Origin: Clytia hemisphaerica | Taxonomy: Eukaryota | Reading direction: 5' to 3' | Length of the DNA stretch: 64,000 nucleotides | Assembly (NCBI RefSeq): GCF_902728285.1 | Contig: NW_027103286.1 | Span: 3,292,497 to 3,356,496, forward strand | Part shown: piece after piece, positions 1 through 64,000 of the stretch | Position numbering within the stretch: the stretch's first letter is position 1 | Layout of the letters: every line of letters begins with the position of its first letter | The notes under the pieces: model-generated | The model's input: the letters and a program-made list of their open reading frames with translations, nothing else | Told to the model about the DNA's origin: nothing | Database searches by the model: none | Translations under genes and position numbers: made by a program

Positions 1-139
1 ATTTTGAAATATGAAGATCTGTTGAGTTTTTATGGGTGTTTTTTGCACTGCATTGTTTCTTTGTTGAATCAGGACAAAGACAGACAAATAGGGTAAGGGT
101 ATTTTATTTATTTACTTTGGAAAAGGATTATTCTCCCTA

Positions 140-690
140 TTATGACAACTAGTCCGTTAGTCACGAAAATGTAAAATGCACACACAAAGAAAAGATTGAC
201 CATTTAACATATATCTATGGGTAAAATGGGTAAATATAGTCACAATAGCTTAAATAAGAACAAAATACATGGTTTTTTTAGCGAGTGCCGTCTATTATAC
301 TCTCCGAACTCTGAATTTTAAATCTATTTCGTGACTAACGGACAATTGCCATGTTTACTAACAGAAAACAACTTTTAGTTAAAAAATACTTCATTTTTGG
401 TAAGTTTAGCCTCAATTTGTTTGCAATAAGGTGTTAGAAACCAACCATTTTCAAAAAGTGATCTTATGAAAATTTCATCTCAGGTAGAATGAGTTTCGTG
501 ACTAACGGACACTTTTTGATGAGCCTCTTGTGAGCTACCCACTCAACCTTTAGGGCTAAAATTTTGCACTTATTTTATGGTCATAGTACTTCTGTTTTTA
601 AGACAAAAATAAAATAAACATGCAGCTTCCCTTGCCTTTCATTGGAACTTTTCTTCTTATCAGTGTGACTAACGGACAGTCGGGTAGGCA
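140..690. repeat. Cluster of four copies of the motif GTGACTAACGGACA (at about 155 inverted, 325, 497, 666); the first two form a ~200 bp inverted pair (MITE-like)
   Basis: Direct reading: actagtccgttagtcacgaaa at 148-170 is the reverse complement of the motif, followed by three forward copies. Confidence 0.4.
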
Positions 691-2329
691 TGCATAACAA
701 TCAGAAAAAAACAAATAGGAGTTAAGCAAAGGAGATTTTGATTATTGATATGTTTTCTATAATGGTTATCAGTACTCTATCACAGATTTATGTACTGATA
801 CAATCATATTTGGATAAAAAAAGTTTCTGGCAAAGTTCTTGGTTTTTTCAAGCAATTTTGCATTTTTTTGTATTAAAGGCTTCACCCCAGCACAGAAGCG
901 TGAAAAATCAACTTTAAAGAAAGATTTTCTGGATTCTCACACTTCAACATATTTATATTCAAGAGAAAATGAAAACTTGTGTTATTTCTGAATTTGAAAT
1001 TTTGACCTAGATGTTAATTTTCTCATGGAATTCATGATATGCTTATTAAAATCAAGGTACTTCCACTAACTGCTTGACATCTTGACTTGGTGGGGGAATC
1101 TGGGGAATGTCAGGGGGACACAACAACTAGGCTGCCGAGGTATCTCTGGCTTAGTTTTTGTTTTTTATGCTTGATTTTCAATACTGTATATCATAATTTT
1201 TTTTATTGGATTTTTTAATTATTCAACATGACATTGTGATTATAGGAAAAGGTCTGATGTTGGAGATTTTATCATCATTATAGTGCAAAAATGAACTTTA
1301 TGTTGCAAGAGTCAGCATTTTTAATAGGTTGCTGGTCAACATATGTACCGTGAAATTGGGTAACTTGGATCAGTGGAGGCTAACGCAACATGCATAGTCC
1401 TCAATTGAATGACCTGGCTGGTATGGATATTAAAATGCAAAGTTAAATCTAATCAAATTCTCCTTATCATGAAAGTGATGGTATGCATAATTATGTTTAA
1501 ATATCATTATTAGATTTGAGATTACATGTCCAGCAGCCATCAGCAGTTAGTCACACTAGCGTCCCACCAAAATGTGTATCGAAGATTAATGTTGCAAAAG
1601 CGCTTTATCGTTTACTTCACTAGCAACCAAAAGAATGCGCCGCAAAACTTTTAAAGGGATTTATGAAAAAATGAATAGGCGATATTTTATGAAATTAATG
1701 TTTTTTTTTTAATATGAGAAATTACCTAAATTTTGAGCCCTAGATGAAAAAGTTTGACCCAAGCCAACCTCAAAAACAAATTTGAAGAACAACTTCCCAA
1801 GAAAAAGATCAACGAAGGAGAAGACACCCGCACCTATCCGCGTACCGACAGTATTTTCGGAAACTTTGCCAGACTTCAAGCACTGACCCATTTACATGTG
1901 CAAAGTTATTTTTACTTTAGTGCGTGCAAGGCCTAACGAATCAAAGCACTATCTCGGGAATTGAAATTTGCTGCTTTGGTTGGTGGTCAGGCATTTTATG
2001 GCTATGCAAATTTCCCTCCACTGATGCAAGTTACCCGACTTCACGGTACTATTGAGTTAGACTTGCCAACTTGAGATGTTCATTTTGATGTAGGATAAAA
2101 ATTTGGAACCTAATTTTATCAGAAATCTTAACTCGATTTTTCAATTTTCCAAAATCGAAAATTGGTTAATTTTTTTCTGAAAATAAAAAAATTGGGCATT
2201 TTTACCAGAAAATTAGTGAAATATTTTTTGGGACATAAGCAGACATAAGGGGAAATTTTTTCCAAATATATAATAGAAAACCGTAGAAAATTTTCCAAAT
2301 TATATCAGAATAATTCTCCTTTACATGAC

Positions 2330-2660
2330 ATGAACCCCCCCAGCCCGCAGGGGGGGGGGCTACAACCAAAATCTTCCTGAAAAAGGCTGGGGGCTGGATT
2401 TTTTTTTAATTTCAGGGGGTACCTATGATCTCTGGGGGTATCTAACTTTTATGCGGTAAGGTCTGGGGGCTTGGGAACTATATTTTATCTTGCTTTTATC
2501 TAACTATCATTATTCTTTTTAATTGCAAAAATATACAATTTTTTCATTTCTTGACATATACTCAAGTCACAGGGGGTACCAATCACAGGGGGTACCTACT
2601 AACGTCTGTCGTTTGGGGGTACCTAAAATTCAGGGGGTACCTATTTTCTTAGGGGGTACC
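2330..2660. repeat. Short-repeat cluster built on GGGGGTACC / CAGGGGGTACCTA motifs, about 8 copies, plus a C6/G10 palindrome at 2336-2360
   Basis: Repeated cagggggtacc strings visible at 2410, 2573, 2585, 2612, 2631, 2647. Confidence 0.4.
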
Positions 2661-2719
2661 TAAACCCCTGGTCCATGCCATGCTTTAGGCGAACATGATG
2701 GTTAATTGGGTAACTAATT

Positions 2720-2945
2720 ACATAAGAACATCAAAATTTTTGAAGCCTTTGAGTGTTCTTAACTTTTCGGGTCTTAAAAAATGTTCTCATTTTCTTCATT
2801 TTGTGACCTTTTTTACTCATTTTCCTTAAAAAATCGAGTGTTTTTGAGTCCACAAAAGTACAAAATGTTCTTCACTTGCTCTTAGCATTTTGGCCATCAA
2901 AGGCTTATGTTCTTATATAATTTGTTTTTATATAAAAAAACTTGT
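2720..2945 (+). repeat. Dispersed ~230 bp SINE/MITE-like family A (core ..aaatgttctta..ttttggccat...cttatgttcttatata..ttcttataaaaaa)
   Basis: Clear homology to 24640-24900, 25270-25330 plus 25545-25700, and inverted copy 38280-38520. Confidence 0.55.
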
Positions 2946-4617
2946 ACTCCACACTCCAGTGGATGCAAGTAAAACAAGCGGGAAATTAGATATTATCTAT
3001 AAAAAAGTTTTGTTCAAATTGCCTTGCTAACATTCTCCCGAATTAGCATGCGATAACACTGCCTGCCCAACGTCCTATAAAGTATTAGCTCTAGAATTAG
3101 GGTTCTATTTCCATAATACAGAGTAGATAATTTCCGGCCTGAATGGATGGAGTAGTTTAATATGCAGAATATGTGTCAAACTAGGACTATTACAGTAGGG
3201 AAACATTTCCAAAAATTGAAATCAGGGTAACAGAGATTCTGGGGAAACTTTTTCTCTTCATTTCAAAATGGCTTACACACTCGGATGGAAATCACTGTTG
3301 ACAACTTTGATTTGAATTTTTCAAATGCTTTGTTCATTTTCTCGCCAGAATCGCTTTAAAATCATAATTTCATGACAAATTTACAACTCGTCTTCTTTGC
3401 TCAAACTAAAATAACTCCTCTTGAACACATTATTATATATCTTAGCTGGAAAGACTCAACTTTTTGAACACTGAAAACTAGAAATTTCCATAAACGTCTG
3501 TCATTTCATTTGTGAGATGTATCCTGATGGGGAGACATGTAAAGACGATAATTTGTCAGATTGTGACCAAACAAAGGAAATTATGAAAATTATTCTAGGC
3601 AAGAATTTTCTTATTTTCACCAAATTTGCACAGCTTTTATCAGGGTGTCTACGGGCCCTTGAATACCTTGAAAATGAACCACCCAACCTTAAAAACCTTG
3701 AAAACTATCAATTTTCTGGAAAAACCTTGAAAACCTTGAAAAATCGTTAAAAACCTTAAAAAGCACTTCTTCCTATTCATCCTTTTTATCATACAATATT
3801 TTCAATAGGGCAGTGGCTGAGTCTTTTTTTTCTCTAGAATTGTGAATTGAGGTATCTCCATCCCTCTACTGGCCTTTCAATGAACTAGGTTTTTTCATTT
3901 CTTTCCTTTTTAGCAAAAATATCCTACGTCTCCATAAAATTGCCTTTTGTGATTGATGGGTTGAAGCCATTGCATAAAGGAGGCCAGACTGAAATTTCTA
4001 TAGGATTTCCTAAGGGGGTATCTCAATTTTCAAATGTATTTCCTAAGGGGGTTACCACCTAGGTGTTCTCTCAATGTATCACAAGATTTCCAGCACAACT
4101 ACATAACCAAAGACAAATGGAATTTCTAATGCACTAATTTTGCACTAATTTTTTGCCTGACCAGTTTTTCTTTTCACCCTGTACTGTATGGCTGATATGT
4201 CTAAAAGATGTAAAAGCTATTTTTATATCTATTTGCCTTGGAATATTTCTTTTTCACGATGTCTGCTAGTAGTAAGATACAAAACTATCTGTCAACTGAA
4301 TATCAAAAAACCTTGAAAAAGGCCAAAATTTTTGCCAAAAAACCTTGAAAAACCACTTAAAAATGACCAAAAAAACCTTGAAAACCTTGAAAATCCCGAA
4401 AAAAAATCCGTAGACACTCTGATTATCAACACAAAAAACTGTTGCAGACAGGACAAAAGCTTGCAGACTAAGCAGGATTGTCTTATAATAAAGGTGTTTT
4501 GCTCAACTGATCAACTGATCTTTTAATGGAAATTGTATTTGATGCAGCATTTTGCAGATCTGGCTGTAAATTGAGCAAGATTTTTGAATCGCTATATTCA
4601 ATTAATTTTTGATTCAG

Positions 4618-4696
4618 AAAAAGCTGGAGTGAAGAAAAAGCGTTCAAAAGTTGATGTCTCATCTGACCTTGGCGAGAATGAGGAGAGTGATCAAAG
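4618..4696 (+). CDS. Zinc-finger gene A, small basic/acidic exon (KAGVKKKRSKVDVSSDLGENEESDQ); upstream first exon not found
   Basis: Acceptor gattcag at 4611-4617, donor AG|GTATGT at 4697; codon phase matches the next exon. Confidence 0.4.
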
Positions 4697-4892
4697 GTAT
4701 GTCTTTAAGTCTCTTAAGTATGTTATAATCATGGATACGTGAAATAACACTTTTCATATTATACAAAAGCTCTACCTAATGTGTTGAGCAATATGACAAC
4801 ATTATGTTTTTTTTAATTATACTATAATAAATTACAAATTTAAATTCTAATGAAAGATTCCAAAATTATTTTTATTTTGTTTATTTTCTTAG

Positions 4893-5195
4893 TGTCAATA
4901 CTGGAGAGGGGGAGGAAGTTGAACTTCAAGTGGAAAAAGGATCTGATGGCAAATTCCATTGCCCCATGTGTTCAAATGTATATCGAAAAAGAAAGATACT
5001 CAAAACTCATTTGATGAAAGTTCATTCTATTAATGCGAAATTCACAAACTTTTTTCGGATATGTACTTATCCTGGATGCAACCTATCATTTTGGAAGAAA
5101 CAAGAATTTTGTGATCATCTCAGAGATGCACACAATGAGGATATTGATGAGATTGATGTTTTTACTGAAGAAATTCATGCTTCCAGTAATCAATA
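4893..5195 (+). CDS. Zinc-finger gene A exon: C2H2 pair module (HCPMCSNVYRKRKILKTHLMKVH ... CTYPGCNLSFWKKQEFCDHLRDAH)
   Basis: Acceptor ttttcttag at 4892; GTAAGT donor at 5196 overlaps the TAG that ends ORF 4930..5196; splices in frame to 5383. Confidence 0.55.
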
Positions 5196-5382
5196 GTAAG
5201 TTATTATTCCTAAAGTTAAGCTTGACATATAAAAGTTGACGAACTTTGAATTATTAAAAACTAAACTAAGAAATTAGAAGATTTGATATCAGAAATAATA
5301 TTCATTTCGTAAGGTAATGAAATAAAAAGATCATCAATAGAAAAGAGTTTTGTTAAGTACTAAATCAATATTTTCGTTTTAG

Positions 5383-6424
5383 TATAAATGGGATGCCAGT
5401 TGAAGTTGACATCGAAAAAGGAGCAGATGATCGATTTCATTGTCCAATGTGTACTTGTAGCTACACCAAACGAACCAGGCTGCGACTACATCTCAACAAA
5501 TTTCACGGGCTTTTATTAAGTGACAATCATTTTTCGCAAGCATGTAATTTTCCTGGTTGTAAGGAAAAGTTTTTCAAGAAAAACCTTATGATTGAGCACC
5601 AAAAGAATGCTCATAATATTGAATTTGATGAAAGGAACTTTCAATTCCAATCATTGGAAGAGTTTTACAATTGGAAAGAGCATGAAGAATCATCTAACTA
5701 CTTCTACTTTAAAAAATCTGACAATAAAGACAAAAATTCGTTTTTGTATTTTGTTTGCCATTACAGTAGTAGACGTGATTTACGCAAAGACCAACCCGTA
5801 TGTCCTGCCCTCATCAAAGTGGCAAAGAATGGAAGCAATTTCGATGTTTATTATATAGCCAATCACAATCATATGGTTAGCCTGGGAGACATGTCTCACC
5901 AGAGAGTCAAGTTTGCAAAGATTGACTATGATCGATGGTTAGTTCAATCTATGAATCTCCATGACACAATATACTCTGTTAAAAAGATGAAGGATAAGTG
6001 TAGCTGTGAGGAAGAAAAAATCGGAGAAGATGGTCTTTGCAGTCATATCTATATTTGTGATTGCCCAAGTGAACTCTCTATTTGTAGACATGTTGGAAAA
6101 ATCATTGTAAAGCGTTCGAAAAAACAGAAAATAGTCAACGAGGAAATAGCTCGTCAAGAAATTTTACAAGTGTCCCAACATATGATCACTTCTGAAGAAA
6201 GGGAAGAAGCAAGTACTGTTCAGAATCAAGAAGAGCTTTTAATGAAACAACAATTTGTCGCATTATTAGATCATATGAAATCGTACACTGACTGTCCAGC
6301 ATTCACCAAAGACAAAGTAGAAGCAATGATTCATAAACTAAACACTCTGAAACAAGAAATGGACGGAGAACTCTCTATTGCATATCCTTGCCCTGTTTTT
6401 TGGCCATCTTCGACGGTAGAATAA
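5383..6424 (+). CDS. Zinc-finger gene A terminal exon: second C2H2 pair, FLYWCH/WRKY-GCM1-type finger (FLYFVCHYSS...CPALIKV...ANHNH) and Cys-rich tail
   Basis: ORF 5393..6424, acceptor cgttttag at 5382 in phase with the previous exon; FLYWCH-like motif read directly; paralogous to 8112..9127. Confidence 0.6.
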
Positions 6425-7009
6425 TTTTTCTGAATTTTATGGTCATGAAATGTTAAACTATGATACTTTGAATAAAACCAGTTGGATTATGATTTTTTAT
6501 ATTATTTTTAAGATTTTAATTTTGTTAAACTAAGATATATTATAATATTTAGATAGCCTTATTATTGTGCTTTCGATAGTTTTAATGAGAGTTCTAAACG
6601 CAAGAAGTTTAACTATATGACGAATTCTTCTATTCTTTATTTTCCTTGGAATTTTTGCAATTGATTTGTTAATTTCCACGAAGGAAGTATATTGAATTTT
6701 TCCAGGGCGTATTTTATTAAATTGTTGAGAGAATGGTCTGAACATTGCCTTTGCATTGTAAGAAAATTTTCAAAGAATATTTAGCTTTTAAGATTTATTC
6801 GGAAATACTAAACCCAATTACAGTTTCAAGTTTCTTAAAATCCAAAGTTTGACTTATTTTGGTTGTATGAAGTTTGATTGTTCTTACCTGTATTGCACCA
6901 TCATCTCTGAGAGAATTTAATCAAATAAAATCTACATCAACCACTGAGTAAGGTTTTTGTCGGTTGGAATTTTTTCCAGCAAAAATTATACATTTTGTTT
7001 TTGATTCAG

Positions 7010-7103
7010 AGGAGGAAATTGCTGAAGAAGAACAAGATATCATTGTTATCATGGAAATAGAAAATGAAGAATTACAAACCAAAGAAAATGCTGAATCAGC
7101 AAA
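7010..7103 (+). CDS. Zinc-finger gene B, acidic exon (EEIAEEEQDIIVIMEIENEELQTKENAESA); phase 2 to 2, compatible with the exon at 8112
   Basis: Acceptor ttgattcag at 7009, donor AA|GTAAGA at 7104; paralogous in position to 4618..4696. Confidence 0.4.
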
Positions 7104-7236
7104 GTAAGAACTTATCATTTCATTTTTAGAAATAAAGAAATGCATGTATATTGTACGATGGCTCTGAAAGCGGTTTTATTCTCTTTTTCAAAATTTCTCC
7201 GTTCCTTTTAATGAAAAGGAGAAGTGAAATATGAAA

Positions 7237-7340
7237 GGTGAACTTTTTTCTCCTTTTAACACAAAAGGTGAACTTTTTTCTCCTTTTAACACAAAAAGGT
7301 GAACTTTTTTCTCCTTTTAACACAAAAGGTGAATTTTTTT
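7237..7340. repeat. Tandem ~30 bp repeat (aaaaggtgaacttttttctccttttaacac), 4 copies, in the intron of zinc-finger gene B
   Basis: Direct reading. Confidence 0.8.
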
Positions 7341-7736
7341 CACTTCACCTTTTGACAAAATGGAAATAGGAATTCTAAGGGAATGCACACGTGTGTGGAC
7401 AATCATTCGTGTTAAATATGTACAGTACTAGCTAATAGCCAGGCCATGACTTGATGATAACCTTTATTAGATTTCCCAGAAACAAAACGAGGGGGGAAAA
7501 ATGAAGTAAAGCCGAATGATAGAAGTGAATCTCCTATGTAGAATTTGAAGCAAATTGTTTTCTACATAAGTTGCGCGGCCCGCATGGTTTTTGTATACAA
7601 ACGCCAGATTAAAGATGGTCCGAAGACAACGGGAAATATTAAACTTTTCCTCATCAACTCACGATTAAGGTTCAGGTTAAAATCATGAAATTCAAGGTTA
7701 AAATGCATGACGACTAGTCTAAAAATCCAAATCCAG

Positions 7737-7935
7737 GCGATAAAAAAATTCACCTTTTGACAAAAGGTGAAAAAAATTCTCCTTTTGACAAAAGGTGAAA
7801 ATAATTCTCCTTTTGACAAAAGGTGAAAAAAGTTCTCCTTTTGACAAAAGGTGAAAATAATTCTCCTTTTGACAAAAGGTGAAAAAAGTTCTCCTTTTGA
7901 CAAAAGGTGAAAGAAATTCTCCTTTTGAAATTCAC
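7737..7935. repeat. Tandem ~33 bp repeat (ttctccttttgacaaaaggtgaaaaaaa, with palindromic core caccttttgacaaaaggtga), 6 copies, related to the 7237 array
   Basis: Direct reading; creates the spurious minus-strand ORFs 7562..7954 and 7750..8058. Confidence 0.8.
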
Positions 7936-8111
7936 TTCTCCTTTTGTTAAACAATAGAACCTATTGTTTGTTTTAAAAGGAAAAGAGAATTTGAAATGGA
8001 GAGGAAATTCTCCCTCAGAGCCATCGTAATATTGTCCCGATTTTCTTTCTTTTATCATCCTAGCTTAATAATGTTGCACAATCTCTCTAAGCTAATAAAT
8101 TTTCTCTTTAG

Positions 8112-9127
8112 TACGGAAAATGGAGAGAGTACGATCAATGTGGAGCAAGGAGTTGACAACAAGTACCATTGTTCACAATGCCCCAAAATGTATACAAGAA
8201 ACCATAGGCTGAAACTTCATGTTCAGCAAGCACATGGGTTGCCAAGCACCAAAGATCGTCACAAACAAGCTTGCGATGAACCTGGTTGTCAACATACATT
8301 TTATAAGAGGAAGGATCTGGTTCAACATCAAAAGATTGCTCATAAAATTGAGTTTGATGAAAGAAACTTTCAATTTGATACCATGGAAGATTTTTATCAT
8401 TGGAAAGAACAGGAGGAAATTTCGAATCATGTTTATTTTACTAAACAAGGTAGCAAAAAGAAGGGAACAACCACCTACCTTTTCTGTCAATTTGATGGCC
8501 ATATTCACTCGCACAAAAAGAAAGGAGAGCCTCACCGAAAGACTGATCGCAGACAGACTTACGGCGTACTAAAAACAGGGTTGATATGTCCAGCTAGAAT
8601 AATAGTTACAGAGAAAGCCACTACTGTCGAGGTTGAATATATTGCAACACACAATCATGACGTGAAGCTTGAAGATACGAAACATCAGTCCCTTAAAATC
8701 GGCAAAAATGTGAGCAATGAATGGTTTGTGCATTCTTTGAACTTGCCAGGAGTTTCTTATACAGTCAAAAAGATTGTCGACGATTGTCTTTGCGAAGAAG
8801 AAAGAACGGAGAACGACCTGTAGCCATTTGTACACATGCAACTGCTCATGCCCGCTCCCTATTTGCAAACATGTGTTCAAAGTTAATTTCTCTTATAAAA
8901 GACCTAAAAGGAAGTCGAAAAAGCAATCGCAAATTGTCGAGGACAACTTTCAAGAAGAAGAAGATCTTATAGATTACGATACAAAAGAGCAATATTTGAA
9001 TATGTTGGAACATTTCAAGAAATACGCGGAGAATCCCTCTTTTACGGATGAAATGATGGAACTGCTAACTCAAGAATTGAATGAAATAAGACTTAAAACT
9101 GAAGCGCTGCTTTCTACTTCCACCTAA
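8112..9127 (+). pseudogene. Zinc-finger gene B module exon (C2H2 pair + FLYWCH-type finger + Cys-rich tail); the reading frame breaks at about 8818-8822 (probable 2-bp deletion, ctgt[gc]agcc); possibly a pseudogene, a truncated protein or a sequence error
   Basis: ORF 7996..8823 (frame 1) continues as ORF 8774..9127 (frame 2); by alignment to gene A (EDGLCSHIYICDC vs ENDL*/TTCSHLYTCNC) the shift sits at CTGTAGCC. Confidence 0.5.
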
Positions 9128-9608
9128 AATTTCTTTGTCAAAATATTTTGTTGACCAGTGTTGACATAAAATTAGTTATTTTTCCATTTTGCTTTGTATA
9201 TTTCGCATTTTACTATTTTTGTTTCTCGATATCCTATAATAGTAATTGGATCATGTTTGTTTTTGTCTATTCAAGTTAGCTGGTTTGACCATCATCTTGT
9301 GGTTGGGAAAACCTGAGAGGTCAGCTTCTGCATCGAAAACCTGGGAAGTTTGTTAGTTTTTGAAATACTCTTTCAAAAGAGGGATTAAGGAATTTATAAT
9401 AACACAATAGCTCTTGATAAGGAGGTTTGTTTTCAAAGTAACGTCTTGTCGGCAGCTTTTCATCATGTGTTTATTGAAATTGAGTACTGATTAAAGATTT
9501 CAGTTTACTTTAGCTTCACAAACATCAGGTTGTCACTTCTATGCAGGCCTTTACTAACCAGTCAATAGAATTTTAAATAAAAAAAATGATTGTTTTATTT
9601 ATTAACAG

Positions 9609-9662
9609 AGCGGAAACGATCAAAGAGTCGTGAAAAGAAACTTGACAAATTTGGAAGAGATG
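9609..9662 (+). CDS. SNRNP27: SNRNP27-like (U4/U6.U5 tri-snRNP 27 kDa) internal exon, RS-like (RKRSKSREKKLDKFGRD); the ATG exon upstream was not located
   Basis: Acceptor ttaacag at 9608, donor G|GTAAGA at 9663; phase-consistent with the next exon. Confidence 0.5.
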
Positions 9663-10121
9663 GTAAGAAAATTATCCCTGCTCTACTTTGCTTATTTTCA
9701 GGTCAACTGAACACACTGAATTAAACATTTCGAAATCTTTGAGTATGAGAGCTAAGCTAAATTGGTATGCTTCTTAGTGGGTTAAAGATGGAAGCCAGTA
9801 TCAAGTGTCGTTAATGATGGTGGAAAGTTAATCCCCAAGTAGACTTAGAATTATTCTTTTAAAAAGCAGTAAATTTTAGTCTTTTTACCATCACGAATCA
9901 GAACCAAGCTAATGATGACACTTGATGCTGTAAAAGGGAACATTTTACTTTATTTGCTCAACCAAACGTGGGATTATTTGGCAAACTTAATTATGGAATT
10001 GTTGTCATTATTATTAGCTGCTTAATTTGAATGGAATTTGAATGGACTTAAGAACAGACTTAGGAACAGTGAAAAATGCTTTTTGTCACTCGTAGTCTGA
10101 GCTTTTTTTCTTGATTTATAG

Positions 10122-10314
10122 TGAGCAGTCGACCATCGGATCGTTACGGAGGCAGTGCAAGTGGAGGAAGCACTCGTTACGAACCCACTTCTTCATCGAC
10201 TTCCATATCTTCCTCATCGAGACGAAGGGAGGAATCGAGTCGTGAACATCGAGAATATCGAAGAGAGGACGAAAAACGTCCTTCTGATCGATACAGTAAT
10301 AATTATAATCAACA
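10122..10314 (+). CDS. SNRNP27: SNRNP27-like exon, RS/RD/RE-rich (SSRPSDRYGGSASGG...RRREESSREHREYRREDEKRPSDRY)
   Basis: Acceptor tttatag at 10121, donor CA|GTAAGT at 10315; ORF 10121..10318. Confidence 0.6.
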
Positions 10315-10491
10315 GTAAGTGATTGTATGTTTGTGTTCTTTCTTAAAGTCTGTGAATCTCTGTTACTTCAGTCTTTTTTCTGTAGATTTATCTTTTCGTT
10401 CATGCTACTATTTTGCTGTCCTAGTTCTAGCTCTTTCATTTAAAAATGGTGGAAAGCTTAGCGAGTAACTATACAACAATTTTACTTTCAG

Positions 10492-10727
10492 ACCGCCACC
10501 CCCTCCTCCGCCAACACAAGATTATTACAGCGGCGGCGGCGCTGGAGGTGGTGGATATCCGCCACAAAACACTAACAGTTCTCGTGGCGGAGGGAATAAC
10601 CAATCATACAATAATTCACGTGGTGGAGGGTACAATGAATACGGTGGAGGTTACCAAGACAACCATGGAGGAGGCGCAGGCGCACAAAATGCATATTACC
10701 AAGAACAACAGCCTGAAGAAAGCCAAG
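10492..10727 (+). CDS. SNRNP27: SNRNP27-like exon, polyPro then Gly/Tyr/Asn-rich low complexity (PPPPPPPTQDYYSGGGAGGGGYPPQ...)
   Basis: Acceptor tttactttcag, donor AAG|GTATTA; phase 2 in, phase 1 out. Confidence 0.55.
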
Positions 10728-11276
10728 GTATTAATATTCTTGTTTAATTACAGTGATTATATTCTTCTGATATTTCACCTTAATCTATCTCTGGGTACCG
10801 GTTGTTATACTTCGCCTTTAGAATACGATCCTTATTTTACCATTAGTTAGATTTTTGAACGCATTTTTTGTCTAATAGAAGTTCCTCCTGTGTTTGAAAT
10901 TTTGACAAATCTCAGTTAGTACTACTTAATAAAACTTGACTTCAAATTCTCGTGACGACAATTCACAGTCAGATTGAAGTTTATACCTACTGATCATATA
11001 ATAGTCAAGCTGTGTAAAGGATAAACCATCTAGAGTGATTTATACCAATACGCTGTAGAAAAATGCCAGATAACAAACATTTTATCGAACAAGAAAAAAT
11101 TAGTGTTCTGCTTTTTAAAAAACGATTTTGAATTCCGAGGACTTTGAACACTTGATTTAAATATGCACATTACGAGACTCTTACGTAAATGAAGCTCTGT
11201 ATATTCCTCGACCACTCAACATATTATGTTGCTATGAAATTTTTTGGAAACTCTAATCTCCAAATTTTCTTTTCAG

Positions 11277-11347
11277 AAGAAGAAGTTGACGAAGAGACGC
11301 GTAAGATGCAACAATTGATGGGCATCGGTGGATTCGAAACGACCAAG
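11277..11347 (+). CDS. SNRNP27: SNRNP27-like exon (EEEVDEETRKMQQLMGIGGFETTK), the conserved MMKLMGF..F.STK block of the C-terminal domain
   Basis: Acceptor ttttcttttcag, donor AAG|GTACCT; matches the human SNRNP27 C-terminal region from memory. Confidence 0.7.
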
Positions 11348-11625
11348 GTACCTTTTTTCCTTCGTTCCCAACAAGATTGGTGACCTTCTTTTTCGTCTTA
11401 TGGAAAGGGTAACTCTGAGTGGATTGATATTATTTGTAAATGATGTTATTGATAGCAAGCGCGGGAAAAATTAGCCGGCTTACAGCCGTTATTGGGTGTA
11501 TAGAGAAACATTAACGAGCTCCATCACTGAGCTCACGGGGCTGTTTTCAATTTTATCCTGCTCCCAAATTATTCCTTGTGTATACGATAGGATCGTCTTC
11601 ATCTTAACAATTTTCTTTTGTTTAG

Positions 11626-11687
11626 AACAAGAAAGTATCAGACAATGTTGGTGGATACGCGAAAATCAATAGAACACAAAAATATAG
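11626..11687 (+). CDS. SNRNP27: SNRNP27-like exon (NKKVSDNVGGYAKINRTQKY)
   Basis: Acceptor tttgtttag, donor AG|GTGAGT. Confidence 0.65.
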
Positions 11688-11938
11688 GTGAGTTTTCATT
11701 CATGTGGTTTGCATGAATGAAATCAACAGCCTAAATTCAAAATTAACTGGTTTTATATAAACTAATTTCAGAAGCTGTTCTAATCGACAAATTTCTTTTG
11801 TAAAAAGGGGAGGTTTGTAAAATCGTGCGAACTTTTTAGTCAAAGCACTTGCTATACATAGGGAGAGGTTAGAATGGCGTAGTATTAGTAACTAACCGTC
11901 CGATCGATTGCATCATCTAAATTTCTTTTTTGTTTCAG

Positions 11939-11993
11939 ACAATACATGAATCGGAGGGGAGGCTTCAATCGACCCTTGGATTGGGTTCAATAA
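11939..11993 (+). CDS. SNRNP27: SNRNP27-like terminal exon (RQYMNRRGGFNRPLDWVQ*), diagnostic C-terminal motif RQYMNRKGGFNRPLD
   Basis: Acceptor ttttttgtttcag at 11938; stop TAA 11991-11993. Confidence 0.75.
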
Positions 11994-12950
11994 AGAGGAG
12001 AAAAGACTGTTTCGTTTATTTCGTGGAATTCATTTACGCGTAAAGTTTTTCCACTGAGCTTCAACTTCTCAATGACGATAGGAGAGGGTCAAGAAAATGT
12101 TGCAACGAGAATTTGCGTTCAAAGATGTTACGATAAAAAAGTGAACTCCTTTCTAGAAAGATGACAAAAAAAATTATACCAGCATTGGGTTTGTGTACAG
12201 CGTATACAGTTAAATGAACAATAAATGGATATAACCGCTTATAACGGAAAGATGTTTTAAATAAAGATACGTAAATCGGAAGAATTATAAATTTTTTCAT
12301 TTTAATACAATATTTACAACGAGCCATACATTTGACACAAATGCTACTGCTTACAAAAGATTTTTTTACAAAAAAGCACCCCCTTCTCTCAGACCCGGTA
12401 GGATTTTTCTAGCCAGTGGGGATAAAAATAACGAATTGAATCTCGATGAGGATTGGCATTCCAATTGTTTTTATGGCTGGGGATTTCAACTCTTTTGTTT
12501 TCAAGTCAGAAAATTCAGTGGGGATGGAAAAAATAGTAAATATTTTGCAGTGAGGATTGGTTTATTTGATTATTTTCAACGGGGACAAAAATTGGAGGGA
12601 AATTTTCCACCGGGGATGATATTCTGGCCGACTTTCCAGTGGGATGCAATCCCAGTAGGTCTGTGAGAAGGGGGTGTCAAAAATATACTCCTAAGATAGA
12701 AATGTACATTAGGCCAGATTTCTAGATTCTAGATTTGCGGATGTCAAGAATAAAGAGACATGAAGAGCTTTAACCCAAATAATGGTTTTCCCATGTTAAA
12801 TAGCAGAAAACTTATTTCCAGCTCCGATACGAGAAACATTTACTTTATATAACAACTTTTACATAGTAAAACTTTTACATAGTAAAAAAAAGCAACTACC
12901 ACACTACTTATTTACATTTCACACTCTAGTATTTTCATTTTTAGTTTTGC

Positions 12951-14081
12951 TCATTCTTCACAACTCGATAGCGTGTAATGTTTCAATGTCTTCAATTTCA
13001 GAATTTCACTTACAGTATTTCGTGATAATTTACACCGCACATGGATACTCTCCAAACTCTCACATTCCTTAACAACGCGCAATACGGCATCGTCAAGTTC
13101 GGCATTTGGTGATGACGTCACTTCTAAAACACGCAAAGTTTGTTTGTAGATCATGGAGGCGAGATTTATATGTTCGTTGACTGTGGCTTGAAAGTATAGC
13201 TTTAAGCTGGATACGGGCACTTCCGGTAACATAATACGGAAGGTGGATTGTAGCGGATAAGTTGGATCGAAATGTAGCTCGATTCGTAGATCAGGGATGG
13301 CTTGACGTATCGAATTCCAATCGTCGCCACTCAAACATTTAAAGAATTTATCCGCGCGTTTAAAAGTGAGCGAAAGGAATTTCAATTTGGTTGTTTCGGA
13401 GATCTGTTTCAGAGCTTCTCCTTCAAAGCACGAGTATGGGATATGTAAAGTGTTCAGGTTAGATGCTTTCGAAACGAATTTAGCGATACACTTAGCAGAG
13501 ATCCGACCCATAAGGATTTTGTTTTGGATGTTCAATTGTTCTAAGCTATCTGCGTGGTTTTGAGTAATGATGTTTAGCAAGTCATCATCAAACGCTACTG
13601 GGAACTTCGATAGGTCGATTTGTTTCAACGGTTGTTTGAAAGATGGATGAAGGAAAAAATTCTTCAATGTGCCCAGTAAGAGGTGCCCAGAATAAAATAA
13701 AGGATTCTCTTCACAAAATTCGAGCGTGAAATTTTCCAGTCTCAGAGTTGGCTGTCCAACTAAAGCTTCCAAAAAGGCACAAGTATTCGTTCGGTTATTC
13801 TTAGCGCTCTGATGACATTTGATGTGTAGGTTTTTGAAGTATTTCCCATAATGCTTTGCGACAAGTTCTAATTTAGCATCTCTTTCTTCTTTGAAAATCA
13901 CAATGACGTCATTCCACAGGTGTCCCACACAAAGCGAGCGGTACCAACGCCGACATGCGGACGCTGCTTGATAGCGGTCAACCAAATCTAAACCGGTTAA
14001 AATTTCAACGCAAATTTCTTCCGGAAGTAATTGCCAATCGTGTTGCATGCTTGATAGATTGTACATTTTTAAAGTTTTCAA
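12951..14081 (-). CDS. Intronless F-box protein with an LRR-like C-terminus (376 aa; F-box = LPEEICVEILTGLDLVDRYQAASACRRWYRSL)
   Basis: Uninterrupted 1131-nt ORF; F-box consensus (LP.EI...IL..L...DL.....VCK.W) near the N-terminus; regularly spaced leucines later. Confidence 0.65.
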   Translation of the reverse strand: MKTLKMYNLSSMQHDWQLLPEEICVEILTGLDLVDRYQAASACRRWYRSLCVGHLWNDVIVIFKEERDAKLELVAKHYGKYFKNLHIKCHQSAKNNRTNTCAFLEALVGQPTLRLENFTLEFCEENPLFYSGHLLLGTLKNFFLHPSFKQPLKQIDLSKFPVAFDDDLLNIITQNHADSLEQLNIQNKILMGRISAKCIAKFVSKASNLNTLHIPYSCFEGEALKQISETTKLKFLSLTFKRADKFFKCLSGDDWNSIRQAIPDLRIELHFDPTYPLQSTFRIMLPEVPVSSLKLYFQATVNEHINLASMIYKQTLRVLEVTSSPNAELDDAVLRVVKECESLESIHVRCKLSRNTVSEILKLKTLKHYTLSSCEE

Positions 14082-15482
14082 ATGTTATTGAGTTGTATAA
14101 GTAATTTACGTTTTTTGTTATCTTAATCTATTTTGCTGGTTCTCTCTCAACTCATGACTGTCACATGTTTCTTCTTTAAATTCAAATCAAAGTTAATCGC
14201 CTTAAGTCGTCATTTGATTTCTCAAATTGAGCTGTGTTTTGATCTTATGTTTTTAGCAGTCAATAAGGCTATAATTGTATCCATGTCACCATGTCAAACA
14301 AAATATAGTATCTACAATAATCCTAAATATATTCCCATCTCAATGGAAACCTTTCTTCCTATAGAAAATCAAAAATAGGAAAATTCTTTTTCTTGTTCAT
14401 TTATTAAATATTTTATGTTTTGATACTTTCGTATATGACGTCATAATGCTCATAACTGAGTTATTGCAAATGATAACTTTATATAAAAAGTTTGACTAAA
14501 GTTATTCTTCCAAACATTTGATATAAATATCTCCGTAGGCTGGGAGCGTAGGTGATTAAAATGCGGTCAACTGCTGTGCAACACTTGAGTCCAATTCAAA
14601 GTATATCTCTTTTTCTCTGCCTGGAACAATTTGCGTCGTTTATGACTTAGTCACATAGATGGGATTCATGTAGGCGTTTTTCTTTTCGCTCGGCGAGGCA
14701 AGGAAAAGTCATGAAATATATGTGTTGCTATAAAATCTACAGTACGATTATCGAAAATTCTAAAATTTGACGGTGACTTTTGACACCAGCCTGAAATAGA
14801 CCCTGTTTTAATTTAATACATTTTTGTCAGATACTAGCTATCTTATTGGACCAAAGTTCCGTATGAAATGACACTTTCTTGCAAAATTATGTACAAAATT
14901 TTGAACTTCTTGAGTAGAATCATGGTAGAATGGTTTTCTAACATCTTCCACTCTCTAGCAGAGAGCACACCCAATGGCTAAATTGGAGGTAAAAATCTTT
15001 ATTTGAGTCAGGGTTGTACAATATATATTACATAGTGTACAAAATATACTTTCGAACTCTACTTTTTCTGAGTGTTTTTCTGCTGTTTCTTTAAAGTTCT
15101 TACTTCAATTCCCTCTATTCTTTCTTGGTAAGCCTCCATATAATCTCAGTTTTCATTTCTAAGGCTTGACCACGCGTAATAATTAGAATAAAATTGATTA
15201 GGCAAAATTAAGGGTGAGGTTTTATTTTTACATAAGTGTTCCCGTTTCATATCAGACACATATTTCATATCAGGACAGTGTCTCCCTTTTGTTATATTAT
15301 ATTGATGTAAGCCCTTTCTGACCAATCTTGCTCCACATCCGTATCAATTCAATGTGAACAAGCCACATGCTAAATGGACCTACCTAACAATGAGAAACAG
15401 ATAAAAATAGAAAAATTGCCAAAGAGTAAGAAAATGCAATGAGGATAGCTTGAAAAGATAGAACAGAGATGAACATTATATA

Positions 15483-15919
15483 CCGTAAATCACCGATTAA
15501 GCGCCCGGGCGCTTATTTAATTTTTCAGGCTCTGAGAGGGGCGCTTATTCAAGCGGGGCACTTATTCAAGCGGGGCGCTTATTTTTTTATTTCAGAAATT
15601 CGTATATCAACAAATTCGGAATCTGCTTAAATTAAAGGATGAATAAAAGAAAAATCCAATAAGAAACAGAAAAAAAAGAAAGCTAAAAGACCTTGATTTT
15701 TATTTTTGTTCCAATTTTTTTCGACTGTTAATCATCTGAACTGAAGAGAAATTCTTATCCCGGAAATTAGCCTAGGCCACCAATTCGAATAAGCGCCCCT
15801 CCCTGGAGGGGGGGGGTGCTTATTCGAGCGGGGCGCTTATAAAATTATTTTAACTAAATGGGGGCGCTTATTCGAGCGGGGCGCTAATTCAAGCGGGGCG
15901 CTTAATCGGTGATTTACGG
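15483..15919. mobile_element. MITE (~437 bp) with a 23-bp perfect TIR (ccgtaaatcaccgattaagcgc / gcgcttaatcggtgatttacgg) flanked by TA..TA (Tc1/mariner-like target duplication); internal GGGGCGCTTATTCAAGC repeats
   Basis: TIRs read directly at 15483-15505 and 15897-15919; TA dinucleotides at 15481-82 and 15920-21. Confidence 0.7.
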
Positions 15920-17094
15920 TATAAGTCATAGCCAGTTTTTGTTGACTAAAGAATTCATGCCAGGCAAGGACTTGAACAGAGATAGTCGGCCGGAAAAAAA
16001 TGTTTTTCGAAAATCGGGCTCCGTCACATTTTAGGTATTGTCATTTTGCATCAGTGTGCAAAATTTCATTAAAAAAATATAAAGTACAGCTCGAGAAATT
16101 CAAGAAATACTCTCTTACCGGCAAAAATAAGTTGTTCCGGCGATTTTATTGAAAATTGAAACATGCTTGATGGTGGGCATTGCTATTAATAATGTTTTTG
16201 AATGAAAAAACAACCAATTATAAGGAAAAAGTCCAATGAAAATCCAAAAAACGGTGATTTCCGGCATATTAAAATCGGACTCGGCCATATTTTGGGCATT
16301 GCCATTTTGCATCATTGTGCCAAAAATCAGAAAAAGCTAATGAGCCAATCCTGAGAAAACATGGTAACAGACGGACGAACGAACGGACGGACATCGGTTT
16401 TGTGAATCAAAATTGACGAGTAAGCAAACGATATCACTCTTATTTATTAACAAAACCTTTAATTACGATTTTTTGCTAAACACAGTGTACGCGTTATTAA
16501 AAAATTTACGGTACGTAAGTCCAGATGACGGCATATTTCCTAACGTTTCGCCCGAAGCCGGTTCTGCGGAACAAGCTGTATTATAGACGATTTTTGAATT
16601 ATTTAAAGTGGCGATTGACCTGTGACAAAGATTGGGGGTCAACAAGAGATACAAGTTATTACTTAGCTTTAATTTTGAATTCAATTTTATATTACAATTC
16701 AACGAAACACGTTACATATGACATCAAATCTTTATCAAAATACATATATTAAATTAAAATTTTCTAACCCTCAAATCAATCAATTCGCAAAAGTGCAAAT
16801 GTGAAAAAGAACTGAACAAATCAGCAGTGGTGCTAAAGGTCATGTTTTAAAAGGTCAAACCATTATAAAATCCTTGAAAAACAAATAGGCAAGTTCAGTT
16901 ACAAAATATTTATAGAAAAAGTGCAAAATTATACAAAGTACAAAACAAAATAATTTAAATCGTTACAGTTAGACATAACACCATCGTGATATAATCTTCT
17001 CGAATCAGAAATGCTCGAATCAGAAATGCTCGATCCTAAAATTCCGAAAAGCAAGATAGTAACTCAAAGCTTCAAGAAATTCGATTGTTTGTTA

Positions 17095-17406
17095 CCTTAA
17101 GGGAAGAAATTTTGGCGGGAATTTAATTTGGCGGATCAAGGAAAAAGCTAATTTTGGCGGATCAGGGAAAAAGCTAATTTTGGCGGGAATCTAATTAGGC
17201 AGATGACGGATTTTTAGATCAAAAATCAGGGTGAAAACATTGAAATGGTATTCTTTTAGGGGGTAAATTATGAAAAATCGGACATAAAATGAAGAAAATT
17301 AAATTTGGCGGGAATGTAATTTGGCGGTTGGCTGAAAAAATTAAATCTGGCGGGAACTTAATTTGGCGTATTTCAGACAAAGCCGCCAAAATTTCTTCCC
17401 TTAAGG
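17095..17406. mobile_element. MITE (~312 bp): TIR ccttaagggaagaaattttggcgg, internal tandem aatttggcgg(g/a)a units, TA flanks
   Basis: TIRs at 17095-17118 and 17383-17406; TA at 17093-94 and 17407-08. Confidence 0.65.
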
Positions 17407-17757
17407 TATGTATTTGGCTCTGATTAGAATCCGTAATCGGGATAAGTGATCAATACAGTTTTTTGTCTCAGAGGGAAATAGACTTTAAACAACAAATTCA
17501 GGAAGATTCCTCGAATTTTGTTGAATTAAGAGACATAAGAGGCTCGTTGAGACGGAAAGCTATCTAAGACGGAAGAACTTTGTGTACTGTGGGATAAACG
17601 AAAACAAAGGAAGAGTCATCAACAGCAACAACATCAACATTCGATTTCAAGAAGGGGTATTTTGCTCAAGTAAAAAAAAACACAACTTGCTGCATCGAAA
17701 TTGTTAGAAATCTTTCAGCACACGACTTACCTCATTCACTAAGCTCATTCAGTAGGT

Positions 17758-17871
17758 TTAATGTCCACCGAGAGGCGTGATTGCACCATTTGGAGCTTGG
17801 TAAAGGTTGACTGGTGTCTTGCCATCTGTGATCAATGTCGCACGAATTCCCAATGCACCCAATAAACCAAC
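17758..17871 (-). CDS. MVP: MVP exon 26, terminal (VGLLGALGIRATLITDGKTPVNLYQAPNGAITPLGGH*)
   Basis: Acceptor ctatttag; stop TAA (minus) at 17758-17760; matches [26 protein letters not shown]. Confidence 0.8.
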   Translation of the reverse strand, partial: VGLLGALGIRATLITDGKTPVNLYQAPNGAITPLGGH

Positions 17872-18130
17872 CTAAATAGTGTGAATGGTAAAAGTAATAA
17901 GTGGTGAATGGCTAAAATATTGGGATTCAGTGTTTGTTTCTACCGTAGAGTCGAACGACTGTAAACACACAGCAAAAACAATATTGGAAATAATCCTAGC
18001 ATCGAATGCATGGTTTAGCACTGCTATAAACTGTCAACAATTTCCTTTTATAGAAATAATTCCATCTTTGAACAGCCTAACTGTCCATTACCCCTGATAC
18101 CCTGCATAACCTTCTCATTACTGAACTTAC

Positions 18131-18211
18131 CTTAGCCTTTGGACCAGCGAGGGCGATATTTGTAATGGTGTCTTGACCAATGGCGTTGATTAAATCTGCT
18201 GATTTCTTCAA
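18131..18211 (-). CDS. MVP: MVP exon 25 (LKKSADLINAIGQDTITNIALAGPKAK)
   Basis: Acceptor ccctccag, donor AAG|GTAAGT; matches AIGPSTIRDLAVAGPEMQVK. Confidence 0.75.
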
Positions 18212-18342
18212 CTGGAGGGAAAAAAGATTTTTGAAAAATTAAAAGAAGGTTCTAACGGGATTATAAATATTTCTTACCAAAAAATTAGTCATTAGATTCA
18301 ATTTAAAAGCTAACTTTTTCGAGATAACGATTGAAGACCTAC

Positions 18343-18423
18343 CTCAATATCAGCCATTTGCTTGGCTTTTTTGATTTCCAGCCCGTTGACTGTCTTCATG
18401 TATTCGATCTCAGCTTTTCGTTG
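18343..18423 (-). CDS. MVP: MVP exon 24 (QRKAEIEYMKTVNGLEIKKAKQMADIE)
   Basis: Acceptor ttttcag, donor GAG|GTAGGT. Confidence 0.65.
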
Positions 18424-18866
18424 CTGAAAATGAAGCGGATTTGTTACTATAAGCGTCTGTTTTGCGGTAGTTGGCTATCAAACTTGACAGCCGTCCAGGA
18501 GATCCATGTTCGATTCCAACTCTTAGCTAAGATTCACTTGGCAAGTGAAAATATCTTCGCCCAGACTAACGCAGTCTGTACATAGACCCGATATCTACGG
18601 CTAATTTCAAAGTTCATTGTAGTATTTACTACGAAACGATAAACGTGAGATACACTCTAGTACAGAGTAGGGCTAACCAATGGCACGTGGGTAGCCAGAA
18701 ACACAAGAAGTCTCCTGGTGACTGTGTCGCGTATCGATACACTGATAATATAATGCATGATTTAAAAAACTTGATTCAAATACTGCATTTAGCGTAAAAC
18801 CAGACAGGATCAGGCTTTAAAGACGATAAACTGATGTTCTTTAAAGAAGGGACGTGTTTCACAAAC

Positions 18867-18931
18867 CTGCTCGAGAATTTCCATTTTGGAGTTTTCTTCG
18901 ATTTCCAACGCCTTTGCTTTTAAATTAGCAG
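18867..18931 (-). CDS. MVP: MVP exon 23 (AANLKAKALEIEENSKMEILEQ)
   Basis: Acceptor attttag, donor CAG|GTTTGT. Confidence 0.6.
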
Positions 18932-19063
18932 CTAAAATATAGATATAATTATGGCGATGAATGATGCTGTTAATACTAAATTGAATCAAACAAAAACTTT
19001 TTTAAACAAAATCCAGCCATTCAGGCGGTATAAAATAGTATGCCAAAGCAAAACTTTTCTAAC

Positions 19064-19109
19064 CTTCAATAGCCATGTGTCCTTCGATCAAAGTCTTTTC
19101 GGCTTGAGC
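19064..19109 (-). CDS. MVP: MVP exon 22 (AQAEKTLIEGHMAIE)
   Basis: Acceptor cttttag, donor G|GTTAGA. Confidence 0.6.
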
Positions 19110-19365
19110 CTAAAAGTGTGAACAGGTAAAGATTATGATGAACAGTGATAAAAAAGGCCCTTTGTGGCCCTATTTTGGCCTCAAATAAAGAATGCGGATG
19201 CTCAGATGGCGGGAGGGTCAAAGAGCTGACTAAAAGAAGCCTCTTGTAACACGCTGTTCATCCCAAATTTGAAATGCATTTCTTTTTGATAATAGCTCGT
19301 CATAAAAAAAGAAACCTTTTACAAGTTTTATTATTAAATTTTGTGTAAACAACAAAACTCCTTAC

Positions 19366-19455
19366 CTCGGCTTCCGCTTTGGCTTGACCAGAAGATTCCA
19401 CAGCGGCTGTTTCTGCACGTAATTCATAGAGGTTCATACGTGCTGATTCTGCCGC
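19366..19455 (-). CDS. MVP: MVP exon 21 (AAESARMNLYELRAETAAVESSGQAKAEAE), cap-helix coiled coil
   Basis: Acceptor cttacag, donor GAG|GTAAGG; matches LSMAVESTGTAKAEAE. Confidence 0.75.
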
Positions 19456-19603
19456 CTGTAAGAAATGGAAGAAACATAGGAGTTAAATACGACGCACTAC
19501 CATTCAAAGTCTCAAAATGAGCAATAAAAAAAATAGAGCCGCTATTTCTAGAAGGTGATGTCTTAGAAATATCTCAATAAGAAAATAAATCTTTTAAGCG
19601 AAC

Positions 19604-19694
19604 CTTTTCATTTTGTAGCTTATTCTTCTCCAAATTTCCTTTGGCAGTTTGTTCGTGTCTGCGAGCTTCGTGCGATGCTGCGCGCTCAATCGAT
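19604..19694 (-). CDS. MVP: MVP exon 20 (QSIERAASHEARRHEQTAKGNLEKNKLQNEK)
   Basis: Acceptor ctttag, donor AAG|GTTCGC (weak). Confidence 0.65.
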
Positions 19695-20048
19695 CTAAAG
19701 AACAACGGAAATAAAATGTATGTATGGTCTTTTGAGATCTAAGTTAAAAAATCACATCTAAAGGAAAAGCCGAAATAGAGTGAGCAGATTCGTTCACAAA
19801 TAATTTCATTCGAGTTACTGTGTAGACGATGTTATCGTTACAGTGATAGTAAAGGCGGTAAAATATGGCAGTATGGCGTTATGGCGCTATACGGGAAAAA
19901 ATCGGCGGGAGAGTTTCGAAGAAACAGAATGGCAACTCTACCGACCATAAACTCTTTTCGGCAAAAAAACCCGTTTGCGAATTTTCTTCGGCTTTGGGTT
20001 TTTTTCTTAGATAGTGATTCGTCTTAGACTATAACATAGTCTACTTAC

Positions 20049-20149
20049 TGTGTTGAGATTTCGATGGCCATTTGCACGGATTTCAACAAACTGTCTCTCA
20101 TTTGTGTATCCACTGGTTCGATGCTTTGAACATCAATGTTTGTCACTGT
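20049..20149 (-). CDS. MVP: MVP exon 19 ([33 protein letters not shown])
   Basis: Acceptor tttgcag, donor CA|GTAAGT; matches [32 protein letters not shown]. Confidence 0.8.
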
Positions 20150-20901
20150 CTGCAAAAAAGAAATGTGATTTGTTATCCCTTTTCTATTTAAAATACGATT
20201 GAAGTAAAGTCAACTTTTGTAGACTAGAGTCTACTTTTGGCTGAAATTTGCTTTTTGATAATTTTTTATGACGCTGAGTCCAGTGAAGTAGACTAGGAGC
20301 ATTTGACGAGGTTGCCATTTTGAAAGAAAAAAATGGTTAAAATCTAAATAACAAAAAAGATACTTGAAGTTGAAAAATATAATTAAGAATGAAAAAGAAA
20401 CATCAATAACAGATTTCGAATCCCTTATATTCAAATAAAAACATTGCTTCATTCTTTTTTTACATGGCAAAAACAACGAAAATCTGGCGGACTGTATAAG
20501 CAAAAGCATATAACCATATACTACCGGACCACTTGATCGCGCCATCCAGTCTATAAAAAAACTTTAAGTGGACCCCGGACTACAACTTTTGGGACAACCA
20601 GCAATCCCAAGCGCTTTGGAAATACACAAAGCGGGTGCTCTCAACAAAAAAGACAGGCCAGAAAATTTCGGAACAATTTTCGGAGAGAGCATAACACTTA
20701 AGTAAGATGGGCCCTTTTCTATTACGTAAAAGTGTTTATCTCTCTGTGTAGAAGAGCTTGTACCAAGATAGCCTGTACCAGACGGTGACAAAGATATGCC
20801 GTTCTTCGTGGACTTGGCAGATTTCTAAGAAAGTGTAAAACCACCCGCGACACTCGAGATGGAATAATGACACGATAAATCGCAGCGTTGCGTCAACTTA
20901 C

Positions 20902-21044
20902 CATGTTGTTTTCAGAGAAAAGGAGAGCATTTCGGACATTATCTTCTTCATCGACACCGAAGACTGCTTCTTTCACGATTCGTGTGGAATAACGATGAAA
21001 CTCATCGAATGTTGTGCGTGCTACTCGACCACGAATTCGACTCG
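20902..21044 (-). CDS. MVP: MVP exon 18 (ASRIRGRVARTTFDEFHRYSTRIVKEAVFGVDEEDNVRNALLFSENNM)
   Basis: Acceptor ttttcag, donor ATG|GTAAGT; matches [31 protein letters not shown]. Confidence 0.8.
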
Positions 21045-21074
21045 CTGAAAAATGAAGAAAAAAATATATAATAT

Positions 21075-21195
21075 ACAGTTGATTCTCTAGAACTCGAATC
21101 TCTGTTACTTGAATGTCTCCTTAACTCGAACAAGTTTTCTTGTCCCTTCAATAAACAATGCCTTGTAAACCAGTGGTCTCCATTACTCGGAAATT
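21075..21195. repeat. Copy of the dispersed TAACTCGAA/TCGAGTTA SINE-like family (homologous to 56075-56145, 38015-38135, 43500-43900)
   Basis: Shared block ccttaactcgaacaa.tt...cccttca.t.aacaatgcctt.taaacc. Confidence 0.45.
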
Positions 21196-22076
21196 CCATC
21201 ACTCAAACAATTTCAAGCTCCCTGAGACACTGTACAATATTTATCCTCCGTCTTTTAGCGAGTGAGATTTCTAATGACCTTGCCACAAATAACCCTTCAA
21301 TCAGTACAGGCTTCCCTAAAGAGAAAAATCCTTTATTTATTGTGATAAGGGTGGCAGACTTACAACTTTAACGCCGGTTGCCACCCACCAAAAGAAATTA
21401 TTTTTACACTATATATCCGCTCTTTAAAATTACCAATAAAATCTGTACGCGCTAAATATGGAATCATTGCCACAAGAGATCACAAAGCCGAAAAGTCGAG
21501 GACAGTAAAAGTTCTGATTTACCACTGTCCTCAGTCAGTCAGGATTTAGACAAATCAAAAGCTAGCCGTCTCCAGCACAGAAAAACGAATAAGAGAGATT
21601 ATGTATCGGAGATATTCTACGGCTACGGTTGCGGGGCTACCCATACGGGTCGTCACCAAAGGTGACATGTCGTTGTCTACTTTGCTCTGTACGGGAAAAA
21701 CACCAAAACACCGTACAAGCAAAGTCGACATAATGCCGTGCGTTAAATATCGAACTTGCTTTCACCCGCCATTACTTGCCTTACTCGCTATTTCCCTCAC
21801 CACTCTAACCGTAGCCGTAGAGAATTCCAGATACATAATCTCGCTATAATCTCGCCAGTGACGCCAAATAGAACGAAACCAAGTATCTATTTGACGTCAA
21901 AAAAAACGTTCAGAAAGAAAAGATTAAACTGCTACAGTCTGGGAACATCGTCGCCATCACGCTCCATGGCTGTAAACACACCACAACATCGCACACAAAT
22001 TTCAGTGTAGAGTTAACATCATACTTTACTTTCTTTTTTAATTTCGCGGCTCAGTGAATTTTATTAGTTACTTGTC

Positions 22077-22088
22077 ATGGACACCACT
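22077..22088 (+). CDS. Nested gene N exon 1 (ATG GAC ACC ACT then GTAAGT); antisense inside the 10.8 kb MVP intron
   Basis: ATG followed 12 nt later by a consensus donor; in phase with the next exon. Confidence 0.35.
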
Positions 22089-22228
22089 GTAAGTTATATT
22101 TGCTTGAAACTTTTTATACTTCTGTCGTAAAAGAAAACACGAGGAATAAGGTTATGATAGATTTGACTGGAATTTATATAATATTGTGTCACTGACTACT
22201 GCTAAATCGCCTCCCTTTTTTTGTACAG

Positions 22229-22533
22229 ACCAATGCAAGCCAACGTCGTGTTGACAAGGACGACCCAAATGGGAAACGCATCGTTTCCGTCGCCGGAGTT
22301 TACATCAAGAGTCAGATGGCTCCACAGGCGGTCGAGTACACGTCTGATGACGACACAACGTTCACCGAACATATCCCAAAAACTGTTGAGACAGTAAAAA
22401 CAGATCCTAGTTGTGAAACAATTGCAAATACCAATCTTGCAAGCGTGGAAGAAGTCACAAACAACACCGCTCATGCAGAGACAGTCGTATCTAAACATAC
22501 TGAAATTGTTGCTGATACAAATAGTAATGATAG
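22229..22533 (+). CDS. Gene N exon 2 (TNASQRRVDKDDPNGKRIVSVAGVYIKSQMAPQAVEYTSDDDTTFTEHIPK...), acidic and S/T-rich
   Basis: Acceptor ttgtacag, donor AG|GTAAGA; ORF 22316..22537. Confidence 0.45.
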
Positions 22534-22780
22534 GTAAGAGTTCCATTCCGACATTTTATTCCAAACATAGATAGAATCCTGACTGGTAATCCAATCACTC
22601 TATACGTTTCATGGTTTGGCCCAAACGTAAAACTTGACTCCCGTATAGGAATATACACGAAATATCTATAGAGGCCTAAGATTTGCAAAGCCATTTCGGG
22701 TCTAAAGGTCGCCGACTGTTCTAATTTTGGTAGCCTGTACTTGTTTTTAACAATTCACTTCTTCTTTTTTCACATGGTAG

Positions 22781-22808
22781 GAACTTAGATGCTGATACTT
22801 CAAAGACA
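22781..22808 (+). CDS. Gene N exon 3 (RNLDADTSKT)
   Basis: Acceptor cacatggtag, donor ACA|GTAAGT. Confidence 0.35.
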
Positions 22809-22847
22809 GTAAGTAAGAAATCAAAGTTTCTTACATATTTTACAAAG

Positions 22848-23077
22848 ATCATGCTGCGTCCAAATAATTGGACACCACTCGTAATATTTGTCATGGCCTT
22901 GGAGTTGGCCACTATTGTTATATCAAGATTTCTTACATATCTTACAAAGATAATGCGGCGTCCAAATAATTGGACACCACTCGTAATGTTTGTTATGGCA
23001 TTGGAGTTGGCCACTATTGTTATGGTGGCCCAATTGGGCACCATTGCTGTCATGAACTTGTCTTCCACCGTGAGCAG
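22848..23077 (+). CDS. Gene N exon 4: two tandem 90-nt copies encoding hydrophobic segments (RPNNWTPLVIFVMALELATIVI x2); the duplicated unit includes the acceptor site
   Basis: ORF 22851..23081; acceptor ttttacaaag at 22847, repeated at 22957-22967; donor AG|GTAGGT. Confidence 0.45.
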
Positions 23078-23841
23078 GTAGGTGAATATGCGAAAAACAT
23101 TCTACAACTGTTGAGACATGATATTTAAACTACCTAAATTTGAGTTCTGATGTCTGATGTCTATTAAAGGGACATAACAGTACTTGCGAAATTTGTAAAC
23201 AAACTGTATGCAGCGGATACAAAATCAAAACAAATGTCACATGTCAAAATAAAAAATCAAACCAAATATGGCTAATTCTGATTGCTCGATTGTTTTACAA
23301 GTTTGTTTTGGACACGTGATTTCAATTGTTCTCTTAAATGACACGGGGTTCGCGCAATGTTTACATTTTACTACTTTTATGTCCCTAAGACATTAGGTTT
23401 GAGCTACCTACTACCTACTAAATTTGCATTTTCCAGAGTTCTGATGTCAGGTGGTGTTTTAACAGATGTGACATTTGATACATTTCTGTTTGCATGCTGG
23501 CTGACAAGATCAACTCGCAAAAACATTTGTGACTGTCAAAAATTTGACGATTATTTGAATTTAAATGCTAAGAACTTAATATTTTTATTTTTAAAAATTT
23601 CAGAACATTTAGGGCTATTAAGACAGAGTTCTGATGTCAGGTGGCGTTTTAACAGATGTGACATTTCGTTCATTTCTGTTTGCATGCTGGCTGACAAGAT
23701 TAACTCGCAAAATACTTGACCACTAACTCACGAAAACATTTGTGACACAAAACTAAAGTTTCAGGCCAAAGAAAGGTCGATTTTCTCCTCAGGAATGATC
23801 CTTTAAAAGGAACTTAACTGTGATTTCTTCTTTTCTTATAG

Positions 23842-23907
23842 CTTTGTATTTCAACCAGAACCGAGCTGGTTAGAAAGCATTTTATATCGAGCTGCAACGC
23901 ATTGTGG
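23842..23907 (+). CDS. Gene N exon 5 (SFVFQPEPSWLESILYRAATHC)
   Basis: Acceptor ttttcttatag, donor GG|GTAAGT. Confidence 0.4.
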
Positions 23908-24055
23908 GTAAGTATTCATAACATCTTCCGAGCATAAGAAAACAAACAAAACTTTATTTTTGTTTTTTTCTCCTGTTTGTACCAGGGAAATGGTTTTACT
24001 GTGTTTTTAAAAACATTTTAAACGTTCATAATTTTCTTATTATTATTATTTTCAG

Positions 24056-24134
24056 ATTGGCGCCCCAGCCACCACCCTCGATGATTTCACAAATAGCCGA
24101 TTACGTTACTGGGATCGCTGGCATCAGCCAGTGA
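24056..24134 (+). CDS. Gene N terminal exon (GLAPQPPPSMISQIADYVTGIAGISQ*)
   Basis: Acceptor ttattttcag; stop TGA 24132-24134. Confidence 0.4.
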
Positions 24135-24610
24135 GCATCCTCAAACGTACACCATTAAGTATACGCATCAAATATTCAAAATGTCAAAAAAATAGTTTCA
24201 AACTTGTGTAAAAAGAAACATTTAGGCCTCAAAGCTCATTTTTGAGGGTATCGCTCGACAGGTTAAGGTTAAACGTTCTATGTCTAGTAAGGTGATAAGC
24301 TTTAATAGCGTAAACTTGAGTAAGACATAAGCCCTCAATGTCCTTCAAAAATTTTGAATATTTCGGTTTGAAGAAAAAAAGAGAGTAGGAGTGAATACCA
24401 TTGAATTCTTTTTCCGCCCTTAAACTCTTAGTACCACCAAAAAGCCCTCACTTTTTGAACTGGAATATTTAGAAATGATTTCCAACAAACTGATAACAAG
24501 TCTATCATTGATACAACAACATAGAACGCTTAACGTTAACCTTTCGAGGCTAGATCTTTGGAAGTGAGCTTTGACAAGTCTAAAACAAAAACAAAACAAA
24601 AATTGAGCTC
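24130..24610. repeat. Dispersed ~450 bp repeat family B (aaac.tttaggcctcaaagc..atttt.ga.ggt...ctttgacaagtctaaa); second copy at 31270-31730
   Basis: Extended collinear similarity between the two copies, read directly. Confidence 0.55.
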
Positions 24611-24639
24611 TCCGATTCATGACTCGCTACCTTTAAGAA

Positions 24640-24900
24640 CTTGTCCAACGTACACGTTTCTTATAAGAATATCCAAAAGTCTTCGGATGTTCTTAACCTT
24701 TTGAGTTTCATATAAGCCTAAAATGTTCTTAACATGTTCTAATTTTCACCATTTTGTGAGTATTTTAGTCCATTTTCTTAAGAAATTAGGTGTTTTAGAG
24801 ACTGCGAAGCCTTAAAATGTTCTTAAATTGCAGCTAATATTTTGGCCATAATAGCCTTACGTTCTTATATAGTTTGTTCTTATAAAAAACGCATATTTAT
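24640..24900 (+). repeat. Family A SINE/MITE-like copy
   Basis: Homology to 2720-2945. Confidence 0.5.
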
Positions 24901-25269
24901 GTGTCTTTTCGAATTCTTATCACTACAACCTGTTTTAGCTTGAGAGAATTCTACCTGGGGCTGTTCCATTTAACACATACATGGGGATGGACGAACCTTT
25001 TCAAGCTAAAAAAGATTCTCGAGAATGCGCCGATATCCCCTGGAAAAAAGGAAAATTTTGCTAAAAAACCATAGGAAAAAAAACCCTTGGAAAAATTCTC
25101 CTTTTGTCTCAAATTGGGGGGTGGACGAAGTAAAACCAGTCTTTTACACCCTGGAATGTATTTTAGAGTAACTTTAACCCCCTGAAAATTAGGTTGAGTC
25201 CCTTGAAATTACAAAAAATTTCCCTGACCCTTTGGATGAGTACACGTTTTTTTTATGAGGACATTCAAA

Positions 25270-25700
25270 AATTTGAAGCCTTTGGATGTTCTTACCATTT
25301 TCAGTTTTAAACCTAAGAACGTTCTTAGAGAGGCTCTATCTTACAATTCCTGCATTACTAAAAATAGACAAAAAGAACGACAAATTTCATATTTTGCCAT
25401 CCACAACCCCAACTGAAAGTGACTGTACCACCCCTTTCATTTGTTTTTGTTTATCACGGGAAATAACTACTTGTGGTCTAAAAGAACGACAAATTACGCA
25501 TGCGTGTTATTAATGCAGGAATTGTCAGTCGAACCCACTGTTACAATGTTTTTATTTTCACCGTTTTTGAGCATTTTTTGTTCATTTTCTTAAAAAGTTG
25601 GTTGTTTTTCAGTCCACAACGCCGTAAAATGTTCTTAGCTTCTTCTTAATATTTTGGTCATCGAATCCTTATGCTCTTATATAGTTTGTTCTTATAAAAA
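25270..25700 (+). repeat. Family A copy or copies (25270-25330 and 25545-25700), possibly interrupted
   Basis: Homology to 2720-2945, including the ttcttataaaaaaacgtgt terminus. Confidence 0.45.
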
Positions 25701-28099
25701 AACGTGTAATGAAACTTGCATTTCACACTTGGAAATGGGAAAAACGGGTAGACGATACTTCGTCATCCAAATATAAATTGGAATACCCAACACACTTCTA
25801 TAAGACTAAAATCTGCGGACAACCGAAATGCAGGCCAAATTTTTGCGGAACGACCATTTAGAGGGCGCGAAGCGCCCGAATAGGGAGTGTTGCATCCTTT
25901 CCTAGATCTGCTTGTGGCGTAAAAAAATCTGCACGAATTTTCGAAAATTAGAATTTTTTTTCCCGCTTCTTCCAGATGTCTGGGCCAAGGATTTTTTCTG
26001 CGTTTTATTTTTCAAAACAACAAAGATGGCTAGAAGACCAACGAGGACTTAAGTCAACAAAATTCTTCAGTTTTTGATATGTACATGCATTACTTTTGGA
26101 CCCTTTTTTCGCATTGAAATAATTTCTTGCTCAGAACTTCTTTCATTTTTTGTGAACATTTTGTTGGGTTTAGTCGAGCCGGTACTTTACAGAACGACTC
26201 TATTCTATCACGCTCAGACAAAATCAATTTCCTTCTGTAAGATTGAGTCAGTTATGATTAATTTACAGAACGATTAATACTCAAAAAACTATTTGACGTC
26301 AGATCAACATTCTGACGTCAAAAAGCTATGGTTACTATTGGAGATTCCAGAAATGCACACATTGCAAGGAGCGAACAAGCTAGAACAGCACCACACTTAC
26401 CAACTTACAACACGGAACAGACGTATTCTACAATCACGGAATAACACCTAACTATCAACATAAACCATACCCCAGTAACCGGTTAGGAATAAGCAAGCAA
26501 CACACCAAACACTGTACAGAAATTTGCAATCATGTTTTCTTACTTTTCATTCAAAACGGTTGAGGTATGTATTGTTCTCATTTTGTCGAACGATTCCGTC
26601 TATACAGCACCTGACCCCGAGAATGTAGGTGAAATTTGAATCAGACCTGTGAGATGTAGATTTGCATTTAAAAAAATATTGAATGTTTTAAACGAAATTT
26701 TGAACTCCCAAAATCCTTTCCCAGAGGTTAGTTTCATTACTTTTGATAGATAGGCTAATTTTTTTGGTCCTTGAAGTTGACTCCTATTTTCGTTATAACC
26801 CCCAGAATGTAGGTTTGGTTTTATGGCTTTAAATCTAGTAATAGTAAAATGTTGATATTTTTTTCGATTGAATTAATTATAACAGGAAATTTTAGAAATA
26901 TTTTATGCCAAAACAATATTCTAAAGAGCTTTTGTTATTCTGAAAATTGGATTTTTTCGCTTTTTAACCCCCAAATGTAGGTGAAAAGATTCGGTTGCTG
27001 AGAGCAAAATTTCAGTATTCATCGGAAATTTTTGTTCTGTATGTGAAATTCATACTTTAGAAATATACTCTGACAAAAAATTAACAAAGGTATTAATTTT
27101 ATCGTGCTACAAATGATGAAAAGTAAAAGAAAGGACGAAAAGAAGAGACAAGAAAGTTGTTTTTATTTTGTAGGTTGAAGATTCTGTGTTAAAATATGTG
27201 AATAATGTAACAACACCCCTGCCTCATAGAACTTTTCCCACATCGGGTCAAAAAATTTCTACTAAATTCCCAATGGGGATAGAAATTCTATTGTTCCAAA
27301 CTTAGGCAAATTTTCTGATTGGGCTGGGGTCCCAGCGGGTCTGGGACACGTTGTAAAAGCTTAAAATGCCAACATTAATCATCTCTCAGGTAATACTTTC
27401 ATGTTATGAAAGTACAACAAAAAAGTTTTATATAATTTGACAGACTTTTTATGTCGGGTTAAGAAGGCTCCCAAATTGTAGGTCAACTAACCCCAATAGG
27501 TAGGTCAAACATTTTCGTTAAAATATCTAACTTAGAACAATAAATATTGAAATGGACTATTTTCCACATTTTCTTAGTTCATTAGGAATAAGAAAATACC
27601 CTATCGTCATAACTTAATTCCAATAGATTTCGATTTAGAGAGGATTTATTTAAAAAATGTCTCAATTCGAGTAGTATCCAATCAACTTCGATTTAGATTT
27701 TCGCCTGAAAAAATCAATTCAAGTTAAAATTTTATGTCTAGAAATAATCAGTAATATGTAACAGTATGCTCTGAAACAACTTTTTATGAAGTTGAACTAT
27801 CGTTAGGGCTACCATGCTAAAAAATGAGAAACCTACATTCTCGGGGTTTACTACATTCTCGGGGTCAGGTGTTGTACCTTCATAATTCATACACACAGTA
27901 ATGTTATTCCAATACTTTTCAAAAATCTGATAAGAAATTATCTGACTCAAAAAATCATTTTAAAAATATAGGTAAAAAACGATTTAGCATGATACAAGCT
28001 TGTCGGGCGCCCTAAAATTACTTATACGGTGTTTTCTCGCTTATTTCGTAGGATAAACTCATTAGCCAAGAGCTGATCACTGAAAATAGTGAAAAACGA

Positions 28100-28563
28100 A
28101 TGAAAGAAGATGAAAGTAATTCGACATTGACAGCTAGTGGTAGCACATATACAAACAATTTAACTTTGAATGAAAGTGGAACCTCGAGAACGGGTAGCAC
28201 TTATTCGAGACATGAATGCTCGAAGGAGAATGTTATCTCAGGAACGGGGAGCAGATATTCACGTCATGAACGATCGAAGGAGACAGTTATCTCAAGAACC
28301 GGTAGCAGTTATGCAAGCCGTGGACATTTACAAGAGAGTGTTACCTCGAGAACCGCCAGCACCTATTCACGCCATGAACACCCGGAAGGTGTAGCCTCAA
28401 GAACGGGGAGCCCCTTTTCAAGTCACGATAGATTGAAGGAGAACGTTATCTCAAGAACAAATAGTGCCAATCCAAATGTCTCAGTTGTTGAGAGGAATGG
28501 GGAAGACGCCCTTGTGTCAGGGTCCAATGAGAGAGTGAATGGAAGTCAGATACTCTTTCATAG
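28100..28563 (+). CDS. Nested gene P exon 1: ATG, then ~17-aa Ser/Thr/Arg-rich tandem repeats (SRTGSxYSRHExSKExVI x5)
   Basis: ORF 28100..28585 with a periodic protein repeat; donor AG|GTATAT at 28564. Confidence 0.45.
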
Positions 28564-29087
28564 GTATATTATCTCTTCTTTTTGATATCCGATAACAGGT
28601 GTCTTTTATTGAGTCATCATTAACACATATTTCCAGAATCTATCTATCTATCTGTCTAGAAGATAACTTTATATATTTTCCGTCCTGTTTATTAGCAAAG
28701 ACACTAACGGATATCTTGCTTTAAGGGTTTTATTTTTACATATGTTTTCCCGTTTCATATCAGACATGTATTTAATACCAGGACAGTGTTTGCCTACTGT
28801 TATATTGTGCAAAAAATAGGTAAAAAATGTTTTTCTTTTCCTCTTTCTTTCTGATTAATCTTGCTCCACGTCCGTGTCAATTCAATATCAAAAAGCTTGT
28901 AAGTTAAAATTGATGAGTAAGCGAACGATATCACTCTTATTCAAAAACAAAACCTTTAATTAGCCAAATTATATGAGTAAAAATGTTAAACACCAAGAGA
29001 CGTTAGACTAGAGATACGATAGCGGTTGCTGAGAGGTAGTTGTTTATAGCATATTGCTTTTCTTGACTTAAATTCACTTTGTTACAG

Positions 29088-29246
29088 CCCAAAGAGCCAC
29101 AAAAACAAACAATTCACCGAAGCGATTACAAGTTTGACCGATACTGTTCTGGCTGCTGTGTTCATCTCCATATGGTTATTTGGAATGATTTTCTTGGTGT
29201 GCACACTGCTGTGCTGCACAAACCAAGCCATTGCTTCTTTCAACGG
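29088..29246 (+). CDS. Gene P exon 2 with a predicted TM helix (LTDTVLAAVFISIWLFGMIFLVCTLLCC)
   Basis: Acceptor tttgttacag, donor GG|GTAAGA; phase-consistent. Confidence 0.45.
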
Positions 29247-29506
29247 GTAAGAAGTTCTCTGAACTCAATTTTAACTGTCTACTGAAGGTTATAATGACGA
29301 GGTCTTTAAAAGAAGGAACCCTTTAAAATGTCCAAGGGCGTGAAAGGTTATAAATTGTTTTAAAATTTAACCACTCAGGCAAAAATCATGTCACTACTTC
29401 ATCCAAATTGACCAGAGAAAACTCTTGGAAAATCTTAAAAATTAATCAATTACGCTCGACTTGTTCATTTATTTCTAAGTACAATTTCTTGTATTCTTCA
29501 TTTCAG

Positions 29507-29554
29507 AGTGATTATCGCCAAAGATGGCCTTCCTACTAAAATTTATCATTACAT
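29507..29554 (+). CDS. Gene P exon 3 (GVIIAKDGLPTKIYHY)
   Basis: Acceptor tcatttcag, donor AT|GTGAGT. Confidence 0.35.
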
Positions 29555-29698
29555 GTGAGTCAACATTACTTTCGCTTTACACAAAAACAGCTCTCGAATC
29601 AACTTTCTATGCGTCTGAATGTCTGGGTTTCAAAGATCAAGAGTCCTTTCCCTAAAAGAATTGGTTACACAAAAGAACATCCAAATCTTCCTTCCTAA

Positions 29699-30361
29699 CA
29701 ACTCGGGTAAATTAATGCGTGTCCAAATTTTCGTTAATCTTTCGGACCCATCATCACCCCTCCTAACATAATAAATTATACCTTTAAAGAAGCGCATTAC
29801 GATGTAGAACATGAAAATCGGTGTTACTTAAATTTAGGTTTTGCCAATTTTGCGAAAGACCGCAAAAACCAAAAAATGCTGACGTCAGCAAAACTTCTTT
29901 TTTAAATAACTCCAGTTTGGCTAATGGTATGAATATGAAATTTGGACGAAAGTTGCACATCATTAAACGGATCATTTTGAAAAAAAAATTTTCGAAATTT
30001 TGCTGATGTCTGCACTTTATTACAAATTTTCGTAAATTGCTGATTTCTGCTGACGTCAGCAAAATTTGAAAAAAAAATTATGCAAAAATGTTTTTATTAA
30101 TGATATGCAACTTTCGTCCAATTTTCATGTTTATACCATTAGCCAAACTGGAGTTATTTAAAAAACAAGTCTTGCTGACGTTAGCATTTTTTGGTTTTTG
30201 CGGTTTTTCGTAAAATTGGCAAAACCTAAATCTAAGTAACACCGATTTTCATGTTCTACATCGTAATGCGCTTCTTTAAAGGTATAATTTATTATGCTAG
30301 GAGGGGTGATGATGGGTCCGAAAGATTAACGAAAATTTGGACACGCATTAATTTACCCGAG
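29699..30361. mobile_element. Foldback element: ~275 bp near-perfect inverted arms around a ~110 bp centre; arms carry GCTGACGTCAGCA (CRE-like palindrome) three times; lies in intron 3 of gene P
   Basis: 29699-29975 is the reverse complement of 30090-30361, read directly (caactcgggtaaattaatgcgtgtcc ... ggacacgcattaatttacccgag). Confidence 0.75.
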
Positions 30362-30664
30362 AATTATAACCAATATTTATTTAAGATTCTAACATTCGCT
30401 TTTCACTGAACAGCTCCACTTAGCACTTCCAGAACTTGGACAGTAGTCAAATCAATTTTTTTTTGAAACGGAAAAAAGATTTTACACAGCAAAGTAGAAT
30501 CTATTCTTGAGATTTTAGCGAATTATAATATATTTTGAGACGGAAAAGTCTTTTTGTAAGCTTCCCTGAGACAGAATAACTTTTGACACTGTAAAGACCT
30601 TAAACAGAGAAATTCACAAAAATCTTCCTTCTTGACAACAACTATCATCAATGGTTCATTTTAG

Positions 30665-30736
30665 GTATGGAAAACCCGAACCAACATGGTCGGAATACGT
30701 GTCATTGAATGTTCATTTGATGTTGGAACACATCAA
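30665..30736 (+). CDS. Gene P exon 4 (MYGKPEPTWSEYVSLNVHLMLEHI)
   Basis: Acceptor ttcattttag, donor AA|GTAAGT. Confidence 0.35.
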
Positions 30737-31095
30737 GTAAGTAAACACCTTCTTTCGTGAGGTATCTAGGTGAATCTCTTAGTCTTAGATCGGAAATAAA
30801 ACCACTTATTTCCCATCTGAAGCGTGTAACCAACGCAGGGTTGAAAGTAAAATGTATCCCTAGATTTTCTAAAACATGCCGTGTGAAAGAAAAAAAAATT
30901 AAAACGCTATATTCAATTTTTCGCTGTTTTTCATTCTAAATATGGCGCAAATCTTCAAGATTCACTTTTTCTTGCTTGACAAAGGTTAAAGATTGATCTA
31001 GCCATTTGAGCTTTAAACTCGATGGTATTGATTGTACTGTTTGTTGTCTTAGCGTTTGAGCGATTACTTAAACAAATATTTTATCTATTTAACAG

Positions 31096-31201
31096 ATCTG
31101 TATGTTTTAAAACACCACCACCGCCTCCCACGTTGTCCGCCCGTGTGGCCCGCTATTTCCAAGACCTGCTGGACCAGGCTTATGGAATTACCTCAGCATA
31201 G
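31096..31201 (+). CDS. Gene P terminal exon (KSVCFKTPPPPPTLSARVARYFQDLLDQAYGITSA*)
   Basis: Acceptor tatttaacag; stop TAG 31199-31201. Confidence 0.4.
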
Positions 31202-31269
31202 TCTTTAACAGACTACAAATCACTCAAAAAAATAATAAAATGTAAAATATAAAAAAAGTTTATAATGTC

Positions 31270-31730
31270 ATTAAAAAAGAAACTGTTTAGGCCTCAAAGC
31301 TTATTTTCGAAGGTTGAGCACAACAGTTTAAGGTTCTCAATGTTTTAAGGTGAAACTTCTTTTTCGCGCGACAATTTAGCATCAAAAAAGGAAAATAGCC
31401 CTCACATTCCTTGAGCGCCGAAAAAAAACAAATTAGCTTCTTTTTTATTTGGAAATCGACTTTTCTACCATTTTGAGATATTTTAGTTTGAAGAAGTGTG
31501 AAAAATTGAACACAATCAAATCCTTTCTCACTCTCTACAACATCAATAAAGCCCTCATTTTTCTAACTGGAATGTTTCGAATTGCAGTTTAGTTCATTTA
31601 CAAAGGAAAATAGAATCAGTTTTACCACCTTAACTAATAGAAGTTTCCCTTAAACATCTGAACGTTAAACTTTTGTGCTCAACACTCGAAAGTGAGCTTT
31701 GACAAGTCTAAACAAAAAATAGGAAAAGAT
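31270..31730. repeat. Family B dispersed repeat, second copy
   Basis: Homology to 24130-24610. Confidence 0.55.
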
Positions 31731-31809
31731 AAACTAATATCATTTCAATTCGATTTCTCCTCCCAAACCCGGTTACTATCTAAAGTTAAATAGAATAATT
31801 TTTACATAC

Positions 31810-31888
31810 CGATGTTTCGACAGGCGAATCCAATGTAATCTGGTACGGAAAACAATTTGGTTTCTGATGCAAAATTGCCATTTTCGTA
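31810..31888 (-). CDS. MVP: MVP exon 17 (YENGNFASETKLFSVPDYIGFACRNI); its 3' splice site is the seed of the adjacent minisatellite
   Basis: Acceptor ctttcag, donor G|GTATGT; matches ETAKLFSVPDFVGDACKAIA. Confidence 0.8.
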
Positions 31889-33497
31889 CTGAAAGAAAAG
31901 AGAAAGAGGTCAATTATTTGTATGAAATTGCCATTTTCATACTGAAAGAAAAGAGAAAGAGGTCAGTTATTTGTATGAAATTGCCATTTTCATACTGAAA
32001 GAAAAGAGAAAGAGGTCAGTTATTTGTATGAAATTGCCCATTTTCGTACTGAAAGAAAAGAGAAAGAAGGTCAGTTTATTTGTATGAAATTGCCATTTTC
32101 GTACTGAAAGAAAAGAGAAAGAGGTCAGTTATTTGTATGAAATTGCCATTTTCGTACTGAAAGAAAGAGAAAGAGGTCAATTATTTGTATGAATTGCCAT
32201 TTTCATACTGAAAGAAAAGAGAAAGAGGTCAGTTATTTGTATGAAATTGCCATTTTCGTACTGAAAGAAAAGAGAAAGAGGTCAGTTATTTGTATGAAAT
32301 TGCCATTTTCGTACTGAAAGAAAAGAGAAAGAGGTCAATTATTTGTATGAAATTGCCATTTTCGTACTGAAAGAAAGAGAAAGAGGTCAGTTATTGTATG
32401 AAATTGCCATTTTCGTACTGAACAAAAGAGAAAGAGGTCAATTATTGTATGAAATTGCCATTTTCATACTGAAAGAAAAGAGAAAGAGGTCAGTTATTTG
32501 TATGAAATTGCCATTTTCGTACTGAAAGAAAAGAGAAAGAGGTCAATTATTTGTATGAAATTGCCATTTTCATACTGAAAGAAAAGAGAAAGAGGTCAGT
32601 TATTTGTATGAAATTGCCATTTTCATACTGAAAGAAAGAGAAAGAGGTCAGTTATTTGTATGAAATTGCCATTTTCGTACTGAAAGAAAAGAGAAAGAGG
32701 TCAGTTATTTGTATGAAATTGCCATTTTCATACTGAAAGAAAAGAGAAAGAGGTCAGTTTTTGTATGAAATTGCCATTTTCGTACTGAAAGAAAAGAGAA
32801 AGAGGTCAGTTATTTGTATGAAATTGCCATTTTCGTACTGAAAGAAGAGAAAAGAGGTCAGTTATTTGTATGACATTGCCATTTTCATACTGAAAGAAAA
32901 GAGAAAGAGGTCAGTTATTTGTATGAAATTGCCATTTTCGTACTGAAAGAAAAGAGAAAGAGGTCAGTTATTTGTATGAAATTGCCATTTTCATACTGAA
33001 AGAAAAGAGAAAGAGGTCAGTTATTTGTATGAAATTGCCATTTTCGTACTGAAAGAAAAGAGAAAGAGGTCAGTTATTTGTATGAAATTGCCATTTTCGT
33101 ACTGAAAGAAAAGAGAAAGAGGTCAGTTATTTGTATAGAAATTGCCATTTCGTACTGAAAGAAAAGAGAAGAGGTCAATTATTTGTATGAAATTGCCATT
33201 TTCATACTGAAGAAAAGAGAAAGAGGTCAGTTTATTTGTATGAAATTGCCATTTTCGTACTGAAAGAAAGAGAAAGAGGTCAGTTTATTGTATGAAATTG
33301 CCATTTTCGTACTGAAAGAAAGAGAAAGAGGTCAGTATTTGTATGAAATTGCCATTTTCGTACTGAAAGAAAAGAGAAAGAGGTCAGTTATTTGTATGAA
33401 ATTGCCATTTTCATACTGAAAGAAAAGAGAAAGAGGTCAGTTATTTGTATGAAATTGCCATTTTCATACTGGAAGAAAAGAGAAAGAGGTCAGTTAT
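31861..33497. repeat. Minisatellite, about 30 copies of a ~52 bp unit (gaaattgccattttcgtactgaaagaaaagagaaagaggtcagttatttgtat); on the minus strand each unit is a polypyrimidine tract + CAG + the first 17 nt of MVP exon 17
   Basis: Periodicity read directly; the first unit overlaps the real exon 17 acceptor at 31888-31890. Confidence 0.9.
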
Positions 33498-33664
33498 TCT
33501 ATTTAGTCGGACACTTATATCAAGAATCAGAGCTTTGGTCTGGCCATTTTTTTGTCTGAGCTTCGGGCTGTTCTCGTATCAGCTTATATAAAGAACACGA
33601 CTTTGGTTCTCTTCGGCGAAGTAAAATTTTGGAAATAAGTTAATCGGGTAGTATAAGTACATAC

Positions 33665-33724
33665 ATCAAATTTATTGTTGGCAGCATATTTGATCTTCAA
33701 TCGTGCATGATCAAGTGTCTCCAC
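33665..33724 (-). CDS. MVP: MVP exon 16 (VETLDHARLKIKYAANNKFD)
   Basis: Acceptor caacag, donor GAT|GTATGT. Confidence 0.7.
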
Positions 33725-33871
33725 CTGTTGGGAATTGAAACAAAAGAATTTAAAGGTGAGTAACTATTAAACCCCAAAACAAGGAAGCTTGTTTACAACA
33801 ATGTAAACAATGTAGATAAGATAATTTGGGCAAGCGCTCCTCAGAGCTTTATCTAGCAACATCTGTTTTAC

Positions 33872-33951
33872 CTCAATGATGTCAGTGATATAGTCAGGAC
33901 CAAGCATGATTGCTAAAGATTTCAATGCGTTCTCTTTTTTTGGTTTGCCAG
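33872..33951 (-). CDS. MVP: MVP exon 15 (AGKPKKENALKSLAIMLGPDYITDIIE)
   Basis: Acceptor cttacag, donor GAG|GTAAAA; matches [20 protein letters not shown]. Confidence 0.75.
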
Positions 33952-34120
33952 CTGTAAGATATAAAGACAAAGAAATTATCATTATCTGATTTGACCTTTT
34001 GAAAAAGAGAAACCTTTTGTGAGTACGATAAACTTATACATGAAAGCAATGCGGTCGGGATTTTTTTTGTGGGCATATAAAAGTATTTAGGAAAGACAAG
34101 GGACAGAAGATAAAACCTAC

Positions 34121-34166
34121 CACTCAAACTCAAAACGTTGAATTCTTCTGAGGGCTCGAGCACAAC
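34121..34166 (-). CDS. MVP: MVP exon 14 (VVLEPSEEFNVLSLS)
   Basis: Acceptor aatttcag, donor G|GTAGGT. Confidence 0.65.
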
Positions 34167-34358
34167 CTGAAATTAGACAGGAACATAACAGCGTAATAAG
34201 TTAAAATGAGAAGTAAAAATTCTCATATTTATAATGGGAAGTTCATTGTAATGAATTAATCGTCAAGTTAACGAGTCAACGAAAGTTACGATAGATCTTT
34301 AAAAAATAAAGACGACTTTAATGATGATAAAGTATCCACAAATTGAAACACTCCTTAC

Positions 34359-34463
34359 CAAGTTTGGGCCAAAGACAACTCGACTGTCTTGTTTTCGATG
34401 GTCATATACTTGAACAGCTGAATTGGGTGGAACACGATAGGTGACAGTTCGTGTCTTGTCACG
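34359..34463 (-). CDS. MVP: MVP exon 13 ([35 protein letters not shown])
   Basis: Acceptor tttttcag, donor TTG|GTAAGG; matches [35 protein letters not shown]. Confidence 0.8.
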
Positions 34464-34653
34464 CTGAAAAAAACGAATCGGAGAATTAAGGAACTCATTG
34501 TCGTTTTTCTTTCTTGGCGATAGACATATTTAAGGGGTATGAATCTTTATTAACTTACATCTTAAAACATTTAGAAGAAAAAACCGCAAATTAATGAGTA
34601 ATAGGTAGAAATACAAAATGTTCCTTTCTGGATGAACGATAACGTGAACAAAC

Positions 34654-34738
34654 CTTTCCAGAAGCATAAGCATTGTCGACTGAAGATTCAAAGTAAGCCA
34701 TTTTTCGAATGTCTCCATCACCCCAGCATCCACCGTTC
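34654..34738 (-). CDS. MVP: MVP exon 12 (MNGGCWGDGDIRKMAYFESSVDNAYASGK), a variable linker region
   Basis: Acceptor ttttcag, donor AAG|GTTTGT; phase-consistent but weakly conserved. Confidence 0.55.
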
Positions 34739-34909
34739 CTGAAAATGAAAGCAAGGAATAATTATTAATAAGTTTAAGTGCAATAAAAAAGCAAGCAGAA
34801 ATTTGTGTTTCAAAAGTTATGGCCCTTTTAAGTACTACTGGTATCTTGACCCCTCTACTACAGTTTAGTCATAGTTGGCAGAGAACGTGTTAAAAATGAA
34901 ATTGCTTAC

Positions 34910-35004
34910 ATTAACATCTTTTCCACGATAGGTGATAACTCTTTCTTCCATAAGACTTCGAATTGGTTCAGTAAGCATGCTTGAGGTCCCATTACCGTAC
35001 GAAC
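34910..35004 (-). CDS. MVP: MVP exon 11 (VRTVMGPQACLLNQFEVLWKKELSPIVEKML)
   Basis: Acceptor ctccag, donor AT|GTAAGC; matches [30 protein letters not shown]. Confidence 0.75.
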
Positions 35005-35167
35005 CTGGAGATAAAGAAAATGATATTCTGGTGACTTGTGTCGTGCTGTGGCAAAGAAGAAGATATACTGATCTGATCTGATGACTTATCGTTGCACGGC
35101 TAGTTTTACAAGCTCAAGAAATTCGGTTTATCTGCAAGTTTTTGAGAAGTTCCCAAGGGTTCTTACC

Positions 35168-35228
35168 TCTCCAGTCTTTTCATTTTGAACGTAAATTCCT
35201 TCATTCTTTCCAAGTGCAATAGGTTTTC
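35168..35228 (-). CDS. MVP: MVP exon 10 (RKPIALGKNEGIYVQNEKTGE)
   Basis: Acceptor aaaacag, donor GAG|GTAAGA; matches ENEGIYVQDVKTGK. Confidence 0.75.
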
Positions 35229-35502
35229 TGTTTTAAACAAAATGAGCAAAGAATATCAATTTAACGTATCTACTACCACTTGCTTAGACAATGTTTTTAA
35301 ACAAAAGAAAGAACGACTTTCACTCCCTCCCTCAACGCGCGGGCATAAATTTGATGAAAAGTTTATTCTGCTTTATCAGCATAAGGGGAGCACCTGCTTT
35401 GTATAACATAAAAACTATATCTTTAAAATTTCCCAGTTGAAAAAAAGTATTTGGAAGCAAGCAAAACAGTTGGCTTAAAATAAATATTGAAAGGATTTCT
35501 AC

Positions 35503-35593
35503 CTGAGATTCTTTACTTCCACTTCGACAGGCGGTGTGTATACAACCGGCCCTTTGATCATCCAAACATCTCCAGGCTTTCGTTGGATGGGTT
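35503..35593 (-). CDS. MVP: MVP exon 9 ([30 protein letters not shown])
   Basis: Acceptor attttag, donor AG|GTAGAA; matches [23 protein letters not shown]. Confidence 0.7.
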
Positions 35594-35891
35594 CTAAAAT
35601 ACAAAATACGAAGTTCTCCTTTACCATGAAAATTGAAGAGTTCCTTTTTCACTAGAGCCACTATTTTTACTTTTTACAGCCATTTTAAAAAGCGTAGTGA
35701 AAAATGACAAAAACAGCCTTTCCTGTGGAAACTAACCAATTGGAAAATACACATACATTAACAAAACTTATCATCTCGAAAGAAGGGGATTTTGGAACAA
35801 TTGGTATCATTGGTGATTTTCATCACATAATGCGTCTTTTGAAAATCTTATTCTTCGTCAAACAAAGAAAAAAGACATCTGCTTTACAGAC

Positions 35892-35993
35892 CTTCACCAA
35901 AGTTGTCAACAAATTCATCGACAGCAGAGAGGATGAGGGCTTGATCATCTTGTAATAAGAAAATGTTTTGGATCCCTCCACTCAATGTCTCTC
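35892..35993 (-). CDS. MVP: MVP exon 8 (GETLSGGIQNIFLLQDDQALILSAVDEFVDNFGE)
   Basis: Acceptor ttacag, donor G|GTCTGT (weak); phase checked. Confidence 0.7.
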
Positions 35994-36166
35994 CTGTAAA
36001 AAGGAAAAAAGTAAAGAAGTTATAGTGAATAGCTGCAAATAATAACTTATACGATAAGAGACATAGGTTTGAAGGAAATTCATATTCAGCAAACATTATG
36101 GTGCGAATCTGTAGACAAATATTGCACAGTAAAATTTCCAGTTCTTCTAGAGGGTTGAACACATAC

Positions 36167-36308
36167 CAGGTTTTAAGAAGAAAGAGAGGGGTCCTTTTCG
36201 GAGTTCTTTCTTGCCACGTTGTTGTTTTCCTTCGCTGTCATAGGGATCAAGAACAATACAGAATTGATCTTTCGATAAAACTGTTATGGCAACTCTTCTC
36301 ACCAATTT
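36167..36308 (-). CDS. MVP: MVP exon 7 ([47 protein letters not shown])
   Basis: Acceptor tctttag, donor G|GTATGT; matches PITTLGPHNYCVILDP...KSFFLQPG. Confidence 0.75.
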
Positions 36309-36482
36309 CTAAAGATATGAGTGCATTTGTGTAAGAATTATAATTCAGTGCTAAAATGTCCTATGGCTTGTTATCTGTGGTTGCATCTGTATGTTTCCGA
36401 ACATATAAATTTCACATTCAAAGACTCTCCTGATTGAAGAAGATCAATATTTAAAAGCTATAAAGAAGATGAAGGGAAATAC

Positions 36483-36549
36483 CTCTCCACATTCTGGTAT
36501 ATAAGTACAACTATCACTGGACGTGACCAACCATTCTTCACCGGCAAGT
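36483..36549 (-). CDS. MVP: MVP exon 6 (RLAGEEWLVTSSDSCTYIPECGE)
   Basis: Acceptor gatttcag, donor GAG|GTATTT. Confidence 0.75.
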
Positions 36550-37008
36550 CTGAAATCAAAAGTGAGGTGGTGGTTTAGTGAAAAGTAAAAACACATCCAA
36601 AGGCTTTTAACGAAGTCAACCGGGTGGTATCCCCCAGTAATCCCTCCTTTTTTGAAGCGTTTTTGCACTATTTGAAAAGTGAATTTTAACTCCAAAACCA
36701 CTAAACAAAATTTAAAAAGTTAGCCTTCAAAATTTAAGATAGAATATCCTCATCTAATATAAGTATTTTCAGGGTCGTTCAACAATCTATTCTTTCTCAA
36801 GAAGGTAACCAACGTCCGAAGTTTTTTTTGGACCGGCCGGTATTTGTTTGAATTACAGAGAGATTCGAGTTATGGAAAGTATTTAATACTGTTTTATCCT
36901 TATAAAGGGGATTAAGAAAAAGATTGAACTATAGAAAGGTTCCAATGCTCGAATTAGAGAGAGTCAACAGTAGTTTGCTTTCACATTAAAACTTAAAATT
37001 GAGCTCAC

Positions 37009-37159
37009 CTTTTCTTGCCCAGACCATCAGTCAAGTTTCTTTCCGCAGTCATATATAAACCATTATTCTGTGTCAAAACATAGCTTTGAACAACAGACAT
37101 AATTTCCTCGTATACTCCAGGAAGGTAAGCTCCAAGTTTTCGAACCATCCATTCTTCTC
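37009..37159 (-). CDS. MVP: MVP exon 5 (GEEWMVRKLGAYLPGVYEEIMSVVQSYVLTQNNGLYMTAERNLTDGLGKK)
   Basis: Acceptor tattacag, donor AG|GTGAGC; 151 nt; phase checked. Confidence 0.8.
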
Positions 37160-37389
37160 CTGTAATACAAACCAAAAAAGATCTTTAAAAGTCGAAAAGA
37201 TCAAAGTTGGACCTTGTTTACCAATTGACCATGCCGCTTATGTTTGATTTTGTTCAATCTATATCCTCATATTGCTACTAACATCACGTTGGTTATGCCT
37301 GGTTATGCTATTGCAAATTGTTCATATCCCTTCAAATCCAAAATGAAATGAGTTCATTAAATTCTAGCAAATCATTTGAACATGCTTAC

Positions 37390-37650
37390 CTGTTACTCTG
37401 TGGTTTCCATTTTTATCAACCAAATCAATTTTAGCTTTCAAGTGTAAAGCTGAATTCTTAAGGATAATGGTAGGGCTAACTTCTCCAATTCGTTTGCATT
37501 CGGGTTTTGGGTAAAATGTGCAAGGGCCTTCGATTTGCCACCTGTCACCGGCAACACGAATCGTTCCATTGTCATCAAAGTCTGCAAGGGCTTCTAACTT
37601 CAACGCTTTTCCAGCTGGGATCACTGGAAGTTTGTTGATGCCTTTCTCAA
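37390..37650 (-). CDS. MVP: MVP exon 4 (VEKGINKLPVIPAGKALKLEALADFDDNGTIRVAGDRWQIEGPCTFYPKPE...NGNHRVTG)
   Basis: Acceptor cttttttttag, donor ACAG|GTAAGC; overlaps ORF 37364..37624; 8.8 kb intron upstream. Confidence 0.8.
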
Positions 37651-38014
37651 CTAAAAAAAAGAAAATTAAATATCAAATTATTTAGCCTGTACCAAACTCT
37701 TCTTCACAGGAAAAAAAACCACGTGGTACACCGACAAGATTATTTATTAAAAGAGCAAAAAATCGACCAGTAGGGATAGGACTGGCTATAGCAAACTAGG
37801 AGTTTTGACTATCTTCATATTATTGTTAGAGGGACCGATCGGACAATATATCTAACTATCAATATAAGTTTGTATGGTAATTGTTTCTGTTATCAAACTT
37901 TCCTGGGGTAAAGAGGGATGAAAAATATGTATTTTAAGCTAATGTTTTGATTTTTTTTAAATTTTTTGTATAAAACTAATTACAAAATTATCAAGTTTAG
38001 CTTAAGATAATACA

Positions 38015-38135
38015 TTGGAGTCTCCATAACTCTCCATTGCAAATTTGTTCAAGTTTATGAGACATAGTTAAATGAAGGGACCATGAAACTTGTTTGAGTT
38101 AAGGAGACGTATTCGAGTTATGAATTTATCAAAAT
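38015..38135. repeat. TAACTCGAA/TCGAGTTA SINE-like family copy
   Basis: ggagtctccataactc...tttgagttaaggagacgtattcgagttatg. Confidence 0.4.
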
Positions 38136-38279
38136 TACAAAAGTTATCTTCATTAATACAGTGAAAACCCAGCCACACTACCTTGGCAATTAATTCGAAA
38201 ATTAGGGAAGGAACATTTTTCTCGACATGTTTCGGACTCGAGGTAAATTTGTAAAATTAATGAATAAAATTAATATGCA

Positions 38280-38520
38280 TTACACACTTTTTTCTTTTAT
38301 AAGAACAATTCTGTAAGAACAACGATGCTCAAAATCCCAAAAAAATTTAAATTAAGAACAAATCTGAGCCTGGAATTACTCATTTCAAGCAATTTAGGGG
38401 TCAAAGTATTCTAAATTGCTTTAATTTCACCCTATAGATAAGAACAGGATAAAAACAATTTGAGGCTCAAAGTGGTAAAAAATAAGAACAGCCAAGCCTC
38501 GTCAAAAATTCACTAGTTCT
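38280..38520 (-). repeat. Family A copy, inverted orientation
   Basis: tttataagaacaa...taagaaca is the reverse complement of the family A terminus. Confidence 0.45.
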
Positions 38521-38778
38521 AATAAAAAAAAGGTGTACTAAAAGCAGCTAAAAGAGCCATTGATCATTCATTGCCTAATAACGTATGAAACTTTTTGAGG
38601 AGTAAATATATTTCTAAATATTGGACGGCAAAGTTTGGAATCTGAACGTTTCAATACGAATCAACACGAGCCTCATCCAAAATTTACTAGTTTGCATCTA
38701 AGCTAAGCAGTCTTATTTGCAATTTGAAGATTTTAAACCTCCCATCTTGTTATTGCGAAGTTTTTATTTTTTTAACTA

Positions 38779-38914
38779 CCTTATCGGCCCTTTTTACGCC
38801 GGCCCTTATTAGCGTTATTTTTGGGCTCATGGCGTAATAAGGGCCGTTGTTAAAAAGGCCGGCGTAGAAAGAACCGGCGTTAAATTAAGGTCGGCGTAAA
38901 AAGGGCCGATAAGG
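38779..38914. mobile_element. Small MITE (~136 bp): TIR ccttatcggccctttttacgccg, TA flanks
   Basis: TIRs at 38779-38801 and 38892-38914; TA at 38777-78 and 38915-16. Confidence 0.65.
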
Positions 38915-39218
38915 TAATCTTATTAAATTGACCTTTCACGACCTCCACTTTACGTTATTATTAGACTCGAGGCTTGAAAAATGAATTGAAACGAAAAACT
39001 AAAAAGCTCAAAAATAAGATAAGAATGACAGTCAAAACTAAACTAAACGGATCCGTTGGTTTTCCAACGGTTCCGGTGACTGGTCAGAAGACAACATGAG
39101 AGCGACTGTATTCACTTCATTGTAATACATAAGGGCAATATTCATAAACTATATAATGCCAATATATAAAAATGATTGCATAAAAATATACCATAAATCT
39201 ATTTTTTTGGGCAAATCT

Positions 39219-42200
39219 TCATTTATGATATTCGAGCTTAGCTTTACTGTTTAAGTAATTGATAAAAAATTGAATTTTTCTCTCGTCACTGCCAGAGTTC
39301 ATCCCGACTGTTTTTTCGGCTTCGGCGAATGGCCAATCCACCTCGACTTGTAAAGAATTCACGGTTCTGATGAAGCCGACGCAATCTTTATTGTTTAGTT
39401 CAATGACCAAACCTTGGGAGCCTATCATGACGTCAGGGATTTTCAACTTGAGCGAGAAAAACTTCATGAAAAACTTGATTTGCTGTTCGTAATATAAGGG
39501 AATTGTAGAATCCAATGGTACACTTTGAATCTCAACTACAGTAAATGGTAATGGACAGAGAGGTTTGGTTTTTGATTGATGAAAGAACTTTAAAAACCAT
39601 TTACATTCCGGTACGTCCATATCGATAATCAGTGACTCGAGTCCGACCATTTTATCCGGGATTTTGAGGACTGATGTCACTTTTCCAGAGGAATCAGTTT
39701 TAACAATATTAGTACTGGTAAAAGATGCCTCCATGTCACGTATGTCTTGAGAAGTCAAATGACTACAAATCTCAAACTTTTGGAACGGGTCTTCATCTAA
39801 CTTCAATGATGTGGCGGTGACAAGTTTAAGGAACCCCATGCATTCTTTATGGTGTTTGTTAATGAGCAACGTGTCACCACCCTTCATACAATCCGGTACT
39901 TTTAAAGTCGTGATATTGTTCTTTTCAAGCAAGTAAACAACTTCCTCAATATAATCAAGCTGTATATCAGACTTTACCTCAGCTGTTTTATCAAACGAAC
40001 TATCAACAATAACAAAATTTCGATCAACACCAATCAGAGCGATTAGGTTTTTGAACTCTGGGGTGTCCATATCAATAATCAAAGTATTTTGTCCAATCAA
40101 ACAATTTGGTCTTTTGAGTTTGAGGTTCATATCATTTATGAAGCTTGCTACTTTAATTGGTTCACCTTCCATAAGCAGTCGCTGGATACTTGCTGTAGAA
40201 TATGGACATTCAACTTGATAATTTGAATAATAAATGAAGTTAATTAACTCTCTGCAAGCATCTATAGCTGTGTTGATGATTATAGAGTCAGTATCTACCA
40301 TAGATCTAGGAAGTTCAAGTTTGAGATTCGAAGATTCAATAATGTATTTGATCTGTTCTATATTCTTTTGATTTATTTGACTGTGGATTTCGATCGATGT
40401 CATTGGATAAACTGGTTTCAATTGCAGATCATAAGCAACGTTTATATGATGTCTACACTCTGGAAAATTCGTATTGATAATAATCGAGTCAGTACTAACC
40501 ATACAGCTAGGAATGTCGAGTTTTAAATTCGAGGCTTTGATAATATATTGTATTTTTCTCATATCTGTACGATTGATTTGACTGTGAATTTCGATCGAAG
40601 TTGCAGGATAAACTGGTTGTAATTGCAGATCATAAGCAATGTTTATATGATATCTACATTCGGGGGAATTCGTGTTGATAATTAAAACATCAGAGCCGAT
40701 CATACAATCGGGGACTTTTAATTTCAAATTCAAACGTTTGATAATAGACGGTAATTTATCTTTGATGAATTGTTCATCCTCAGGCTTTAAAAATGCTTCG
40801 CCTGCAGAAAATGGATATTTGACGTAAGAATATGGACAATCCACCGACGCCCTAGTTCTATGGACAATTTTCATAAATTGGATACATTCAGTGTTCCTAG
40901 TGTTAACGACTAAAGCATTAGTGCTTTTCATCACGCGTGGAAGTCTTAATACGAGATTCAGATGTTGAACAAGAAAACTCACGAGGTCGAAGTCAAAATT
41001 AACCTCAAAGGTGATGTCAGCTTTGGCAAAGAGATGATCTTTTGATGTTAACTTCGAATCTCTCAAAAACTTAACCCACTGTTTACATTCTGGTATTGCA
41101 GTATTAATGATGAGACTATCCACGCCCTGCATACATCTAGGTATTTTAAGCTTGAGATTCAAATGTTCGACAAGGAAAACGACATTCCTCAAATCAATTC
41201 CACGAAGATCACATTTGATCTCCACTGTAGAAAATGGGCATTCTACGCGCATGCGTCCTTCATAGAGCGTCGTCATGAATTCTTGGCATTCTGGGATTTC
41301 AGAATTAACGATCAGGCTGTCCGGTCCAAACATACAATCTGGTATTTCAACAACACTATTCTTTACCAGGTACCTTTCAAATCTCCAGGATCTGAAGGGC
41401 TGTACAAATCTTCCATACATGGATGACCTACTCCGATGTAAATCAGATAGCCGTCTGAAGAATTTAATGAAAACGTCGTTCTCGTTCAAAAGTCGACCGA
41501 TACCGAACATAACAGGTGCACAACTTGAAAGCTCGCGGTTTCTTAAATATGGAGAGATTCCTTTAGTAACGTACAAATGAAGTCCTGTCAGGAATTCCTG
41601 AAGAACTAAGTGCTTGTACTGGTAAATCGGTTCTCGCATTTCACCACGATTGTATTTGACGATAAGACCCGTTTGCTCAAGATGTACGGGACATTTCAAT
41701 TGACGAACCTCCTCTTCAGAAAACAATACCTGGTTTTTCATATAAGTTTTTACCGATAAAGTCATCAATGAATAAATACAATCGATCACATTAGCATCGT
41801 CAAGCATTTCAAGCAAGTTGTCATAGCCTTTATTACATAAACCTTGTAAATGTTTCCTCAAAAAGACAAGGCATGCATACATGTTAAGTTCAGTGTAAGT
41901 ATTTAACGGTTTCGTTATGAGATCCTCGCTGTACACGTTACAGATGACCCAAGCAAACACGGGAACGGTAGACATGACTTTCAAATTATGCGATGACCTA
42001 ATGATCTCCTTCACTCGAATGGCTTTTTCAGTGTTCTCGTTAAAGAATTTATCGATGTATTGTTCGACTTCCTCCTCTTTGAAACCGCAAACCTCAACTG
42101 TTTTTATTTTGATCACCTTTCTGCTGGAAATTTTTAACTCCAGAATCTCTTTCTTTACAAAGTCACACGCTTTTGGTCTCCCAGATGCAATACATTTGTG

Positions 42201-42869
42201 GCCTTTCAAAATAGAACCTTGTGTGTTGATAAGATCGAAGACGATTTGAAAAGGAGTCAGACTTTTGACTTTCATCTTGGATTTATTCTTGGAGCGATCG
42301 TAAACACCTTGTAATTCGTCGAGCCCGTCAATGATTACCAGAATTTTATCCGCAACTGGTTCGAGATCTCTCAATGTGATCTTTTCGAAAATGTCAGGGT
42401 ATTTGATTTTAAATAGATCATCAATTGATTCCAGCTTGTCGTAGATTTGATTGATTTCACGGCATGAAAAGAAGAAGACAAACTCCATCGGGAAATCTAA
42501 TCCAAGTTGACGTTTGGCCCATTTCTGGGTATACATTTCAAGCATGGTTGTTTTTCCCATGCCACCCACAGCACGAACAAAAACTGCTTCATCCTCCTTC
42601 TGGAACAAGTCATGGAGTTCTATACTTTCTTTCTGTAAAAGCCTTTGTTCCATCAGCGCCTTACGGTCCGAATTATTGATCTCTTTTTCAACCTCGGTTG
42701 CTTTGAGGACCGCTAGTTCAGTGTATAAGTTTTCATCGTATTGGTAATTGACTTGATTCTTGTCTCCCATCAAAGGCTCGTGAACGAGTGACGTAATCAC
42801 TTCCTTAGCGTATTGACATCGTAATTTTAACGATGCTGATTGGATATCTAAAAAAAAGAATTTTGACAT
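39219..42869 (-). CDS. Intronless NACHT-family NTPase (NLR-like), 1216 aa: short N-terminal region, Walker A VGGMGKTT, Walker B ILVIIDGLDEL, then about 11 copies of a ~90-aa repeat with core NLKL.IPDCM.G.D.LIINT..PEC..F; nested in MVP intron 3, same strand
   Basis: Single 3651-nt ORF, the longest in the window; P-loop and DGLDE motifs read directly; the repeat period is visible in protein and DNA (40260-40700 holds two near-identical units). Confidence 0.85.
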   Translation of the reverse strand: MSKFFFLDIQSASLKLRCQYAKEVITSLVHEPLMGDKNQVNYQYDENLYTELAVLKATEVEKEINNSDRKALMEQRLLQKESIELHDLFQKEDEAVFVRAVGGMGKTTMLEMYTQKWAKRQLGLDFPMEFVFFFSCREINQIYDKLESIDDLFKIKYPDIFEKITLRDLEPVADKILVIIDGLDELQGVYDRSKNKSKMKVKSLTPFQIVFDLINTQGSILKGHKCIASGRPKACDFVKKEILELKISSRKVIKIKTVEVCGFKEEEVEQYIDKFFNENTEKAIRVKEIIRSSHNLKVMSTVPVFAWVICNVYSEDLITKPLNTYTELNMYACLVFLRKHLQGLCNKGYDNLLEMLDDANVIDCIYSLMTLSVKTYMKNQVLFSEEEVRQLKCPVHLEQTGLIVKYNRGEMREPIYQYKHLVLQEFLTGLHLYVTKGISPYLRNRELSSCAPVMFGIGRLLNENDVFIKFFRRLSDLHRSRSSMYGRFVQPFRSWRFERYLVKNSVVEIPDCMFGPDSLIVNSEIPECQEFMTTLYEGRMRVECPFSTVEIKCDLRGIDLRNVVFLVEHLNLKLKIPRCMQGVDSLIINTAIPECKQWVKFLRDSKLTSKDHLFAKADITFEVNFDFDLVSFLVQHLNLVLRLPRVMKSTNALVVNTRNTECIQFMKIVHRTRASVDCPYSYVKYPFSAGEAFLKPEDEQFIKDKLPSIIKRLNLKLKVPDCMIGSDVLIINTNSPECRYHINIAYDLQLQPVYPATSIEIHSQINRTDMRKIQYIIKASNLKLDIPSCMVSTDSIIINTNFPECRHHINVAYDLQLKPVYPMTSIEIHSQINQKNIEQIKYIIESSNLKLELPRSMVDTDSIIINTAIDACRELINFIYYSNYQVECPYSTASIQRLLMEGEPIKVASFINDMNLKLKRPNCLIGQNTLIIDMDTPEFKNLIALIGVDRNFVIVDSSFDKTAEVKSDIQLDYIEEVVYLLEKNNITTLKVPDCMKGGDTLLINKHHKECMGFLKLVTATSLKLDEDPFQKFEICSHLTSQDIRDMEASFTSTNIVKTDSSGKVTSVLKIPDKMVGLESLIIDMDVPECKWFLKFFHQSKTKPLCPLPFTVVEIQSVPLDSTIPLYYEQQIKFFMKFFSLKLKIPDVMIGSQGLVIELNNKDCVGFIRTVNSLQVEVDWPFAEAEKTVGMNSGSDERKIQFFINYLNSKAKLEYHK

Positions 42870-42924
42870 GAATGCTACTGAATCTCTGTCGTCTCAGTAT
42901 TTGAAGTTTTTTAGAGAATACAGT

Positions 42925-43090
42925 TGGGTCTCTCTAATTCGATCTTTAAGGGGGAAAGAATTTTCTTCGAATTGGAGAAAGATTCGAGCTACAGAAAATA
43001 TTTTGGATGACTCAACAGCTGAGGAGACCAATGTTTTAGCTCGAATTACAGACATTCGAATGACAGTGGTTCGAATTAGACAGAGTTGAC
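42925..43090. repeat. TCGAATTA/TCGAGCTA SINE-like fragment immediately 5' of the NACHT ORF
   Basis: ctctaattcgatc...gattcgagctacag...ctcgaattacagacattcgaatgacagtggttcgaattagac. Confidence 0.4.
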
Positions 43091-43253
43091 TGTAAGAAGA
43101 TTTACATCGATTAATCTAAAAGTGTGTGATTCAGATGGTTGCTTATAATGTTTAAACAAATTCAAAAGTACACAAATATAAATATTTTTATTACATGAAA
43201 AGTGTCTTCAAAAAGGAATTTTTGAATAGAAATTTCCTTAAAGTACGCTCATG

Positions 43254-43454
43254 CTAACCTTCAGTAACAAGTGTATTCTGCTTGATATTATTGATAATAT
43301 CCACTCCATTTAACCTTTCCAACTCCAATTCTAACCGTGACCATTCGACTGTTTTGAGTTGATCCGTTAGATTTTCATCTTCATTCGACGATAAACCAAG
43401 TCGTAAAAGTAATTGATTTTTCTCTTCCCCAATCTTGTTGGATATAATTTCCAA
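43254..43454 (-). other. 66-aa ORF between the HEPN and NACHT genes (…LLLRLGLSSNEDENLTDQLKTVEWSRLELELERLNGVDIINNIKQ…); could be an upstream coding exon or uORF of the NACHT gene, or noise
   Basis: ORF track; possible donor GAAG|GTTAGC at its 3' end and acceptor ttcagtag just upstream of the NACHT ATG. Confidence 0.2.
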
Positions 43455-43499
43455 AACTTCTGTGGTGCAATATATTCCAGGTTCTTAAAAAACAAAATT

Positions 43500-43920
43500 A
43501 AATTCTCTTAAAAAAGACTCCATGACATAGTACGGTGGAGTCTCCATGACTCGAACACGCACGGGGAACACAAATTTGTTCGAGTTAAGGAAATTTCGAG
43601 TTATATAAGGAGTAAGGTATATGAGGAATTGTTAACTGAAAGGACGAAAAAACTTGTTCGAGTTAATGAGACATTCGAGTTATAGAGGTTCGAGTTAAAG
43701 AGACACTGCTGTATTACTCGTTCGAGAAAGCCGGAATAGAAAGCCGGAGAAGAAAGTGTAAGAAGAGAGAGTAAGTGGGTGTTGATTTAGGGTGACTAAA
43801 AATCTATACAGTGCTCCGGTCAACACGCACGCGGAACACAAATTCATTCGAGGTAAAAGAAGACATTTTAGTCTTAGATTTTCGAGTTAAAGAGACTCCA
43901 CTGAATTATGGTGTTAATCT
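43500..43920. repeat. Two inverted copies of the TCGAGTTA SINE-like family (43500-43720 and 43780-43900), between the HEPN and NACHT genes
   Basis: tctccatgactcgaacacgcacggggaacacaaatttgttcgagttaagga... and cggaacacaaattcattcgaggtaaaag...ttttcgagttaaagagactcc. Confidence 0.5.
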
Positions 43921-43948
43921 GGACAAAAAACTATGAAAATCTTATTAA

Positions 43949-44941
43949 TTAAAATATATGGTGAAAAATACCTTTAAGTGTGGGTAAATTGTCTTTAATA
44001 AATTCATGTTCTTCTTTCAGACGCTCGACAAGGTGATAAAGATTTAAGATGCATTCTTTATTTTCTTGGTGAAAATCTTTGTGGTTCGCCAAGATGGTTG
44101 CATAATCATCCAATCTATCGCTGTGATCTTCAAGCACAATGTCGTGATCTACAAGGGTAGTATCGTGATCTGCAAGGGTAGTGTTGTGATCGCCAAGGGT
44201 AGTGCCATGTTCGTTCAAAGTAGTGTCATGTAAATTTAGGTTTTTATCTAGATTCGAAATTTCTTGGTTCTGAGTCACCATGTCTTTCTTTAATTGAATA
44301 TTATCCGCTCCAACGTGGGAAAGTTCGTTCAATATCTTTTTCGAGAAAAAGGATAAAGATTGAACTACGAGATTATTTGTGACATCAAGTGGTCTGTTTT
44401 TCAATGCGTTGAAATTATAAGTTGTGAGTCCTAAACCTATGACGATATTTTCCCCTTCACTCCATCTCAAGTTGAATTCAACCGAATCAATACTTTTGCC
44501 GTCAGCATGTAAAAGACGATTTCTCCAATCGCGTGCAAGAAGGACAAACGCTGCAGGACTGACGTCGGTTGGATCTAAAGCCTTTTTCCAACCCTTTTTA
44601 GGAGGTGGTAATGTAGTAAAATTGATAATCAAAACAATGATTAGAGTTATGTCAAACGTTTGACTGTCTGTTTGATTTGAGTTTGGGGGAAGTAAAGTAT
44701 CTACTTGGCTTTTCTTTAAAACGCCTTTCTTTGCTAACTGGTTTATTGTACTTTGTTGCTTTCGAAGTTCAATGTTAAGGGCTGTTGAGTTTCTCGGTAA
44801 GCCAACATAATTGGGATCGTTGTAATCATTATGTAAGAGAGCAAGTAGTGCGCCTTTTAGAGGCTCGTGAAGCAGAGTAGCTAATCTAAGCCAATTCTCT
44901 ATCTCTTGAATGGCCTGAGCTACAGTAACGTAGGATGACAT
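43949..44941 (-). CDS. Intronless DZIP3-type HEPN domain protein (330 aa): N-terminal HEPN (FDITLIIVLIINFTTLPPPKKGWKKALDPTDVSPAAFVLLARDWRNRLLHA, Rx4H) and C-terminal 8-aa repeats (DHDTTLVDH...), coiled-coil-like
   Basis: Single ORF; the HEPN_DZIP3 signature (FD..L..L.RN......PP..GW...P...D.S..A.I.R.K..RN...H) read directly. Confidence 0.7.
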   Translation of the reverse strand: MSSYVTVAQAIQEIENWLRLATLLHEPLKGALLALLHNDYNDPNYVGLPRNSTALNIELRKQQSTINQLAKKGVLKKSQVDTLLPPNSNQTDSQTFDITLIIVLIINFTTLPPPKKGWKKALDPTDVSPAAFVLLARDWRNRLLHADGKSIDSVEFNLRWSEGENIVIGLGLTTYNFNALKNRPLDVTNNLVVQSLSFFSKKILNELSHVGADNIQLKKDMVTQNQEISNLDKNLNLHDTTLNEHGTTLGDHNTTLADHDTTLVDHDIVLEDHSDRLDDYATILANHKDFHQENKECILNLYHLVERLKEEHEFIKDNLPTLKGIFHHIF

Positions 44942-46437
44942 CTTTCTTAATTCTTTGACAAAATCATTCTCCTCGTTTTATCTCATTATTTCAACCAAAA
45001 AATCTCTAAAGTGAAAGTTCGAAAAATAACTTCAAGCATGGCAAAAACAAAAATGACAAATTAACACATCTTCACCGAATACAAAAAATATATTTTCCTG
45101 ATATTTCCCGATTTTTTTTCCATTCTGAATAAAATGAAGGAAAAAACAATCCTTCCCTAATAAACGAAAGTTTGCAAAAAATATCAAGCTTGTAAACACA
45201 AAAAGTCACATGCCAAAATTTGACACACACAAAATTCTCTTTCTCTTTATAAAGCACACATCTCAGATTCGATTAAAAACGCAATTAGTCAGCAATACAA
45301 ACAAAAAATCTGATCTGAACCATAGAGGTATAAAGAAAACAGGAGTTGAATGTGTTGGTAATTGGTCGTTAAAGTCTTTTGATTTCTTTTATAAAATGTA
45401 TCAAAAGAAATTCTAAGCTCGCCCGATGAAATAAGACTTTTTAGTAGAACTCAAGTTTGCTCTGAACATTCTAATAATCAGTATTGAAGATTCTAGCCTT
45501 TTAATATACGAAAATTAGATAAAACTTCGTCCACGAAACAAATTTATGTTCCATTTCGCTATCCGTTCAATTTTGTTTTGAAAAGATATTTTCTCAAGCC
45601 AGAAAATGAAAAGTTCTTTATAAGCACACACGATTTCAGACTCGATTTGTAGACATAAAGTCGCTGGAGAATTTTGGAGGAAAGTATCAAGCAATAGAGT
45701 TCACCTGAAAGAAACCATTGATCGAAAAATCTTATCATTTGATGAAGGATTGCCAAGTTTACAGGCCTTTTTTTAGTCCAAATATTTTCTTACACTGATG
45801 TCAGAAACAATGAATCTCGTCTCATCTAATTTCTAAAGCTTAAATGAGCCAATAAGATTTAACCTATGGATAAAAGAGCTCATTAAAAATGCACGATATA
45901 TGAGATTATGAGCATGTATACATCGTAACTTTTTTAATCGTAGGGCGAGCTTGGTTACAATAGCATACTTCTCCTGTCTTTCTTTATACCTCCATGTCTG
46001 AACCCACTGTGCTGTGCTGTCACCGTTTGAATACCAAACAACAATTGAACAAAGAAATTTGAATTTAGCTTTGATAGACTAAAGAGACTTGAATTAGGCA
46101 GGAGGGGGTCTCAGAAATTTATATATAGGGGGTTTGGCCTTTAGGGGGGGTTGATTATAGAGAGGGGGTTTGAACCACCCAGGAAACTGTGTGAGTGATG
46201 ATAATAGACATGTTTTAAGGTACGTCATTTGTCTGATATTTTTGGAATGTAGAAAACTTTCAGACGATTCTTTTGGAGAGTTAAATTTTAATTTATCCCA
46301 AATTACCCTCAAAGTCATACGATTACTAACACTAATAAATGCGATTTTCATGTTTCTAAAAAAGTGCCCTTCCATAAGGCACCACAAGGATTAGGATAAA
46401 AATTTAATCGATCATTACAAGTGATAAAATCACTCAC

Positions 46438-46547
46438 CTCCTCCAGCAAGGATTTCACCTGGGTACAAAGAAAACGGTTCTTGATGGAGCCGAATTTCTT
46501 CAAGTCCAACTTTCAAACTAGCTTGCTCTCCATATTTTACAGGTAAT
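46438..46547 (-). CDS. MVP: MVP exon 3 (KLPVKYGEQASLKVGLEEIRLHQEPFSLYPGEILAGG)
   Basis: Acceptor ttttctag, donor G|GTGAGT; matches LAQDPFPLYPGEVL. Confidence 0.75.
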
Positions 46548-46853
46548 CTAGAAAATTGTAAAAGCAGTTTTAAGTCATCCTATTTCTGACCAATAAGTAA
46601 TTCTTGAAGGGGTTAATCGGCAAGTATTTTCCAGGTACCAATTTTTTAATTTCATCAAACAGAAAATTTTCTCTATAAAAAATAACAATACGGCGATTCT
46701 TGAGGATAAGGTATTCTCATTTTTGACTGGGTACCCCCAGTAGGGACCTGGAAGCCATGCACCATTTAGTTGGTTCAATCAGGCATAATGGTTGTGGCTG
46801 ACAACCTTTTGGAATGACCTAATAAGTGATGGACAAGGAACAAGGAGACTTAC

Positions 46854-46987
46854 TTTGCAGGGTTAGAAATTTTACAATAGTGTCCAGGAGGGATGATGAC
46901 AAATCTTTCTGGTCCATGTGTAATTTTTTGATTTTCTTGCAGAATGACACTCTTTGGCCCTTTTTCCACATAGGTGATGTTAGAATT
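46854..46987 (-). CDS. MVP: MVP exon 2 (NSNITYVEKGPKSVILQENQKITHGPERFVIIPPGHYCKISNPA)
   Basis: Acceptor tttag, donor AA|GTAAGT; length 134 = phase 0 in, 2 out. Confidence 0.75.
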
Positions 46988-47236
46988 CTAAATGGAAAAA
47001 CATTTCTAGGGCTTAATCAAAATTAAAGGTTTTAATTTTCTTGGTTCTCTAATTCACAGGGTTTCCCTTTTTTGAAAATAGAAAATAAGTATTGACAAAA
47101 ATTGAGGTTCCACAAAGAGCAATTTTGAAAATTGATGATTTGATTGATAAGTAGTAGTAGCACGGGGAGGCTGGAAAGATAACAAGGAGATTCAAAAAAG
47201 TGTTAAGAAGAAGTATTTAGTTGTAAACATTCTTAC

Positions 47237-47293
47237 CAAATCCAGAACATGAGCATACTCCAATGGTCTCAACCTCAAAATTGTGCTTGACAT
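47237..47293 (-). CDS. MVP: MVP exon 1 (ATG; MSSTILRLRPLEYAHVLDL)
   Basis: ATG at 47291-47293 (minus); donor TTG|GTAAGA; matches human [21 protein letters not shown]. Confidence 0.7.
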
Positions 47294-49199
47294 TTTTTAT
47301 TACTAGCCCTATAGATATACAAAAAATTACAATACCAGCATATCAGCTAGATGTTTAGGATTATGATTTCAAATAGATTTTTTTCAAGATATAGACAATG
47401 TAATAATGGTTGAAACAATGTACTCTCTACACATTTTCAATCTATTAGATAATTCTCCTTGAGAATATCTTCATTGTACAGCTTTTTAACACAGCACAAA
47501 AGGTGAGAAATGTCACCATACTATCAAAAGACAGAGCTAAATAATGATATTGTAATTAAAAAATAACCAAAAATTAAAAGCATAACCAGGCATAACCAAC
47601 GTGATGTTAGTAGCAATATGAGGATATAGGTTGATTAATGAACAGTATGAACAGTGATTATTGTAATTCATGGCATTAAAGATAAAATGCCAGCAACACT
47701 TGAACCTTATCTAACACAATATTGACATAATTGAATAAACTACTCGAATGGAAAAAAATTTTTCAGGGGTTAAATTTTGTGGATTTTGCGGATTTGTCAT
47801 CCACAAAGTTAAGTCCCTAAAGGACTAATCCTGTTGGATAATGAGGGGGTATTATCTGGGTATATTTAGAGTTACAAAAATGAATATGTAATTTGGGTCA
47901 TTTTGGGTCAGTTGATTAGGTCCTCAGCAGTGTGACTTCTTTATTGATGAAACGAAACTGAAATAAATGTACAGACTGTTTCAAACATCTCGGAATTATA
48001 TGTCAACTTCGCTGGTCTGGTCAAATCGCCTGTATGGACAACAGTCAAACTGCCAAACCACTTTTTCATGGGCGGCATACCAATTGGTTGTCCATGCCTG
48101 AGGTACAAAAATAACATCAAAGCTCTTCTCAAGACTGGTGGCATCCTTTATTCGTGGAAAGAGTCAGTTTTAGATCGACCTGATTGCAGGCGAAATGTGT
48201 AGTCTGTATTGTCTCAATTTCAAAGGTGAATAACACAGTAAAATTTTAAATTTTGAAGTAGAGCTTTATAAAGTCATGTGAGCGACAGTGTATATATGTG
48301 AAAAACTGAATGTGAAATGTGTGGAAGTGTGAAAGAAGAAAAGAAAAAAGAAAAAGATAGAATATTATTTTGTCTAGTTCTATTGTATTTTAACTGTATT
48401 TTGCTTGAATATCAAGTTTAGGGCGTACATAATCTATTTCTAGTTTTTCTTTCCCGAGAGAAGAAAATTTGGTGGATGGAAAGGCAAAAAGGTCTATTGA
48501 CAGATTGAATTTGAAGGATCTTCTGTCAAGACTTAAACTAGTATATCAAGATAATGGGATTTCAAGTTTGGGCTGATTCTTTTTTCGTTTTCAGTGGTTT
48601 CAGTTTCGATTTCAAGCCAATATCTTTACAAAGAGGTGTTTGCCTATAGTTACAGGGGTTTGTGCAAAAAACCAAAGTTTTCCAAATCCTTTTTTTCGAT
48701 TAAAAACCAATAAAAATGAAACTTAAAGTCTATTCACGATAAGTGTGCACTCTTTTTTCTTTTACCTATAACTTTTGAAGGAATTCGTCAATCTTTATAA
48801 ATTTGGTGTCATTGGAAAGATATTAGTGAGTGGAACAATTTGAAATAAAAAAATGAAGATCTTGTAGAAAAGTGCTATAACTATCATTTTCAATGAAGTG
48901 AAACCTTGATCATCGAACGTCATCACTGTGAAAAAATTTCTCAAAAATAATCATTCAGTCAAAAGATATCAAACAAAGTTATAAGCTAATTAACGTCTAA
49001 AAACGCTGTTTTTTGCTGTTTTCTGCTGTTTTTTGGGGTCAATCACTTCATTAACTTTGTATCATAAACTTTGTATTGAATAAATATTTTAGTGAAATTT
49101 CTTCACAGTGATGACCTCCAAAGATCAAAGAATCACTCAAGTGAAAATGAAAGTTATAGCACTTTTCTACAAGATCTTCATTTTTTCTTCTTCATTTTC

Positions 49200-49420
49200 A
49201 TCTTCATTTTTAGAATTTTTTTGTGAAAAAAATTTGAGTTAGCTAACTCGAAAACTTTTTGCGAAAAATAAAATTAGGGTTAATTCTAACTCGAAAATCC
49301 TTTTTTGAAAATGAAATATCGACTTACAGTGGAGTGATGTCATAATTTCCAATTTTATGACGTCATAATATAGCTAACTCGAAAATTGCTAACTCAAAGT
49401 TTTCTAAGTCGAAGATTCCG
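49200..49420. repeat. TAACTCGAAAA family repeat cluster (gagttagctaactcgaaaac...taactcgaaaatcc...tagctaactcgaaaattgctaactcaaag)
   Basis: Direct reading. Confidence 0.45.
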
Positions 49421-49971
49421 GGCCTCATAAAAAATCCGATATTATTCTGTCACAATTTTATTTCTTTGAATTACTTAGCTAAAAGGAGAGCCTGGATATC
49501 CAGGCTGTAAACTATTTCACAGTCTAGTTTTTGATATTTCATGTTCTGGTATACAGCCTGGTCTCCATAGAGCAATTTGCATTCTCCGATCAGAATGCAG
49601 TCCGCTTGCTTGCGCTCACTTTGCTAAAGCCGTAAGGACCAATCTACATGGCGCAGAGTAATTCTGAAACAAAAATAAGATAACCCTCTACTTGCTAGTG
49701 AACATACAGCTTTCTGTGAGTTTATTTCTAAGAAAACATGGTTGGTCATGGTTGCACATGCAAACCTGTTTAATATGGGCTTTGGTGTAATCTTTGAATG
49801 TTTTAAATAGCTTTAGATTTTGTAAGGCTCCTTTTCATTAACTTTTGTTTGGTTGCCCTGGGTTGGCTAGGAGAGTTTTGGAAACATGGGTTTGCACTTT
49901 CATTCTCTAGGGAGTTTTTAGTGCAGATTTCAATATAAACCCCTCACAGGACAGGGATTACACCAATTACA

Positions 49972-50213
49972 TACTGTGAGTGGTCCTAAATCCGACAGCC
50001 CTGCCTAATTCCGATGGGGTCTTTCAAAGATACAAACTAAAATAAAAACAAACCTTTCACTGTGACGCAACGAGGATACCAAAGTGTCAACTAAACTGAG
50101 AGATTTTTAATACATTGAACCCATTAAAATCAAATAACATTTGTTAACGTATAACAGTTATTTGGGGGGTCAGAATTAGGCAGGGCTGTCGGATTTAGGA
50201 CCACTCATGGTAT
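49972..50213. mobile_element. MITE (~240 bp) with a ~35-bp TIR (gagtggtcctaaatccgacagccctgcctaattc)
   Basis: Left TIR 49977-50010; the reverse complement at 50172-50207. Confidence 0.65.
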
Positions 50214-51039
50214 ACGTCAATGTGTTGTGTCAACTTGTCAGCATTTCTGTTGCAAAGGGATAAAAGGAGGTAAGACTAGCTTAGTTTCTATTCCTGATAT
50301 AGGAGTTATAAGTCTAGATTGTCTATGTGGCGTTTTTTTGCAAACTATAAAAAACTGCTTAAGTGCTAACTTAAGTACTTGCGTGCACAATTGTGTAAAA
50401 AGTCCAAAATATACATTTCCTGTAAATTTTGTATTAACAACAAAGAAGCGAGGAGTTTAGGGCTTGCTTATAAAATAAGAAATAACCGGCACAAAGACAG
50501 AAATAATACCCTTAGTCTTCTCTCGCTCTCTCTCTCTCCAACTCCAACGCAACCAAACTGTAACTATTGGGAACACCCTTTCACTATATATATACTGCCT
50601 GCGTTTAAATGGTTAAAAAGCCATTCCAGAAACACATTAAACTGTTAAAGAAACAGTAGAAACCATCAAACCACCATCAGAATTCTTGTTTGGAAGGATC
50701 ATCCCACTAGAAAGATTTCAAGAAGTCAATTAAATCCAATCAATATGACACAGCATCAAAAAACAAGGAGAACTGAACAACACAAGTTTTTAAAAAAGCT
50801 AGCTAGCTATCCAACAAACAAATATGGCTGTATGGTGCAATGTTAAGCAAACTGAGCAAATTTCACCATCAAAATAAAAAATAGTAAGAAGATATGCTTT
50901 ATAAGCAATTCCTTAGCGAGATTCCTTACCATTGACGTCAACAAGAAACCAAAACGATAAAATAGAAATATGCAAAATTGAAAGGAAACTGCAAAAGAGG
51001 CTCTTTCCCTTTCAGTCTTTTCCAGTGATTTGTTGTGAA

Positions 51040-51340
51040 TTTTTATGCTGAGGGGGCGTTTTTTTTGCAAAGCGAGCGTCACTTGGAGGGCGTTATTTGA
51101 TATTCCGTTTGGCGCCTTGGGGCGACCGCCCGCAAAAGTCGCATTCTTTCCATTATTCAAACCACCACCAAAATCTCTACCCAGGCAAAGAAAAAGTGAA
51201 GCCACTGTCTCCCATCCAGATTGTCTGGCACCCAGATGGTGAAATTTTCATCCGACACGCTAAAGCTCTGATGTCTGAAAACTGAAGGTCGGGAAAATTT
51301 TCAAACATCTGGAAGGTTTACTACAATACATTACGGAAAT
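51040..51340 (-). ncRNA. Possible 5S-rRNA-derived SINE or 5S pseudogene: minus-strand segments resemble the 5S internal control region (CCCGAcCTtcaGT..AGCTttAGCgtGTCGG...TCTGGATGGGAGAC)
   Basis: Eyeball alignment to the 5S box A/box C regions, including an exact GGATGGGAGAC 11-mer; locally GC-rich. Confidence 0.25.
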
Positions 51341-52363
51341 TTGCGAGACCGCGTCAAGAATTTTTGCAGCGCGAGAGGTCTGGTAACCCATCCCTCCTCG
51401 TTTACGGGGATTGGCGGGTCCAACCGAAATATTTTTAACTTTACAAACAAGGGCTGTTGAACCCGACTGGGAATGCAACACATAAAAGGCCGACTATCAT
51501 TAAATTCCTCTCCCCGATGGGAAATTGGCCCTTTAGTAGACATAGAGCTTGAGCGCCAATCCGCCATTGAAATATCAGATAACTATCCAGGACGCGCCTA
51601 GAACACTATTGTAGCGGTTCCTTTGTTTTTGAGGACTGCAATTTTTTAAATCTAGGGATAGATTTTACTCAACCTCGTCCCCGTGTATTTACGTTACTGA
51701 TCGACGCCAGAGAATTACCACCGTAATACCAGCCTTAATTATGCTTACTGATACAATCAGTGCCATAATATTTTGGCACTTTTGGCTAATTTACCATTTT
51801 TCGAAATTTGAAGTTCGAGCGAGAATGTCAATTTCAGGCCTTCAACTTGATTTCATCGATAATTTTGATCTGGGAGGGATTTATTGGTTTCTAGGCTATA
51901 TTTCAAGCCCTAATCTGGACCATTTTTGAACTTTTAGTCTTAAGTCTAGCGTTAAAGCTCAGAGTTAAAACTCTACCCTTCCAACCTACTTTAGAGCGCT
52001 TACAAATCGATTGTGGTTTCAACACTTCCCGGTGGATTTCCCTTTTGTGCCAAGTATTTTATCCCCAATTGTAGCGCCAGATAACACCCTGACATTGTCT
52101 GTTTTTTGAACGCAAAAAGATCCTTTGCTACTTTCCATCATGGAAGGATAAGGTGCCTTCCTCATCATTTGTGTGTTGCGTGATATAGCCCATTCAAAAT
52201 TAATTTATAGAATCACCGATTTAACGAATTTCTTCTTATCCTTGTCTTTCGCATAAAGAATAAAATATTTGAATACTTTGGCGGAGCATCAACATGTACC
52301 CGCTCATCAGTGAAATGGTTTCTGCATAAACTGAAAGGAATACCTCCCCTTATCAGAGTACTA

Positions 52364-52609
52364 CAGGGTGTCCCTAATTAAAGTATCGAGTTTGAACATG
52401 CGATTGTGTAGAAAAGTTTGTGTGTGTTATCGCTAAAATATAAGAACGTTCTCCATCACACAGGCTTATTACAAAAGGTAGTTACAACGTATAAATTAAT
52501 CGTAATGACAAAGAAAAAAGAGGGAGAGCTTAAAACTTTGTGAACACGCACATAAAACTTTCTACTCATAGTTGTGTTTCGACTCGATACTTTAATTTGA
52601 GACACCCTG
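52364..52609. mobile_element. MITE (~245 bp) with TIR cagggtgtccctaattaaagtatcgagt (CAGGGTG terminus, hAT-like?)
   Basis: TIRs at 52364-52391 and 52582-52609. Confidence 0.55.
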
Positions 52610-53709
52610 TACAATAAACCTCTAATTCAAAGGGTCGTAAACGCTTTGACAATTGCTTTGGGAGTCGGTAATATTATCCTATCAATTTTCTTTGTTTCAA
52701 CTTATCAATTTCTGCCAGACAGTCTCAGTAAGCACCCGTGATTTCTGTTAATAAATATGTTTCACTTTTCTTTCAAGGTTCTGAAAACAGGCACCCTCTC
52801 TCACACACAATATGCTTTATTCACGCACGGCATTCAAAAGTAAATTTTTGGTACAAGAACTTGGACCAGTTGCAATGGAAGATGATTTTGTTCTTTGATG
52901 AACAGACTCTCAATCAGATGTTATATAGAATGTATTGTGCACACACCACTTTTTAGAGATGATTTGGAGGGCGTTTGATCTGATACCTTGCACAAACACT
53001 TGATCTGTGGGAACTACCGTTTTCAGTATTAGTCCTGGAGCTGGGGGAGGTCAACTATGACAGTCGTAGAGGCACGTGCAAACATATATCATCATGTAGC
53101 ACTATGCCTGAAGTTTCCGAATTTACTCGTATGCCGTCCGAAATTTTCTTGTAGATGTCTATTTTACGGACCGGAATGCAATATATAAATATATTCTTTG
53201 GTAAGTGCCAAGATATTGGTGAAATTGTTCTTTACGGAGGTTTCCTTTTCCAATTTCTTTTTCTCCTTTTACTATGACACCAAAATATCGTGACAAATTC
53301 TGCAAATTTGGTGCAAATTTAATCAACGTCATTATCAGTTGATCAAATATCATCGAAATAAAATCATATCACAAATTTTAAACAATTATCACAAATATAT
53401 GTACAAACAAAATAATAAAACATTGCTTTTGAAATTGCAAACTCTATTTTCAGAATTGCACACGGCTCGTTGTGGAAAATTTCGTCCAACTATTTGAATA
53501 TATTGCAAAATTTGAATTACAAGAAGACCAGGTCAGAGGAACTAAGGGGGTGAGTAAATACTCAATTTGGCTCTCTACCATAAGAGTACAAACCTCCTGA
53601 CTGTCAATGTTAAGCCATTGCACAACTTTAGATTCATGGACCTTATAAAAGCTCACTAGATTTTGCTTCGGACCAAACATCTTCTACTTTCTGAAGTACA
53701 GCAAACAAA

Positions 53710-53788
53710 ATGGCCTCATCCAAAACATTCATCTTTTTGCTGGTTGGCTTGGTATGCAGCGTGGCAGCATGGAACTCCAATATGGAAA
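53710..53788 (+). CDS. Astacin-like metalloprotease exon 1: signal peptide (MASSKTFIFLLVGLVCSVAAWNSNME)
   Basis: ATG at 53710, hydrophobic core, donor A|GTAAGA. Confidence 0.6.
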
Positions 53789-54319
53789 GTAAGAGATTTT
53801 CTGTGAATCATCATCATCATCATAATCATTATGCCAATGGAAAAAGTTTGAAAACAATTTACACCACAGGTATCTCCAGTAGCGTGGTACCCCCTAGGTG
53901 GGCAACTCTCCCCCTCCCTCAAGCGGCAAATTTTTTGGCAGCGCCGAATGACAAGCCTCTAGTTACTTATTTGAGCACCCCTTTGCTCTTTCCACCTTAG
54001 AATTAGCAATTCTAAGCCAAAAAAAAGGAAAAAAATACTTATAATTTTCATTCACGCTTCCCTCCCTCCTTATTTTTACAAACATATCTTATTTTCAAAA
54101 AGAGCGCCGAAATCCCTACTTTTGAGAATTGCCTCCCCGTTTGCCCCAATTTTGGTCGACCCACCATGCTACTGCATATCTCCTACAATATCTTTGATCT
54201 GTAAACATGAGATAGGGAGGTACACGAGATAGAATTTTAGTCTTAATAGAGAGATAAATGGTGCAGAACTGTTCAGTCTGACCGTCGGTCCGACATGGGT
54301 ATTTATTTTTGTGTTTCAG

Positions 54320-54478
54320 AGGAAGACCTCTTTGAAGGTGATATTATCCTGAATGATTTTCAGAAGAAAGCTTTGAGATCACCACTTGGCTATGGCCTCA
54401 CATCCAAGAAAGGTTTCAATAAACATTGGCCCAAAGGAGTTCCAATTGCGTATGAAATGTCAGCTGAGTTTGCTAGAG
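54320..54478 (+). CDS. Astacin exon 2: pro/N-terminal region (KEDLFEGDIILNDFQKKALRSPLGYGL...KHWPKGVPIAYEMSAEFAR)
   Basis: Acceptor tgtttcag, donor G|GTGAGT; ORF 54295..54522. Confidence 0.7.
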
Positions 54479-54813
54479 GTGAGTCAAAAAACCTTTACCT
54501 GGGTTTCACCAATTATCCTTGACCCTTCTTATCAATTTTCTGAGTATCAAGTTAATACTGTAAATATAACTCAGCTGTTACCAGTGTCTCTCTTGTTTTA
54601 ATTGTTGTTTTTTTGTTTTATTTATTTGTCGATTACTTAAACCTAGTATTGGCTGCTGAGCAAAAATATCTCCTCTAAGAGAAAATTTCCAGAAAAGATT
54701 AAATAATAGTTATCGCACGGTACCGATTACAATATGGGATATATTTTTCAAGTTCAGATTTTTCGTCATATATTCGAGGAAAATATAGAAAACACTACAA
54801 TTATACTTTTTAG

Positions 54814-54934
54814 ATGCTTCGAAGAAAGCAAAGATTGAGGCAGCATTCAGAGATTATGAACAAAAGACATGCTTGAGATTCGTACCGAGGACTAACCAAC
54901 AACAATTCATGCATTTCAGAAGACAAGGACAGGG
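54814..54934 (+). CDS. Astacin exon 3 (DASKKAKIEAAFRDYEQKTCLRFVPRTNQQQFMHFRRQGQ)
   Basis: Acceptor tatactttttag, donor GG|GTAACA; the conserved astacin block ..A...#...TC#.F..R. Confidence 0.7.
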
Positions 54935-55721
54935 GTAACACTTTTTCTGAACAGCTTTTGATAAACAAACTAAGAAATAGGTAGTCTTTGAAAAAGCAAT
55001 AACAAACACTTATTACTCTACATAGTCCTTTCACCCGAGTGGGGGCAGCTGAGCAAAATGACCGACAGGTTTGCGTGGACTCTAAGGGTACCTTTTCAAA
55101 GATGTTTAAAATGAACTGTAAGGGTTGGAAAAACTAGAGATGCACTGTAAGGGTAGAAATTTCAGAAAGTTCTTGAAAAACCTAGATATTTTGCCCATTT
55201 TTTGCACGAAATGAATTGAAAATTTGAAAATCTGGGGGGACATGCACTGTAAAGGTATGATTTTCACCAATTTTTGCTGCACTGTAACGGTGCAATTTTA
55301 AAAGCCAATTTTTGGCCCGCACATACCGTCAGTCCGCAAACCCAGTGCCCCTCCCCCGCGTCCTTTCACCATATGTTGATGGATACTTGTCCAGGGGGCG
55401 GGGAGGCAGTCGGCCAAAACTCACCAATGGGTATGTTTTTCAAGATAGCAGAAATTCACTGTAAGGGTGGACTTTTGATAGATGCACAGCAAACCTAGGA
55501 AAAATTGCAAATTTTTGCCTGAAAATTCTGATTTTTTTGCTGTAAAAGAGTAAAAATGTCACACTGTAGGGTGCGATTCTAAAAGCCATTTTTCGCCGCA
55601 CATAACGTAGGTTGGTAAACCTGTGACTGTTTTTGACTTTGAGTTAGGTATTGGTGTACCAGCAATTGGTAAAACAAAAACAATTTGACAAACGACTAAT
55701 AAATGAACATTGTCTTTTCAG

Positions 55722-55897
55722 TTGTTACACATCAGTGGGTATGCAGTATCGTGGCAATTTCATCAATCTAGGAGTCGGTTGTTTCACACACGGCGTTTTG
55801 ATTCACGAAATCATGCATGGTCTTGGGGTTTGGCACGAGCAAAGCAGAGGTGATCGAGACCAACATATCAAGATTAATTACCATAACATGAAATGCT
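55722..55897 (+). CDS. Astacin exon 4 with the zinc site HEIMHGLGVWHEQSRGDRDQHIKINYHNM (HExxHxxGxxHExxRxDRD)
   Basis: Acceptor tgtcttttcag, donor T|GTAAGT; motif read directly. Confidence 0.85.
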
Positions 55898-56034
55898 GTA
55901 AGTTTTAAACTACTCAAACTAGAGTCTACTGGTGACGCCCAAAACTGTCATTCGTATAATTCAGTACACCCCTGTGTCACATACCCGCTGGGTATTTCAA
56001 TAGAAAGTTTCATCCTCATTGAGAAAAAATCTTT

Positions 56035-56235
56035 CACCAGGGTGTCCCGCTTAATTTTTGTTAATTTGAACCTCTTTATAACTCGAATTTCTCCTAAAAT
56101 CGAACAAATTGCTGGTCCCTTCAGTTAACAATGCCTTATAAACCTTACTCTATATCTCGAAATTTATTTAACTCGAACAGATATCCGTTCTACGTGCATG
56201 TTCGAGTTATGGAGATTCTATTGTACTTTGACTGA
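56035..56235. repeat. TAACTCGAA SINE-like family copy in astacin intron 4
   Basis: Homology to 21075-21195. Confidence 0.45.
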
Positions 56236-56628
56236 CTAGAGTGTAGTGCTGATTGTCATAACTGGCACTCGGGCTATATACTACGTGGTCAGAATGAGAG
56301 TCAAAACCACTTCTTTTTTCATTCATGTTTCACGAGATAAAGGACAGAATTTTTCAGAAGAATGAAAACCATTTGTTTTCCTGGGCTAAACAATTGGTTA
56401 TCTTTCAAAATACCGAAATCACTAGCGTCAGCAGTTTTTAATGAACATTTTTCCCATGAGGCCAAACAGTTTGGTTCTTCAATATATTTTGCTGTATTTG
56501 GTGACATGCTAAAAGAAATGTAGTGTTAGAAATAGTTGGTAATATCTTGCTACAACCAACAAAAATATTCAAATAAAATATACACTTCTATAAGGAAATA
56601 ATCTGAGAATATCGTCTCAATATTTCAG

Positions 56629-56841
56629 GTAAAAGTCAATTTACAGAGCGAGGCTACACCATCGACAGCCTTGGGTTTCCATACGATTTGAAAAGCGTGA
56701 TGCATTATGGGCCCTGGGCTTTCTCGAACGGAAATGGTCCAACCATTGAACCCCTGAATAAAATGGAAAGAATTTATAACAACGGACAATTTTCAGATAT
56801 TGATATTCAACAATTAAATGCAATGTACTGCGGTGGACCAC
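56629..56841 (+). CDS. Astacin exon 5 with the Met-turn (SVMHYGPWAFS) and the domain end (...NAMYCGGP)
   Basis: Acceptor tatttcag, donor C|GTAAGT. Confidence 0.8.
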
Positions 56842-57129
56842 GTAAGTAATTTCTTTTGATATGAAAGCCAAACTCATTACAATCACGTCAAAACAAACAA
56901 TAATCCTATACCGGATTTTTGATTTAGGGGGCCGGTAATAACCGAATATACCTTTTAAGTCACTTTGAAGCTGAAAGAGTTATGAACACTTTCCATTCTG
57001 TTATGAAAAAGTTTAAACCATTGAAATTGACCTTGGTCTAGAGCTCTAGACGTATCACTGTCTTAGTACACTTCTTACAAAGGATAAAGAACATGAGTGG
57101 CCATATCAAGGTATCTTTCTCCCTCCTAG

Positions 57130-57548
57130 ATGGATCAGGCACCACAACGACCAAAGCACCAGTCACTTCTGCGCCACGTGGCAAGCTCTTTAAACAAGTC
57201 AGCAGCAACAAATGTCTTGGTCATGATCACAACGATAACCTCATCTTCACCAGTCGTTGTCAAACACGCTTTGAAGCAATGGAAGGAAAATTATTCCAGT
57301 CTAATGCACCAGGAGCTAAATGCGCCGAAGCTTTGAGCAACAACAGTGAATCTGGGATTCGTTTCAGAGCTAATTGCGATCAAGGCTTCAGAAAAGTTCA
57401 AAAAGGCAGATATTTTGTCCTTCAACACAAACAAACTGGCAAATGTATTCATCCTAACCGAGGATCATCCAACCCTTCTGATGGAACCAAAGCTGTTATT
57501 TACCATGATTGCAATTCTGGCTCACGTATTCAGTTCAGAGAAGAATAG
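57130..57548 (+). CDS. Astacin terminal exon: Thr-rich linker + ~125-aa Cys-containing C-terminal domain (possible beta-trefoil/lectin-like; not ShK)
   Basis: Acceptor ctccctcctag; ORF through stop TAG 57546-57548. Confidence 0.65.
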
Positions 57549-57983
57549 TTTGACCACTACAGTAATAACCGATGTATTAAATTATAGAGACATTTTTAAG
57601 TGAAAGATAGATTACTACCACCATAAAGTTAAGGGTTTTGTTTTTTTATGCGGTTTATAGCAATACTCTTTTAGAGGTCAGCCCCCTTTTTTCAACGACG
57701 AAGATAAAAACATCTTGAGATATTTACACTAAATTCGGTTTCTGGGTGAACAAGGTCAATCTTTTGTGGTAATGACCAAATAGTTTTAAATCAATTATTT
57801 AGAAAGCTGATCAAAAATCAACAGAACTGCGCCTTTTAACGTACAATTTTTGTAAATTCTTAGTATCTCAATATTTAGATAAATTAAGTAATTATGTGTG
57901 AAGCAAACAAATAAGTAAACTCTGGAAATAAAAAGTGCGAATAATTATATGCAGTAAGGTGGCATGTTAAGAAAATCATGTGT

Positions 57984-58436
57984 TCATTCGATTGGTATGT
58001 TTTCCATCTCAACATCACCATTCGCTTTTCTTTCTGTGTCGTCATCTTGGTGTTCTGGCGGTGCCTCGGTCTCTATTTCTGGCTTTGCAGGTGACGTCAC
58101 TTGAGGTGAAGGGTCCTCGTTGGTTAGCCTCGGTATTACAATACCTTCATCATTGTTATTCACATAATGAGCCCTGGGTAACCCTTCATTATCTAAGTTA
58201 CCTCTTTTACGAAGCATTTCTCTCAAGTGATGTCCGTTCTTAGCTAACCTCCAATTCAACAGGACAACTGCAACGATGAATCCAACCATAAGGGCGAAGA
58301 AGACGAAAAAAATGAGGATCCCAATTTCTTCTTTCTTCACTGAAGTAACAGGCTCCTCGAAATCACACCTGGCTTGTTCAAAGTCGATGAAATCTTTGGC
58401 GAAGTACCCTTCATGTGTCTCCCCATCGTCAGACAC
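57984..58436 (-). CDS. Probable terminal exon of a minus-strand gene: single-pass TM protein (ILIFFVFFALMVGFIVAVVLL) with an acidic C-terminal tail; upstream exons not identified
   Basis: ORF of 150 aa preceded on the minus strand by the acceptor tttctttag. Confidence 0.35.
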   Translation of the reverse strand: MSDDGETHEGYFAKDFIDFEQARCDFEEPVTSVKKEEIGILIFFVFFALMVGFIVAVVLLNWRLAKNGHHLREMLRKRGNLDNEGLPRAHYVNNNDEGIVIPRLTNEDPSPQVTSPAKPEIETEAPPEHQDDDTERKANGDVEMENIPIE

Positions 58437-58789
58437 TAAAGAAAAAGAAAAAGTTTTTCAAATCATTGAATTTGAAATTAAACTAAAGAATCATAAAGAT
58501 ATTATTTTCTGATTCATGACTCTCTTTAATTCGACGTTCTATAATTCAATACCCTCCTTTATTCGATGATATCGAAAGTCAACATTAACGAGAAACTCTC
58601 ATAAACGACGTTCTACCAATTGATGAAAATCCAATGTTTGTTTATGTTTATGTTTCTTTTCTTTAAAGTTGATGTAATAGTCTGGGAGCAGAATTCAATA
58701 TGTCGAGTTATAGACGACTTTGCTTAACCCAGAAGGTGAATGGGGTTGTTATACAAGTAGTGAGATAGTGACAGAGCTGGCACATTTTT

Positions 58790-58925
58790 AACACCTCCAG
58801 CAATGCCAAAAGTGAGTGACACTACAGAAAGTGAGTGACACTACAGAAAGTGAGTGACACTACAGAAAGTGAGTGACACTACAGAAATTGAGTACACGAC
58901 AGGACGTGATTGACACCTTACAGAA
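58790..58925. repeat. Tandem 19-bp repeat (gtgagtgacactacagaaa), about 6 copies
   Basis: Direct reading. Confidence 0.85.
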
Positions 58926-59551
58926 AGTGAGTGTCACCACAGAATAAGTTTCCAGTGGTAAATAATTTTCTAGTTATCTATAAAAGCATTAAAGTCATTT
59001 TCCCTTTCGGAAACACCCGAAAACACCGGAATTTTACCAATGAGTGTTACTAAAATTGAAACACATGGGTCAAATTCAACACCTCCAGCACTACCTAAAG
59101 AATAAGTTCCAAGTGGTAAATGATTTTCTGGTTATCTATTAAAGCACTGAGCTTCTTAGTCTAATTATTCATAAATCATAAAAACTGAGTACATTGTTGA
59201 CAATAACACCATCACCATGTGAAAGATTTTATATATAGGTAATTTTATCAGTAACAGGAAACATATGCGAGATAGCAACAATTCTTATTAAAGAAAATAA
59301 CCAAGCTTATTTCTAATTGTAAAAGATGAATTTGGAAACGTTCGTTTTTTGAAAGTCTTCAAGGCATTTGATTGAAAATTCTTTAAGCGTTTATTAAGCT
59401 TGTACATTTTTTGAGGTAAGCAACACTGCTGCACATGTAAAAATCGAGTCAGGTATAAACAAGTCGAGGTTGATGAATTAAGCAAATCAAAGTGAAATTC
59501 TCAAATTGGAAGAACAAAAGAACATTAAATTTTGATGTTGAAAACTACTTT

Positions 59552-61613
59552 AATAAAGACAAGGAGGAATTTTTTATCATAATTCAACGACCCAACATTT
59601 GAAGTCCAAAGAAAATTCGTGAAGGAGGCTCAGAGGAGTACCCAGAGTCAATTAAATTACCACTATTGTCTAGCCACTGGAAACAGGTGTTCATAGAAGA
59701 TGGTTTTTCGAACTTCACGAAAGTTGTTAATGAACGGGAATCAAACGATATATTTGCAATAGTACGCTGGATGGATGGAGAAATTGAGTATATAAAGTTG
59801 GAACTCTTAGCCGATGATCGATGGATTAAAAATCTAAGATTACAAAAATTTTAGATTGTTGAATAGGGAATGAATGAAATAGTTTATTTGAGAAGAAAAA
59901 CAACAACAATGGTAGCAAAATTCAACGTGGATACACCAAATAAAAGATGTGTAAACGAATGTATTTAAGTTATTACTATAATCCAAAAACCCTATGTAAC
60001 ACTACTTTGAGCTAAAATCGTAGAGGCAATAAAAAGAACTAAGAAAACAAAAATATTTATTGCTTGATGGTAATATATTTCTAGCTTATAAAAACAATGT
60101 TATCATTTACAAGGATCAAATCTCATTCTTTCATTGCATCATTTGGAATTTGTCGATTAATTAGAAAGCGACGTTTTTCAACAGCAAAATCTAATGCTTC
60201 TTCAAAATCCATATCTTCCTCATCTCTAACCCTTTGTAAAGTTTCCATCACAGATTTATGTGTTTTATCCTTTTCATTGCTCGAAGAAAAAGGATTTTAT
60301 ATTTATAAATCTCATGAATTGATAAGTCAGTCTCTTGACATTCGTTCAACATGCTCTCCCAAATATTAAATGTTTCTTTAACACCTTGAGATTCTTCACT
60401 ATCACTGGACATGGGCTCGCTGTCTGTAAAGTCTTCATCAGACTCTTCATCTTCTTCTTCAGATTCTTCAGGGTGAGCCTTTGCAACATGTCGATTATAA
60501 TTGCTTTTATTGGAAAAAGTCTTTTCGCAAATGTCGCATTCATACATCGTGTTTCTCCCGCCGGTTTTAAACTTATTTGAAGAAGTAGCATCCTTACTTA
60601 CGAATTTATATGCAAAACACAAGAGTAATCCGATATCGGGTTTCTCTTTAGGAGCCTGGTTTCTCTCTAAGATCTTTGTTTCTTCCAGATTACCTCCTAG
60701 TCTTTATTGGTCCACGTTCGTTTCTTGGTCCGGGACTAGCTTGAGAAATCTAGTCTTACTTGATCCTCTTTTGGGACTCCAGTAGTTCTTTACCTAGTCC
60801 TTGTTAGTCCCTTTTTGAGACCAACCAATTATTATTGGTGGCTGCAAAAAGTAATCCCTTTTTGTGTCGACATAGTCCCTTTTAGACTTCTATTAGGACT
60901 ACCCGACTACCTTCCTGTTTCGGACTACTTAGTTTTGATAAACCTTTTTCGGAATTAGCTAAATCCTGTTTTGGATACCCAATTTAAGCTTCATGAGTAT
61001 CTAATCCTCTTTTGTATCTACATAGTCCTAGCTTAATTATCCTTAGGATTAACGGGACTACCTAATCCTTCTTTAGAACTAACCAATCCTTATTGGGATT
61101 GCCAAATCCCTCTTTGGGATCAACTAATCCTCATTTGAGATTACCTGATCCCTCTTTAGGATCAACTAATCCTCATTTAGGATTACCTAATCCCTCTTTG
61201 GGATCAGCTAATCCTCATTTAGCATTCCCTAATCCTTCTCTGGGATCAACTAATCCTCATTAGGGATTACCTAATCCCTCTTTGGGATTACCTAGTCCCT
61301 CTTTGGGACCAACTAATCCTCGTTTAGGGACTAGCTTGAGAAATCTAGTCTTACATGATCCTCTTTTGGGACTATGTAGTTCTTCACCTAGTCCTTGTTA
61401 GTCCCTTTTTTGAGACCAACCAATCGGAACTGCGTGATTCTAGTTAATCCCTCTTTTAGGATTACTTAATCACTAGTTGGATCCTTTCTTCCAATTCATA
61501 TCAAAGACTCATGGTATGTTGTTGTTGTTGTTTCCTTTTTCTTTTCTTTTCTTTTTTTTTTTTTACGCGTTTTTTGTTTGGTGTGGGATTTTATTATTTT
61601 GTTAGTTACACTC
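59552..61613. repeat. Left arm of a giant inverted duplication (at least 2.06 kb per arm; the right arm is cut by the window end, so the true extent is unknown)
   Basis: 59552-61613 is the reverse complement of 61938-64000, read directly; the ORF pairs are identical apart from one homopolymer indel. Confidence 0.9.
60960..61340. repeat. Array of ~25-bp units rich in TAATCC/GGATTA (ggattacctaatccctctttgggatcaactaatcctcattta), bounded by ~100-bp direct repeats (60730-60830 and 61320-61430); mirrored at 62205-62600
   Basis: Direct reading; more than 25 TAATCC hexamers per arm. Confidence 0.8.
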
Positions 61614-61660
61614 AGTAAAAGTCGTAACGACTGCTAAGAAATTAAACTATGATTTAAACA

Positions 61661-61948
61661 ATGGATGTAAAGCTAAAGCATCCTTTTAGTATACTCGTTA
61701 GCTGTTTAAGAGGTGCAGAGAAATCTGTTTTTGCTCAAAATCTTATCAAATACAAAGATGATGTTTTCGATAAAGAGTTTGATAGAATAGTATGGTTGAT
61801 CACCAAGCATCAGGAAGATGCTTATCAATTACTTGAAACGTTAAAGTTGATCGGATTTATATTTATCCCTAAATTTGACCTTCACTGCACTTCTGACGGG
61901 GCCCGGGGCGTAAGCCCCGCCTTTGGCGGGACTTACGAGTGTAACTAA
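61661..61948 (+). other. 95-aa ORF occupying the unique 324-bp spacer between the arms (MDVKLKHPFSILVSCLRGAEKSVFAQNLIKYKDD...); ends in a GC-rich hairpin (gtaagccccgcc...ggcgggacttac) at the spacer/arm junction
   Basis: ORF track and direct reading; no confident homology. Confidence 0.25.
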
Positions 61949-62927
61949 CAAAATAATAAAATCCCACACCAAACAAAAAACGCGTAAAAAAAAAAAAAGA
62001 AAAGAAAAGAAAAAGGAAACAACAACAACAACATACCATGAGTCTTTGATATGAATTGGAAGAAAGGATCCAACTAGTGATTAAGTAATCCTAAAAGAGG
62101 GATTAACTAGAATCACGCAGTTCCGATTGGTTGGTCTCAAAAAAGGGACTAACAAGGACTAGGTGAAGAACTACATAGTCCCAAAAGAGGATCATGTAAG
62201 ACTAGATTTCTCAAGCTAGTCCCCAAACGAGGATTAGTTGGTCCCAAAGAGGGACTAGGTAATCCCAAAGAGGGATTAGGTAATCCCTAATGAGGATTAG
62301 TTGATCCCAGAGAAGGATTAGGGAATCCTAAATGAGGATTAGTTGATCCCAAAGAGGGATTAGGTAATCCTAAATGAGGATTAGTTGATCCTAAAGAGGG
62401 ATCAGGTAATCTCAAATGAGGATTAGTTGATCCCAAAGAGGGATTAGGCAATCCCAATAAGGATTGGTTAGTTCCAAAGAAGGATTAGGTAGTCCCGTTA
62501 ATCCTAAGGATAATTAAGCTAGGACTATGTAGATACAAAAGAGGATTAGATACTCATGAAGCTTAAATTGGGTATCCAAAACAGGATTTAGCTAATTCCG
62601 AAAAAGGTTTATCAAAACTAAGTAGTCCGAAACAGGAAGGTAGTCGGGTAGTCCTAATAGAAGTCTAAAAGGGACTATGTCGACACAAAAAGGGATTACT
62701 TTTTGCAGCCACCAATAATAATTGGTTGGTCTCAAAAAGGGACTAACAAGGACTAGGTAAAGAACTACTGGAGTCCCAAAAGAGGATCAAGTAAGACTAG
62801 ATTTCTCAAGCTAGTCCCGGACCAAGAAACGAACGTGGACCAATAAAGACTAGGAGGTAATCTGGAAGAAACAAAGATCTTAGAGAGAAACCAGGCTCCT
62901 AAAGAGAAACCCGATATCGGATTACTC

Positions 62928-63428
62928 TTGTGTTTTGCATATAAATTCGTAAGTAAGGATGCTACTTCTTCAAATAAGTTTAAAACCGGCGGGAGAAACA
63001 CGATGTATGAATGCGACATTTGCGAAAAGACTTTTTCCAATAAAAGCAATTATAATCGACATGTTGCAAAGGCTCACCCTGAAGAATCTGAAGAAGAAGA
63101 TGAAGAGTCTGATGAAGACTTTACAGACAGCGAGCCCATGTCCAGTGATAGTGAAGAATCTCAAGGTGTTAAAGAAACATTTAATATTTGGGAGAGCATG
63201 TTGAACGAATGTCAAGAGACTGACTTATCAATTCATGAGATTTATAAATATAAAATCCTTTTTCTTCGAGCAATGAAAAAGGATAAAACACATAAATCTG
63301 TGATGGAAACTTTACAAAGGGTTAGAGATGAGGAAGATATGGATTTTGAAGAAGCATTAGATTTTGCTGTTGAAAAACGTCGCTTTCTAATTAATCGACA
63401 AATTCCAAATGATGCAATGAAAGAATGA
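62928..63428 (+). CDS. Arm-encoded 166-aa protein: single C2H2 finger (YECDICEKTFSNKSNYNRHVAKAH) + poly-acidic Ser/Glu stretch; mirrored copy 60248..60622 (-) is truncated by a 1-nt homopolymer difference (a4 vs a5 at ~60268/63283)
   Basis: ORF pair from the track; C2H2 consensus read directly. Confidence 0.45.
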   Translation: MCFAYKFVSKDATSSNKFKTGGRNTMYECDICEKTFSNKSNYNRHVAKAHPEESEEEDEESDEDFTDSEPMSSDSEESQGVKETFNIWESMLNECQETDLSIHEIYKYKILFLRAMKKDKTHKSVMETLQRVRDEEDMDFEEALDFAVEKRRFLINRQIPNDAMKE

Positions 63429-63696
63429 GATTTGATCCTTGTAAATGATAACATTGTTTTTATAAGCTAGAAATATATTACCATCAAGCAATAAATATTT
63501 TTGTTTTCTTAGTTCTTTTTATTGCCTCTACGATTTTAGCTCAAAGTAGTGTTACATAGGGTTTTTGGATTATAGTAATAACTTAAATACATTCGTTTAC
63601 ACATCTTTTATTTGGTGTATCCACGTTGAATTTTGCTACCATTGTTGTTGTTTTTCTTCTCAAATAAACTATTTCATTCATTCCCTATTCAACAAT

Positions 63697-63885
63697 CTAA
63701 AATTTTTGTAATCTTAGATTTTTAATCCATCGATCATCGGCTAAGAGTTCCAACTTTATATACTCAATTTCTCCATCCATCCAGCGTACTATTGCAAATA
63801 TATCGTTTGATTCCCGTTCATTAACAACTTTCGTGAAGTTCGAAAAACCATCTTCTATGAACACCTGTTTCCAGTGGCTAGACAA
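63697..63885 (-). CDS. Arm-encoded 62-aa ORF (MSSHWKQVFIEDGFSNFTKVVNERESNDIFAIVRWMDGEIEYIKLELLADDRWIKNLRLQKF); identical mirrored copy 59666..59854 (+)
   Basis: ORF pair; possibly an exon or a small domain protein. Confidence 0.3.
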   Translation of the reverse strand: MSSHWKQVFIEDGFSNFTKVVNERESNDIFAIVRWMDGEIEYIKLELLADDRWIKNLRLQKF

Positions 63886-64000
63886 TAGTGGTAATTTAAT
63901 TGACTCTGGGTACTCCTCTGAGCCTCCTTCACGAATTTTCTTTGGACTTCAAATGTTGGGTCGTTGAATTATGATAAAAAATTCCTCCTTGTCTTTATTA

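Follow-up and report, generated by a model that had tools for sequence, protein, structure and literature searches.

A 53-bp intronic minisatellite reiterates the 3' splice site of exon 17 in the major vault protein gene of Clytia hemisphaerica

Host gene and position of the array

The window, i.e. the whole stretch of DNA that was analysed, comprises 64,000 nucleotides from the hydrozoan Clytia hemisphaerica. All coordinates given below are those of the window, and a slash within a motif marks a boundary. A tblastn search of the window, for which a vault protein sequence served as a query, showed that a gene for the major vault protein (MVP) occupies the minus strand between about 47,000 and 17,800. 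The NCBI protein XP_066920152.1 (845 aa), named 'major vault protein-like [Clytia hemisphaerica]', is encoded on the same 3.97-Mb contig. The coding sequence (CDS) was rebuilt from the window by chaining GT..AG junctions, which gave 26 coding exons; the protein that they encode is identical to XP_066920152.1 at every residue. Therefore, the MVP gene is intact, the numbering of exons 16 and 17 is correct and the authentic acceptor of intron 16 lies in the last unit of the array described below. All of this agrees with an earlier sequence-only reading of the same DNA, which had assigned the repeat to a minus-strand MVP gene, placed the end of exon 16 at 33665 and recognized the real exon in the last unit, at 31888. 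An unannotated gene or a pseudogene was also considered as the host and is ruled out by the intact, exact CDS and by the NCBI annotation.

The main features of the gene around the array are the following:

17758..47293, minus strand: span of the whole MVP CDS, 26 coding exons (translation identical to XP_066920152.1)
33665..33724, minus strand: coding exon 16, 60 nt, VETLDHARLKIKYAANNKFD, donor GAT/gtatgt (exact CDS reconstruction)
33499..33664, minus strand: unique 5' part of intron 16, 166 nt (sequence and CDS map)
31810..31888, minus strand: coding exon 17, 79 nt, YENGNFASETKLFSVPDYIGFACRNI + 1 nt, donor TCG/gtatgt; positions 31872-31888, the first 17 nt, are also part of the array (CDS and protein alignment)
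20902..21044, minus strand: coding exon 18, across the 10,765-nt intron 17 (exact CDS reconstruction)

The cluster of MVP proteins includes the reference-transcriptome model TCONS_00072364, and the Pfam domains Vault, Vault_2/3/4 and MVP_shoulder were found on its members. The protein search apparently retains only matches of about the length of the query (113-359 aa for a query of 205 aa; full-length proteins for a query of 678 aa). The join between exons 16 and 17 aligns with other vault proteins and requires no extra gap. The introns of the gene are mostly short, with a median of 249 nt and 21 of the 25 between 131 and 459 nt; the three that directly precede intron 16 measure 192, 169 and 147 nt. 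Exon sizes range from 46 to 261 nt. An intronless ORF of 1,216 aa, nested in an MVP intron, matches an NCBI protein of Clytia hemisphaerica with 100% identity.

Structure of the array and anatomy of its units

Intron 16 harbours a single head-to-tail tandem array that extends from 31872 to 33498 and for which TRF reports a period of 53, 30.9 copies, 95% matches and a score of 2936. The repeat had been described as built of units of about 52 bp; the repeat itself stands and its period is corrected to 53. On the minus strand, the anchor AG/TAYGAAA identifies exactly 31 acceptors that are spaced by 51-55 nt. These are 30 decoys, in keeping with the about 30 announced by the sequence-only reading, whose first exon-side bases run from 33468 to 31941, and the authentic acceptor, whose first exon-side base is 31888. 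A 31-nt probe spanning the acceptor has 23 matches at three mismatches or fewer, versus none in 100 dinucleotide-preserving shuffles, and no match outside the array across the 64-kb window. The features of the array are the following:

31872..33498, minus strand: 53-bp minisatellite, 30.9 copies (TRF, unit-by-unit dissection, pattern search against shuffles)
33469..33470, minus strand: AG of decoy acceptor 1, the most upstream and the first transcribed; tract variant cttccag (unit dissection)
31942..31943, minus strand: AG of decoy acceptor 30, whose use would add 53 nt, with a stop 153 nt past exon 16
31909..31913, minus strand: predicted branch-point-like motif TTGAC in the authentic unit, A at -22 (read from the sequence)
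31891..31908, minus strand: polypyrimidine tract of the authentic acceptor, cctctttctcttttctttc (sequence; third of 25 acceptors by position weight matrix)
31889..31890, minus strand: authentic AG at the 3' end of intron 16, which closes the array as its 31st acceptor (acceptor dissection, exact CDS, transcript junctions)

Each unit consists of a complete 3' splice-site module to which the opening 17 nt of exon 17 are attached. Its minus-strand sequence is TAYGAAAATGGCAATTTC-ATACAAATAA-(C or T)TGAC-CTCTTTCTCTTTTCTTTC-AG, and the consensus unit is TACGAAAATGGCAATTTC ATACAAATAA CTGAC CTCTTTCTCTTTTCTTTC AG. The polypyrimidine tract of each unit is 18 nt long and purely pyrimidine, and the only AG of the unit is that of the acceptor, no second AG being found. 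Dissection of the units thus bears out the tract, the AG and the 17 exonic nucleotides that had been noticed previously. Every unit also carries a branch-point-like yUnAy motif, which was absent from the earlier description. It reads CTGAC in most decoys and TTGAC in the authentic unit, both of which fit the yUnAy branch-point consensus, and its A is located at -22.

Ten of the 30 decoys are identical to the authentic site from -20 to +3, and two are identical over the whole interval from -36 to +17. The authentic intron/exon boundary is held by the terminal monomer, which ends 17 nt inside exon 17, so that positions 31872-31888 are common to the array and the exon. The identity between the exon and the units covers 17 nt in this assembly and 18 nt when the allele of six transcript contigs (TTTC/G) is considered. 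The decoy units add 1,580 nt to intron 16, which would otherwise measure 196 nt; the same length separates the donor of exon 16 from the first decoy AG, and it falls in the size class of the neighbouring introns.

Origin of the unit and absence of the array in relatives

Orthologous MVP exons were found on two contigs from related hydrozoans, L001 (ENA) and L002 (a Tara Pacific scaffold), with a protein identity to the window of 45-91% depending on the exon. Their introns at the same phase-0 position measure about 700 and 940 nt, respectively, and neither of these two matching introns contains a tandem repeat. Therefore, the expansion is lineage-specific.

The exon-side 17 nt of the unit encode YENGNF, and orthologues or homologues begin this exon in a similar way (YKKGDK in L001, WVEGDN in P0010), with the general pattern aromatic-x-x-G/E-D/N. 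The exon-side part of the unit is thus ancestral coding sequence, which indicates that the copying proceeded from the exon to the array. Position 18 of the exon is also informative: the six transcript contigs read AATTTC/GCATCAG, the reference exon reads AATTTT/GCATCAG and the units keep the C. As the units retain this C, the segment that was originally duplicated reached 18 nt into the exon, and the T of the reference exon 17 is, judging from this comparison, a later CpG-to-TpG change. On the upstream side, the homology between the unit and the unique flank begins at AATAACTGACC. The motif ATACA, which makes up about 5 nt of the unit, has no convincing match to either flank and is therefore treated as a junction filler.

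The reverse history, in which an older intronic satellite or a transposon-borne repeat would have spread into the exon, so that the start of exon 17 would derive from the repeat, appears scarcely credible. It could draw on the frequency of minisatellites, which are common both in the window and in the MVP locus of a relative. However, the unit is found nowhere else in the 64-kb window or in the JGI contigs, the 17-18 nt in common encode residues that are homologous to those found at the same position in other vault proteins, and the ancestral C at position 18 is kept by the units and lost from the reference exon.

Variation among units

Compared with their consensus, the units show 21 substitutions and 22 indels of a single base over 1,580 nt. 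C-to-T changes at the only CpG of the unit account for 12 of the substitutions, one other C/T site accounts for six and three occur elsewhere, while most of the indels fall in runs of A or T. Seventeen distinct units can be recognized. Variation at the two C/T sites is associated (Fisher p = 0.026), as expected if unequal exchange spreads unit haplotypes. As the second of these sites is not a CpG and is yet associated with the first, unit turnover also spreads variants. CpG methylation might have caused the TACG/TATG alternation, as both variable exon-side sites correspond to CpG-to-TpG changes, but the depletion of CpG is mild, with an observed/expected ratio of 0.80 in the window and 0.88 in the gene body.

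The copy number and the unit variants rest on one assembly, and the homopolymer indels could be assembly errors. It might thus be supposed that the array is real but that its length and its unit variants are partly an artefact due to collapse, expansion or homopolymer errors. Such an artefact would account for the fact that all 22 indels are single-base and mostly affect homopolymers of A or T, a pattern typical of errors in long-read consensus sequences. It would not account for the 17 distinct units with structured C/T haplotypes; moreover, the flanks of the array are clean and unique, and its exon junction agrees with independent transcripts. Such a partial artefact of assembly is considered quite improbable.

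The acceptor AG has been lost in none of the 30 decoys. Given about 25 scattered changes, approximately one loss would be expected on the 60 AG bases, so that its absence gives no sign of selection on the splice signals.

Splicing of exon 17 in gene models and transcripts

Six transcript contigs (L003-L008) were aligned with the window, on which they form 27-28 exon blocks with 96-97% identity; they originate from JGI metatranscriptomes and from the Logan assemblies of SRR9024356 and SRR9649839. All six join ...AAATTTGAT straight onto exon 17, and the intronic part of the array unit is absent from all of them. Seven proteins of the MVP cluster, i.e. the NCBI model, the reference-transcriptome model and five transcript products, read ...NNKFD/(Y or F)ENG... 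across the junction; the product of contig L006 is the same as that of L005. A junction with a decoy would be recognized by the signature ...AAATTTGAT/TAYGAAAATGGCAATTTCATAC and the authentic one by AAATTTGAT+TACGAAAATGGCAATTTTGCATC. The authentic acceptor is used in all eight gene models and transcript contigs (two models and six contigs), these assemblies showing the dominant stable isoform only. The dominant stable MVP mRNA, as represented by the assembled transcripts and gene models, thus uses the 31st acceptor. According to their 96-97% identity, L003-L008 stem from other individuals or populations, in which the array may be missing, and reference material stands behind two of the eight, namely the NCBI and reference-transcriptome models. 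Among the JGI contigs, a search for the array unit gave no match and a search for the exon 16-to-unit junction retrieved only the known normal transcript; both results are weak, the collection having held one of the four known JGI transcripts.

In the assembled transcripts, the winning acceptor is the farthest from the donor and the last to be transcribed. Since decoy 1 is located only 196 nt from the donor in a gene with short introns, a pairing of splice sites across the intron or a first-come-first-served co-transcriptional splicing would favour decoy 1. What sets the last unit apart is solely that it continues into the other 61 nt of exon 17 and has the real donor 79 nt downstream.

Strength of the decoys and consequences of their use

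Acceptors were scored with a position weight matrix (PWM) built from the 24 other acceptors of the MVP gene. The authentic acceptor reaches 13.2 bits, the third highest score among the 25 of the gene. The decoys score 8.9-14.1 bits, and all 30 exceed the median of the 24 other acceptors. When joined to exon 16, every one of them leads to a premature stop 24-153 nt past exon 16, so that all 30 decoys are unproductive, as had been anticipated from the stops seen in unit translations.

Each AG overlaps a GT, which, taken as a donor, reaches 2.4 bits (GTATGA) or 0.9 bits (GTACGA), versus 3.7-12.1 bits for the 25 real donors. Both pseudo-donors score below all 25 real donors, and no usable donor was found within the array units. 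Several schemes that involve the units in another way were examined and rejected. Their inclusion as 52-nt 'poison exons' by means of GTATGA or GTACGA is unsupported, both motifs being weaker than every real MVP donor. In the same way, the units cannot be viewed as exons or introns of a tandem array that would each have a donor and an acceptor, since no usable donor is found in the unit. Recursive splicing is impossible, as the AG is followed by TA and not by GT in all units. Masking of the decoys by RNA structure was also discarded, the last five units together with exon 17 folding no better than shuffles (z = -0.25). The idea that the intron contains a structured RNA gene was likewise rejected, since Rfam gave no match anywhere in the window.

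All 30 decoys being both strong and unproductive, the array could be a throttle that is tunable by copy number: decoy-spliced, stop-containing RNAs would be degraded, which would lower the amount of MVP, and longer alleles would yield less of it. The gene-typical distance of 196 nt between the donor and decoy 1 and the transcription of the decoys before the authentic site would favour such a mechanism, and the two pseudo-sites nearest to the exon are used constitutively in the human genes IFI6 and CBS (PMC1557585). However, none of the eight models and transcripts contains a decoy junction or array sequence, the array is missing in both relatives, the splice signals give no sign of selection and nothing suggests that any effect on MVP is used rather than tolerated. 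A throttle is therefore considered unlikely. A broader view, according to which the array is a working length-variable regulator of the vault protein, either because a substantial and regulated share of the transcripts commits to decoys and is destroyed or because the array acts as a kinetic timer, is held to be rather improbable.

The opposite effect can also be imagined. The repeated branch-point and tract modules might aid splicing, either by concentrating U2AF and U2 near the 79-nt exon 17 or by delaying commitment until this exon has been transcribed. The presence of 31 high-scoring tract modules within 1.6 kb and the position of exon 17, which is short and followed by a 10.8-kb intron, would fit such a help. 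Nevertheless, the relatives splice this exon without any array, the authentic site is already the third strongest acceptor of MVP and no RNA structure was detected. This purely speculative idea has very little probability.

Comparison with known repeats and splice-site arrangements

Human minisatellites that reiterate a donor, and whose first monomer spans the exon-intron boundary, have been described in F7, IFI6 (6-16), CBS, LMNB2 and PDGF (Borensztajn et al. 2006, PMC1557585). In F7 intron 7, a 37-bp unit is present in 5-9 copies; although the pseudo-sites are competent, only the most upstream site, adjacent to the exon, is used. IFI6 has 25 pseudo-sites, of which the two nearest to the exon are used, and the other members of the class are located in CBS intron 13, LMNB2 and PDGF intron 4 (PMC1557585). 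Like these elements, the Clytia array has a terminal monomer that spans a splice junction and reiterates the authentic site as sequence-identical intronic pseudo-sites; the copy adjacent to the exon is the one found in the assembled mRNAs of Clytia, as in the mature human ones, and a change in copy number would spare the coding sequence. The two cases differ in that the human arrays reiterate a 5' donor, the authentic one being the first and thus the first transcribed, whereas the Clytia array reiterates a whole 3' module, the authentic one being the last of 31. Furthermore, the human arrays are found in vertebrate genes with long introns and Clytia MVP is a hydrozoan gene with mostly short ones. 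Finally, polymorphism and competence of the pseudo-sites were shown experimentally for the F7 class, whereas the Clytia array is known here from sequence and assembled transcripts. The Clytia array is therefore a mirror-image variant of the F7/IFI6/CBS/LMNB2/PDGF class and not a member of it, since what it reiterates is not a donor and its junction is not carried by the first monomer.

Introns can also be born from tandem arrays (Zhuo et al. 2007 PNAS, as cited in PMC2812944), and alternative introns can arise from tandem duplication (Lehmann et al. 2010, PMC2891723). In these cases, as in Clytia, a duplicated segment carrying splice signals is hidden by splicing; the premature stops brought by extra copies invoke nonsense-mediated decay there and would do so in Clytia. 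However, tandem duplication there generates a new intron from exonic proto-splice sites or from units having both a donor and an acceptor, whereas in Clytia an existing intron has been lengthened ninefold, none has been gained and the units have no usable donor.

Other arrangements share a more limited likeness with the array. In NAGNAG acceptors, as in Clytia, several AGs compete upstream of one exon. However, NAGNAG acceptors lie 3 nt apart, share one branch point and one tract and yield in-frame isoforms, whereas the Clytia acceptors are 53 nt apart, each has its own branch-point-like motif and tract, and every alternative shifts the reading frame or introduces a stop. Recursive sites (ratchet points) are also strong acceptor signals deep in an intron but require AG/GTRAGT; the Clytia sites read AG/TAYGAA, which once joined gives GAT/TAYGAA without any GT, so that the array cannot be removed stepwise. 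The (TG)m(T)n tract of CFTR intron 8, at the acceptor of exon 9, is a polymorphic microsatellite located within one pyrimidine tract that modulates exon skipping. Both it and the Clytia array are tandem repeats that form part of a 3' splice site, but the CFTR tract reiterates neither the AG nor the branch point. A duplication of the intron 12/exon 13 junction reportedly occurs in HEXB.

In the literature searched, no precedent was found for an array on the acceptor side, and nothing was found on Clytia MVP or on the 53-bp repeat. The repeated duplication of an intron-exon junction had been called unusual from the sequence; this must be qualified, since its mirror image on the donor side corresponds to a described human class (PMC1557585).

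A model for the birth and tolerance of the array

The array is probably a neutral or mildly harmful lineage-specific minisatellite that has no dedicated function, was seeded by a duplication spanning the splice junction and persists because the acceptor next to the exon is selected, while any mis-spliced RNA would be degraded. Its absence from the two relatives, the exclusive occurrence of normal junctions in the eight models and transcripts and the lack of any extra conservation of the splice signals all argue for this reading.

The history of the locus could be pictured as follows. A segment straddling the boundary between intron 16 and exon 17, made of about 30 nt of the intron end and 18 nt of the exon, would have been duplicated in tandem together with about 5 nt of filler. 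Replication slippage or unequal exchange would then have raised the number of copies to 31. After any expansion or contraction in register, the remainder of exon 17 would still be attached to one unit; the coding sequence would thus never be broken and the copy number would be free to drift. Two explanations had been proposed from the sequence, a modulation of MVP splicing and replication slippage. The evidence favours slippage or unequal exchange, and it leaves some room for modulation.

The bypass of 30 strong sites would follow the logic of exon definition: the last copy would be chosen because it alone is contiguous with the other 61 nt of exon 17 and is followed by a real donor. Transcripts occasionally spliced to a decoy would be cleared by nonsense-mediated decay. 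The human arrays on the donor side lead to the prediction that the one to three decoys nearest to the exon are used at a low level. Decoys 30, 29 and 28 would yield exons of 132, 185 and 239 nt, respectively, which lie inside the 46-261 nt range of MVP exons, so that some leakage is expected there. A substantial use of decoys followed by decay would also be compatible with the assembled transcripts. At present, nothing indicates a biological role of the array, and such a role is probably absent.

Significance

How the spliceosome chooses among equally good neighbouring sites is an old question, whose donor version has been studied with the F7 minisatellite. The MVP locus offers a natural test of the choice of a 3' splice site, with 31 complete modules, and is more extreme than the donor-side case of F7. 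Scanning, first-come-first-served, intron-definition and exon-definition models predict different outcomes at this locus. Clytia is a laboratory model for which public RNA-seq data and gene-editing tools exist, so that these predictions are open to immediate testing.

For MVP itself, the practical consequence of the array is probably small. If the array did prove to be a working regulator, it would imply a strict exon-anchored rule for the choice of 3' splice sites in a cnidarian, which would prevail over donor proximity and transcription order. If the array is polymorphic, it would provide a ready-made allelic series.

Variation at the start of exon 17

The first seven codons of MVP exon 17 (31868-31888), the segment that is copied into the 53-bp minisatellite of intron 16, differ between Clytia transcripts when the six assembled MVP transcript contigs (L003-L008) are compared with the window.

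Residues encoded at the exon 17 start
YENGNFA: reference, L003, L004 and L008
FENGNFA: L005 and L006
FENGDFT: L007

The TAC/TAT variant of the array units is also present in the real exon 17 of other alleles. A possible source of this common variant is sequence exchange of array units with the one next to the exon, which carries the authentic start of exon 17.

Reading frames of the transcript contigs

The MVP reading frame is broken into two in three of the transcript contigs.

L004: ORFs at 3-587 and 574-1560, with the frame split near exon 15
L005 and L006: a 637-aa ORF preceded by a short one, with the frame split near exons 4-5

All of these splits are located away from the array, and they suggest assembly frameshifts or retained sequence at those points.

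Other introns of MVP

The intron that directly follows exon 17, intron 17 (21045-31809), is the longest of MVP (10,765 nt) and contains two tandem repeats.

22820-23023: 102-bp repeat, 2 copies
28183-28317: 54-bp repeat, 2.5 copies

As the transcripts also reveal, the 3' UTR of MVP is interrupted by an additional intron (17730-17018, minus strand; about 700 nt), the exon junction of which lies only about 28 nt past the stop codon at 17758. By the customary 50-55-nt rule, this junction is too near to the stop codon to provoke nonsense-mediated decay.

Intron 3 of MVP hosts a complete immune-type gene (39219-44941), which is carried by the minus strand, i.e., the same strand as MVP itself.

46437-37651, minus strand: MVP intron 3 (8,787 nt)
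43949-44941, minus strand: HEPN_DZIP3 ORF of the nested gene
39219-42869, minus strand: NACHT ORF of the nested gene
40273-40746: 201-bp tandem duplication (2 copies, 77-80% identical) within the NACHT ORF

The HEPN_DZIP3 and NACHT ORFs jointly match a single NCBI Clytia protein of 1,607 aa (P0066) with 100% identity, and this protein belongs to a large Clytia NACHT family.

Tandem arrays elsewhere in the window and in a related hydrozoan

Two 21/42-bp tandem arrays, separated by about 900 bp, are found near the end of the window.

61054-61319: first array
62222-62496: second array

They are mutually reverse-complementary (GGGATTACCTAATCCCTCTTT versus CCCAAAGAGGATTAGGTAAT), and such an inverted pair may correspond to the two termini of a mobile element.

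In the genomic contig of a related hydrozoan that carries orthologous MVP exons (L001), a 41-bp minisatellite of 21.5 copies with 96% matches (2055-2935) is located a few kb upstream of these exons. Its sequence is unrelated to that of the Clytia 53-bp array. The presence of this element near MVP indicates that large, clean minisatellites within or near this gene are not restricted to Clytia.

Follow-up and report, generated by a model that had tools for sequence, protein, structure and literature searches.

We found that positions 37651-46437 of the window (the whole 64,000-nt stretch of Clytia hemisphaerica DNA that was analysed) very probably hold one HEPN-NACHT gene with three coding exons (44941-43972, 43483-43259, and 42847-39219), which lies in intron 3 of the MVP gene. 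The arrangement is an ordinary nested gene that is already in RefSeq. The initial annotation had read the same interval as an MVP intron containing two complete, intronless immune-type genes flanked by SINE-like repeats and brought in by retroposition or TE-mediated capture. The features of the nested gene are as follows.

44942..46437, minus strand: spacer from the MVP exon 3 donor to the nested ATG, 1,496 bp, presumed promoter and 5'UTR.
43972..44941, minus strand: coding exon A, 970 nt, with the start codon, HEPN domain, and coiled-coil/HDTTL-repeat region; donor AAAG/gtattt, phase 1 (Pfam, splice model).
43484..43971, minus strand: intron 1, 488 bp, mostly dispersed TTCGAGTTAA-type repeat copies (43554-43716 and 43822-43908) (splice model).
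43259..43483, minus strand: coding exon B, 225 nt, phase 1-1, encoding a 75-aa helical linker domain (splice model, paralogues).
42848..43258, minus strand: intron 2, 411 bp, with a weak copy of the same repeat family at 43050-43097 (splice model).
39219..42847, minus strand: coding exon C, 3,629 nt including the stop, encoding the NACHT domain followed by approximately 10 units of a 67-aa repeat (~39222-41357) (Pfam, motifs, repeat units).

The raw open reading frames on the host strand were 43949..44941 (HEPN_DZIP3, 1.7e-25) and 39219..42869 (NACHT, 9.6e-18) in the Pfam search. These matches bear out the earlier statement that immune-type coding sequence lies in the host orientation inside the intron, but the two frames correspond to exons A and C of one gene and not to separate genes. 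The last seven codons of the "HEPN ORF" (GIFHHIF-stop) are the 5' end of intron 1. Likewise, what reads as the start of the "NACHT ORF" (its first seven codons, MSKFFFL) consists of the polypyrimidine tract and AG that end intron 2 (ttcttttttttag). Joining exons A, B, and C across two phase-1 GT-AG introns gave a single stop-free ORF of 1,607 aa, with an in-frame stop 12 codons upstream of the ATG. Along its full length, the spliced product was 100% identical to the RefSeq protein XP_066920142.1 of Clytia hemisphaerica, a predicted model from a 3.97 Mb contig that carries PF18738 and PF05729. The words "intronless" and "complete" therefore do not describe these ORFs, whose ends are intron sequence. 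Introns in the nested genes of related species had been named as the observation that would speak against the two-gene reading, and such introns are present within the window itself.

A homologue on an unrelated contig, L004, is 36-51% identical and shares both intron positions and their phase. Its borders read ...LVTK G/gtttga...ttttag/GT IELASSKL, and read-through of its donor gives "GIF..." as in Clytia. A prokaryote-style gene caller splits this locus into separate HEPN and NACHT "genes". Both ORF-based reading and such callers thus split HEPN-NACHT genes into false "pairs".

The exon chain of the host gene was rebuilt by tblastn and blastp with an MVP probe and a splice-site search.

17758..47293, minus strand: MVP coding region, 26 coding exons, 845 aa, introns all GT-AG.
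46438..46547, minus strand: MVP coding exon 3, 110 nt, ending in phase 1 (...GGA G/gtgagt) (splice borders, L001 alignment).
37390..37650, minus strand: MVP coding exon 4, 261 nt (splice borders, L001 alignment).
37651..46437, minus strand: MVP intron 3, the host intron, 8,787 bp, GT...AG (splice borders, L001 junction).

The MVP reading frame was intact across all 26 rebuilt coding exons of the window. Residues 4-838 of the model aligned to residues 6-848 of rat MVP with an E value of 8e-234 in a structure-sequence match (~1e-234 for the rat and human structures), and the vault repeats, shoulder, and cap-helix were collinear with solved MVP over the full length. The model was 99% identical to the protein P0029, and MVP homologues carry PF01505, PF17794-6, and PF11978. 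The borders of exon 3 (ctag/ATTACC...GGAGGAG/gtgagt) and of exon 4 (ttttttttag/TTGAGA...TAACAG/gtaagc) are canonical. The two exons fuse in frame (...LYPGEILAGG/VEKGINKLPVIPAGKALKLEALADF...), and the joined peptide was collinear with solved MVP structures (3gf5, E 3.5e-30). A spliced transcript contig of 2,866 nt, L001, aligned block by block to all 26 MVP exons, and an exact 60-mer (30+30 nt) spanning the exon 3/4 junction was found at its position 316. L001 comes from an environmental transcript assembly and is 98-99% identical to the window, which points to the same or a very close species. These results indicate that 46438..46547 and 37390..37650 are consecutive MVP exons, as the initial annotation had proposed, and that 37651..46437 is a single intron that is truly spliced out. 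The nested coding sequence (39219-44941) lies wholly between these exons on the host strand, and the host mRNA is spliced across it. A second MVP intron is likewise expanded, to 10.8 kb.

The orthologous MVP intron was then compared in two other cnidarians, as had also been suggested. In Hydractinia the intron is approximately 294 bp, at the same place and in the same phase, and in Rhopilema it is approximately 510 bp; both are empty, and no NLR tblastn match or nested gene call was found at either MVP locus. The absence of the insert from Hydractinia and Rhopilema indicates that the insertion is specific to the Clytia lineage. These two are distant relatives, which date the insertion only as after the Clytia/Hydractinia split. 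DNA-level duplication in the Clytia lineage is the most likely origin. The nested gene would have entered an ancestrally short intron (~0.3-0.5 kb) by DNA-level duplication or transposition, and the inserted member of a lineage-specific HEPN-NACHT family would have carried its own introns and flanks.

In regards to expression, the nested gene is probably transcribed from a promoter of its own, located in the 1.5 kb spacer that precedes its ATG, where an acceptor-like site (ttcactttag/AG) at ~45008 may mark a 5'UTR intron. Its transcript would end near the AATAAA at 38763-38768, approximately 450 nt past the stop codon, which is a candidate 3' end; a further AATAAA signal is located at 37748. 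The MVP pre-mRNA would read through, and the whole nested unit would be spliced out. The promoter, 5'UTR, poly(A) site, and transcriptional independence from MVP are putative. It is conceivable, but in our judgement unlikely, that the nesting is functional, either because NLR transcription and polyadenylation modulate MVP or because MVP read-through supplies the NLR. Premature polyadenylation and changes of host isoform are known effects of nested genes (PMC11694760, PMC3192792), and this nested gene occupies an early intron, is read in the same direction as its host, and has AATAAA signals at 38768 and 37748. However, full-length MVP mRNA exists (L001), a chimeric splice from exon 3 to the NLR would meet stop codons within 6 codons, and the absence of the nesting in Hydractinia and Rhopilema indicates that it is not needed for MVP function.

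An improbable alternative is that the locus is one gene with alternative products, in which retention of intron 1 gives a 330-aa HEPN-only protein ending in GIFHHIF and initiation at ATG 42869, within intron 2, gives a NACHT-only protein, so that the locus would serve as a pair and as a fusion at once. Both truncated ORFs are open as read, and cnidarians also possess HEPN and NACHT proteins that stand alone (PMC8260672). However, ATG 42869 is 22 nt upstream of a strong acceptor and lies in the polypyrimidine tract, and the "GIF" read-through occurs at L004 too because the donor GTATTT is conserved. The protein database holds the fused isoform only, in a cluster with a single member.

We consider it quite improbable that the nesting arose through misassembly, or that the insertion is confined to particular haplotypes rather than fixed in the species. 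L001 shows the joining of exons 3 and 4 in mRNA and not the 8.8 kb separation in every genome; moreover, Clytia is highly polymorphic, and L001 differs from the window by 1-2%. On the other hand, the window has no runs of N, the borders of the intron are clean, as is the nested gene, the RefSeq record of the protein derives from the 3.97 Mb contig, and the 10.8 kb intron shows that expansion in this gene is not confined to intron 3.

The repeats and possible insertion traces were examined around the nested gene, and two further features were recorded.

38777..38916, no strand: MITE-like hairpin with 34-nt arms (91% complementary) and a 72-nt loop, one copy in the window.
38053..38121, no strand: TTCGAGTTAA-type repeat copy downstream of the nested gene, 81% identical to 43617-43683.

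Repeats of the TCGAGTTA type exist in the 37651-46437 region as described. They do not flank the insert: the copies at 43554-43908 and 43050-43097 sit within the two introns of the nested gene, and the family is a dispersed one that recurs at 21073-21213, 38053-38121, 49043-49071, and 56061-56230. The SINE label was not supported, as no pol III-type head (tRNA, 5S, or 7SL) was found; ARAGORN, run over the whole window, detected nothing tRNA-like, and no Rfam match was obtained in 17000-48000. The hairpin is located 300-440 nt after the nested stop, immediately upstream of the AATAAA, and has TIR-like arms and no clear target-site duplication. The polyA-tract and TSD remnants proposed for inspection at the insert boundaries were not seen: there is no poly(A) remnant (one A8 run only in the 1,568 bp downstream) and no target-site duplication or direct repeat flanking the nested gene. 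A blastn search of both flanks against the window gave no matching LTR or TIR termini, and the only flanking inverted repeat (38 nt at 71%) is at chance level. A TE-captured cargo was rejected because no terminal repeats (LTR or TIR) bound the segment, and a processed copy was rejected because of the two phase-1 GT-AG introns and the lack of a poly(A) remnant and a target-site duplication. Retroposition was rejected also because the intron positions and phase are conserved in the L004 homologue. Two intronless, SINE-bounded genes that arrived by retroposition or TE capture are therefore extremely unlikely, although the two long ORFs each have an ATG and a stop, repeats lie near both, and the L004 locus is split in the same manner, since the pieces splice in frame through the conserved 75-aa exon B into a single RefSeq protein.

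The protein encoded by the single nested gene is, with high probability, a 1,607-aa NLR-like STAND protein composed of a HEPN domain, coiled coil, helical linker, NACHT domain, and approximately 10 copies of the 67-aa beta/alpha repeat. The HEPN domain was assigned by a PF18738 score above the cut-off together with an Rx4-6H motif with a polar residue after R. Exon A scored 90 bits (cut-off, 27) and contains the Rx4H motif RNRLLH, which the four Clytia paralogues all retain as RNxxxH; the domain is thus of the DZIP3/hRUL138 type. With Rx4H intact, it is predicted from sequence to be a metal-independent RNase. The NACHT domain was assigned by the Pfam gathering score, Walker A (GxxxxGK[ST]), and Walker B (hhhhD[GD]xDE). 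Exon C scored 65 bits against PF05729 (cut-off, 26.7) and contains Walker A GGMGKT and Walker B DGLDE (VIIDGLDE), both kept in the paralogues, which places the product among the NACHT-clade STAND NTPases (NLR-like). For exon C, an AF2 pLDDT of 91 was obtained. The other three Clytia paralogues (61, 39, and 37% identity) share the HEPN-linker-NACHT order. The linker of exon B is conserved in all four (35-64% identity) and is helical in an AF2 model (pLDDT 76.8); it gave no Pfam match and no significant PDB match (best, the RIPK1 death domain, E 1.6, TM 0.43).

Leucine-rich repeats (LRRs) are the usual C-terminal repeats of NLRs. No C-terminal LRRs, the prototypical NLR feature, were found in the nested gene product; the approximately 10 units of the 67-aa repeat, with a strand-helix-strand-helix pattern, occupy their usual place. 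Coral and octocoral matches, in contrast, have a C-terminal LRR, WD40, or TPR. Of 1.84 billion representative proteins, only 28 carry the repeat; it follows a NACHT domain in every long match inspected, and the named matches are all from Clytia. The fold was taken from a single AF2 model, computed from an alignment of 7 internal repeat windows, and no known fold matched. This narrowly distributed NACHT-associated repeat may be a new sensor fold. It is a doubtful further proposal that the repeat is an undescribed solenoid sensor replacing LRR in a few hydrozoan NACHT proteins and that the sense nesting might tie expression of the nested gene to the making of vaults, by way of read-through or early termination. 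We regard the repeat as more unusual than the nesting itself.

The RNase activity and ligand sensing are predicted from sequence and from the analogy to RNase L, in which a repeat domain (ankyrin) senses the ligand and oligomerisation then juxtaposes the HEPN-type RNase. By this analogy, the repeat region of the nested gene product would bind a ligand, the NACHT domain would drive NTP-dependent oligomerisation, and the HEPN domains would be brought together to cleave RNA. The histidine and arginine of Rx4-6H are essential in RNase L (PMC3710099). RNase L is a functional analogue and not a family assignment: its HEPN domain is of the KEN family and not DZIP3, it has a pseudokinase in place of a NACHT STAND NTPase, and the HEPN domain of the nested gene product, a protein known from its sequence, is N-terminal.

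The HEPN-NACHT architecture in Clytia is already published. HEPN(DZIP3) with NACHT is the commonest non-LRR NACHT partner reported in C. hemisphaerica (Emery et al. 2021, PMC8260672), and Anantharaman et al. 2013 (PMC3710099) describe both fusions of DZIP3-family HEPN to NACHT and the RNase site Rx4-6H. The nested gene product shares with these cnidarian proteins (PMC8260672, PMC3710099) an N-terminal PF18738 with Rx4H, then PF05729, and a lineage-specific expansion. Nested pairs involve over a tenth of genes in mouse and human, with the same and opposite orientations approximately equal and long 5' introns preferred (PMC11694760). The pair described here follows the pattern of metazoan host/nested pairs, with the gene whole within a long 5'-proximal intron and the host spliced across it; it differs in being hydrozoan, in having MVP as the host, and in an insertion shown to be lineage-specific, and otherwise nothing essential differs. 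With retrogenes it shares the lineage-specific insertion in an intron, but the nested gene has its ancestral introns. As a nested gene it is of little importance, since such pairs are common, the gene is in RefSeq, and the architecture is published. It is nevertheless a clean, datable case in which a conserved housekeeping-type gene, through DNA-level insertion, acquired a multi-exon immune-family gene within an intron that had been short ancestrally. Elsewhere in the host gene, MVP intron 16 contains a minisatellite of approximately 30 decoy 3' splice sites, which we also regard as more unusual than the nesting.

The coding region of the major vault protein (MVP) gene was rebuilt from the window with an MVP probe sequence, the sole use of which was to locate exons; frame-keeping splice sites were then searched.

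47293 to 17758, minus strand: MVP coding region, 26 coding exons, 845 aa

All introns of this model were GT-AG, its 845-aa ORF was intact, and the rat and human MVP structures aligned with residues 4–838 (E about 1e-234). The third and fourth exons (minus strand) were bordered by ctag/ATTACC and GGAGGAG/gtgagt (46547..46438) and by ttttttttag/TTGAGA and TAACAG/gtaagc (37650..37390), where a slash marks the splice site. Exons 46438..46547 and 37390..37650 joined in a single frame, ...LYPGEILAGG/VEKGINKLPVIPAGKALKLEALADF..., and the joined peptide matched the Pfam Vault repeats and was collinear with residues 81–196 of solved MVP structures (3gf5, E 3.5e-30). The 123-aa exon 3+4 peptide as a query gave short fragments only; the full-length MVP model found L001, a 2,866-nt JGI contig encoding P0029, an MVP-like protein of 844 aa that was 99% identical to the model with full coverage in the database search. 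L001 has no room for introns because of its length. Its alignment blocks corresponded to every MVP exon (for instance, L001 236–350 to window 46547–46433, and L001 344–607 to window 37652–37389), and it contained the exact 30+30-nt sequence spanning the exon 3/4 junction. The rebuilt gene, the L001 blocks and the junction sequence therefore indicate that MVP is one collinear, intact locus in the window and that 46438 is spliced to 37650 in an mRNA of this organism or of a very close one. The initial annotation had proposed that exons 3 and 4 are consecutive with one intron between them and that MVP transcripts splice across it, as they do; the case that it named against itself, two separate partial MVP loci, is not supported.

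The same annotation placed an intronless HEPN/NACHT gene pair in this intron. Two ORFs are indeed present on the host strand.

43949..44941, minus strand: HEPN ORF as first read, 330 aa, PF18738 HEPN_DZIP3, 1.7e-25
39219..42869, minus strand: NACHT ORF as first read, 1216 aa, PF05729 NACHT, 9.6e-18

However, these ORFs belong to one spliced gene with two phase-1 introns. Reading of the 1.1 kb between them revealed that the last part of the HEPN ORF, ...LPTLK G/gtatttttcaccatatatttTAA, is a good phase 1 donor. The acceptor ttttttaag/AACCTGG begins a 225-nt open segment with an end, ...ACTGAAG/gttagc, that is also in phase 1, and what was read as the NACHT ORF "start", ATGTCAAAATTCTTTTTTTTAG/AT, consists of a polypyrimidine tract followed by AG. 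Joining 44941–43972, 43483–43259 and 42847–39219 (exons A, B and C) gave a 1,607-codon ORF without stops. Its product is XP_066920142.1 (NCBI; 100% identity over 100% of the length), a single "uncharacterized protein [Clytia hemisphaerica]" that has both PF18738 and PF05729. The HEPN-NACHT domain order is common to three Clytia paralogues (61, 39 and 37% identity), in which the exon-B segment (35–64% identity), the HEPN motif RNxxxH, Walker A, GG(M/T/V)GK(T/S), and Walker B, DGLDE, are kept. The exon B linker, tested as a death-fold domain, had no Pfam match; its AF2 model was moderate (pLDDT 76.8), with the RIPK1 death domain as the best, though not significant, PDB match (E 1.6, TM 0.43). 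The nested gene thus already has a RefSeq annotation, and its architecture has been described in the literature. DZIP3-family HEPN fusions to NACHT, DEATH and LRR are listed in animals (Anantharaman et al. 2013, PMC3710099), and the DZIP3-type HEPN is the commonest non-LRR NACHT partner in C. hemisphaerica (Emery et al. 2021, PMC8260672). By its domain order, the nested protein is predicted to be a STAND/NLR-type sensor with a HEPN RNase effector, for which RNase L may serve as a working analogue; both the R and the H of Rx4-6H have catalytic roles in related RNases (Anantharaman et al. 2013, PMC3710099).

The C-terminal half of the nested protein is an array of approximately 10 repeats, each 67 aa long, that follow the motif NLKLKIPxCMxGxDSLIINTxxPEC.... 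In a three-unit AF2 model (pLDDT 91, pTM 0.83), every unit folded as strand-helix-strand-helix. The units were aligned in non-overlapping windows. The repeat profile had only 28 matches among 1.84 billion representative proteins; every named match was from Clytia, and a NACHT lay N-terminal to the repeat match in 9/9 of the long matches scanned. At 40270–40671, two adjoining 201-nt units, each encoding one 67-codon repeat, form a tandem DNA duplication (77–80% identity), which suggests that the array has recently expanded by whole units.

We compared the orthologous intron in two other cnidarians. The MVP gene of Hydractinia symbiolongicarpus (L002, CM055240.1) spans 11.2 kb without a nested gene call, and the intron at the homologous place is approximately 294 bp in phase 1 (...LAHSFRS A/gtcagt...ctttag/AC YKMAIIKLPVV). 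The corresponding intron of Rhopilema esculentum (L003) is approximately 510 bp. A tblastn search of both MVP loci with the 1,607-aa nested protein gave no match; the insert is absent from this intron in both species. An F-box gene lies downstream of MVP in Clytia and Hydractinia, and this microsynteny indicates that the two loci are orthologous.

12951..14081, minus strand: F-box gene 3' of Clytia MVP, 376 aa ORF, PF12937
L002 22410-23513: F-box gene at the same position in Hydractinia, 367 aa

The nested gene is thus probably a Clytia-lineage insertion into an ancestrally short intron.

In regards to the route of arrival, retroposition had been suggested from the supposed lack of introns and the repeat flanks. 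A homologue of the nested gene (36–51% identity) on L004, an unrelated environmental contig, shares both intron positions and their phase with it. Its intron 2 is 100 nt, ...DTLVTK G/gtttga...ttgtttttag/GT IELASSKLR, equivalent to ...NTLVTE G/gt...ag/AT IQSASLKLR in Clytia, and its intron 1 donor, G/gtattt, has the same "GIF" read-through as Clytia. Both introns are thus ancestral in this family. Poly(A) and target-site-duplication remnants were sought at the insert boundaries, and neither was found, nor were LTR or TIR boundaries. No poly(A) remnant lay past the nested-gene stop (nothing beyond a single A8 run over 1,568 bp), no terminal repeats were common to the two flanks, and the sole "flanking" inverted repeat, 38 nt at 71%, was at chance level. 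Retroposition was rejected on the ancestral introns and the absence of a poly(A) remnant and terminal repeats. The introns are kept, and the family forms tandem clusters in other places (L004); a family member therefore likely arrived by duplication or transposition at the DNA level. The first observation was largely correct, and its reading was wrong on the three points that had made the arrangement look unusual: the gene pair, the lack of introns and retroposition.

The SINE-like repeats thought to bound the insert belong to a dispersed family rich in TTCGAGTTAA motifs (approximately 70–175 nt, both orientations, 76–87% identity).

43554-43716 and 43822-43908: TTCGAGTTAA-type repeat, inside nested intron 1
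43050-43097: TTCGAGTTAA-type repeat, inside nested intron 2
21073-21213, 38053-38121, 49043-49071 and 56061-56230: further copies

With copies in both nested introns and elsewhere, these repeats are not markers of insert boundaries. Neither a tRNA-like head nor an Rfam match came up when the gene region was scanned, so the SINE label is unproven. The MITE reported beside the gene is a MITE-like hairpin (38777–38916; 34-nt arms, 91% complementary), a single copy in the window with no clear target-site duplication.

On the L004 contig (ENA ERZ25072490 ctg195523, 40804–63458, GC 33%), members of the NLR-like family form a tandem cluster, in the order NACHT-repeat gene, then HEPN-linker-NACHT-repeat gene. 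The latter has the two phase-1 introns as in Clytia and an extra break after Walker A, and a prokaryote-style gene caller broke it up into one "HEPN" and one "NACHT" gene. No MVP sequence occurred within 10 kb of the cluster on either side.

The 1,496-bp spacer upstream of the nested gene probably contains a separate promoter for it, and an acceptor-like site at ~45008 suggests a 5'UTR intron. MVP transcription would have to pass through a candidate poly(A) signal at 38768, which is 450 nt past the nested-gene stop. Read-through past the nested gene does occur, because the full-length MVP mRNA (L001) exists. A chimeric MVP-NLR protein was rejected: the frame from exon 3 into the ~45008 site hits a stop within 6 codons, and the NLR ATG is itself preceded, 12 codons upstream, by an in-frame stop. 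More than 1/10 of mouse and human genes are in host/nested pairs, which have near-balanced orientation and prefer long 5' introns (PMC11694760). Same-strand nesting is therefore not exceptional, and the present gene is a further instance, with MVP as the host. Nesting in MVP with a lineage-specific origin was not met in a limited literature search, in which no query was aimed at MVP nesting.

Four other ORFs in the window are unrelated to the nested gene.

5393-6424, plus strand: ORF of 343 aa, no clear domain
7996-8823, plus strand: C2H2 zinc-finger-containing ORF
57093-57548, plus strand: weak ricin-B-lectin-like ORF
62928-63428, plus strand: C2H2 zinc-finger-containing ORF

MVP intron 17 (21045–31809) is also greatly expanded, to 10,765 bp vs approximately 320–375 bp for the intron at this position in Hydractinia and Rhopilema. 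An ORF search for a second nested gene there found only short or low-complexity ORFs, including a Ser/Thr/Arg-rich one of 161 aa (28100–28585, plus strand), and the dispersed-repeat copy at 21073–21213 lies directly upstream of the acceptor. In the MVP 3'UTR (approximately 17038–17729, minus strand), the L001 alignment breaks off at 17730 and resumes at 17037, which indicates an intron of approximately 690 bp; this putative intron starts only ~28 nt past the stop codon (17758–17760). Nearly all of MVP intron 16 is a 53-bp minisatellite (31872–33498, ~31 copies, 95% identity), which accounts for the GC-skew spike at 32001–34000. On the gene strand, the unit, whose length is not a multiple of 3, comprises a 3' splice site (polypyrimidine tract and cag) with 17 nt from the start of exon 17, and TTTCAGTA[CT]GAAAATGG is kept exactly in 27 copies. 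Approximately 27–30 near-identical decoy acceptors thus precede the real one; L001 carries a single copy of the unit, so splicing uses the last acceptor.

What the first reader, a model, noticed from the sequence alone, without database searches (positions are those of the whole stretch)
39219..42869. Intronless NACHT NTPase with an apparently undescribed ~90-aa C-terminal repeat
A 1216-aa single-exon ORF carries a canonical NACHT core (Walker A VGGMGKTT, Walker B ILVIIDGLDEL). Where LRR, WD40, TPR or ANK would normally sit, it has about 11 tandem copies of an 85-95-aa unit with the conserved core N-L-K-L-x-I-P-D-C-M-x-G-x-D-S-L-I-I-N-T-x-x-P-E-C, often followed by E-C-P-Y/F. I do not recognise this repeat. 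Its conserved Cys/Pro pattern and ~90-residue period suggest a discrete folded domain, possibly a ligand-sensing module. The N-terminal 95 aa before the P-loop is too short for a classical effector domain such as death, CARD, TIR or pyrin.
Basis: partly seen in the sequence, partly recalled or inferred. Interest (0 to 1): 0.9.

Follow-up and report, generated by a model that had tools for sequence, protein, structure and literature searches.

The report
Jellyfish HEPN-NACHT receptor, unclassified 67-residue repeat
The ORF is the last exon of a three-exon gene of the jellyfish Clytia hemisphaerica that encodes an NLR-like immune-type switch protein with a predicted RNA-cutting (HEPN) head, and where the usual sensor repeats would sit it has ten copies of a 67-residue alpha/beta unit that matches no protein family or solved structure I could search.

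Summary
The ORF, the NACHT motifs and the repeat are real, but three details in the finding are wrong. There are 10 full units plus a 23-residue cap, with a period of 67-79 aa (201 nt), not about 11 units of 85-95 aa. The gene is not intronless. Two upstream exons splice in frame to give a 1607-aa protein that is 100% identical to an NCBI Clytia hemisphaerica model. The protein does have an effector: exon 1 encodes a DZIP3-type HEPN domain (Pfam E=1.4e-24, Rx4H motif intact) followed by a coiled coil.

Between close paralogs the repeats are 45-51% identical, against 78-86% for HEPN and NACHT, and the number of units varies. I read the repeat as a lineage-restricted sensor module. This is a new variant of a known kind. 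The AlphaFold database could not be searched.

The parts
43972..44941 (-). Coding exon 1 (aa 1-323, plus the first base of codon 324). It starts at the ATG at 44941 and ends at the donor AAAG|GTATTT.
   Evidence: ORF. Splice model. The product is identical to NCBI protein P0001.
44381..44782 (-). DZIP3/hRUL138-type HEPN domain (aa 54-187), the predicted RNase effector. The Rx4H motif RNRLLH lies at 44507..44524 (aa 140-145).
   Evidence: Pfam PF18738: E=1.7e-25 for the ORF alone and 1.4e-24 in the full protein. Motif position.
43973..44341 (-). Predicted coiled-coil segment (aa 201-323). It includes heptad 'H-D-T-T-L-x-D' repeats encoded by a 21-nt tandem repeat (44123..44204).
   Evidence: TRF. 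Weak Pfam hits to coiled-coil families. The segment is expanded in paralogs P0002 and P0061.
43484..43971 (-). Intron 1 (GT...AG).
43259..43483 (-). Coding exon 2 (75 aa, aa 324-398). It encodes a small domain that looks helical by eye, with a death-domain-like sequence pattern. No helix prediction was run on it and it remains unclassified.
   Evidence: In-frame splice model. tblastn. No significant Pfam or PDB-sequence hit. Conserved in paralogs and as a separate exon in L001 and L003.
42848..43258 (-). Intron 2 (GT...AG). It contains the ORF's apparent ATG (42869) inside its polypyrimidine tract.
39219..42847 (-). Coding exon 3 (aa 399-1607 plus the stop codon).
42036..42584 (-). NACHT nucleotide-binding domain (aa 487-669). 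Walker A GGMGKTT is at 42546..42566. Walker B LVIIDGLDE is at 42315..42341.
   Evidence: Pfam PF05729, E about 1e-17. Coordinates.
41406..42035 (-). Post-NACHT region (aa 670-879), expected to hold the helical and winged-helix domains. It is conserved in all family members.
   Evidence: 83-84% identity to close paralogs. Paralog P0004 has a weak NLRC4_HD2 hit, E=0.003. The WH/HD assignment is inferred, not shown for this protein.
39222..41405 (-). Array of ten 67-79-aa alpha/beta repeat units plus a 23-aa cap (aa 880-1607). u1 41205-41405, u2 41004-41204, u3 40776-41003, u4 40575-40775, u5 40374-40574, u6 40173-40373, u7 39960-40172, u8 39723-39959, u9 39501-39722, u10 39291-39500, cap 39222-39290.
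   Evidence: Unit alignment. hmmsearch. Non-circular profile test. AF2 models. Coordinates.
40273..40746 (-). Recent tandem duplication at the DNA level: period 201 nt, 77-80% match, covering units u4-u5 (64% aa identity) and part of u6.
   Evidence: TRF. Unit identity matrix.

Best explanation
The ORF is the third and last coding exon of a Clytia hemisphaerica (Hydrozoa, Leptothecata) gene. The gene encodes a 1607-aa cytosolic STAND/NLR-like protein with this architecture: DZIP3-type HEPN RNase domain, coiled coil, small unclassified domain, NACHT NTPase, then 10.3 copies of a 67-aa alpha/beta repeat.

Shown here: the gene model, the domain identities, the repeat, its restriction to a small group of NACHT proteins, its lack of any match in Pfam or the PDB, and its faster divergence and variable unit number among paralogs.

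Inferred: the repeat array takes the role that LRR, WD40 or TPR arrays play in other NLRs. In the resting state it holds the NACHT module closed. When its variable surface (the strand2-helixB loops and helix A) binds a ligand of pathogen or non-self origin, nucleotide exchange and NACHT oligomerisation follow. That brings the N-terminal HEPN domains together. HEPN RNases need two domains side by side to form their composite Rx4-6H active site, so RNase activity switches on and the result is RNA cleavage and translational arrest or cell death.
For: Gene model. GT/AG junctions are all in phase 1 and give one open 4824-nt CDS. The product is 100% identical over 100% of its length to an NCBI Clytia hemisphaerica protein that already carries PF18738 and PF05729. 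The same HEPN exon / middle exon / NACHT-repeat exon layout, with the junction at about aa 399/400, is seen on contigs of another assembly (L001, L003).

Domains. HEPN_DZIP3 E=1.4e-24 with RNRLLH intact in all four paralogs. NACHT E=1.4e-17.

Published context. The DZIP3 HEPN family is listed as fused to the NACHT ATPase in animals (PMC3710099). It is the commonest NACHT partner in C. hemisphaerica, and medusozoans lack NACHT-LRR proteins (PMC8260672). Clytia has 56 NACHT/NB-ARC proteins, of which only 3 have TPR, 3 have WD40 and none has LRR (PMC7642931).

Repeat. 24 units in three paralogs. The profile search of 1.84 billion representative proteins gave only 29 hits. All nine hits of at least 486 aa are NACHT proteins in which the first unit follows the post-NACHT region. 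The other 20 hits are 78-449-aa fragments.

Structure. AF2 on four units gives pLDDT 91.7 and pTM 0.82. A second run with a different alignment gives 95% DSSP agreement and the same helix-strand-strand-helix-strand pattern in all ten units.

Sensor-like evolution. Repeats are 45-51% identical between close paralogs, against 78-86% for HEPN, NACHT and the post-NACHT region. Unit numbers are 7, 7, 10, and at least 10 in P0061. There is a recent internal duplication. Substitutions between orthologous units concentrate in the strand2-helixB loop (72%) and helix A (55%), against 40-44% in the strands and helix B.

The tripartite effector-NACHT-repeat logic is the one described for NLRs and bacterial NACHT proteins (bioRxiv 10.1101/2022.07.19.500537).
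Against: There is no functional, expression or ligand data for this gene. The only transcript-derived sequence found is a paralog (EukProt TCONS_00024915). Faster divergence of the repeats could reflect relaxed constraint rather than diversifying selection; dN/dS could not be computed because the paralog CDSs were not retrievable. HEPN catalytic competence is inferred from the motif only. The high AF2 confidence rests on an alignment I built from register-shifted paralogous units. The full-array model is only moderate (pLDDT 70.6, pTM 0.53). The AlphaFold database libraries were unavailable, so 'no known fold' holds only for Pfam and the PDB.
Confidence: 0.6

Rival explanations
1. The repeat is a very divergent leucine-rich repeat of the ribonuclease-inhibitor type, in which two or three degenerate LRRs make up each 67-aa unit. 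On this reading the protein is simply a canonical NACHT-LRR receptor.
For: The core L-K-I-P-x-C-M-I-G fits the LxLxxCxL spacing of RI-type LRRs. It was the only stretch that hhalign aligned to a coral NLR LRR. The alternating strand/helix pattern is LRR-like in a general way.
Confidence: 0.07
2. The repeat array is real and new but is not a ligand sensor. It would be a structural scaffold, an oligomerisation or localisation module, or only an autoinhibitory lid. Signal input would come from elsewhere, for example the exon-2 domain or the coiled coil.
For: There is no ligand evidence. Some relatives keep only one unit followed by unrelated sequence (P0046, P0047, P0049). One carries an extra C-terminal AIG1 GTPase after the repeats (P0038). 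So the first unit may be an integral part of the NACHT module rather than a sensor.
Against: The position after the NACHT and post-NACHT region, the variable unit number, the recent internal duplication and the roughly 30-point lower identity than the rest of the protein follow the pattern seen for sensor repeats in NLRs and bacterial NACHT proteins.
Confidence: 0.2
3. The protein works in self/non-self (allorecognition) incompatibility of the colonial polyp stage rather than in pathogen sensing, by analogy with fungal HET NACHT-repeat proteins.
For: Clytia has a colonial polyp stage (my own knowledge). NACHT and HEPN expansions in sessile marine animals have been linked to kin and non-kin conflict (PMC8195603). 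Internal repeat duplication resembles the repeat instability of fungal NACHT-WD genes (PMC2873952, title and abstract).
Against: No polymorphism data are available. A cytosolic receptor cannot see a neighbour's cell surface without cell fusion. The known hydrozoan allorecognition loci encode transmembrane proteins (my own knowledge).
Confidence: 0.08
4. The predicted fold is an AlphaFold artefact of a shallow, hand-built alignment. On this reading the true structure is either a known fold or largely disordered, so the structural novelty is not real.
For: The alignment has only 17 rows, all of them paralogous units. The full-length run drops to pLDDT 70.6 and pTM 0.53, with several stretches below 50.
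Against: All five models score 88.9-91.7. A second run with a differently built alignment reproduces 95% of the secondary structure. The hydrophobic periodicity of the consensus matches the predicted helices and strands. The absence of any Pfam or PDB match at the sequence level does not depend on the model.
Confidence: 0.12

Closest known systems
Cnidarian HEPN_DZIP3-NACHT proteins (anthozoan forms carry C-terminal LRR or WD40 repeats)
   Same: N-terminal DZIP3-type HEPN domain, a coiled-coil or repeat linker, and a central NACHT. The database hits P0005-P0022 from Montipora, Acropora and Dendronephthya have PF18738 and PF05729. This architecture has been reported as the commonest NACHT combination in C. 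hemisphaerica (PMC8260672).
   Different: The anthozoan proteins end in LRR or WD40 beta-propeller domains (Pfam lists). This protein and its Clytia paralogs end in the 67-aa alpha/beta repeat, which has no Pfam model. Similarity to the anthozoan proteins covers only 7-15% of the query.
Vertebrate NLRs (NACHT-LRR, e.g. NLRP3, NLRC4)
   Same: Tripartite effector / NACHT / C-terminal repeat layout. Walker A and the D-G-h-D-E Walker B signature. A post-NACHT region, with a weak NLRC4_HD2 hit in paralog P0004.
   Different: The effector is an RNase-type HEPN domain, not PYD or CARD. The repeats are not LRRs.
RNase L (ankyrin repeats, pseudokinase, HEPN RNase)
   Same: A repeat-domain sensor coupled to a HEPN RNase that is activated by ligand-induced dimerisation (established knowledge). 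This is the mechanistic analogy for the effector step.
   Different: RNase L has no STAND NTPase. Its HEPN domain is C-terminal and belongs to a different HEPN family, and its sensor is made of ankyrin repeats.
Bacterial NACHT and other STAND defence proteins (bNACHT, Avs) with nuclease or HEPN effectors
   Same: The same logic of an N-terminal effector (HEPN is among the listed domains), a central STAND NTPase and a rapidly diversifying C-terminal sensor.
   Different: No PADLOC model hits the protein. This is a eukaryotic, intron-containing gene. [quoted passage not shown]
STAS / anti-sigma-factor-antagonist fold

Membership tests
NACHT NTPase (STAND superfamily) | Match to the NACHT profile above the curated threshold | tested here: met
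   PF05729, 64.5-65 bits against a cutoff of 26.7, E about 1e-17, profile positions 3-166 of 167.
NACHT NTPase (STAND superfamily) | Walker A GxxxxGK[ST], and Walker B with the D[GAS]hDE signature | tested here: met
   GGMGKTT at aa 493-499. LVIIDGLDE at aa 568-576, which contains D-G-L-D-E. Signature as defined in bioRxiv 10.1101/2022.07.19.500537.
NACHT NTPase (STAND superfamily) | Winged-helix and helical extension C-terminal to the NTPase core | tested here: inconclusive
   A conserved 210-aa region follows the NACHT. Only paralog P0004 gives a weak NLRC4_HD2 hit (E=0.003, below cutoff). The region was not modelled.
NLR in the strict sense (NACHT plus leucine-rich repeats) | C-terminal leucine-rich repeats | tested here: not met
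NLR-like tripartite receptor (effector, NACHT, repeat array) | N-terminal effector, central NACHT and C-terminal tandem repeats in one polypeptide | tested here: met
   Spliced 1607-aa product identical to the NCBI model. HEPN at aa 54-187, NACHT at aa 487-669, repeats at aa 880-1607.
DZIP3/hRUL138-like HEPN | Match to PF18738 above threshold, with a conserved Rx4-6H motif | tested here: met
   86.9-90 bits against a cutoff of 27. RNRLLH at aa 140-145, conserved as RN(R/K/F)xxH in all four paralogs.
DZIP3/hRUL138-like HEPN | RNase activity | not testable with these tools
   Needs biochemistry.
Death-fold domain (DD/DED/CARD/PYD) for exon 2 | Profile or structural match to a six-helix death fold | tested here: not met
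   No Pfam hit for aa 324-425 at E<=5. The profile of four paralogs against PDB sequences gives a best E of 0.8, to unrelated proteins. The structure was not predicted, so a remote relationship stays open.
WD40 / TPR / ankyrin / HEAT repeats | Match of the C-terminal region to the corresponding repeat profiles | tested here: not met
   No such Pfam hit at E<=1 to 10. The predicted mixed alpha/beta secondary structure is incompatible with all-alpha (TPR, ANK, HEAT) or all-beta (WD40) repeats.
STAS domain | Significant structural or sequence similarity to STAS / SpoIIAA-like domains | tested here: inconclusive

The most novel reading that the evidence does not exclude
The 67-aa unit (helix, strand, 3-10 turn, strand, helix, strand) is a previously unclassified alpha/beta repeat fold. 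It would form a new class of sensor domain for metazoan NLR-like STAND receptors, alongside LRR, WD40, TPR and ANK. It would have arisen and expanded by internal duplication in a narrow hydrozoan lineage that has no NACHT-LRR proteins, and it would be coupled to a HEPN RNase output.
Probability: 0.45. Interest if true: 0.7.

Novelty: new variant of a known kind. Interest (0 to 1): 0.55.

Why it matters
Medusozoan cnidarians have dozens of NACHT proteins but no NACHT-LRRs, and most have no recognised C-terminal domain (PMC8260672; PMC7642931). What these receptors use to sense anything is therefore an open question. This locus gives one concrete answer: a compact, confidently modelled alpha/beta repeat that behaves like a sensor array in evolutionary terms (fast divergence, variable unit number, recent duplication) and falls outside every family I could search. 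Clytia hemisphaerica is a genetically tractable laboratory jellyfish (my own knowledge), so the prediction that repeat-dependent activation switches on a HEPN RNase can be tested directly. The repeat also merits a Pfam entry, which would improve annotation of hydrozoan NLR-like repertoires. Its reach is limited: the family is small (29 representative clusters in 1.84 billion) and appears lineage-restricted, and the overall HEPN-NACHT architecture is already known.

Tried and rejected
1. Single-unit profile A1 in the word-indexed search of 5.8 billion proteins: 90 candidates, none significant. The exhaustive representative search with the same profile worked instead.
2. First attempt at a register-shifted alignment using overlapping four-unit windows. 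MAFFT aligned the identical residues rather than the registers (A2). I rebuilt it with non-overlapping windows (A3).
3. Divergent-LRR hypothesis: rejected.
4. Death-domain assignment for exon 2: no support from Pfam or from the profile against PDB sequences. Left as unclassified.
5. Metal-binding or disulfide role for the three Cys per unit: not supported, because the Cys are replaced by S/V/F/I in a third to two thirds of the units from unnamed assemblies.
6. AlphaFold-database fold searches (afdb50, afdb_sample): libraries not available.
7. Retrieval of the genomic DNA of P0001 and P0002 for dN/dS: not on record.
8. PADLOC and NCBIfam scans: nothing relevant.
9. Naming the organism behind ENA assemblies ERZ25072490 and ERZ27264675: not possible with these tools. 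None of the 20 clusters looked up has a named member except the two or three from Clytia.
10. Other copies of the gene in the window: none (tblastn).
Full report
OBSERVATION

The 1216-aa ORF at 39219..42869 on the minus strand exists. It matches Pfam NACHT at E=9.6e-18, 65 bits against a cutoff of 26.7. Walker A is GGMGKTT and Walker B is LVIIDGLDE. The Walker B carries the D-G-h-D-E signature that separates NACHT from other STAND NTPases (signature as described in bioRxiv 10.1101/2022.07.19.500537).

The C-terminal 728 residues are a genuine tandem repeat, but not with the stated dimensions. The I-P-x-C-M anchors are spaced 67,67,76,67,67,67,71,79,74 residues apart. Tandem Repeats Finder sees a 201-nt period, which is 67 aa. 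A unit profile finds ten full units and a 23-residue partial eleventh.

A non-circular test confirms that the repeat is not chance. A profile built only from the seven units of a paralog scores the ten window units at 30-66 bits each. Two hundred shuffles of the region reach 6.8 bits at most. Units are mostly 18-33% identical to each other. Units u4 and u5 are 64% identical, which marks a recent duplication.

THE GENE IS NOT INTRONLESS AND IT HAS AN EFFECTOR

About 1.1 kb upstream on the same strand lies a 330-aa ORF (43949..44941). It is a DZIP3/hRUL138-type HEPN domain (PF18738, E=1.7e-25) followed by a coiled coil.

Reading the DNA shows three junction features:
- a donor AAAG|GTATTT at 43972;
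- a 225-nt middle exon (43483..43259) flanked by TTTTTTAAG| and |GTTAGC;
- an acceptor TTTTTTTTAG| immediately before 42847.

All junctions are in phase 1. The joined CDS is open for 1607 codons. That product is 100% identical over 100% of its length to an NCBI 'uncharacterized protein [Clytia hemisphaerica]' of 1607 aa, which already carries PF18738 and PF05729. The ORF's own ATG (42869) therefore sits in the polypyrimidine tract of intron 2.

The HEPN Rx4H motif (RNRLLH, aa 140-145) is intact here and in three paralogs.

The 75-aa middle exon looks like a small helical domain by eye, with a death-domain-like pattern. Neither Pfam nor a four-sequence profile against PDB sequences supports that assignment, so I leave it unclassified.

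The organism is a leptothecate hydrozoan.

WHAT IS ALREADY KNOWN

The DZIP3 HEPN family is recorded as fused to NACHT, DEATH, LRR and other domains in animals (PMC3710099). A cnidarian survey found HEPN_DZIP3 to be the commonest NACHT partner in C. hemisphaerica, and found that medusozoans have no NACHT-LRR proteins (PMC8260672). Another count gives Clytia 56 NACHT/NB-ARC proteins, of which 3 have TPR, 3 have WD40 and none has LRR (PMC7642931).

So the HEPN-NACHT architecture is known. What follows the NACHT in most of these proteins is unannotated. I found no paper describing this repeat.

THE REPEAT

A 24-unit alignment from three Clytia paralogs (A1) gave these results:
- Against PDB sequences: nothing (best E=0.21).
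- Against Pfam with any single unit: nothing.
- Against 1.84 billion representative proteins: only 29 hits at E<=1e-3.

All nine hits of at least 486 aa are NACHT proteins in which the first unit follows the same post-NACHT region. The other 20 hits are 78-449-aa fragments, most of them repeat-only. Every hit with a named source is from Clytia hemisphaerica, including a transcript-derived EukProt entry and XP_066919956.1, which is 1663 aa with at least 10 detected units. The rest are unnamed ENA or Logan contigs.

Two contigs of one ENA assembly show the same HEPN exon / middle exon / NACHT-repeat layout at 36-51% identity, with the exon-3 boundary at about aa 399/400. One relative adds a C-terminal AIG1 GTPase. 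Paralog P0004 and some relatives have zero to two detected units (the second, where present, is marginal at about 2-4 bits), followed by unrelated sequence.

STRUCTURE

I modelled units 4-7 (272 aa) with AlphaFold2, using an alignment of non-overlapping, register-equivalent windows (17 rows). The mean pLDDT was 91.7 and the pTM 0.82, and all five models scored at least 88.9.

Each unit reads as follows:
- a 14-residue helix;
- a short strand (K-L);
- a 3-10 turn (x-C-M);
- a strand (L-I-I-N);
- a 12-residue helix (P-E-C-x-x-F...);
- a strand (S/T-V-E-I).

The whole array modelled with a different ten-row alignment is less confident (pLDDT 70.6, pTM 0.53). The hydrophobic periodicity of the consensus fits these elements.

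There are three limits on these statements. The AlphaFold-database libraries were not available. I could not inspect coordinates. The alignment is shallow and hand-built.

EVOLUTIONARY BEHAVIOUR

Against its close paralogs P0002 and P0061, the protein shows these identities:
- HEPN domain: 83.5%
- pre-NACHT segment: 85-86%
- NACHT: 78%
- post-NACHT region: 83-84%
- repeats: 45-51%

Unit numbers differ among paralogs: 7, 7, 10, and at least 10. Orthologous units can be paired across paralogs, with gains or losses of u3, u5 and u9. Substitutions between orthologous units are most frequent in the strand2-helixB loop (72%), the tail (59%) and helix A (55%), and least frequent in the strands and helix B (40-44%).

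Only Pro22 and Met25 are near-invariant. The three Cys positions are 34-89% Cys and otherwise S/V/F/I. That argues against an obligatory metal site or disulfide.

MECHANISM (INFERRED)

By position and by evolutionary behaviour, the array is the counterpart of the LRR, WD40 or TPR sensor of other NLR-like STAND proteins. I propose four steps:
1. In the resting state the array keeps the NACHT closed.
2. Ligand binding to the variable face permits nucleotide exchange and oligomerisation.
3. Oligomerisation brings the HEPN domains side by side.
4. Because HEPN RNases need a dimeric composite active site, RNase activity is switched on, as in RNase L and in bacterial STAND-nuclease defence proteins.

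None of these steps is shown here.

The main rivals are these:
- The repeat is a scaffold or lid rather than a sensor (0.2).
- The model is an artefact (0.12).
- The protein has an allorecognition role (0.08).
- The repeat is a divergent LRR (0.07).

VERDICT

The locus is a new variant of a known kind. It is a HEPN-NACHT NLR-like receptor whose C-terminal array is a lineage-restricted 67-aa alpha/beta repeat with no match in Pfam or the PDB.

Interest is moderate to high for NLR evolution and cnidarian immunity. It is tempered by the small size of the family, the lack of functional data and the unsearched AlphaFold database.

Noticed in passing
window 31872..33498: A 53-bp minisatellite with 30.9 copies at 95% match (consensus AAATTGCCATTTTCGTACTGAAAGAAAAGAGAAAGAGGTCAGTTATTTGTATG). 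It accounts for the GC-skew spike of 0.30 in the 32001-34000 bin.
   Followed up: partly
window 12951..14081 (-): A 376-aa ORF with an N-terminal F-box-like domain (PF12937, E=3.6e-9). It is probably an exon of an F-box protein gene.
   Followed up: no
window 7996..8823 (+) and 62928..63428 (+): Two ORFs (275 and 166 aa), each with a single C2H2 zinc finger (E=4.9e-5 and 9e-7). The second also weakly resembles a BED finger, so it may be transposon-derived.
   Followed up: no
window 57093..57548 (+): A 151-aa ORF with a weak, sub-threshold ricin-B-type lectin match (E=0.004, 17.8 bits against a cutoff of 29).
   Followed up: no
window 44123..44204 (-), exon 1: The coiled-coil part of the protein is encoded by a 21-nt tandem repeat (heptads H-D-T-T-L-x-D). 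It is much expanded in paralogs P0002 and P0061, so there is a second length-variable repeat in the same gene.
   Followed up: partly
window 43041..43078 and 43657..43705 (introns 2 and 1): Both introns contain short 15-nt tandem motifs built around TAACTCGAA / ATTCGAA. They may be remnants of a dispersed repeat element.
   Followed up: no
L002 218..3280 (ENA ERZ27264675 k141_90844): A relative (P0038, 1020 aa) combines NACHT, two to five detected units of this repeat (two at domain E<=1e-3) and a C-terminal AIG1/GIMAP-type GTPase (PF04548). In that protein the output domain follows the repeats.
   Followed up: partly
L001 3306..8655 and L003 4783..8651 (ENA ERZ25072490): An unnamed eukaryote in an ENA assembly (contigs up to 1.68 Mb) carries several genes with the same HEPN exon / middle exon / NACHT-repeat layout at 36-51% identity to the Clytia protein. 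The organism could not be identified.
   Followed up: partly
P0004 (Clytia paralog, 1151 aa), C-terminal about 270 aa: This paralog shares the HEPN, coiled-coil, middle-domain and NACHT parts but has no repeat units. It ends in an unrelated, also unannotated C-terminal region.
   Followed up: no

Follow-up and report, generated by a model that had tools for sequence, protein, structure and literature searches.

On the minus strand of the 64,000-nucleotide stretch of Clytia hemisphaerica DNA analysed here (the window), two long ORFs lie one behind the other, the first of 330 aa (43949..44941) and the second of 1216 aa (39219..42869). The first encodes a HEPN domain and the second a NACHT NTPase, which raises the question of whether an effector gene and a sensor gene have been set side by side or whether both ORFs belong to something larger. 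Their lengths are far above chance for sequence of about 35% GC, and the 1079 bp measured between them agree with the original prediction, which had placed the HEPN ORF some 1.1 kb upstream of the NACHT ORF on the same strand. That prediction also took both genes to be intronless and read them as a two-gene module.

Exon structure of the gene

We put at about 87% the probability that the locus is a single minus-strand gene (44941..39219) whose three exons encode a 1607-aa NLR-like (STAND) protein, composed of HEPN domain, coiled coil, Death-fold, NACHT and ten repeats. The two ORFs are read as exons of one gene because a coding exon in the gap joins both in frame and the product is an annotated protein. 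When spliced, positions 44941..43972, 43483..43259 and 42847..39219 translate to P0021, an NCBI Clytia hemisphaerica protein of 1607 aa that carries PF18738 and PF05729. The notion of a two-gene module has thus to be given up, as has that of intronless genes: the ORFs are exons 1 and 3, and a 225-bp coding exon lies in the 1.1-kb gap.

Exon 1 (43972..44941) supplies the start codon, the HEPN domain and the coiled coil, that is aa 1-323 and the first base of codon 324. It matches P0021 aa 1-323 exactly, an in-frame stop precedes its ATG by 12 codons, and it ends at a donor, G|GTATTT, whose position is identical in the paralogue P0079 and in the read-through model of that paralogue, P0010. Intron 1 (43484..43971; 488 bp, GT...AG, phase 1) follows, and its first 21 bases give the end of the 330-aa ORF (GIFHHIF*); the ORF exists where it was predicted, but its last 7 codons are intron read-through. 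Exon 2 (43259..43483) has 225 bp, is symmetric (phase 1-1) and encodes aa 324-398. Intron 2 (42848..43258; 411 bp, GT...AG, phase 1) has a junction identical in L001, a metagenome contig from another species, and in P0024, which was annotated independently. The 1216-aa ORF is likewise present, but its first 7 codons (MSKFFFL) are a translation of the 3' polypyrimidine tract and acceptor of this intron: its one upstream ATG sits inside the tract, 7 codons before the acceptor. Exon 3 (39219..42847), encoding aa 399-1607 and the stop, comprises a pre-NACHT linker, the NACHT module and the repeat array, and is 100% identical to P0021 over those residues (tblastn).

The predicted splicing draws on the annotated model and on comparative conservation; two independent UniProt models, P0079 and P0024, cross the splice junctions. 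A word-index protein search for the HEPN ORF missed P0021, which contains the query; the miss was put down to the type of search, P0021 starting with the ORF. Using tblastn, neither a further HEPN or NACHT copy nor a tandem array of them was found in the window.

Domains of the 1607-aa protein

The DZIP3/hRUL138-type HEPN domain lies at 44378..44782 (aa 54-188). Its identity, as originally predicted, is borne out by a match to Pfam HEPN_DZIP3 (PF18738) with E=1.7e-25 and 90 bits against a 27-bit cut-off, spanning profile positions 3-139 of 144. The expected Rx4H motif is present as well, R140-N-R-L-L-H145 at 44507..44524, a putative RNase active site as read from the sequence; W139, R140, N141 and H145 are unchanged in eight paralogues. 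In the cited literature the RNase activity of DZIP3-type HEPN domains is likewise putative. Behind the domain are eight heptad repeats, (D/E)H(D/N)TTL(x), at 44066..44233 (aa 237-292), which fall within a longer predicted coiled coil of about aa 200-322. This tail had been described as periodic with a unit of eight residues; periodic it is, but the period is seven, self-identity in an autocorrelation being 45% at lag 7, 43% at lag 14 and 8% at lag 8. The number of heptads varies among paralogues.

Exon 2, from a structure model built on 8 sequences, is predicted to encode a cryptic Death-fold (about aa 327-393), which would lie between HEPN and NACHT and have a symmetric exon to itself. The modelled chain forms a compact helical bundle with the topology of the Death-fold superfamily. 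Sequence profiles gave no support: with Death, DED, PYD and CARD profiles, the linker sequences of seven paralogues gave no Death-family Pfam match at E<=10, and a profile of the linker found no match among PDB sequences. Seven fused members of the family conserve the exon, at identities as low as about 34%, and C, L and W residues in it are invariant. A Death-fold that is invisible to profiles and sits on a symmetric exon would be a modest addition, one which could aid annotation of the cnidarian immune repertoire.

The NACHT NTPase predicted for the second ORF was also recovered, at 42036..42584 (aa 487-669), by PF05729 (E=9.6e-18, 65 bits against a 26.7-bit cut-off, profile positions 3-166 of 167). 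Walker A, GGMGKTT (42546-42566, aa 493-499), and Walker B, LVIIDGLDE (42315-42341, aa 568-576), are both intact.

The C-terminal part, a putative sensor domain at 39222..41369 (aa 892-1607), consists of ten α/β repeats of about 67 aa (67-81), with the consensus NLKLK.P.CM.G.D.LIIN...PEC...PF...EI and a β-β-α-β-α unit of 64-67 aa. Its structure model is confident, and the C-terminal repeats are not leucine-rich repeats, nor TPR or WD40. Tandem Repeats Finder reports a period of 201 at 40273-40746; here repeats 4 and 5 (40338..40739), of 201 bp each and about 80% identical in DNA, stem from a recent duplication in tandem of a single unit, the corresponding protein units (aa 1102-1168 and 1169-1235) being near-identical. 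A lineage-restricted array that is confidently modelled and missed by Pfam-based NLR surveys is a second modest addition. Of 56 Clytia NACHT/NB-ARC proteins in such surveys, about 50 lack any repeat domain that could be recognised. One tentative possibility is that the repeats are an undescribed sensor class which replaces LRRs in the NLR-like proteins of leptothecate hydrozoans and that, in addition, a free HEPN-coiled-coil protein arises when intron 1 is retained, making the locus a built-in two-component system. If this were true, the undescribed class would help to explain the roughly 50 of 56 'repeat-less' Clytia proteins, and if the array truly senses a ligand, many 'repeat-less' hydrozoan NACHT proteins would be complete receptors.

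Predicted mechanism and related systems

The exon structure, the domain identities and the conserved fused arrangement come from the analysis itself, while the whole of the following mechanism is our inference by comparison with NLR/STAND proteins and HEPN RNases activated by dimerisation (RNase L, Ire1, Cas13, Csm6). The C-terminal repeats would keep the protein inactive until a ligand derived from a pathogen or from damage is bound; NTP-dependent oligomerisation of NACHT would then gather the N-terminal HEPN domains, the coiled coil assisting, and their proximity may create a composite RNase site that cuts viral and/or host RNA. The Death-fold domain could nucleate homotypic assemblies or recruit partners, for example caspases or adaptors. 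The earlier idea that HEPN and NACHT work together is supported.

With the gene structure unchanged, HEPN might instead be an RNA-binding or RNA-sensing module and not a nuclease, the signal passing through the Death-fold in the manner of classical NLRs or apoptosome-like platforms. Human DZIP3 is an RNA-binding ubiquitin ligase, and the Death-fold directly ahead of NACHT would occupy the canonical effector position; Tassia et al. 2021, moreover, suggest a possible role for HEPN-NLRs in sensing RNA in the cytoplasm. The intact R-N-x3-H, invariant across the paralogues, nonetheless suggests selection on catalysis, and a candidate sensor is already supplied by the C-terminal repeats, which makes this alternative rather unlikely.

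With HEPN taken as the nuclease, the reading preferred here, RNase L and Ire1 offer a parallel. Both are HEPN-family RNases that are active upon ligand-induced dimerisation or oligomerisation, and the predicted logic would be the same: a ligand on the sensor leads to self-association, which brings HEPN domains side by side as the active RNase. They differ in the sensor, which is a set of 2-5A-binding ankyrin repeats or a lumenal domain, and in having a pseudokinase or kinase in place of NACHT. Ligand-activated RNase L and Ire1 are also the analogy cited by Anantharaman 2013.

The overall layout is that of the invertebrate HEPN-NLRs of cnidarians and bivalves, in which an N-terminal PF18738 HEPN domain with Rx4H/RN is followed by NACHT in one polypeptide, again with lineage-specific expansions. 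The Clytia protein differs from these in the heptad coiled coil and the profile-invisible predicted Death-fold between HEPN and NACHT, and in a C-terminal array of a kind other than LRR, TPR or WD40. The pairing of a HEPN effector with a NACHT sensor in a metazoan, put forward as new, is already known, and the gene itself was already annotated. Publications have described the fusion from 2013 on: DZIP3 fused to CARD, NACHT, DEATH and LRR was described by Anantharaman 2013, in C. hemisphaerica, LRRs set aside, NACHT is joined most often to DZIP3-type HEPN (Emery 2021), more than 50 proteins of the HEPN-NACHT type occur in the pearl oyster, and HEPN(DZIP3)-NACHT fusions are reported from cnidarians, C. 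hemisphaerica included, and from oysters (PMC3710099, PMC8260672, PMC9646362, PMC8662601). HEPN-NLRs are a recognised class of invertebrate innate-immunity candidates, with a putative function.

Vertebrate NLRs (NLRP/NLRC), in which PYD or CARD is followed by NACHT and then by LRR, share the tripartite order, an effector at the N-terminus, NACHT and repeats at the C-terminus, and place a Death-fold immediately N-terminal to NACHT, as is predicted for the Clytia protein. Homology of the NACHT region to fish and frog NLRP3/NLRC3-like proteins is weak but significant (E about 1e-15 to 1e-6); PF17776 and PF17779, the NLR-associated Pfam domains of those matches, were not detected in the Clytia protein, which has the extra HEPN RNase-type domain and coiled coil and whose repeats are unrelated to LRRs at profile level. 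Human DZIP3 (hRUL138) shares the HEPN family PF18738, but its RING, TPR and other domains were not detected in the Clytia protein, the remainder of which is NLR-like. Bacterial HEPN-STAND fusions and antiviral STAND proteins (Avs/bNACHT-type) likewise are single polypeptides in which a nuclease effector, HEPN or another, stands at the N-terminus, followed by a STAND NTPase and then by a sensor at the C-terminal end (Anantharaman 2013), whereas the Clytia gene is eukaryotic and spliced and has a predicted Death-fold of metazoan type. The prokaryotic antiviral logic that had been proposed holds as an analogy only, neither ORF matching any PADLOC anti-phage defence model at E<=0.01.

Paralogues and HEPN-only proteins

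Adjacency of HEPN and NACHT paralogues elsewhere, which the original prediction had raised, is found in the form of fusion, in at least six further Clytia proteins (P0022, P0025, P0027, P0038, P0079 and P0081), and the same layout recurs in the other species' contig L001, where HEPN, linker exon and NACHT start stand in equal order. The NACHT exon of L001 is broken off shortly past Walker A; in the other ENA contig used, L002, the sequence ahead of the NACHT ORF is just 1 kb long and shows no HEPN or linker. The family has expanded within the lineage, and some of its members, P0001 and P0038, are truncated.

One gene might also give two products, if transcripts that keep intron 1 were translated into a separate HEPN-coiled-coil protein of 330 aa, which, through its coiled coil, might enter assemblies with the full-length form or regulate it. 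Retention would add just 7 codons before the stop and leave HEPN and coiled coil intact, spliced P0079 and read-through P0010 are both annotated for one paralogue, and P0001 (424 aa) has HEPN, coiled coil and a partial Death-fold without NACHT. An early stop past the donor is, however, the chance expectation in an AT-rich intron, and read-through models may stem from unspliced pre-mRNA or from ORF calling; we regard a second product as unlikely. In the older UniProt annotation the HEPN-only P0010 and the spliced P0079 split exactly at the donor. P0002 and P0010 appear to be exon-1 ORFs that run into the intron, and the same artefact seems to account for several 'HEPN-only' database proteins; where genomes contain introns, reading by ORF breaks a gene of this kind into spurious 'modules'.

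A pseudogene, annotation artefact or otherwise unexpressed or decaying member of this fast-expanding family, as the truncated P0001 and P0038 and the interrupted L001 exon might suggest, is very improbable, given a three-exon frame of 4824 nt without interruption in which splice sites, Walker A, Walker B and Rx4H are all intact. It is scarcely credible that the locus comprises two separate genes without introns, one for a HEPN effector of 330 aa and one for a NACHT sensor of 1216 aa, co-regulated like a prokaryotic defence operon: both ORFs are open and ATG-initiated, and HEPN-only proteins of similar length are found in databases (P0002, P0010, P0011), but against this stand the conserved gap exon with its GT-AG introns and exact annotated-protein match, the NACHT ATG in a polypyrimidine tract, the read-through origin suggested for several HEPN-only entries, the six fused paralogues and the lack of PADLOC matches. 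The truncated P0001 bears the NCBI name 'E3 ubiquitin-protein ligase DZIP3-like'.

Gene structure at the HEPN-NACHT locus

Two ORFs lie on the minus strand at 43949..44941 (330 aa) and 39219..42869 (1216 aa), as originally described, and Pfam bears out the domains assigned to them: a DZIP3-type HEPN in the first (HEPN_DZIP3, PF18738; E=1.7e-25, 90 bits vs a 27-bit cut-off) and a NACHT in the second (PF05729, E=9.6e-18). The Rx4H motif of the HEPN domain is R140-N-R-L-L-H145, its R-N-x3-H being invariant in the paralogue comparison, and both the Walker A (GGMGKTT) and Walker B (LVIIDGLDE) of the NACHT protein are intact. The best match of the NACHT ORF, 100% identical, is P0021, a 1607-aa C. 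hemisphaerica protein named "uncharacterized protein" in NCBI/UniRef, which carries both PF18738 and PF05729. Its N-terminus is that of the 330-aa ORF until the two part after NLPTLK; 75 residues absent from both ORFs follow, and the NACHT ORF is then joined at DIQSASLKLR. Mapping of P0021 places exon 1 at 44941..43972, exon 2 at 43483..43259 (225 bp, symmetric, phase 1-1) and exon 3 at 42847..39219, all on the minus strand, with introns of 488 and 411 bp that are each GT...AG and phase 1; joined, the exons form a 4824-nt CDS whose translation is exactly P0021. The window is accordingly DNA of C. hemisphaerica, or matches it exactly at this locus.

The two-gene module proposed in the original prediction is therefore not supported, both ORFs belonging to this one CDS, and the description of the genes as intronless was mistaken, given two introns and an exon between the ORFs. 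With exon 1 so placed, the 330-aa ORF is seen to be that exon extended by 7 read-through codons of the intron (GIFHHIF, then a stop); the MSKFFFL that opens the NACHT ORF comes from translation of intron 2, namely its polypyrimidine tract and acceptor.

Sequence comparisons argue that the three-exon splice model is more than an annotation artefact. Seven paralogues, whose overall identity to P0021 is 34-75%, keep the middle exon at the protein level; C329, L366 and W371 are invariant, and the exon runs unbroken into conserved sequence at either side. A separate UniProt Clytia proteome served as a second source of gene models; there, P0079 extends from HEPN through to NACHT, spanning the junctions, and P0024 passes from the Death-fold exon to the NACHT exon at TLITS/DILIASSKLR. 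A metagenome contig from a different organism (L001, ENA), its HEPN domain 59% identical, has a HEPN ORF, a linker-exon ORF and a NACHT start, ordered and oriented as here, and its exon 2 end (TLITEG) and exon 3 resumption (GISLASSKLR) match the junction in the window. A last point for the model is the symmetry of exon 2, as is typical of a shuffled domain exon.

Several public "HEPN-only" proteins (database entries P0010 and P0002, and 2353-3420 of L001) stop a few codons past the conserved exon-1 donor. Like the 330-aa ORF, they appear to be artefacts in which the ORF of exon 1 runs on into the intron, though they could be genuine intron-retention isoforms; an extra HEPN-only isoform may likewise arise here through retention of intron 1, and in its favor one paralogue is publicly annotated as both a spliced (P0079) and a read-through (P0010) model, diverging exactly at the donor.

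Coiled coil and a working model

The periodic tail of the 330-aa ORF (LHDTTLN EHGTTLG DHNTTLA DHDTTLV and so on) is a heptad coiled coil and not the 8-residue repeat first reported: self-identity is 45% at lag 7, against 8% at lag 8. A His three residues after each Leu in the heptads is unusual in a coiled-coil core. The number of units (window 44066-44233) differs among paralogues and models: P0010 and P0079 are separated by an indel of 36 aa, and heptads are far more numerous in the paralogue P0001 than in P0021; the length of the coiled coil therefore appears to be evolving fast.

There is stronger support for a functional link between HEPN and NACHT than had been proposed, since the two are fused in one protein. 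HEPN active sites generally require dimerization. A STAND-type switch is the likeliest working model: the repeat array would sense a ligand, NTP-dependent oligomerization of NACHT would cluster the N-terminal domains, and RNA would be cut by the juxtaposed HEPN domains, aided by the coiled coil. The role of the Death-fold domain would be homotypic assembly or partner recruitment. Alternatively, the HEPN domain may bind RNA as a sensor, the actual output coming from the Death fold.

The HEPN(DZIP3)-NACHT combination is already established, so that this finding is of a known kind, in a gene already annotated. Anantharaman et al., 2013 described animal DZIP3/hRUL138 HEPN domains fused to CARD, NACHT, DEATH and LRR, with Nematostella and oyster showing lineage-specific expansions, proposed antiviral or apoptotic roles akin to that of RNase L, and noted bacterial HEPN-STAND fusions. 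LRRs aside, DZIP3-type HEPN is the commonest NACHT partner in C. hemisphaerica and many anthozoans (Emery et al., 2021); the pearl oyster has >50 N-terminal HEPN-NACHT proteins, with Rx4H prevalent (Takeuchi et al., 2022), and HEPN-NLRs occur in nine invertebrate taxa, the function of the class being putative (Tassia et al., 2021). The suggested prokaryotic parallel holds in architecture only and not in sequence, because neither ORF matches any PADLOC model.

The Death-fold exon and the C-terminal repeats

Two modest leads are left at the locus, the cryptic Death-fold exon and an unrecognized C-terminal repeat. The protein has a predicted cryptic Death-fold domain directly upstream of NACHT, which is the canonical NLR adaptor position.

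Residues 892-1607 comprise ten repeats of 67-81 aa (consensus NLKLK.P.CM.G.D.LIIN...PEC...PF...EI), four consecutive ones starting exactly 67 aa apart; repeats 4 and 5 arose by recent tandem duplication of 201 bp, seen at the DNA level. The AF2 model shows regular β-β-α-β-α units (mean pLDDT 83.8), with a pTM of only 0.62 that leaves the arrangement between repeats less certain. Pfam has no match for the region, a PDB sequence search with a 35-unit repeat profile found none at E<=10, hhalign against aligned vertebrate NLR LRR regions gave a probability of 0.2%, and Foldseek on the model returned nothing at E<=1e-3, its best matches being weak ones to the LRRs of NLRP2, NLRP9 and F-box proteins, interspersed with TIM barrels. 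phmmer, run in full against 1.84 billion representatives, yielded only 16 relatives. With a repeat-unit HMM, arrays of 5-10 copies are found in about 17 of the NACHT homologues retrieved, many others have a single conserved copy immediately behind the NACHT module, and the vertebrate NLR hits have none. These results are consistent with the counts of Hamada et al., 2020, who among 56 Clytia NACHT/NB-ARC proteins found TPR in 3, WD40 in 3 and LRR in 0. The array may be the one part of the locus that is undescribed.

Other features of the window

A 53-bp satellite (~31 copies, 95% identity) at 31872-33498 coincides with a GC-skew spike at 32001-34000. Two 42-bp tandem-repeat arrays with a 21-bp sub-period, at 61054-61319 and 62222-62496, lie in opposite orientation ~900 bp apart and could represent a mobile element of foldback or TIR type; just downstream lies an ORF for a C2H2 zinc finger (62928-63428). 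The ORFs at 5393-6424 (+) and 7996-8823 (+) are tandem paralogues (41% identity over 228 aa) that weakly match C2H2 zinc fingers, and 28-30-bp tandem repeats lie between them at 7234-7341 and 7742-7928. A long ORF at 12951-14081 (-) has an F-box-like domain (E=3.6e-9), and an ORF at 57093-57548 (+) weakly matches a ricin-B-lectin-like domain (E about 4e-3).

What the first reader, a model, noticed from the sequence alone, without database searches (positions are those of the whole stretch)
40260..40790. Near-identical adjacent repeat units inside the NACHT gene indicate very recent repeat expansion
The two units encoding NLKLKVPDCMIGSDVLIINTNSPECRYHINIAYDLQLQPVYPATSIEIHSQINRTDMRKIQYIIKAS and NLKLDIPSCMVSTDSIIINTNFPECRHHINVAYDLQLKPVYPMTSIEIHSQINQKNIEQIKYIIESS are about 85 percent identical at the DNA level. 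Other units are far more diverged. Ongoing unit duplication or conversion is typical of rapidly evolving recognition surfaces. If the gene is part of an expanded family, this region could also be a collapsed-repeat assembly hotspot.
Basis: seen in the sequence. Interest (0 to 1): 0.55.

Follow-up and report, generated by a model that had tools for sequence, protein, structure and literature searches.

The report
Old repeat-unit duplication in jellyfish NACHT gene
Two neighbouring repeat units in a jellyfish (Clytia hemisphaerica) immune-receptor-like gene come from an old, not recent, one-unit tandem duplication made by unequal crossing-over; this is ordinary for such genes, but the 67-residue repeat itself matches no described family.

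Summary
They are the most similar of ten C-terminal repeat units (67% aa; all other pairs 18-42%). The DNA identity is 72.6% ungapped (79% gapped), not about 85%. Only the central ~114 nt reaches 84-86%, and the longest exact shared run is 19 nt.

R5 is a chimera. Its first 16 codons match the next unit R6 (75% nt, against 54% to R4). The rest matches R4. The breakpoint lies at unit nt 46-51 (Fisher p=8e-8). The duplicated 201-nt blocks are therefore 40482-40682 and 40281-40481, the phase TRF reports.

Relatives (P0002, P0003, scaffold L002) carry one R4-type unit followed directly by an R6-type unit. The duplication is thus specific to this gene's lineage and carries the signature of unequal crossing-over.

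It is old: dS about 0.9 (95% 0.49-2.3), with dN/dS about 0.18. There is no sign of ongoing expansion or positive selection. Assembly collapse is implausible.

The gene encodes HEPN_DZIP3, NACHT and ten ~67-aa beta-alpha-beta-alpha repeats. The repeats have no Pfam, PDB-sequence or convincing PDB-fold match. They occur in only 54 of 1.84 billion protein clusters, and every named one is Clytia.

The parts
39219..42847 (-). Exon 3 of the gene (NACHT, helical post-NACHT region, whole repeat array, stop codon). The mechanical ORF extends to 42869.
   Evidence: ORF list. tblastn of annotated protein P0001, aa 399-1607, 100% identity. AG acceptor directly upstream of 42847.
43259..43483 (-). Exon 2 (linker of about 75 aa, no Pfam domain).
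   Evidence: P0001 sequence against the window. GT-AG, phase-1 junctions read from the sequence. No Pfam match.
43972..44941 (-). Exon 1: DZIP3/hRUL138-like HEPN domain (about 44378-44782, with an R-x4-H motif 'RNRLLH'), followed by a coiled region with a 21-nt heptad repeat.
   Evidence: Pfam PF18738, E=1.7e-25. P0001 is 100% identical and carries HEPN_DZIP3 plus NACHT. TRF 44123-44204. Donor site.
42036..42584 (-). NACHT NTPase domain (Walker A 'GGMGKTT', Walker B 'LVIIDGLDEL').
   Evidence: Pfam PF05729, E=9.6e-18, ORF aa 96-278. Motifs read from the translation.
39222..41360 (-). Array of 10 tandem repeat units of 67-79 aa: R1 41160-41360, R2 40959-41159, R3 40731-40958, R4 40530-40730, R5 40329-40529, R6 40128-40328, R7 39915-40127, R8 39678-39914, R9 39456-39677, R10 39222-39455. 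Each unit is predicted as beta-alpha-beta-alpha.
   Evidence: Unit delimitation and identity matrix. AF2 models with pLDDT 92.5 (R4-R6) and 79 (whole array). No Pfam or PDB-sequence match.
40482..40682 (-). Duplicated block A: body of R4 (codons 17-67) plus head of R5 (codons 1-16).
   Evidence: The phase scan gives its maximum, 77.6%, at 40682. This coincides with the end of the TRF array 40273-40682.
40281..40481 (-). Duplicated block B: body of R5 (codons 17-67) plus head of R6 (codons 1-16).
   Evidence: 156/201 nt and 48/67 aa identical to block A; dS 0.90, dN 0.165.
40479..40484 (-). Inferred crossover junction inside R5, at unit nt 46-51 in the conserved 'IINT' codons. It separates an R6-type head from an R4-type body.
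   Evidence: Maximum chi-square breakpoint. R5 follows R6 at 13/16 informative sites before it and R4 at 63/71 after it. Fisher p=8e-8; 0 of 5000 permutations reach the observed value. Outgroup confirmation.

Best explanation
The feature is a single-unit (201 nt, 67 codon) tandem duplication inside the C-terminal repeat array of a Clytia hemisphaerica NLR-like gene (HEPN_DZIP3 - NACHT - 10 repeats).

Inferred mechanism: the ancestral array had an 'X' unit (R4 type, with the motif PVYP..SIEIH) directly followed by a 'Y' unit (R6 type). An unequal crossover, or an equivalent misaligned repair or slippage event, paired the head of Y with the head of X. It resolved in the conserved 'IINT' codons. 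The product was X, then a chimera of Y-head plus X-body (R5), then Y. This added one unit in frame.

Shown: the event happened after this gene separated from its known relatives, and it is old at synonymous sites (dS about 0.7-0.9). Since then the copies have diverged mainly under purifying selection in the strand-helix-strand core. Change is heavier in the second helix (the tail) and in the head of R6.

Inferred: the functional consequence is one extra beta-alpha-beta-alpha turn in what is presumably the sensor or autoinhibitory solenoid of a STAND-type receptor.
For: - R4/R5 are the outlier pair: 67% aa against 18-42% for all others. TRF finds a period-201 array.
- The similarity is a mosaic. 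In the head (codons 1-16), R5 is 75% nt identical to R6 and 54% to R4. In the core (codons 17-54), R4 and R5 are 84% identical while R5 and R6 are 46%.
- The breakpoint at nt 46-51 has Fisher p=8e-8 and a permutation p below 1/5000. The best phase starts at 40682.
- Outgroup DNA (L002): its Y-head is 85% identical to the R5 head, 71% to R6 and 56% to R4. Its X-head is 79% identical to R4 and 67% to R5. The R4-R5 core is 86% identical, against 69-72% for either to L002.
- The protein head matrix gives the same grouping.
- Copy number: P0002, P0003 and L002 each have one X unit directly followed by Y, with positional orthology of the other units.
- Shared ancestry rather than protein-level constraint alone: core pS is 0.44, against 0.68-0.87 for unrelated unit pairs.
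- Age and selection: dS 0.90 (0.49-2.27), dN 0.165.
- The whole array lies in one exon, so no exon duplication is involved.
Against: - The tail (codons 55-67) shows no excess R4-R5 similarity: 60-62% nt, no better than to the outgroup. Either R4's second helix diverged fast, perhaps through small indels, or the high core identity reflects a later conversion tract.
- Heterogeneity between core and remainder is only modest (p=0.016).
- Estimates rest on 67 codons and about 40 synonymous sites.
- No Clytia paralogue DNA could be retrieved. Timing relative to gene duplication is therefore protein-based.
- L002 is a frameshifted metagenomic scaffold of unknown species.
- Crossover, replication slippage and misaligned repair cannot be told apart from sequence.
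Confidence: 0.8

Rival explanations
1. Very recent or ongoing repeat expansion on a rapidly evolving recognition surface, driven by diversifying selection.
For: The array as a whole diverges much faster than the HEPN and NACHT regions: 51% against 79-84% aa identity to P0002. Unit number varies among relatives. A relative (L001) has 192-nt units that are 83-100% identical, three of them 100% identical.
Against: At this locus the copies are 72.6-77.6% identical, dS is about 0.9 with a lower bound of 0.49, and the longest exact run is 19 nt. dN/dS is 0.18 overall and 0.14 in the core.
Confidence: 0.05
2. Gene conversion between two pre-existing neighbouring units, with no change in copy number. 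The central ~115 nt of one unit was overwritten by the other.
For: Identity is concentrated in the core (84-86%) and drops in the tail (60-62%). The core-versus-rest difference has p=0.016.
Against: Three independent relatives have X directly followed by Y, with no unit in between. R5's head is specifically Y-type (85% nt to the L002 Y-head), giving a clean 201-nt phase-shifted periodicity. Conversion alone would need a lost ancestral unit plus two separate tracts. Synonymous divergence of the head (0.8) and core (0.67) is similar. A conversion tract superimposed on the duplication is not excluded.
Confidence: 0.1
3. Assembly artefact: the unit count at 40281-40682 is wrong because repeats were collapsed or expanded.
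For: The region is a tandem repeat in a multigene family. No independent assembly or transcript of this exact gene was found: P0001 is a cluster of one and the look-ups failed.
Against: Collapse or expansion needs near-identical copies. Here there is 22-27% divergence, the longest shared exact run is 19 nt, and the ORF is intact and in frame across all junctions. The contig is multi-megabase.
Confidence: 0.03

Closest known systems
Cnidarian DZIP3/hRUL138-like HEPN - NACHT proteins (NLR-like; Emery et al. 2021, PMC8260672; Anantharaman et al. 2013, PMC3710099)
   Same: N-terminal HEPN_DZIP3 and a central NACHT with intact Walker motifs. HEPN_DZIP3 is reported as the commonest NACHT partner in C. 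hemisphaerica. DZIP3-type HEPN fusions to NACHT are reported in animals.
   Different: Those surveys describe no C-terminal repeat for the medusozoan proteins: no NACHT+LRR in any medusozoan, and of 56 Clytia NACHT/NB-ARC proteins only 3 have TPR, 3 WD40 and 0 LRR. Here a 10-unit array of an unannotated 67-aa repeat follows the NACHT.
Unit gain and loss by unequal crossing-over in the repeat arrays of immune receptors (e.g. LRR arrays of plant R genes and animal NLRs; from general knowledge, not tested here)
   Same: An in-frame, head-to-tail duplication of exactly one repeat period with a chimeric junction unit. Copy number varies among paralogues, and the array diverges faster than the NTPase module.
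   Different: The repeat is not an LRR. The event is old (dS about 0.9), with no signal of positive selection in the duplicated units.
Ribonuclease-inhibitor-type (NLR-type) leucine-rich repeats
Near-identical tandem units in a related metagenomic gene (P0013 on L001)
   Same: The same protein family and repeat type, in a tandem array of 7.4 units.
   Different: There, adjacent 192-nt units are 83-100% identical and three are 100% identical. That is a genuinely recent expansion, or itself an assembly problem, unlike the window locus.

Membership tests
NACHT-type STAND NTPase / NLR-like receptor | NACHT domain with Walker A (GxxxxGKT/S) and Walker B (hhhhDGhDE) motifs | tested here: met
   Pfam PF05729, E=9.6e-18, score 65 against a cutoff of 26.7. 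'GGMGKTT' and 'LVIIDGLDEL' are present in the translation.
NACHT-type STAND NTPase / NLR-like receptor | Tripartite architecture: N-terminal effector domain, central NTPase, C-terminal repeat array | tested here: met
   HEPN_DZIP3 (E=1.7e-25) in exon 1, NACHT, and 10 tandem repeats. The annotated protein P0001 joins them.
Canonical NLR (NACHT + LRR) | C-terminal leucine-rich repeats | tested here: not met
DZIP3/hRUL138-like HEPN | Pfam HEPN_DZIP3 match and the R-x4-6-H motif | tested here: met
   PF18738, E=1.7e-25, covering 137/144 profile positions. 'RNRLLH' is seen in the sequence. RNase activity was not tested.
Tandem duplication by unequal crossing-over | Head-to-tail copies of one period, an extra unit relative to relatives, and a chimeric junction unit | tested here: met
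   TRF period 201. One X unit in P0002, P0003 and L002. R5 is a chimera, p=8e-8, with outgroup confirmation.
Recent / ongoing repeat expansion | Near-identical copies (roughly >95% nt) with dS close to 0 | tested here: not met
   72.6-77.6% nt identity and dS 0.90 (0.49-2.27).
Diversifying selection on the duplicated units | dN/dS > 1 | tested here: not met
   dN/dS is about 0.18 for the blocks and 0.14 for the core. This is a pairwise estimate only. Site models could not be run for lack of paralogue DNA.
Collapsed-repeat assembly artefact | Copies too similar for reads to separate; read depth or long reads disagree with the unit count | tested here: not met
   The similarity criterion is not met: the longest shared exact run is 19 nt. 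Read depth and long reads are not testable with these tools.

The most novel reading that the evidence does not exclude
The 67-aa beta-alpha-beta-alpha units form a previously undescribed, lineage-restricted solenoid repeat class. It would take the place of LRR, TPR or WD40 as the sensor domain of hydrozoan HEPN-NACHT receptors, and it evolves by unit gain, loss and chimerisation through unequal crossing-over. That would explain why most Clytia NACHT proteins were scored as 'repeat-less' in published surveys.
Probability: 0.5. Interest if true: 0.55.

Novelty: new variant of a known kind. Interest (0 to 1): 0.3.

Why it matters
The reported feature, a duplicated repeat unit in an NLR-like gene, is an ordinary mode of evolution for such receptors. 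It is neither recent nor an assembly risk, so it should not be flagged as a hotspot.

The by-product is more useful. Published surveys find no recognised C-terminal repeats in most medusozoan NACHT proteins. This gene family has a long, confidently modelled alpha/beta repeat array that current domain libraries miss. A profile for it would change domain-architecture counts for hydrozoan NLR-like genes. It would also give a defined candidate sensor domain for functional work in Clytia, a genetically tractable jellyfish.

The chimeric R5 unit is a clean worked example of how the array changes length.

Tried and rejected
- Retrieving genomic DNA of the window gene or its closest paralogue from the assembly collection failed for P0001 and P0002.
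- The AFDB50 fold library was unavailable.
- A first alignment of overlapping unit triples (A1) went out of register because overlapping triples from the same protein aligned by identity. It was discarded for A2.
- Gapped DNA alignments inflate identities among unrelated units (58-75%). I used codon-registered comparisons instead.
- Exon duplication was considered and rejected: the whole array is in one exon.
- A possible compensated frameshift in the tail (RTDMRKIQ against QKNIEQIK) is suggested by the gapped alignment. It cannot be distinguished from chance and is not claimed.
- The three conserved Cys per unit as a possible metal site was considered. Many units, including R4-R6 and the L001 units, lack them, so the idea was not pursued.

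Full report
**What the locus is.** The window is eukaryotic: 35% G+C, with sparse ORFs. The 1216-aa ORF at 39219..42869 (-) is 100% identical to the C-terminal 1209 aa of an annotated 1607-aa Clytia hemisphaerica protein, P0001. The gene has three exons joined by phase-1 GT-AG introns:
- Exon 1, 43972-44941, carries a DZIP3/hRUL138-like HEPN domain (Pfam E=1.7e-25, motif RNRLLH) and a coiled segment with a 21-nt heptad repeat.
- Exon 2, 43259-43483, is a linker with no domain match.
- Exon 3, 39219-42847, carries the NACHT domain (E=9.6e-18; Walker A GGMGKTT, Walker B LVIIDGLDEL), a helical region and the whole repeat array.

The 'NACHT gene' label is therefore correct, and the array is not split by introns.

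**The observation.** Anchoring on the recurrent motif L-x-[LIV]-P-x-x-M gives ten tandem units of 67-79 aa, R1 to R10, at 39222-41360.
- They are the clear outlier pair: 67% aa identity, against 18-42% for the other 44 pairs.
- Codon-registered nt identity is 72.6%, against 43-50% for other equal-length units.
- TRF reports a 201-nt period array at 40273-40682 (80% matches, score 520).
- 'Near-identical' and 'about 85%' are overstatements. The figures are 146/201 = 72.6% ungapped and 79% gapped. 84% is reached only in codons 17-54, and the longest exact shared run is 19 nt.

**Anatomy of the similarity.** The similarity is a mosaic.
- In the first 16 codons (the 'head'), R5 resembles the following unit R6 (75% nt) and not R4 (54%).
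- From codon 17 on, R5 resembles R4 (84% in codons 17-54) and not R6 (46%).
- At sites where R4 and R6 differ, R5 follows R6 at 13 of 16 sites before unit nt 46-51, and follows R4 at 63 of 71 sites after it. Fisher p=8e-8, and none of 5000 permutations reaches the observed maximum chi-square.
- Scanning all phases, identity between successive 201-nt blocks peaks at 77.6% (48/67 aa) for blocks starting at 40682. That is exactly where TRF ends its array.

The real duplicated blocks are therefore 40482-40682 and 40281-40481. R5 is a chimera whose junction lies in the conserved IINT codons.

**Comparison with relatives.** The closest Clytia relatives with arrays show positional orthology of units to the window gene. 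These are P0002 (an NCBI protein model) and P0003 (a transcript-derived model).
- Both have a single R4/R5-type ('X') unit, recognisable by PVY...SIEIH...YIIKSS. It is followed directly by an R6-type ('Y') unit.
- A metagenomic scaffold, L002, carries a frameshifted relative that also has X followed by Y. It supplies outgroup DNA:
  - Its Y-head is 85% identical to the head of R5, 71% to R6 and 56% to R4.
  - Its X-head is 79% identical to R4 and 67% to R5.
  - The R4 and R5 cores are 86% identical to each other, but only 69-72% to L002.
- The protein head matrix gives the same grouping.

So the extra unit arose in the window gene's lineage after it separated from these relatives, and R5 has a Y-type head on an X-type body.

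**Mechanism (inferred).** This pattern is the classical product of unequal crossing-over, or of an equivalent misaligned repair or slippage event. The heads of adjacent X and Y units paired, and the exchange resolved in the conserved IINT segment. It converted X-Y into X-(Y head/X body)-Y and added exactly 201 nt in frame. The sequence cannot tell which molecular route was taken.

Other length changes in the family show that this mode recurs:
- P0002 lacks an R2 equivalent and has a fused R8/R9 unit.
- P0003 has an extra R6-like unit.
- L002 has a partial R7-like core inserted in its X unit.
- L001, a relative in another metagenome assembly, has a 7.4-copy, 192-nt array. Its adjacent units are 83-100% identical, and three are 100% identical.

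**Age and selection.**
- Nei-Gojobori estimates for the phase-corrected blocks give dS = 0.90 (bootstrap 95% 0.49-2.27) and dN = 0.165, so the ratio is about 0.18.
- For the core alone, dS = 0.67 and dN = 0.09.
- Core pS (0.44) is well below the saturated values of unrelated unit pairs (0.68-0.87). The similarity therefore reflects common descent and not only protein-level constraint.
- It is nonetheless far from recent. Nothing here suggests ongoing expansion or positive selection.
- The sample is small: 67 codons and about 40 synonymous sites.
- One irregularity remains. The tail (codons 55-67, the second helix) is no more similar between R4 and R5 (60-62% nt) than to the outgroup. Either R4's tail diverged quickly, or a later conversion tract refreshed the core. 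Heterogeneity is modest (p=0.016).

**Assembly concern.** Collapse or mis-expansion needs copies that reads cannot separate. With 22-27% divergence, a longest shared run of 19 nt and an intact frame, this is not such a place. No second assembly or transcript of this exact gene was available for direct confirmation.

**The repeat itself.**
- Pfam finds nothing in the array even at E<=10, and PDB sequences give no match.
- AlphaFold2 was run on R4-R6 with an in-register alignment of unit triples. It gives pLDDT 92.5 and pTM 0.83. Each unit is a short strand (LKIP), a turn (xCM), a strand (LIIN), a helix (PECxxF...), a strand (VEI) and a helix.
- The whole array models the same way in all ten units (pLDDT 79).
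- Foldseek against the PDB finds nothing below E=0.02.
- A profile of the repeat, searched against 1.84 billion cluster representatives, finds 54 proteins at E<=1e-3. Every named one is from Clytia hemisphaerica, and the rest are unnamed metagenome fragments.
- Published surveys report no NACHT+LRR in any medusozoan. For Clytia they report 56 NACHT/NB-ARC proteins, of which only 3 have TPR and 3 have WD40. They name HEPN_DZIP3 as the commonest NACHT partner. DZIP3-type HEPN fusions to NACHT were noted earlier. I found no paper describing this repeat.
- It is therefore a candidate undescribed repeat class. Whether it is a very divergent RI-type LRR or something distinct cannot be settled from predicted models.

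**Function (inferred from architecture).** By analogy with STAND/NLR receptors, the array is most likely the sensor and autoinhibitory module, the NACHT the nucleotide-driven switch, and the HEPN a putative RNase effector. The array's faster divergence fits a ligand-facing role: 51% aa identity to P0002, against 79-84% for the other modules. It would equally fit relaxed constraint. None of this was tested.

**Verdict.** There was a lineage-specific unit duplication in an expanded family. It is wrong on timing, on selection and on assembly risk. The duplication is an ordinary event for this kind of gene. The unannotated repeat class is the more noteworthy by-product.

Noticed in passing
window 39222-41360 (all ten units); models: The 67-aa beta-alpha-beta-alpha repeat has no Pfam, PDB-sequence or significant PDB-fold match. 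It occurs in only 54 of 1.84 billion protein cluster representatives, and all named ones are Clytia. It may be an undescribed NLR sensor repeat.
   Followed up: partly
P0002 aa 707-1402 against P0003: Two Clytia family members are about 99% identical through the post-NACHT region and repeat unit 1. They then drop abruptly to about 35-50% in the middle of the array, and return to about 75% in the last unit. This mosaic suggests inter-paralogue or allelic recombination, or a chimeric transcript model.
   Followed up: partly
L001 4338-5760 (ENA ERZ25072490 contig, gene of P0013): A related gene has a 192-nt, 7.4-copy array with adjacent units 83-100% identical, three of them 100% identical. This is either a genuinely recent expansion or an assembly problem in that metagenome.
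   Followed up: partly
L002 1-2075 (ENA ERZ23498758 scaffold): A relative of the array with several frameshifts and stops, so either a pseudogene or an error-rich scaffold. A partial R7-like core is inserted inside its X unit, flanked by a duplicated 'HRDAGMVK' segment.
   Followed up: partly
window 44123-44204 (exon 1): A 21-nt tandem repeat encodes heptads 'H[DGN]TTLxD' after the HEPN domain. Paralogues have different heptads and copy numbers (P0002 longer; P0005 'TENTEKL'; P0007 'HDTKLxA').
   Followed up: no
window 31872-33498: A 53-bp minisatellite with 30.9 copies and 95% matches. It coincides with the strong GC-skew spike (+0.30) in the 32-34 kb composition bin.
   Followed up: no
window 61054-61319 and 62222-62496: Two arrays of a 42-bp (2 x 21) repeat lie in inverted orientation about 0.9 kb apart; their consensus units are reverse complements. 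They sit just upstream of a small C2H2 zinc-finger ORF (62928-63428) and could be the ends of a mobile element.
   Followed up: no
window 7234-7341 and 7742-7928: Two related 28-30-bp tandem repeats (93-96% matches) lie just upstream of a C2H2 zinc-finger-like ORF (7996-8823).
   Followed up: no
window 12951-14081 (-) and 57093-57548 (+): An F-box-like ORF (Pfam E=3.6e-9) and an ORF with a weak, sub-threshold ricin-B lectin match (E=0.004). These are neighbouring genes, not examined further.
   Followed up: no
units R1-R10; e.g. R1 at window 41160-41360: Many units carry three conserved cysteines (PxCM, PEC, VECP) and often a His near the unit end. R4 and R5 replace VECP by PVYP, and the L001 units lack most of the cysteines. 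A structural or metal-binding role is possible but not general.
   Followed up: no
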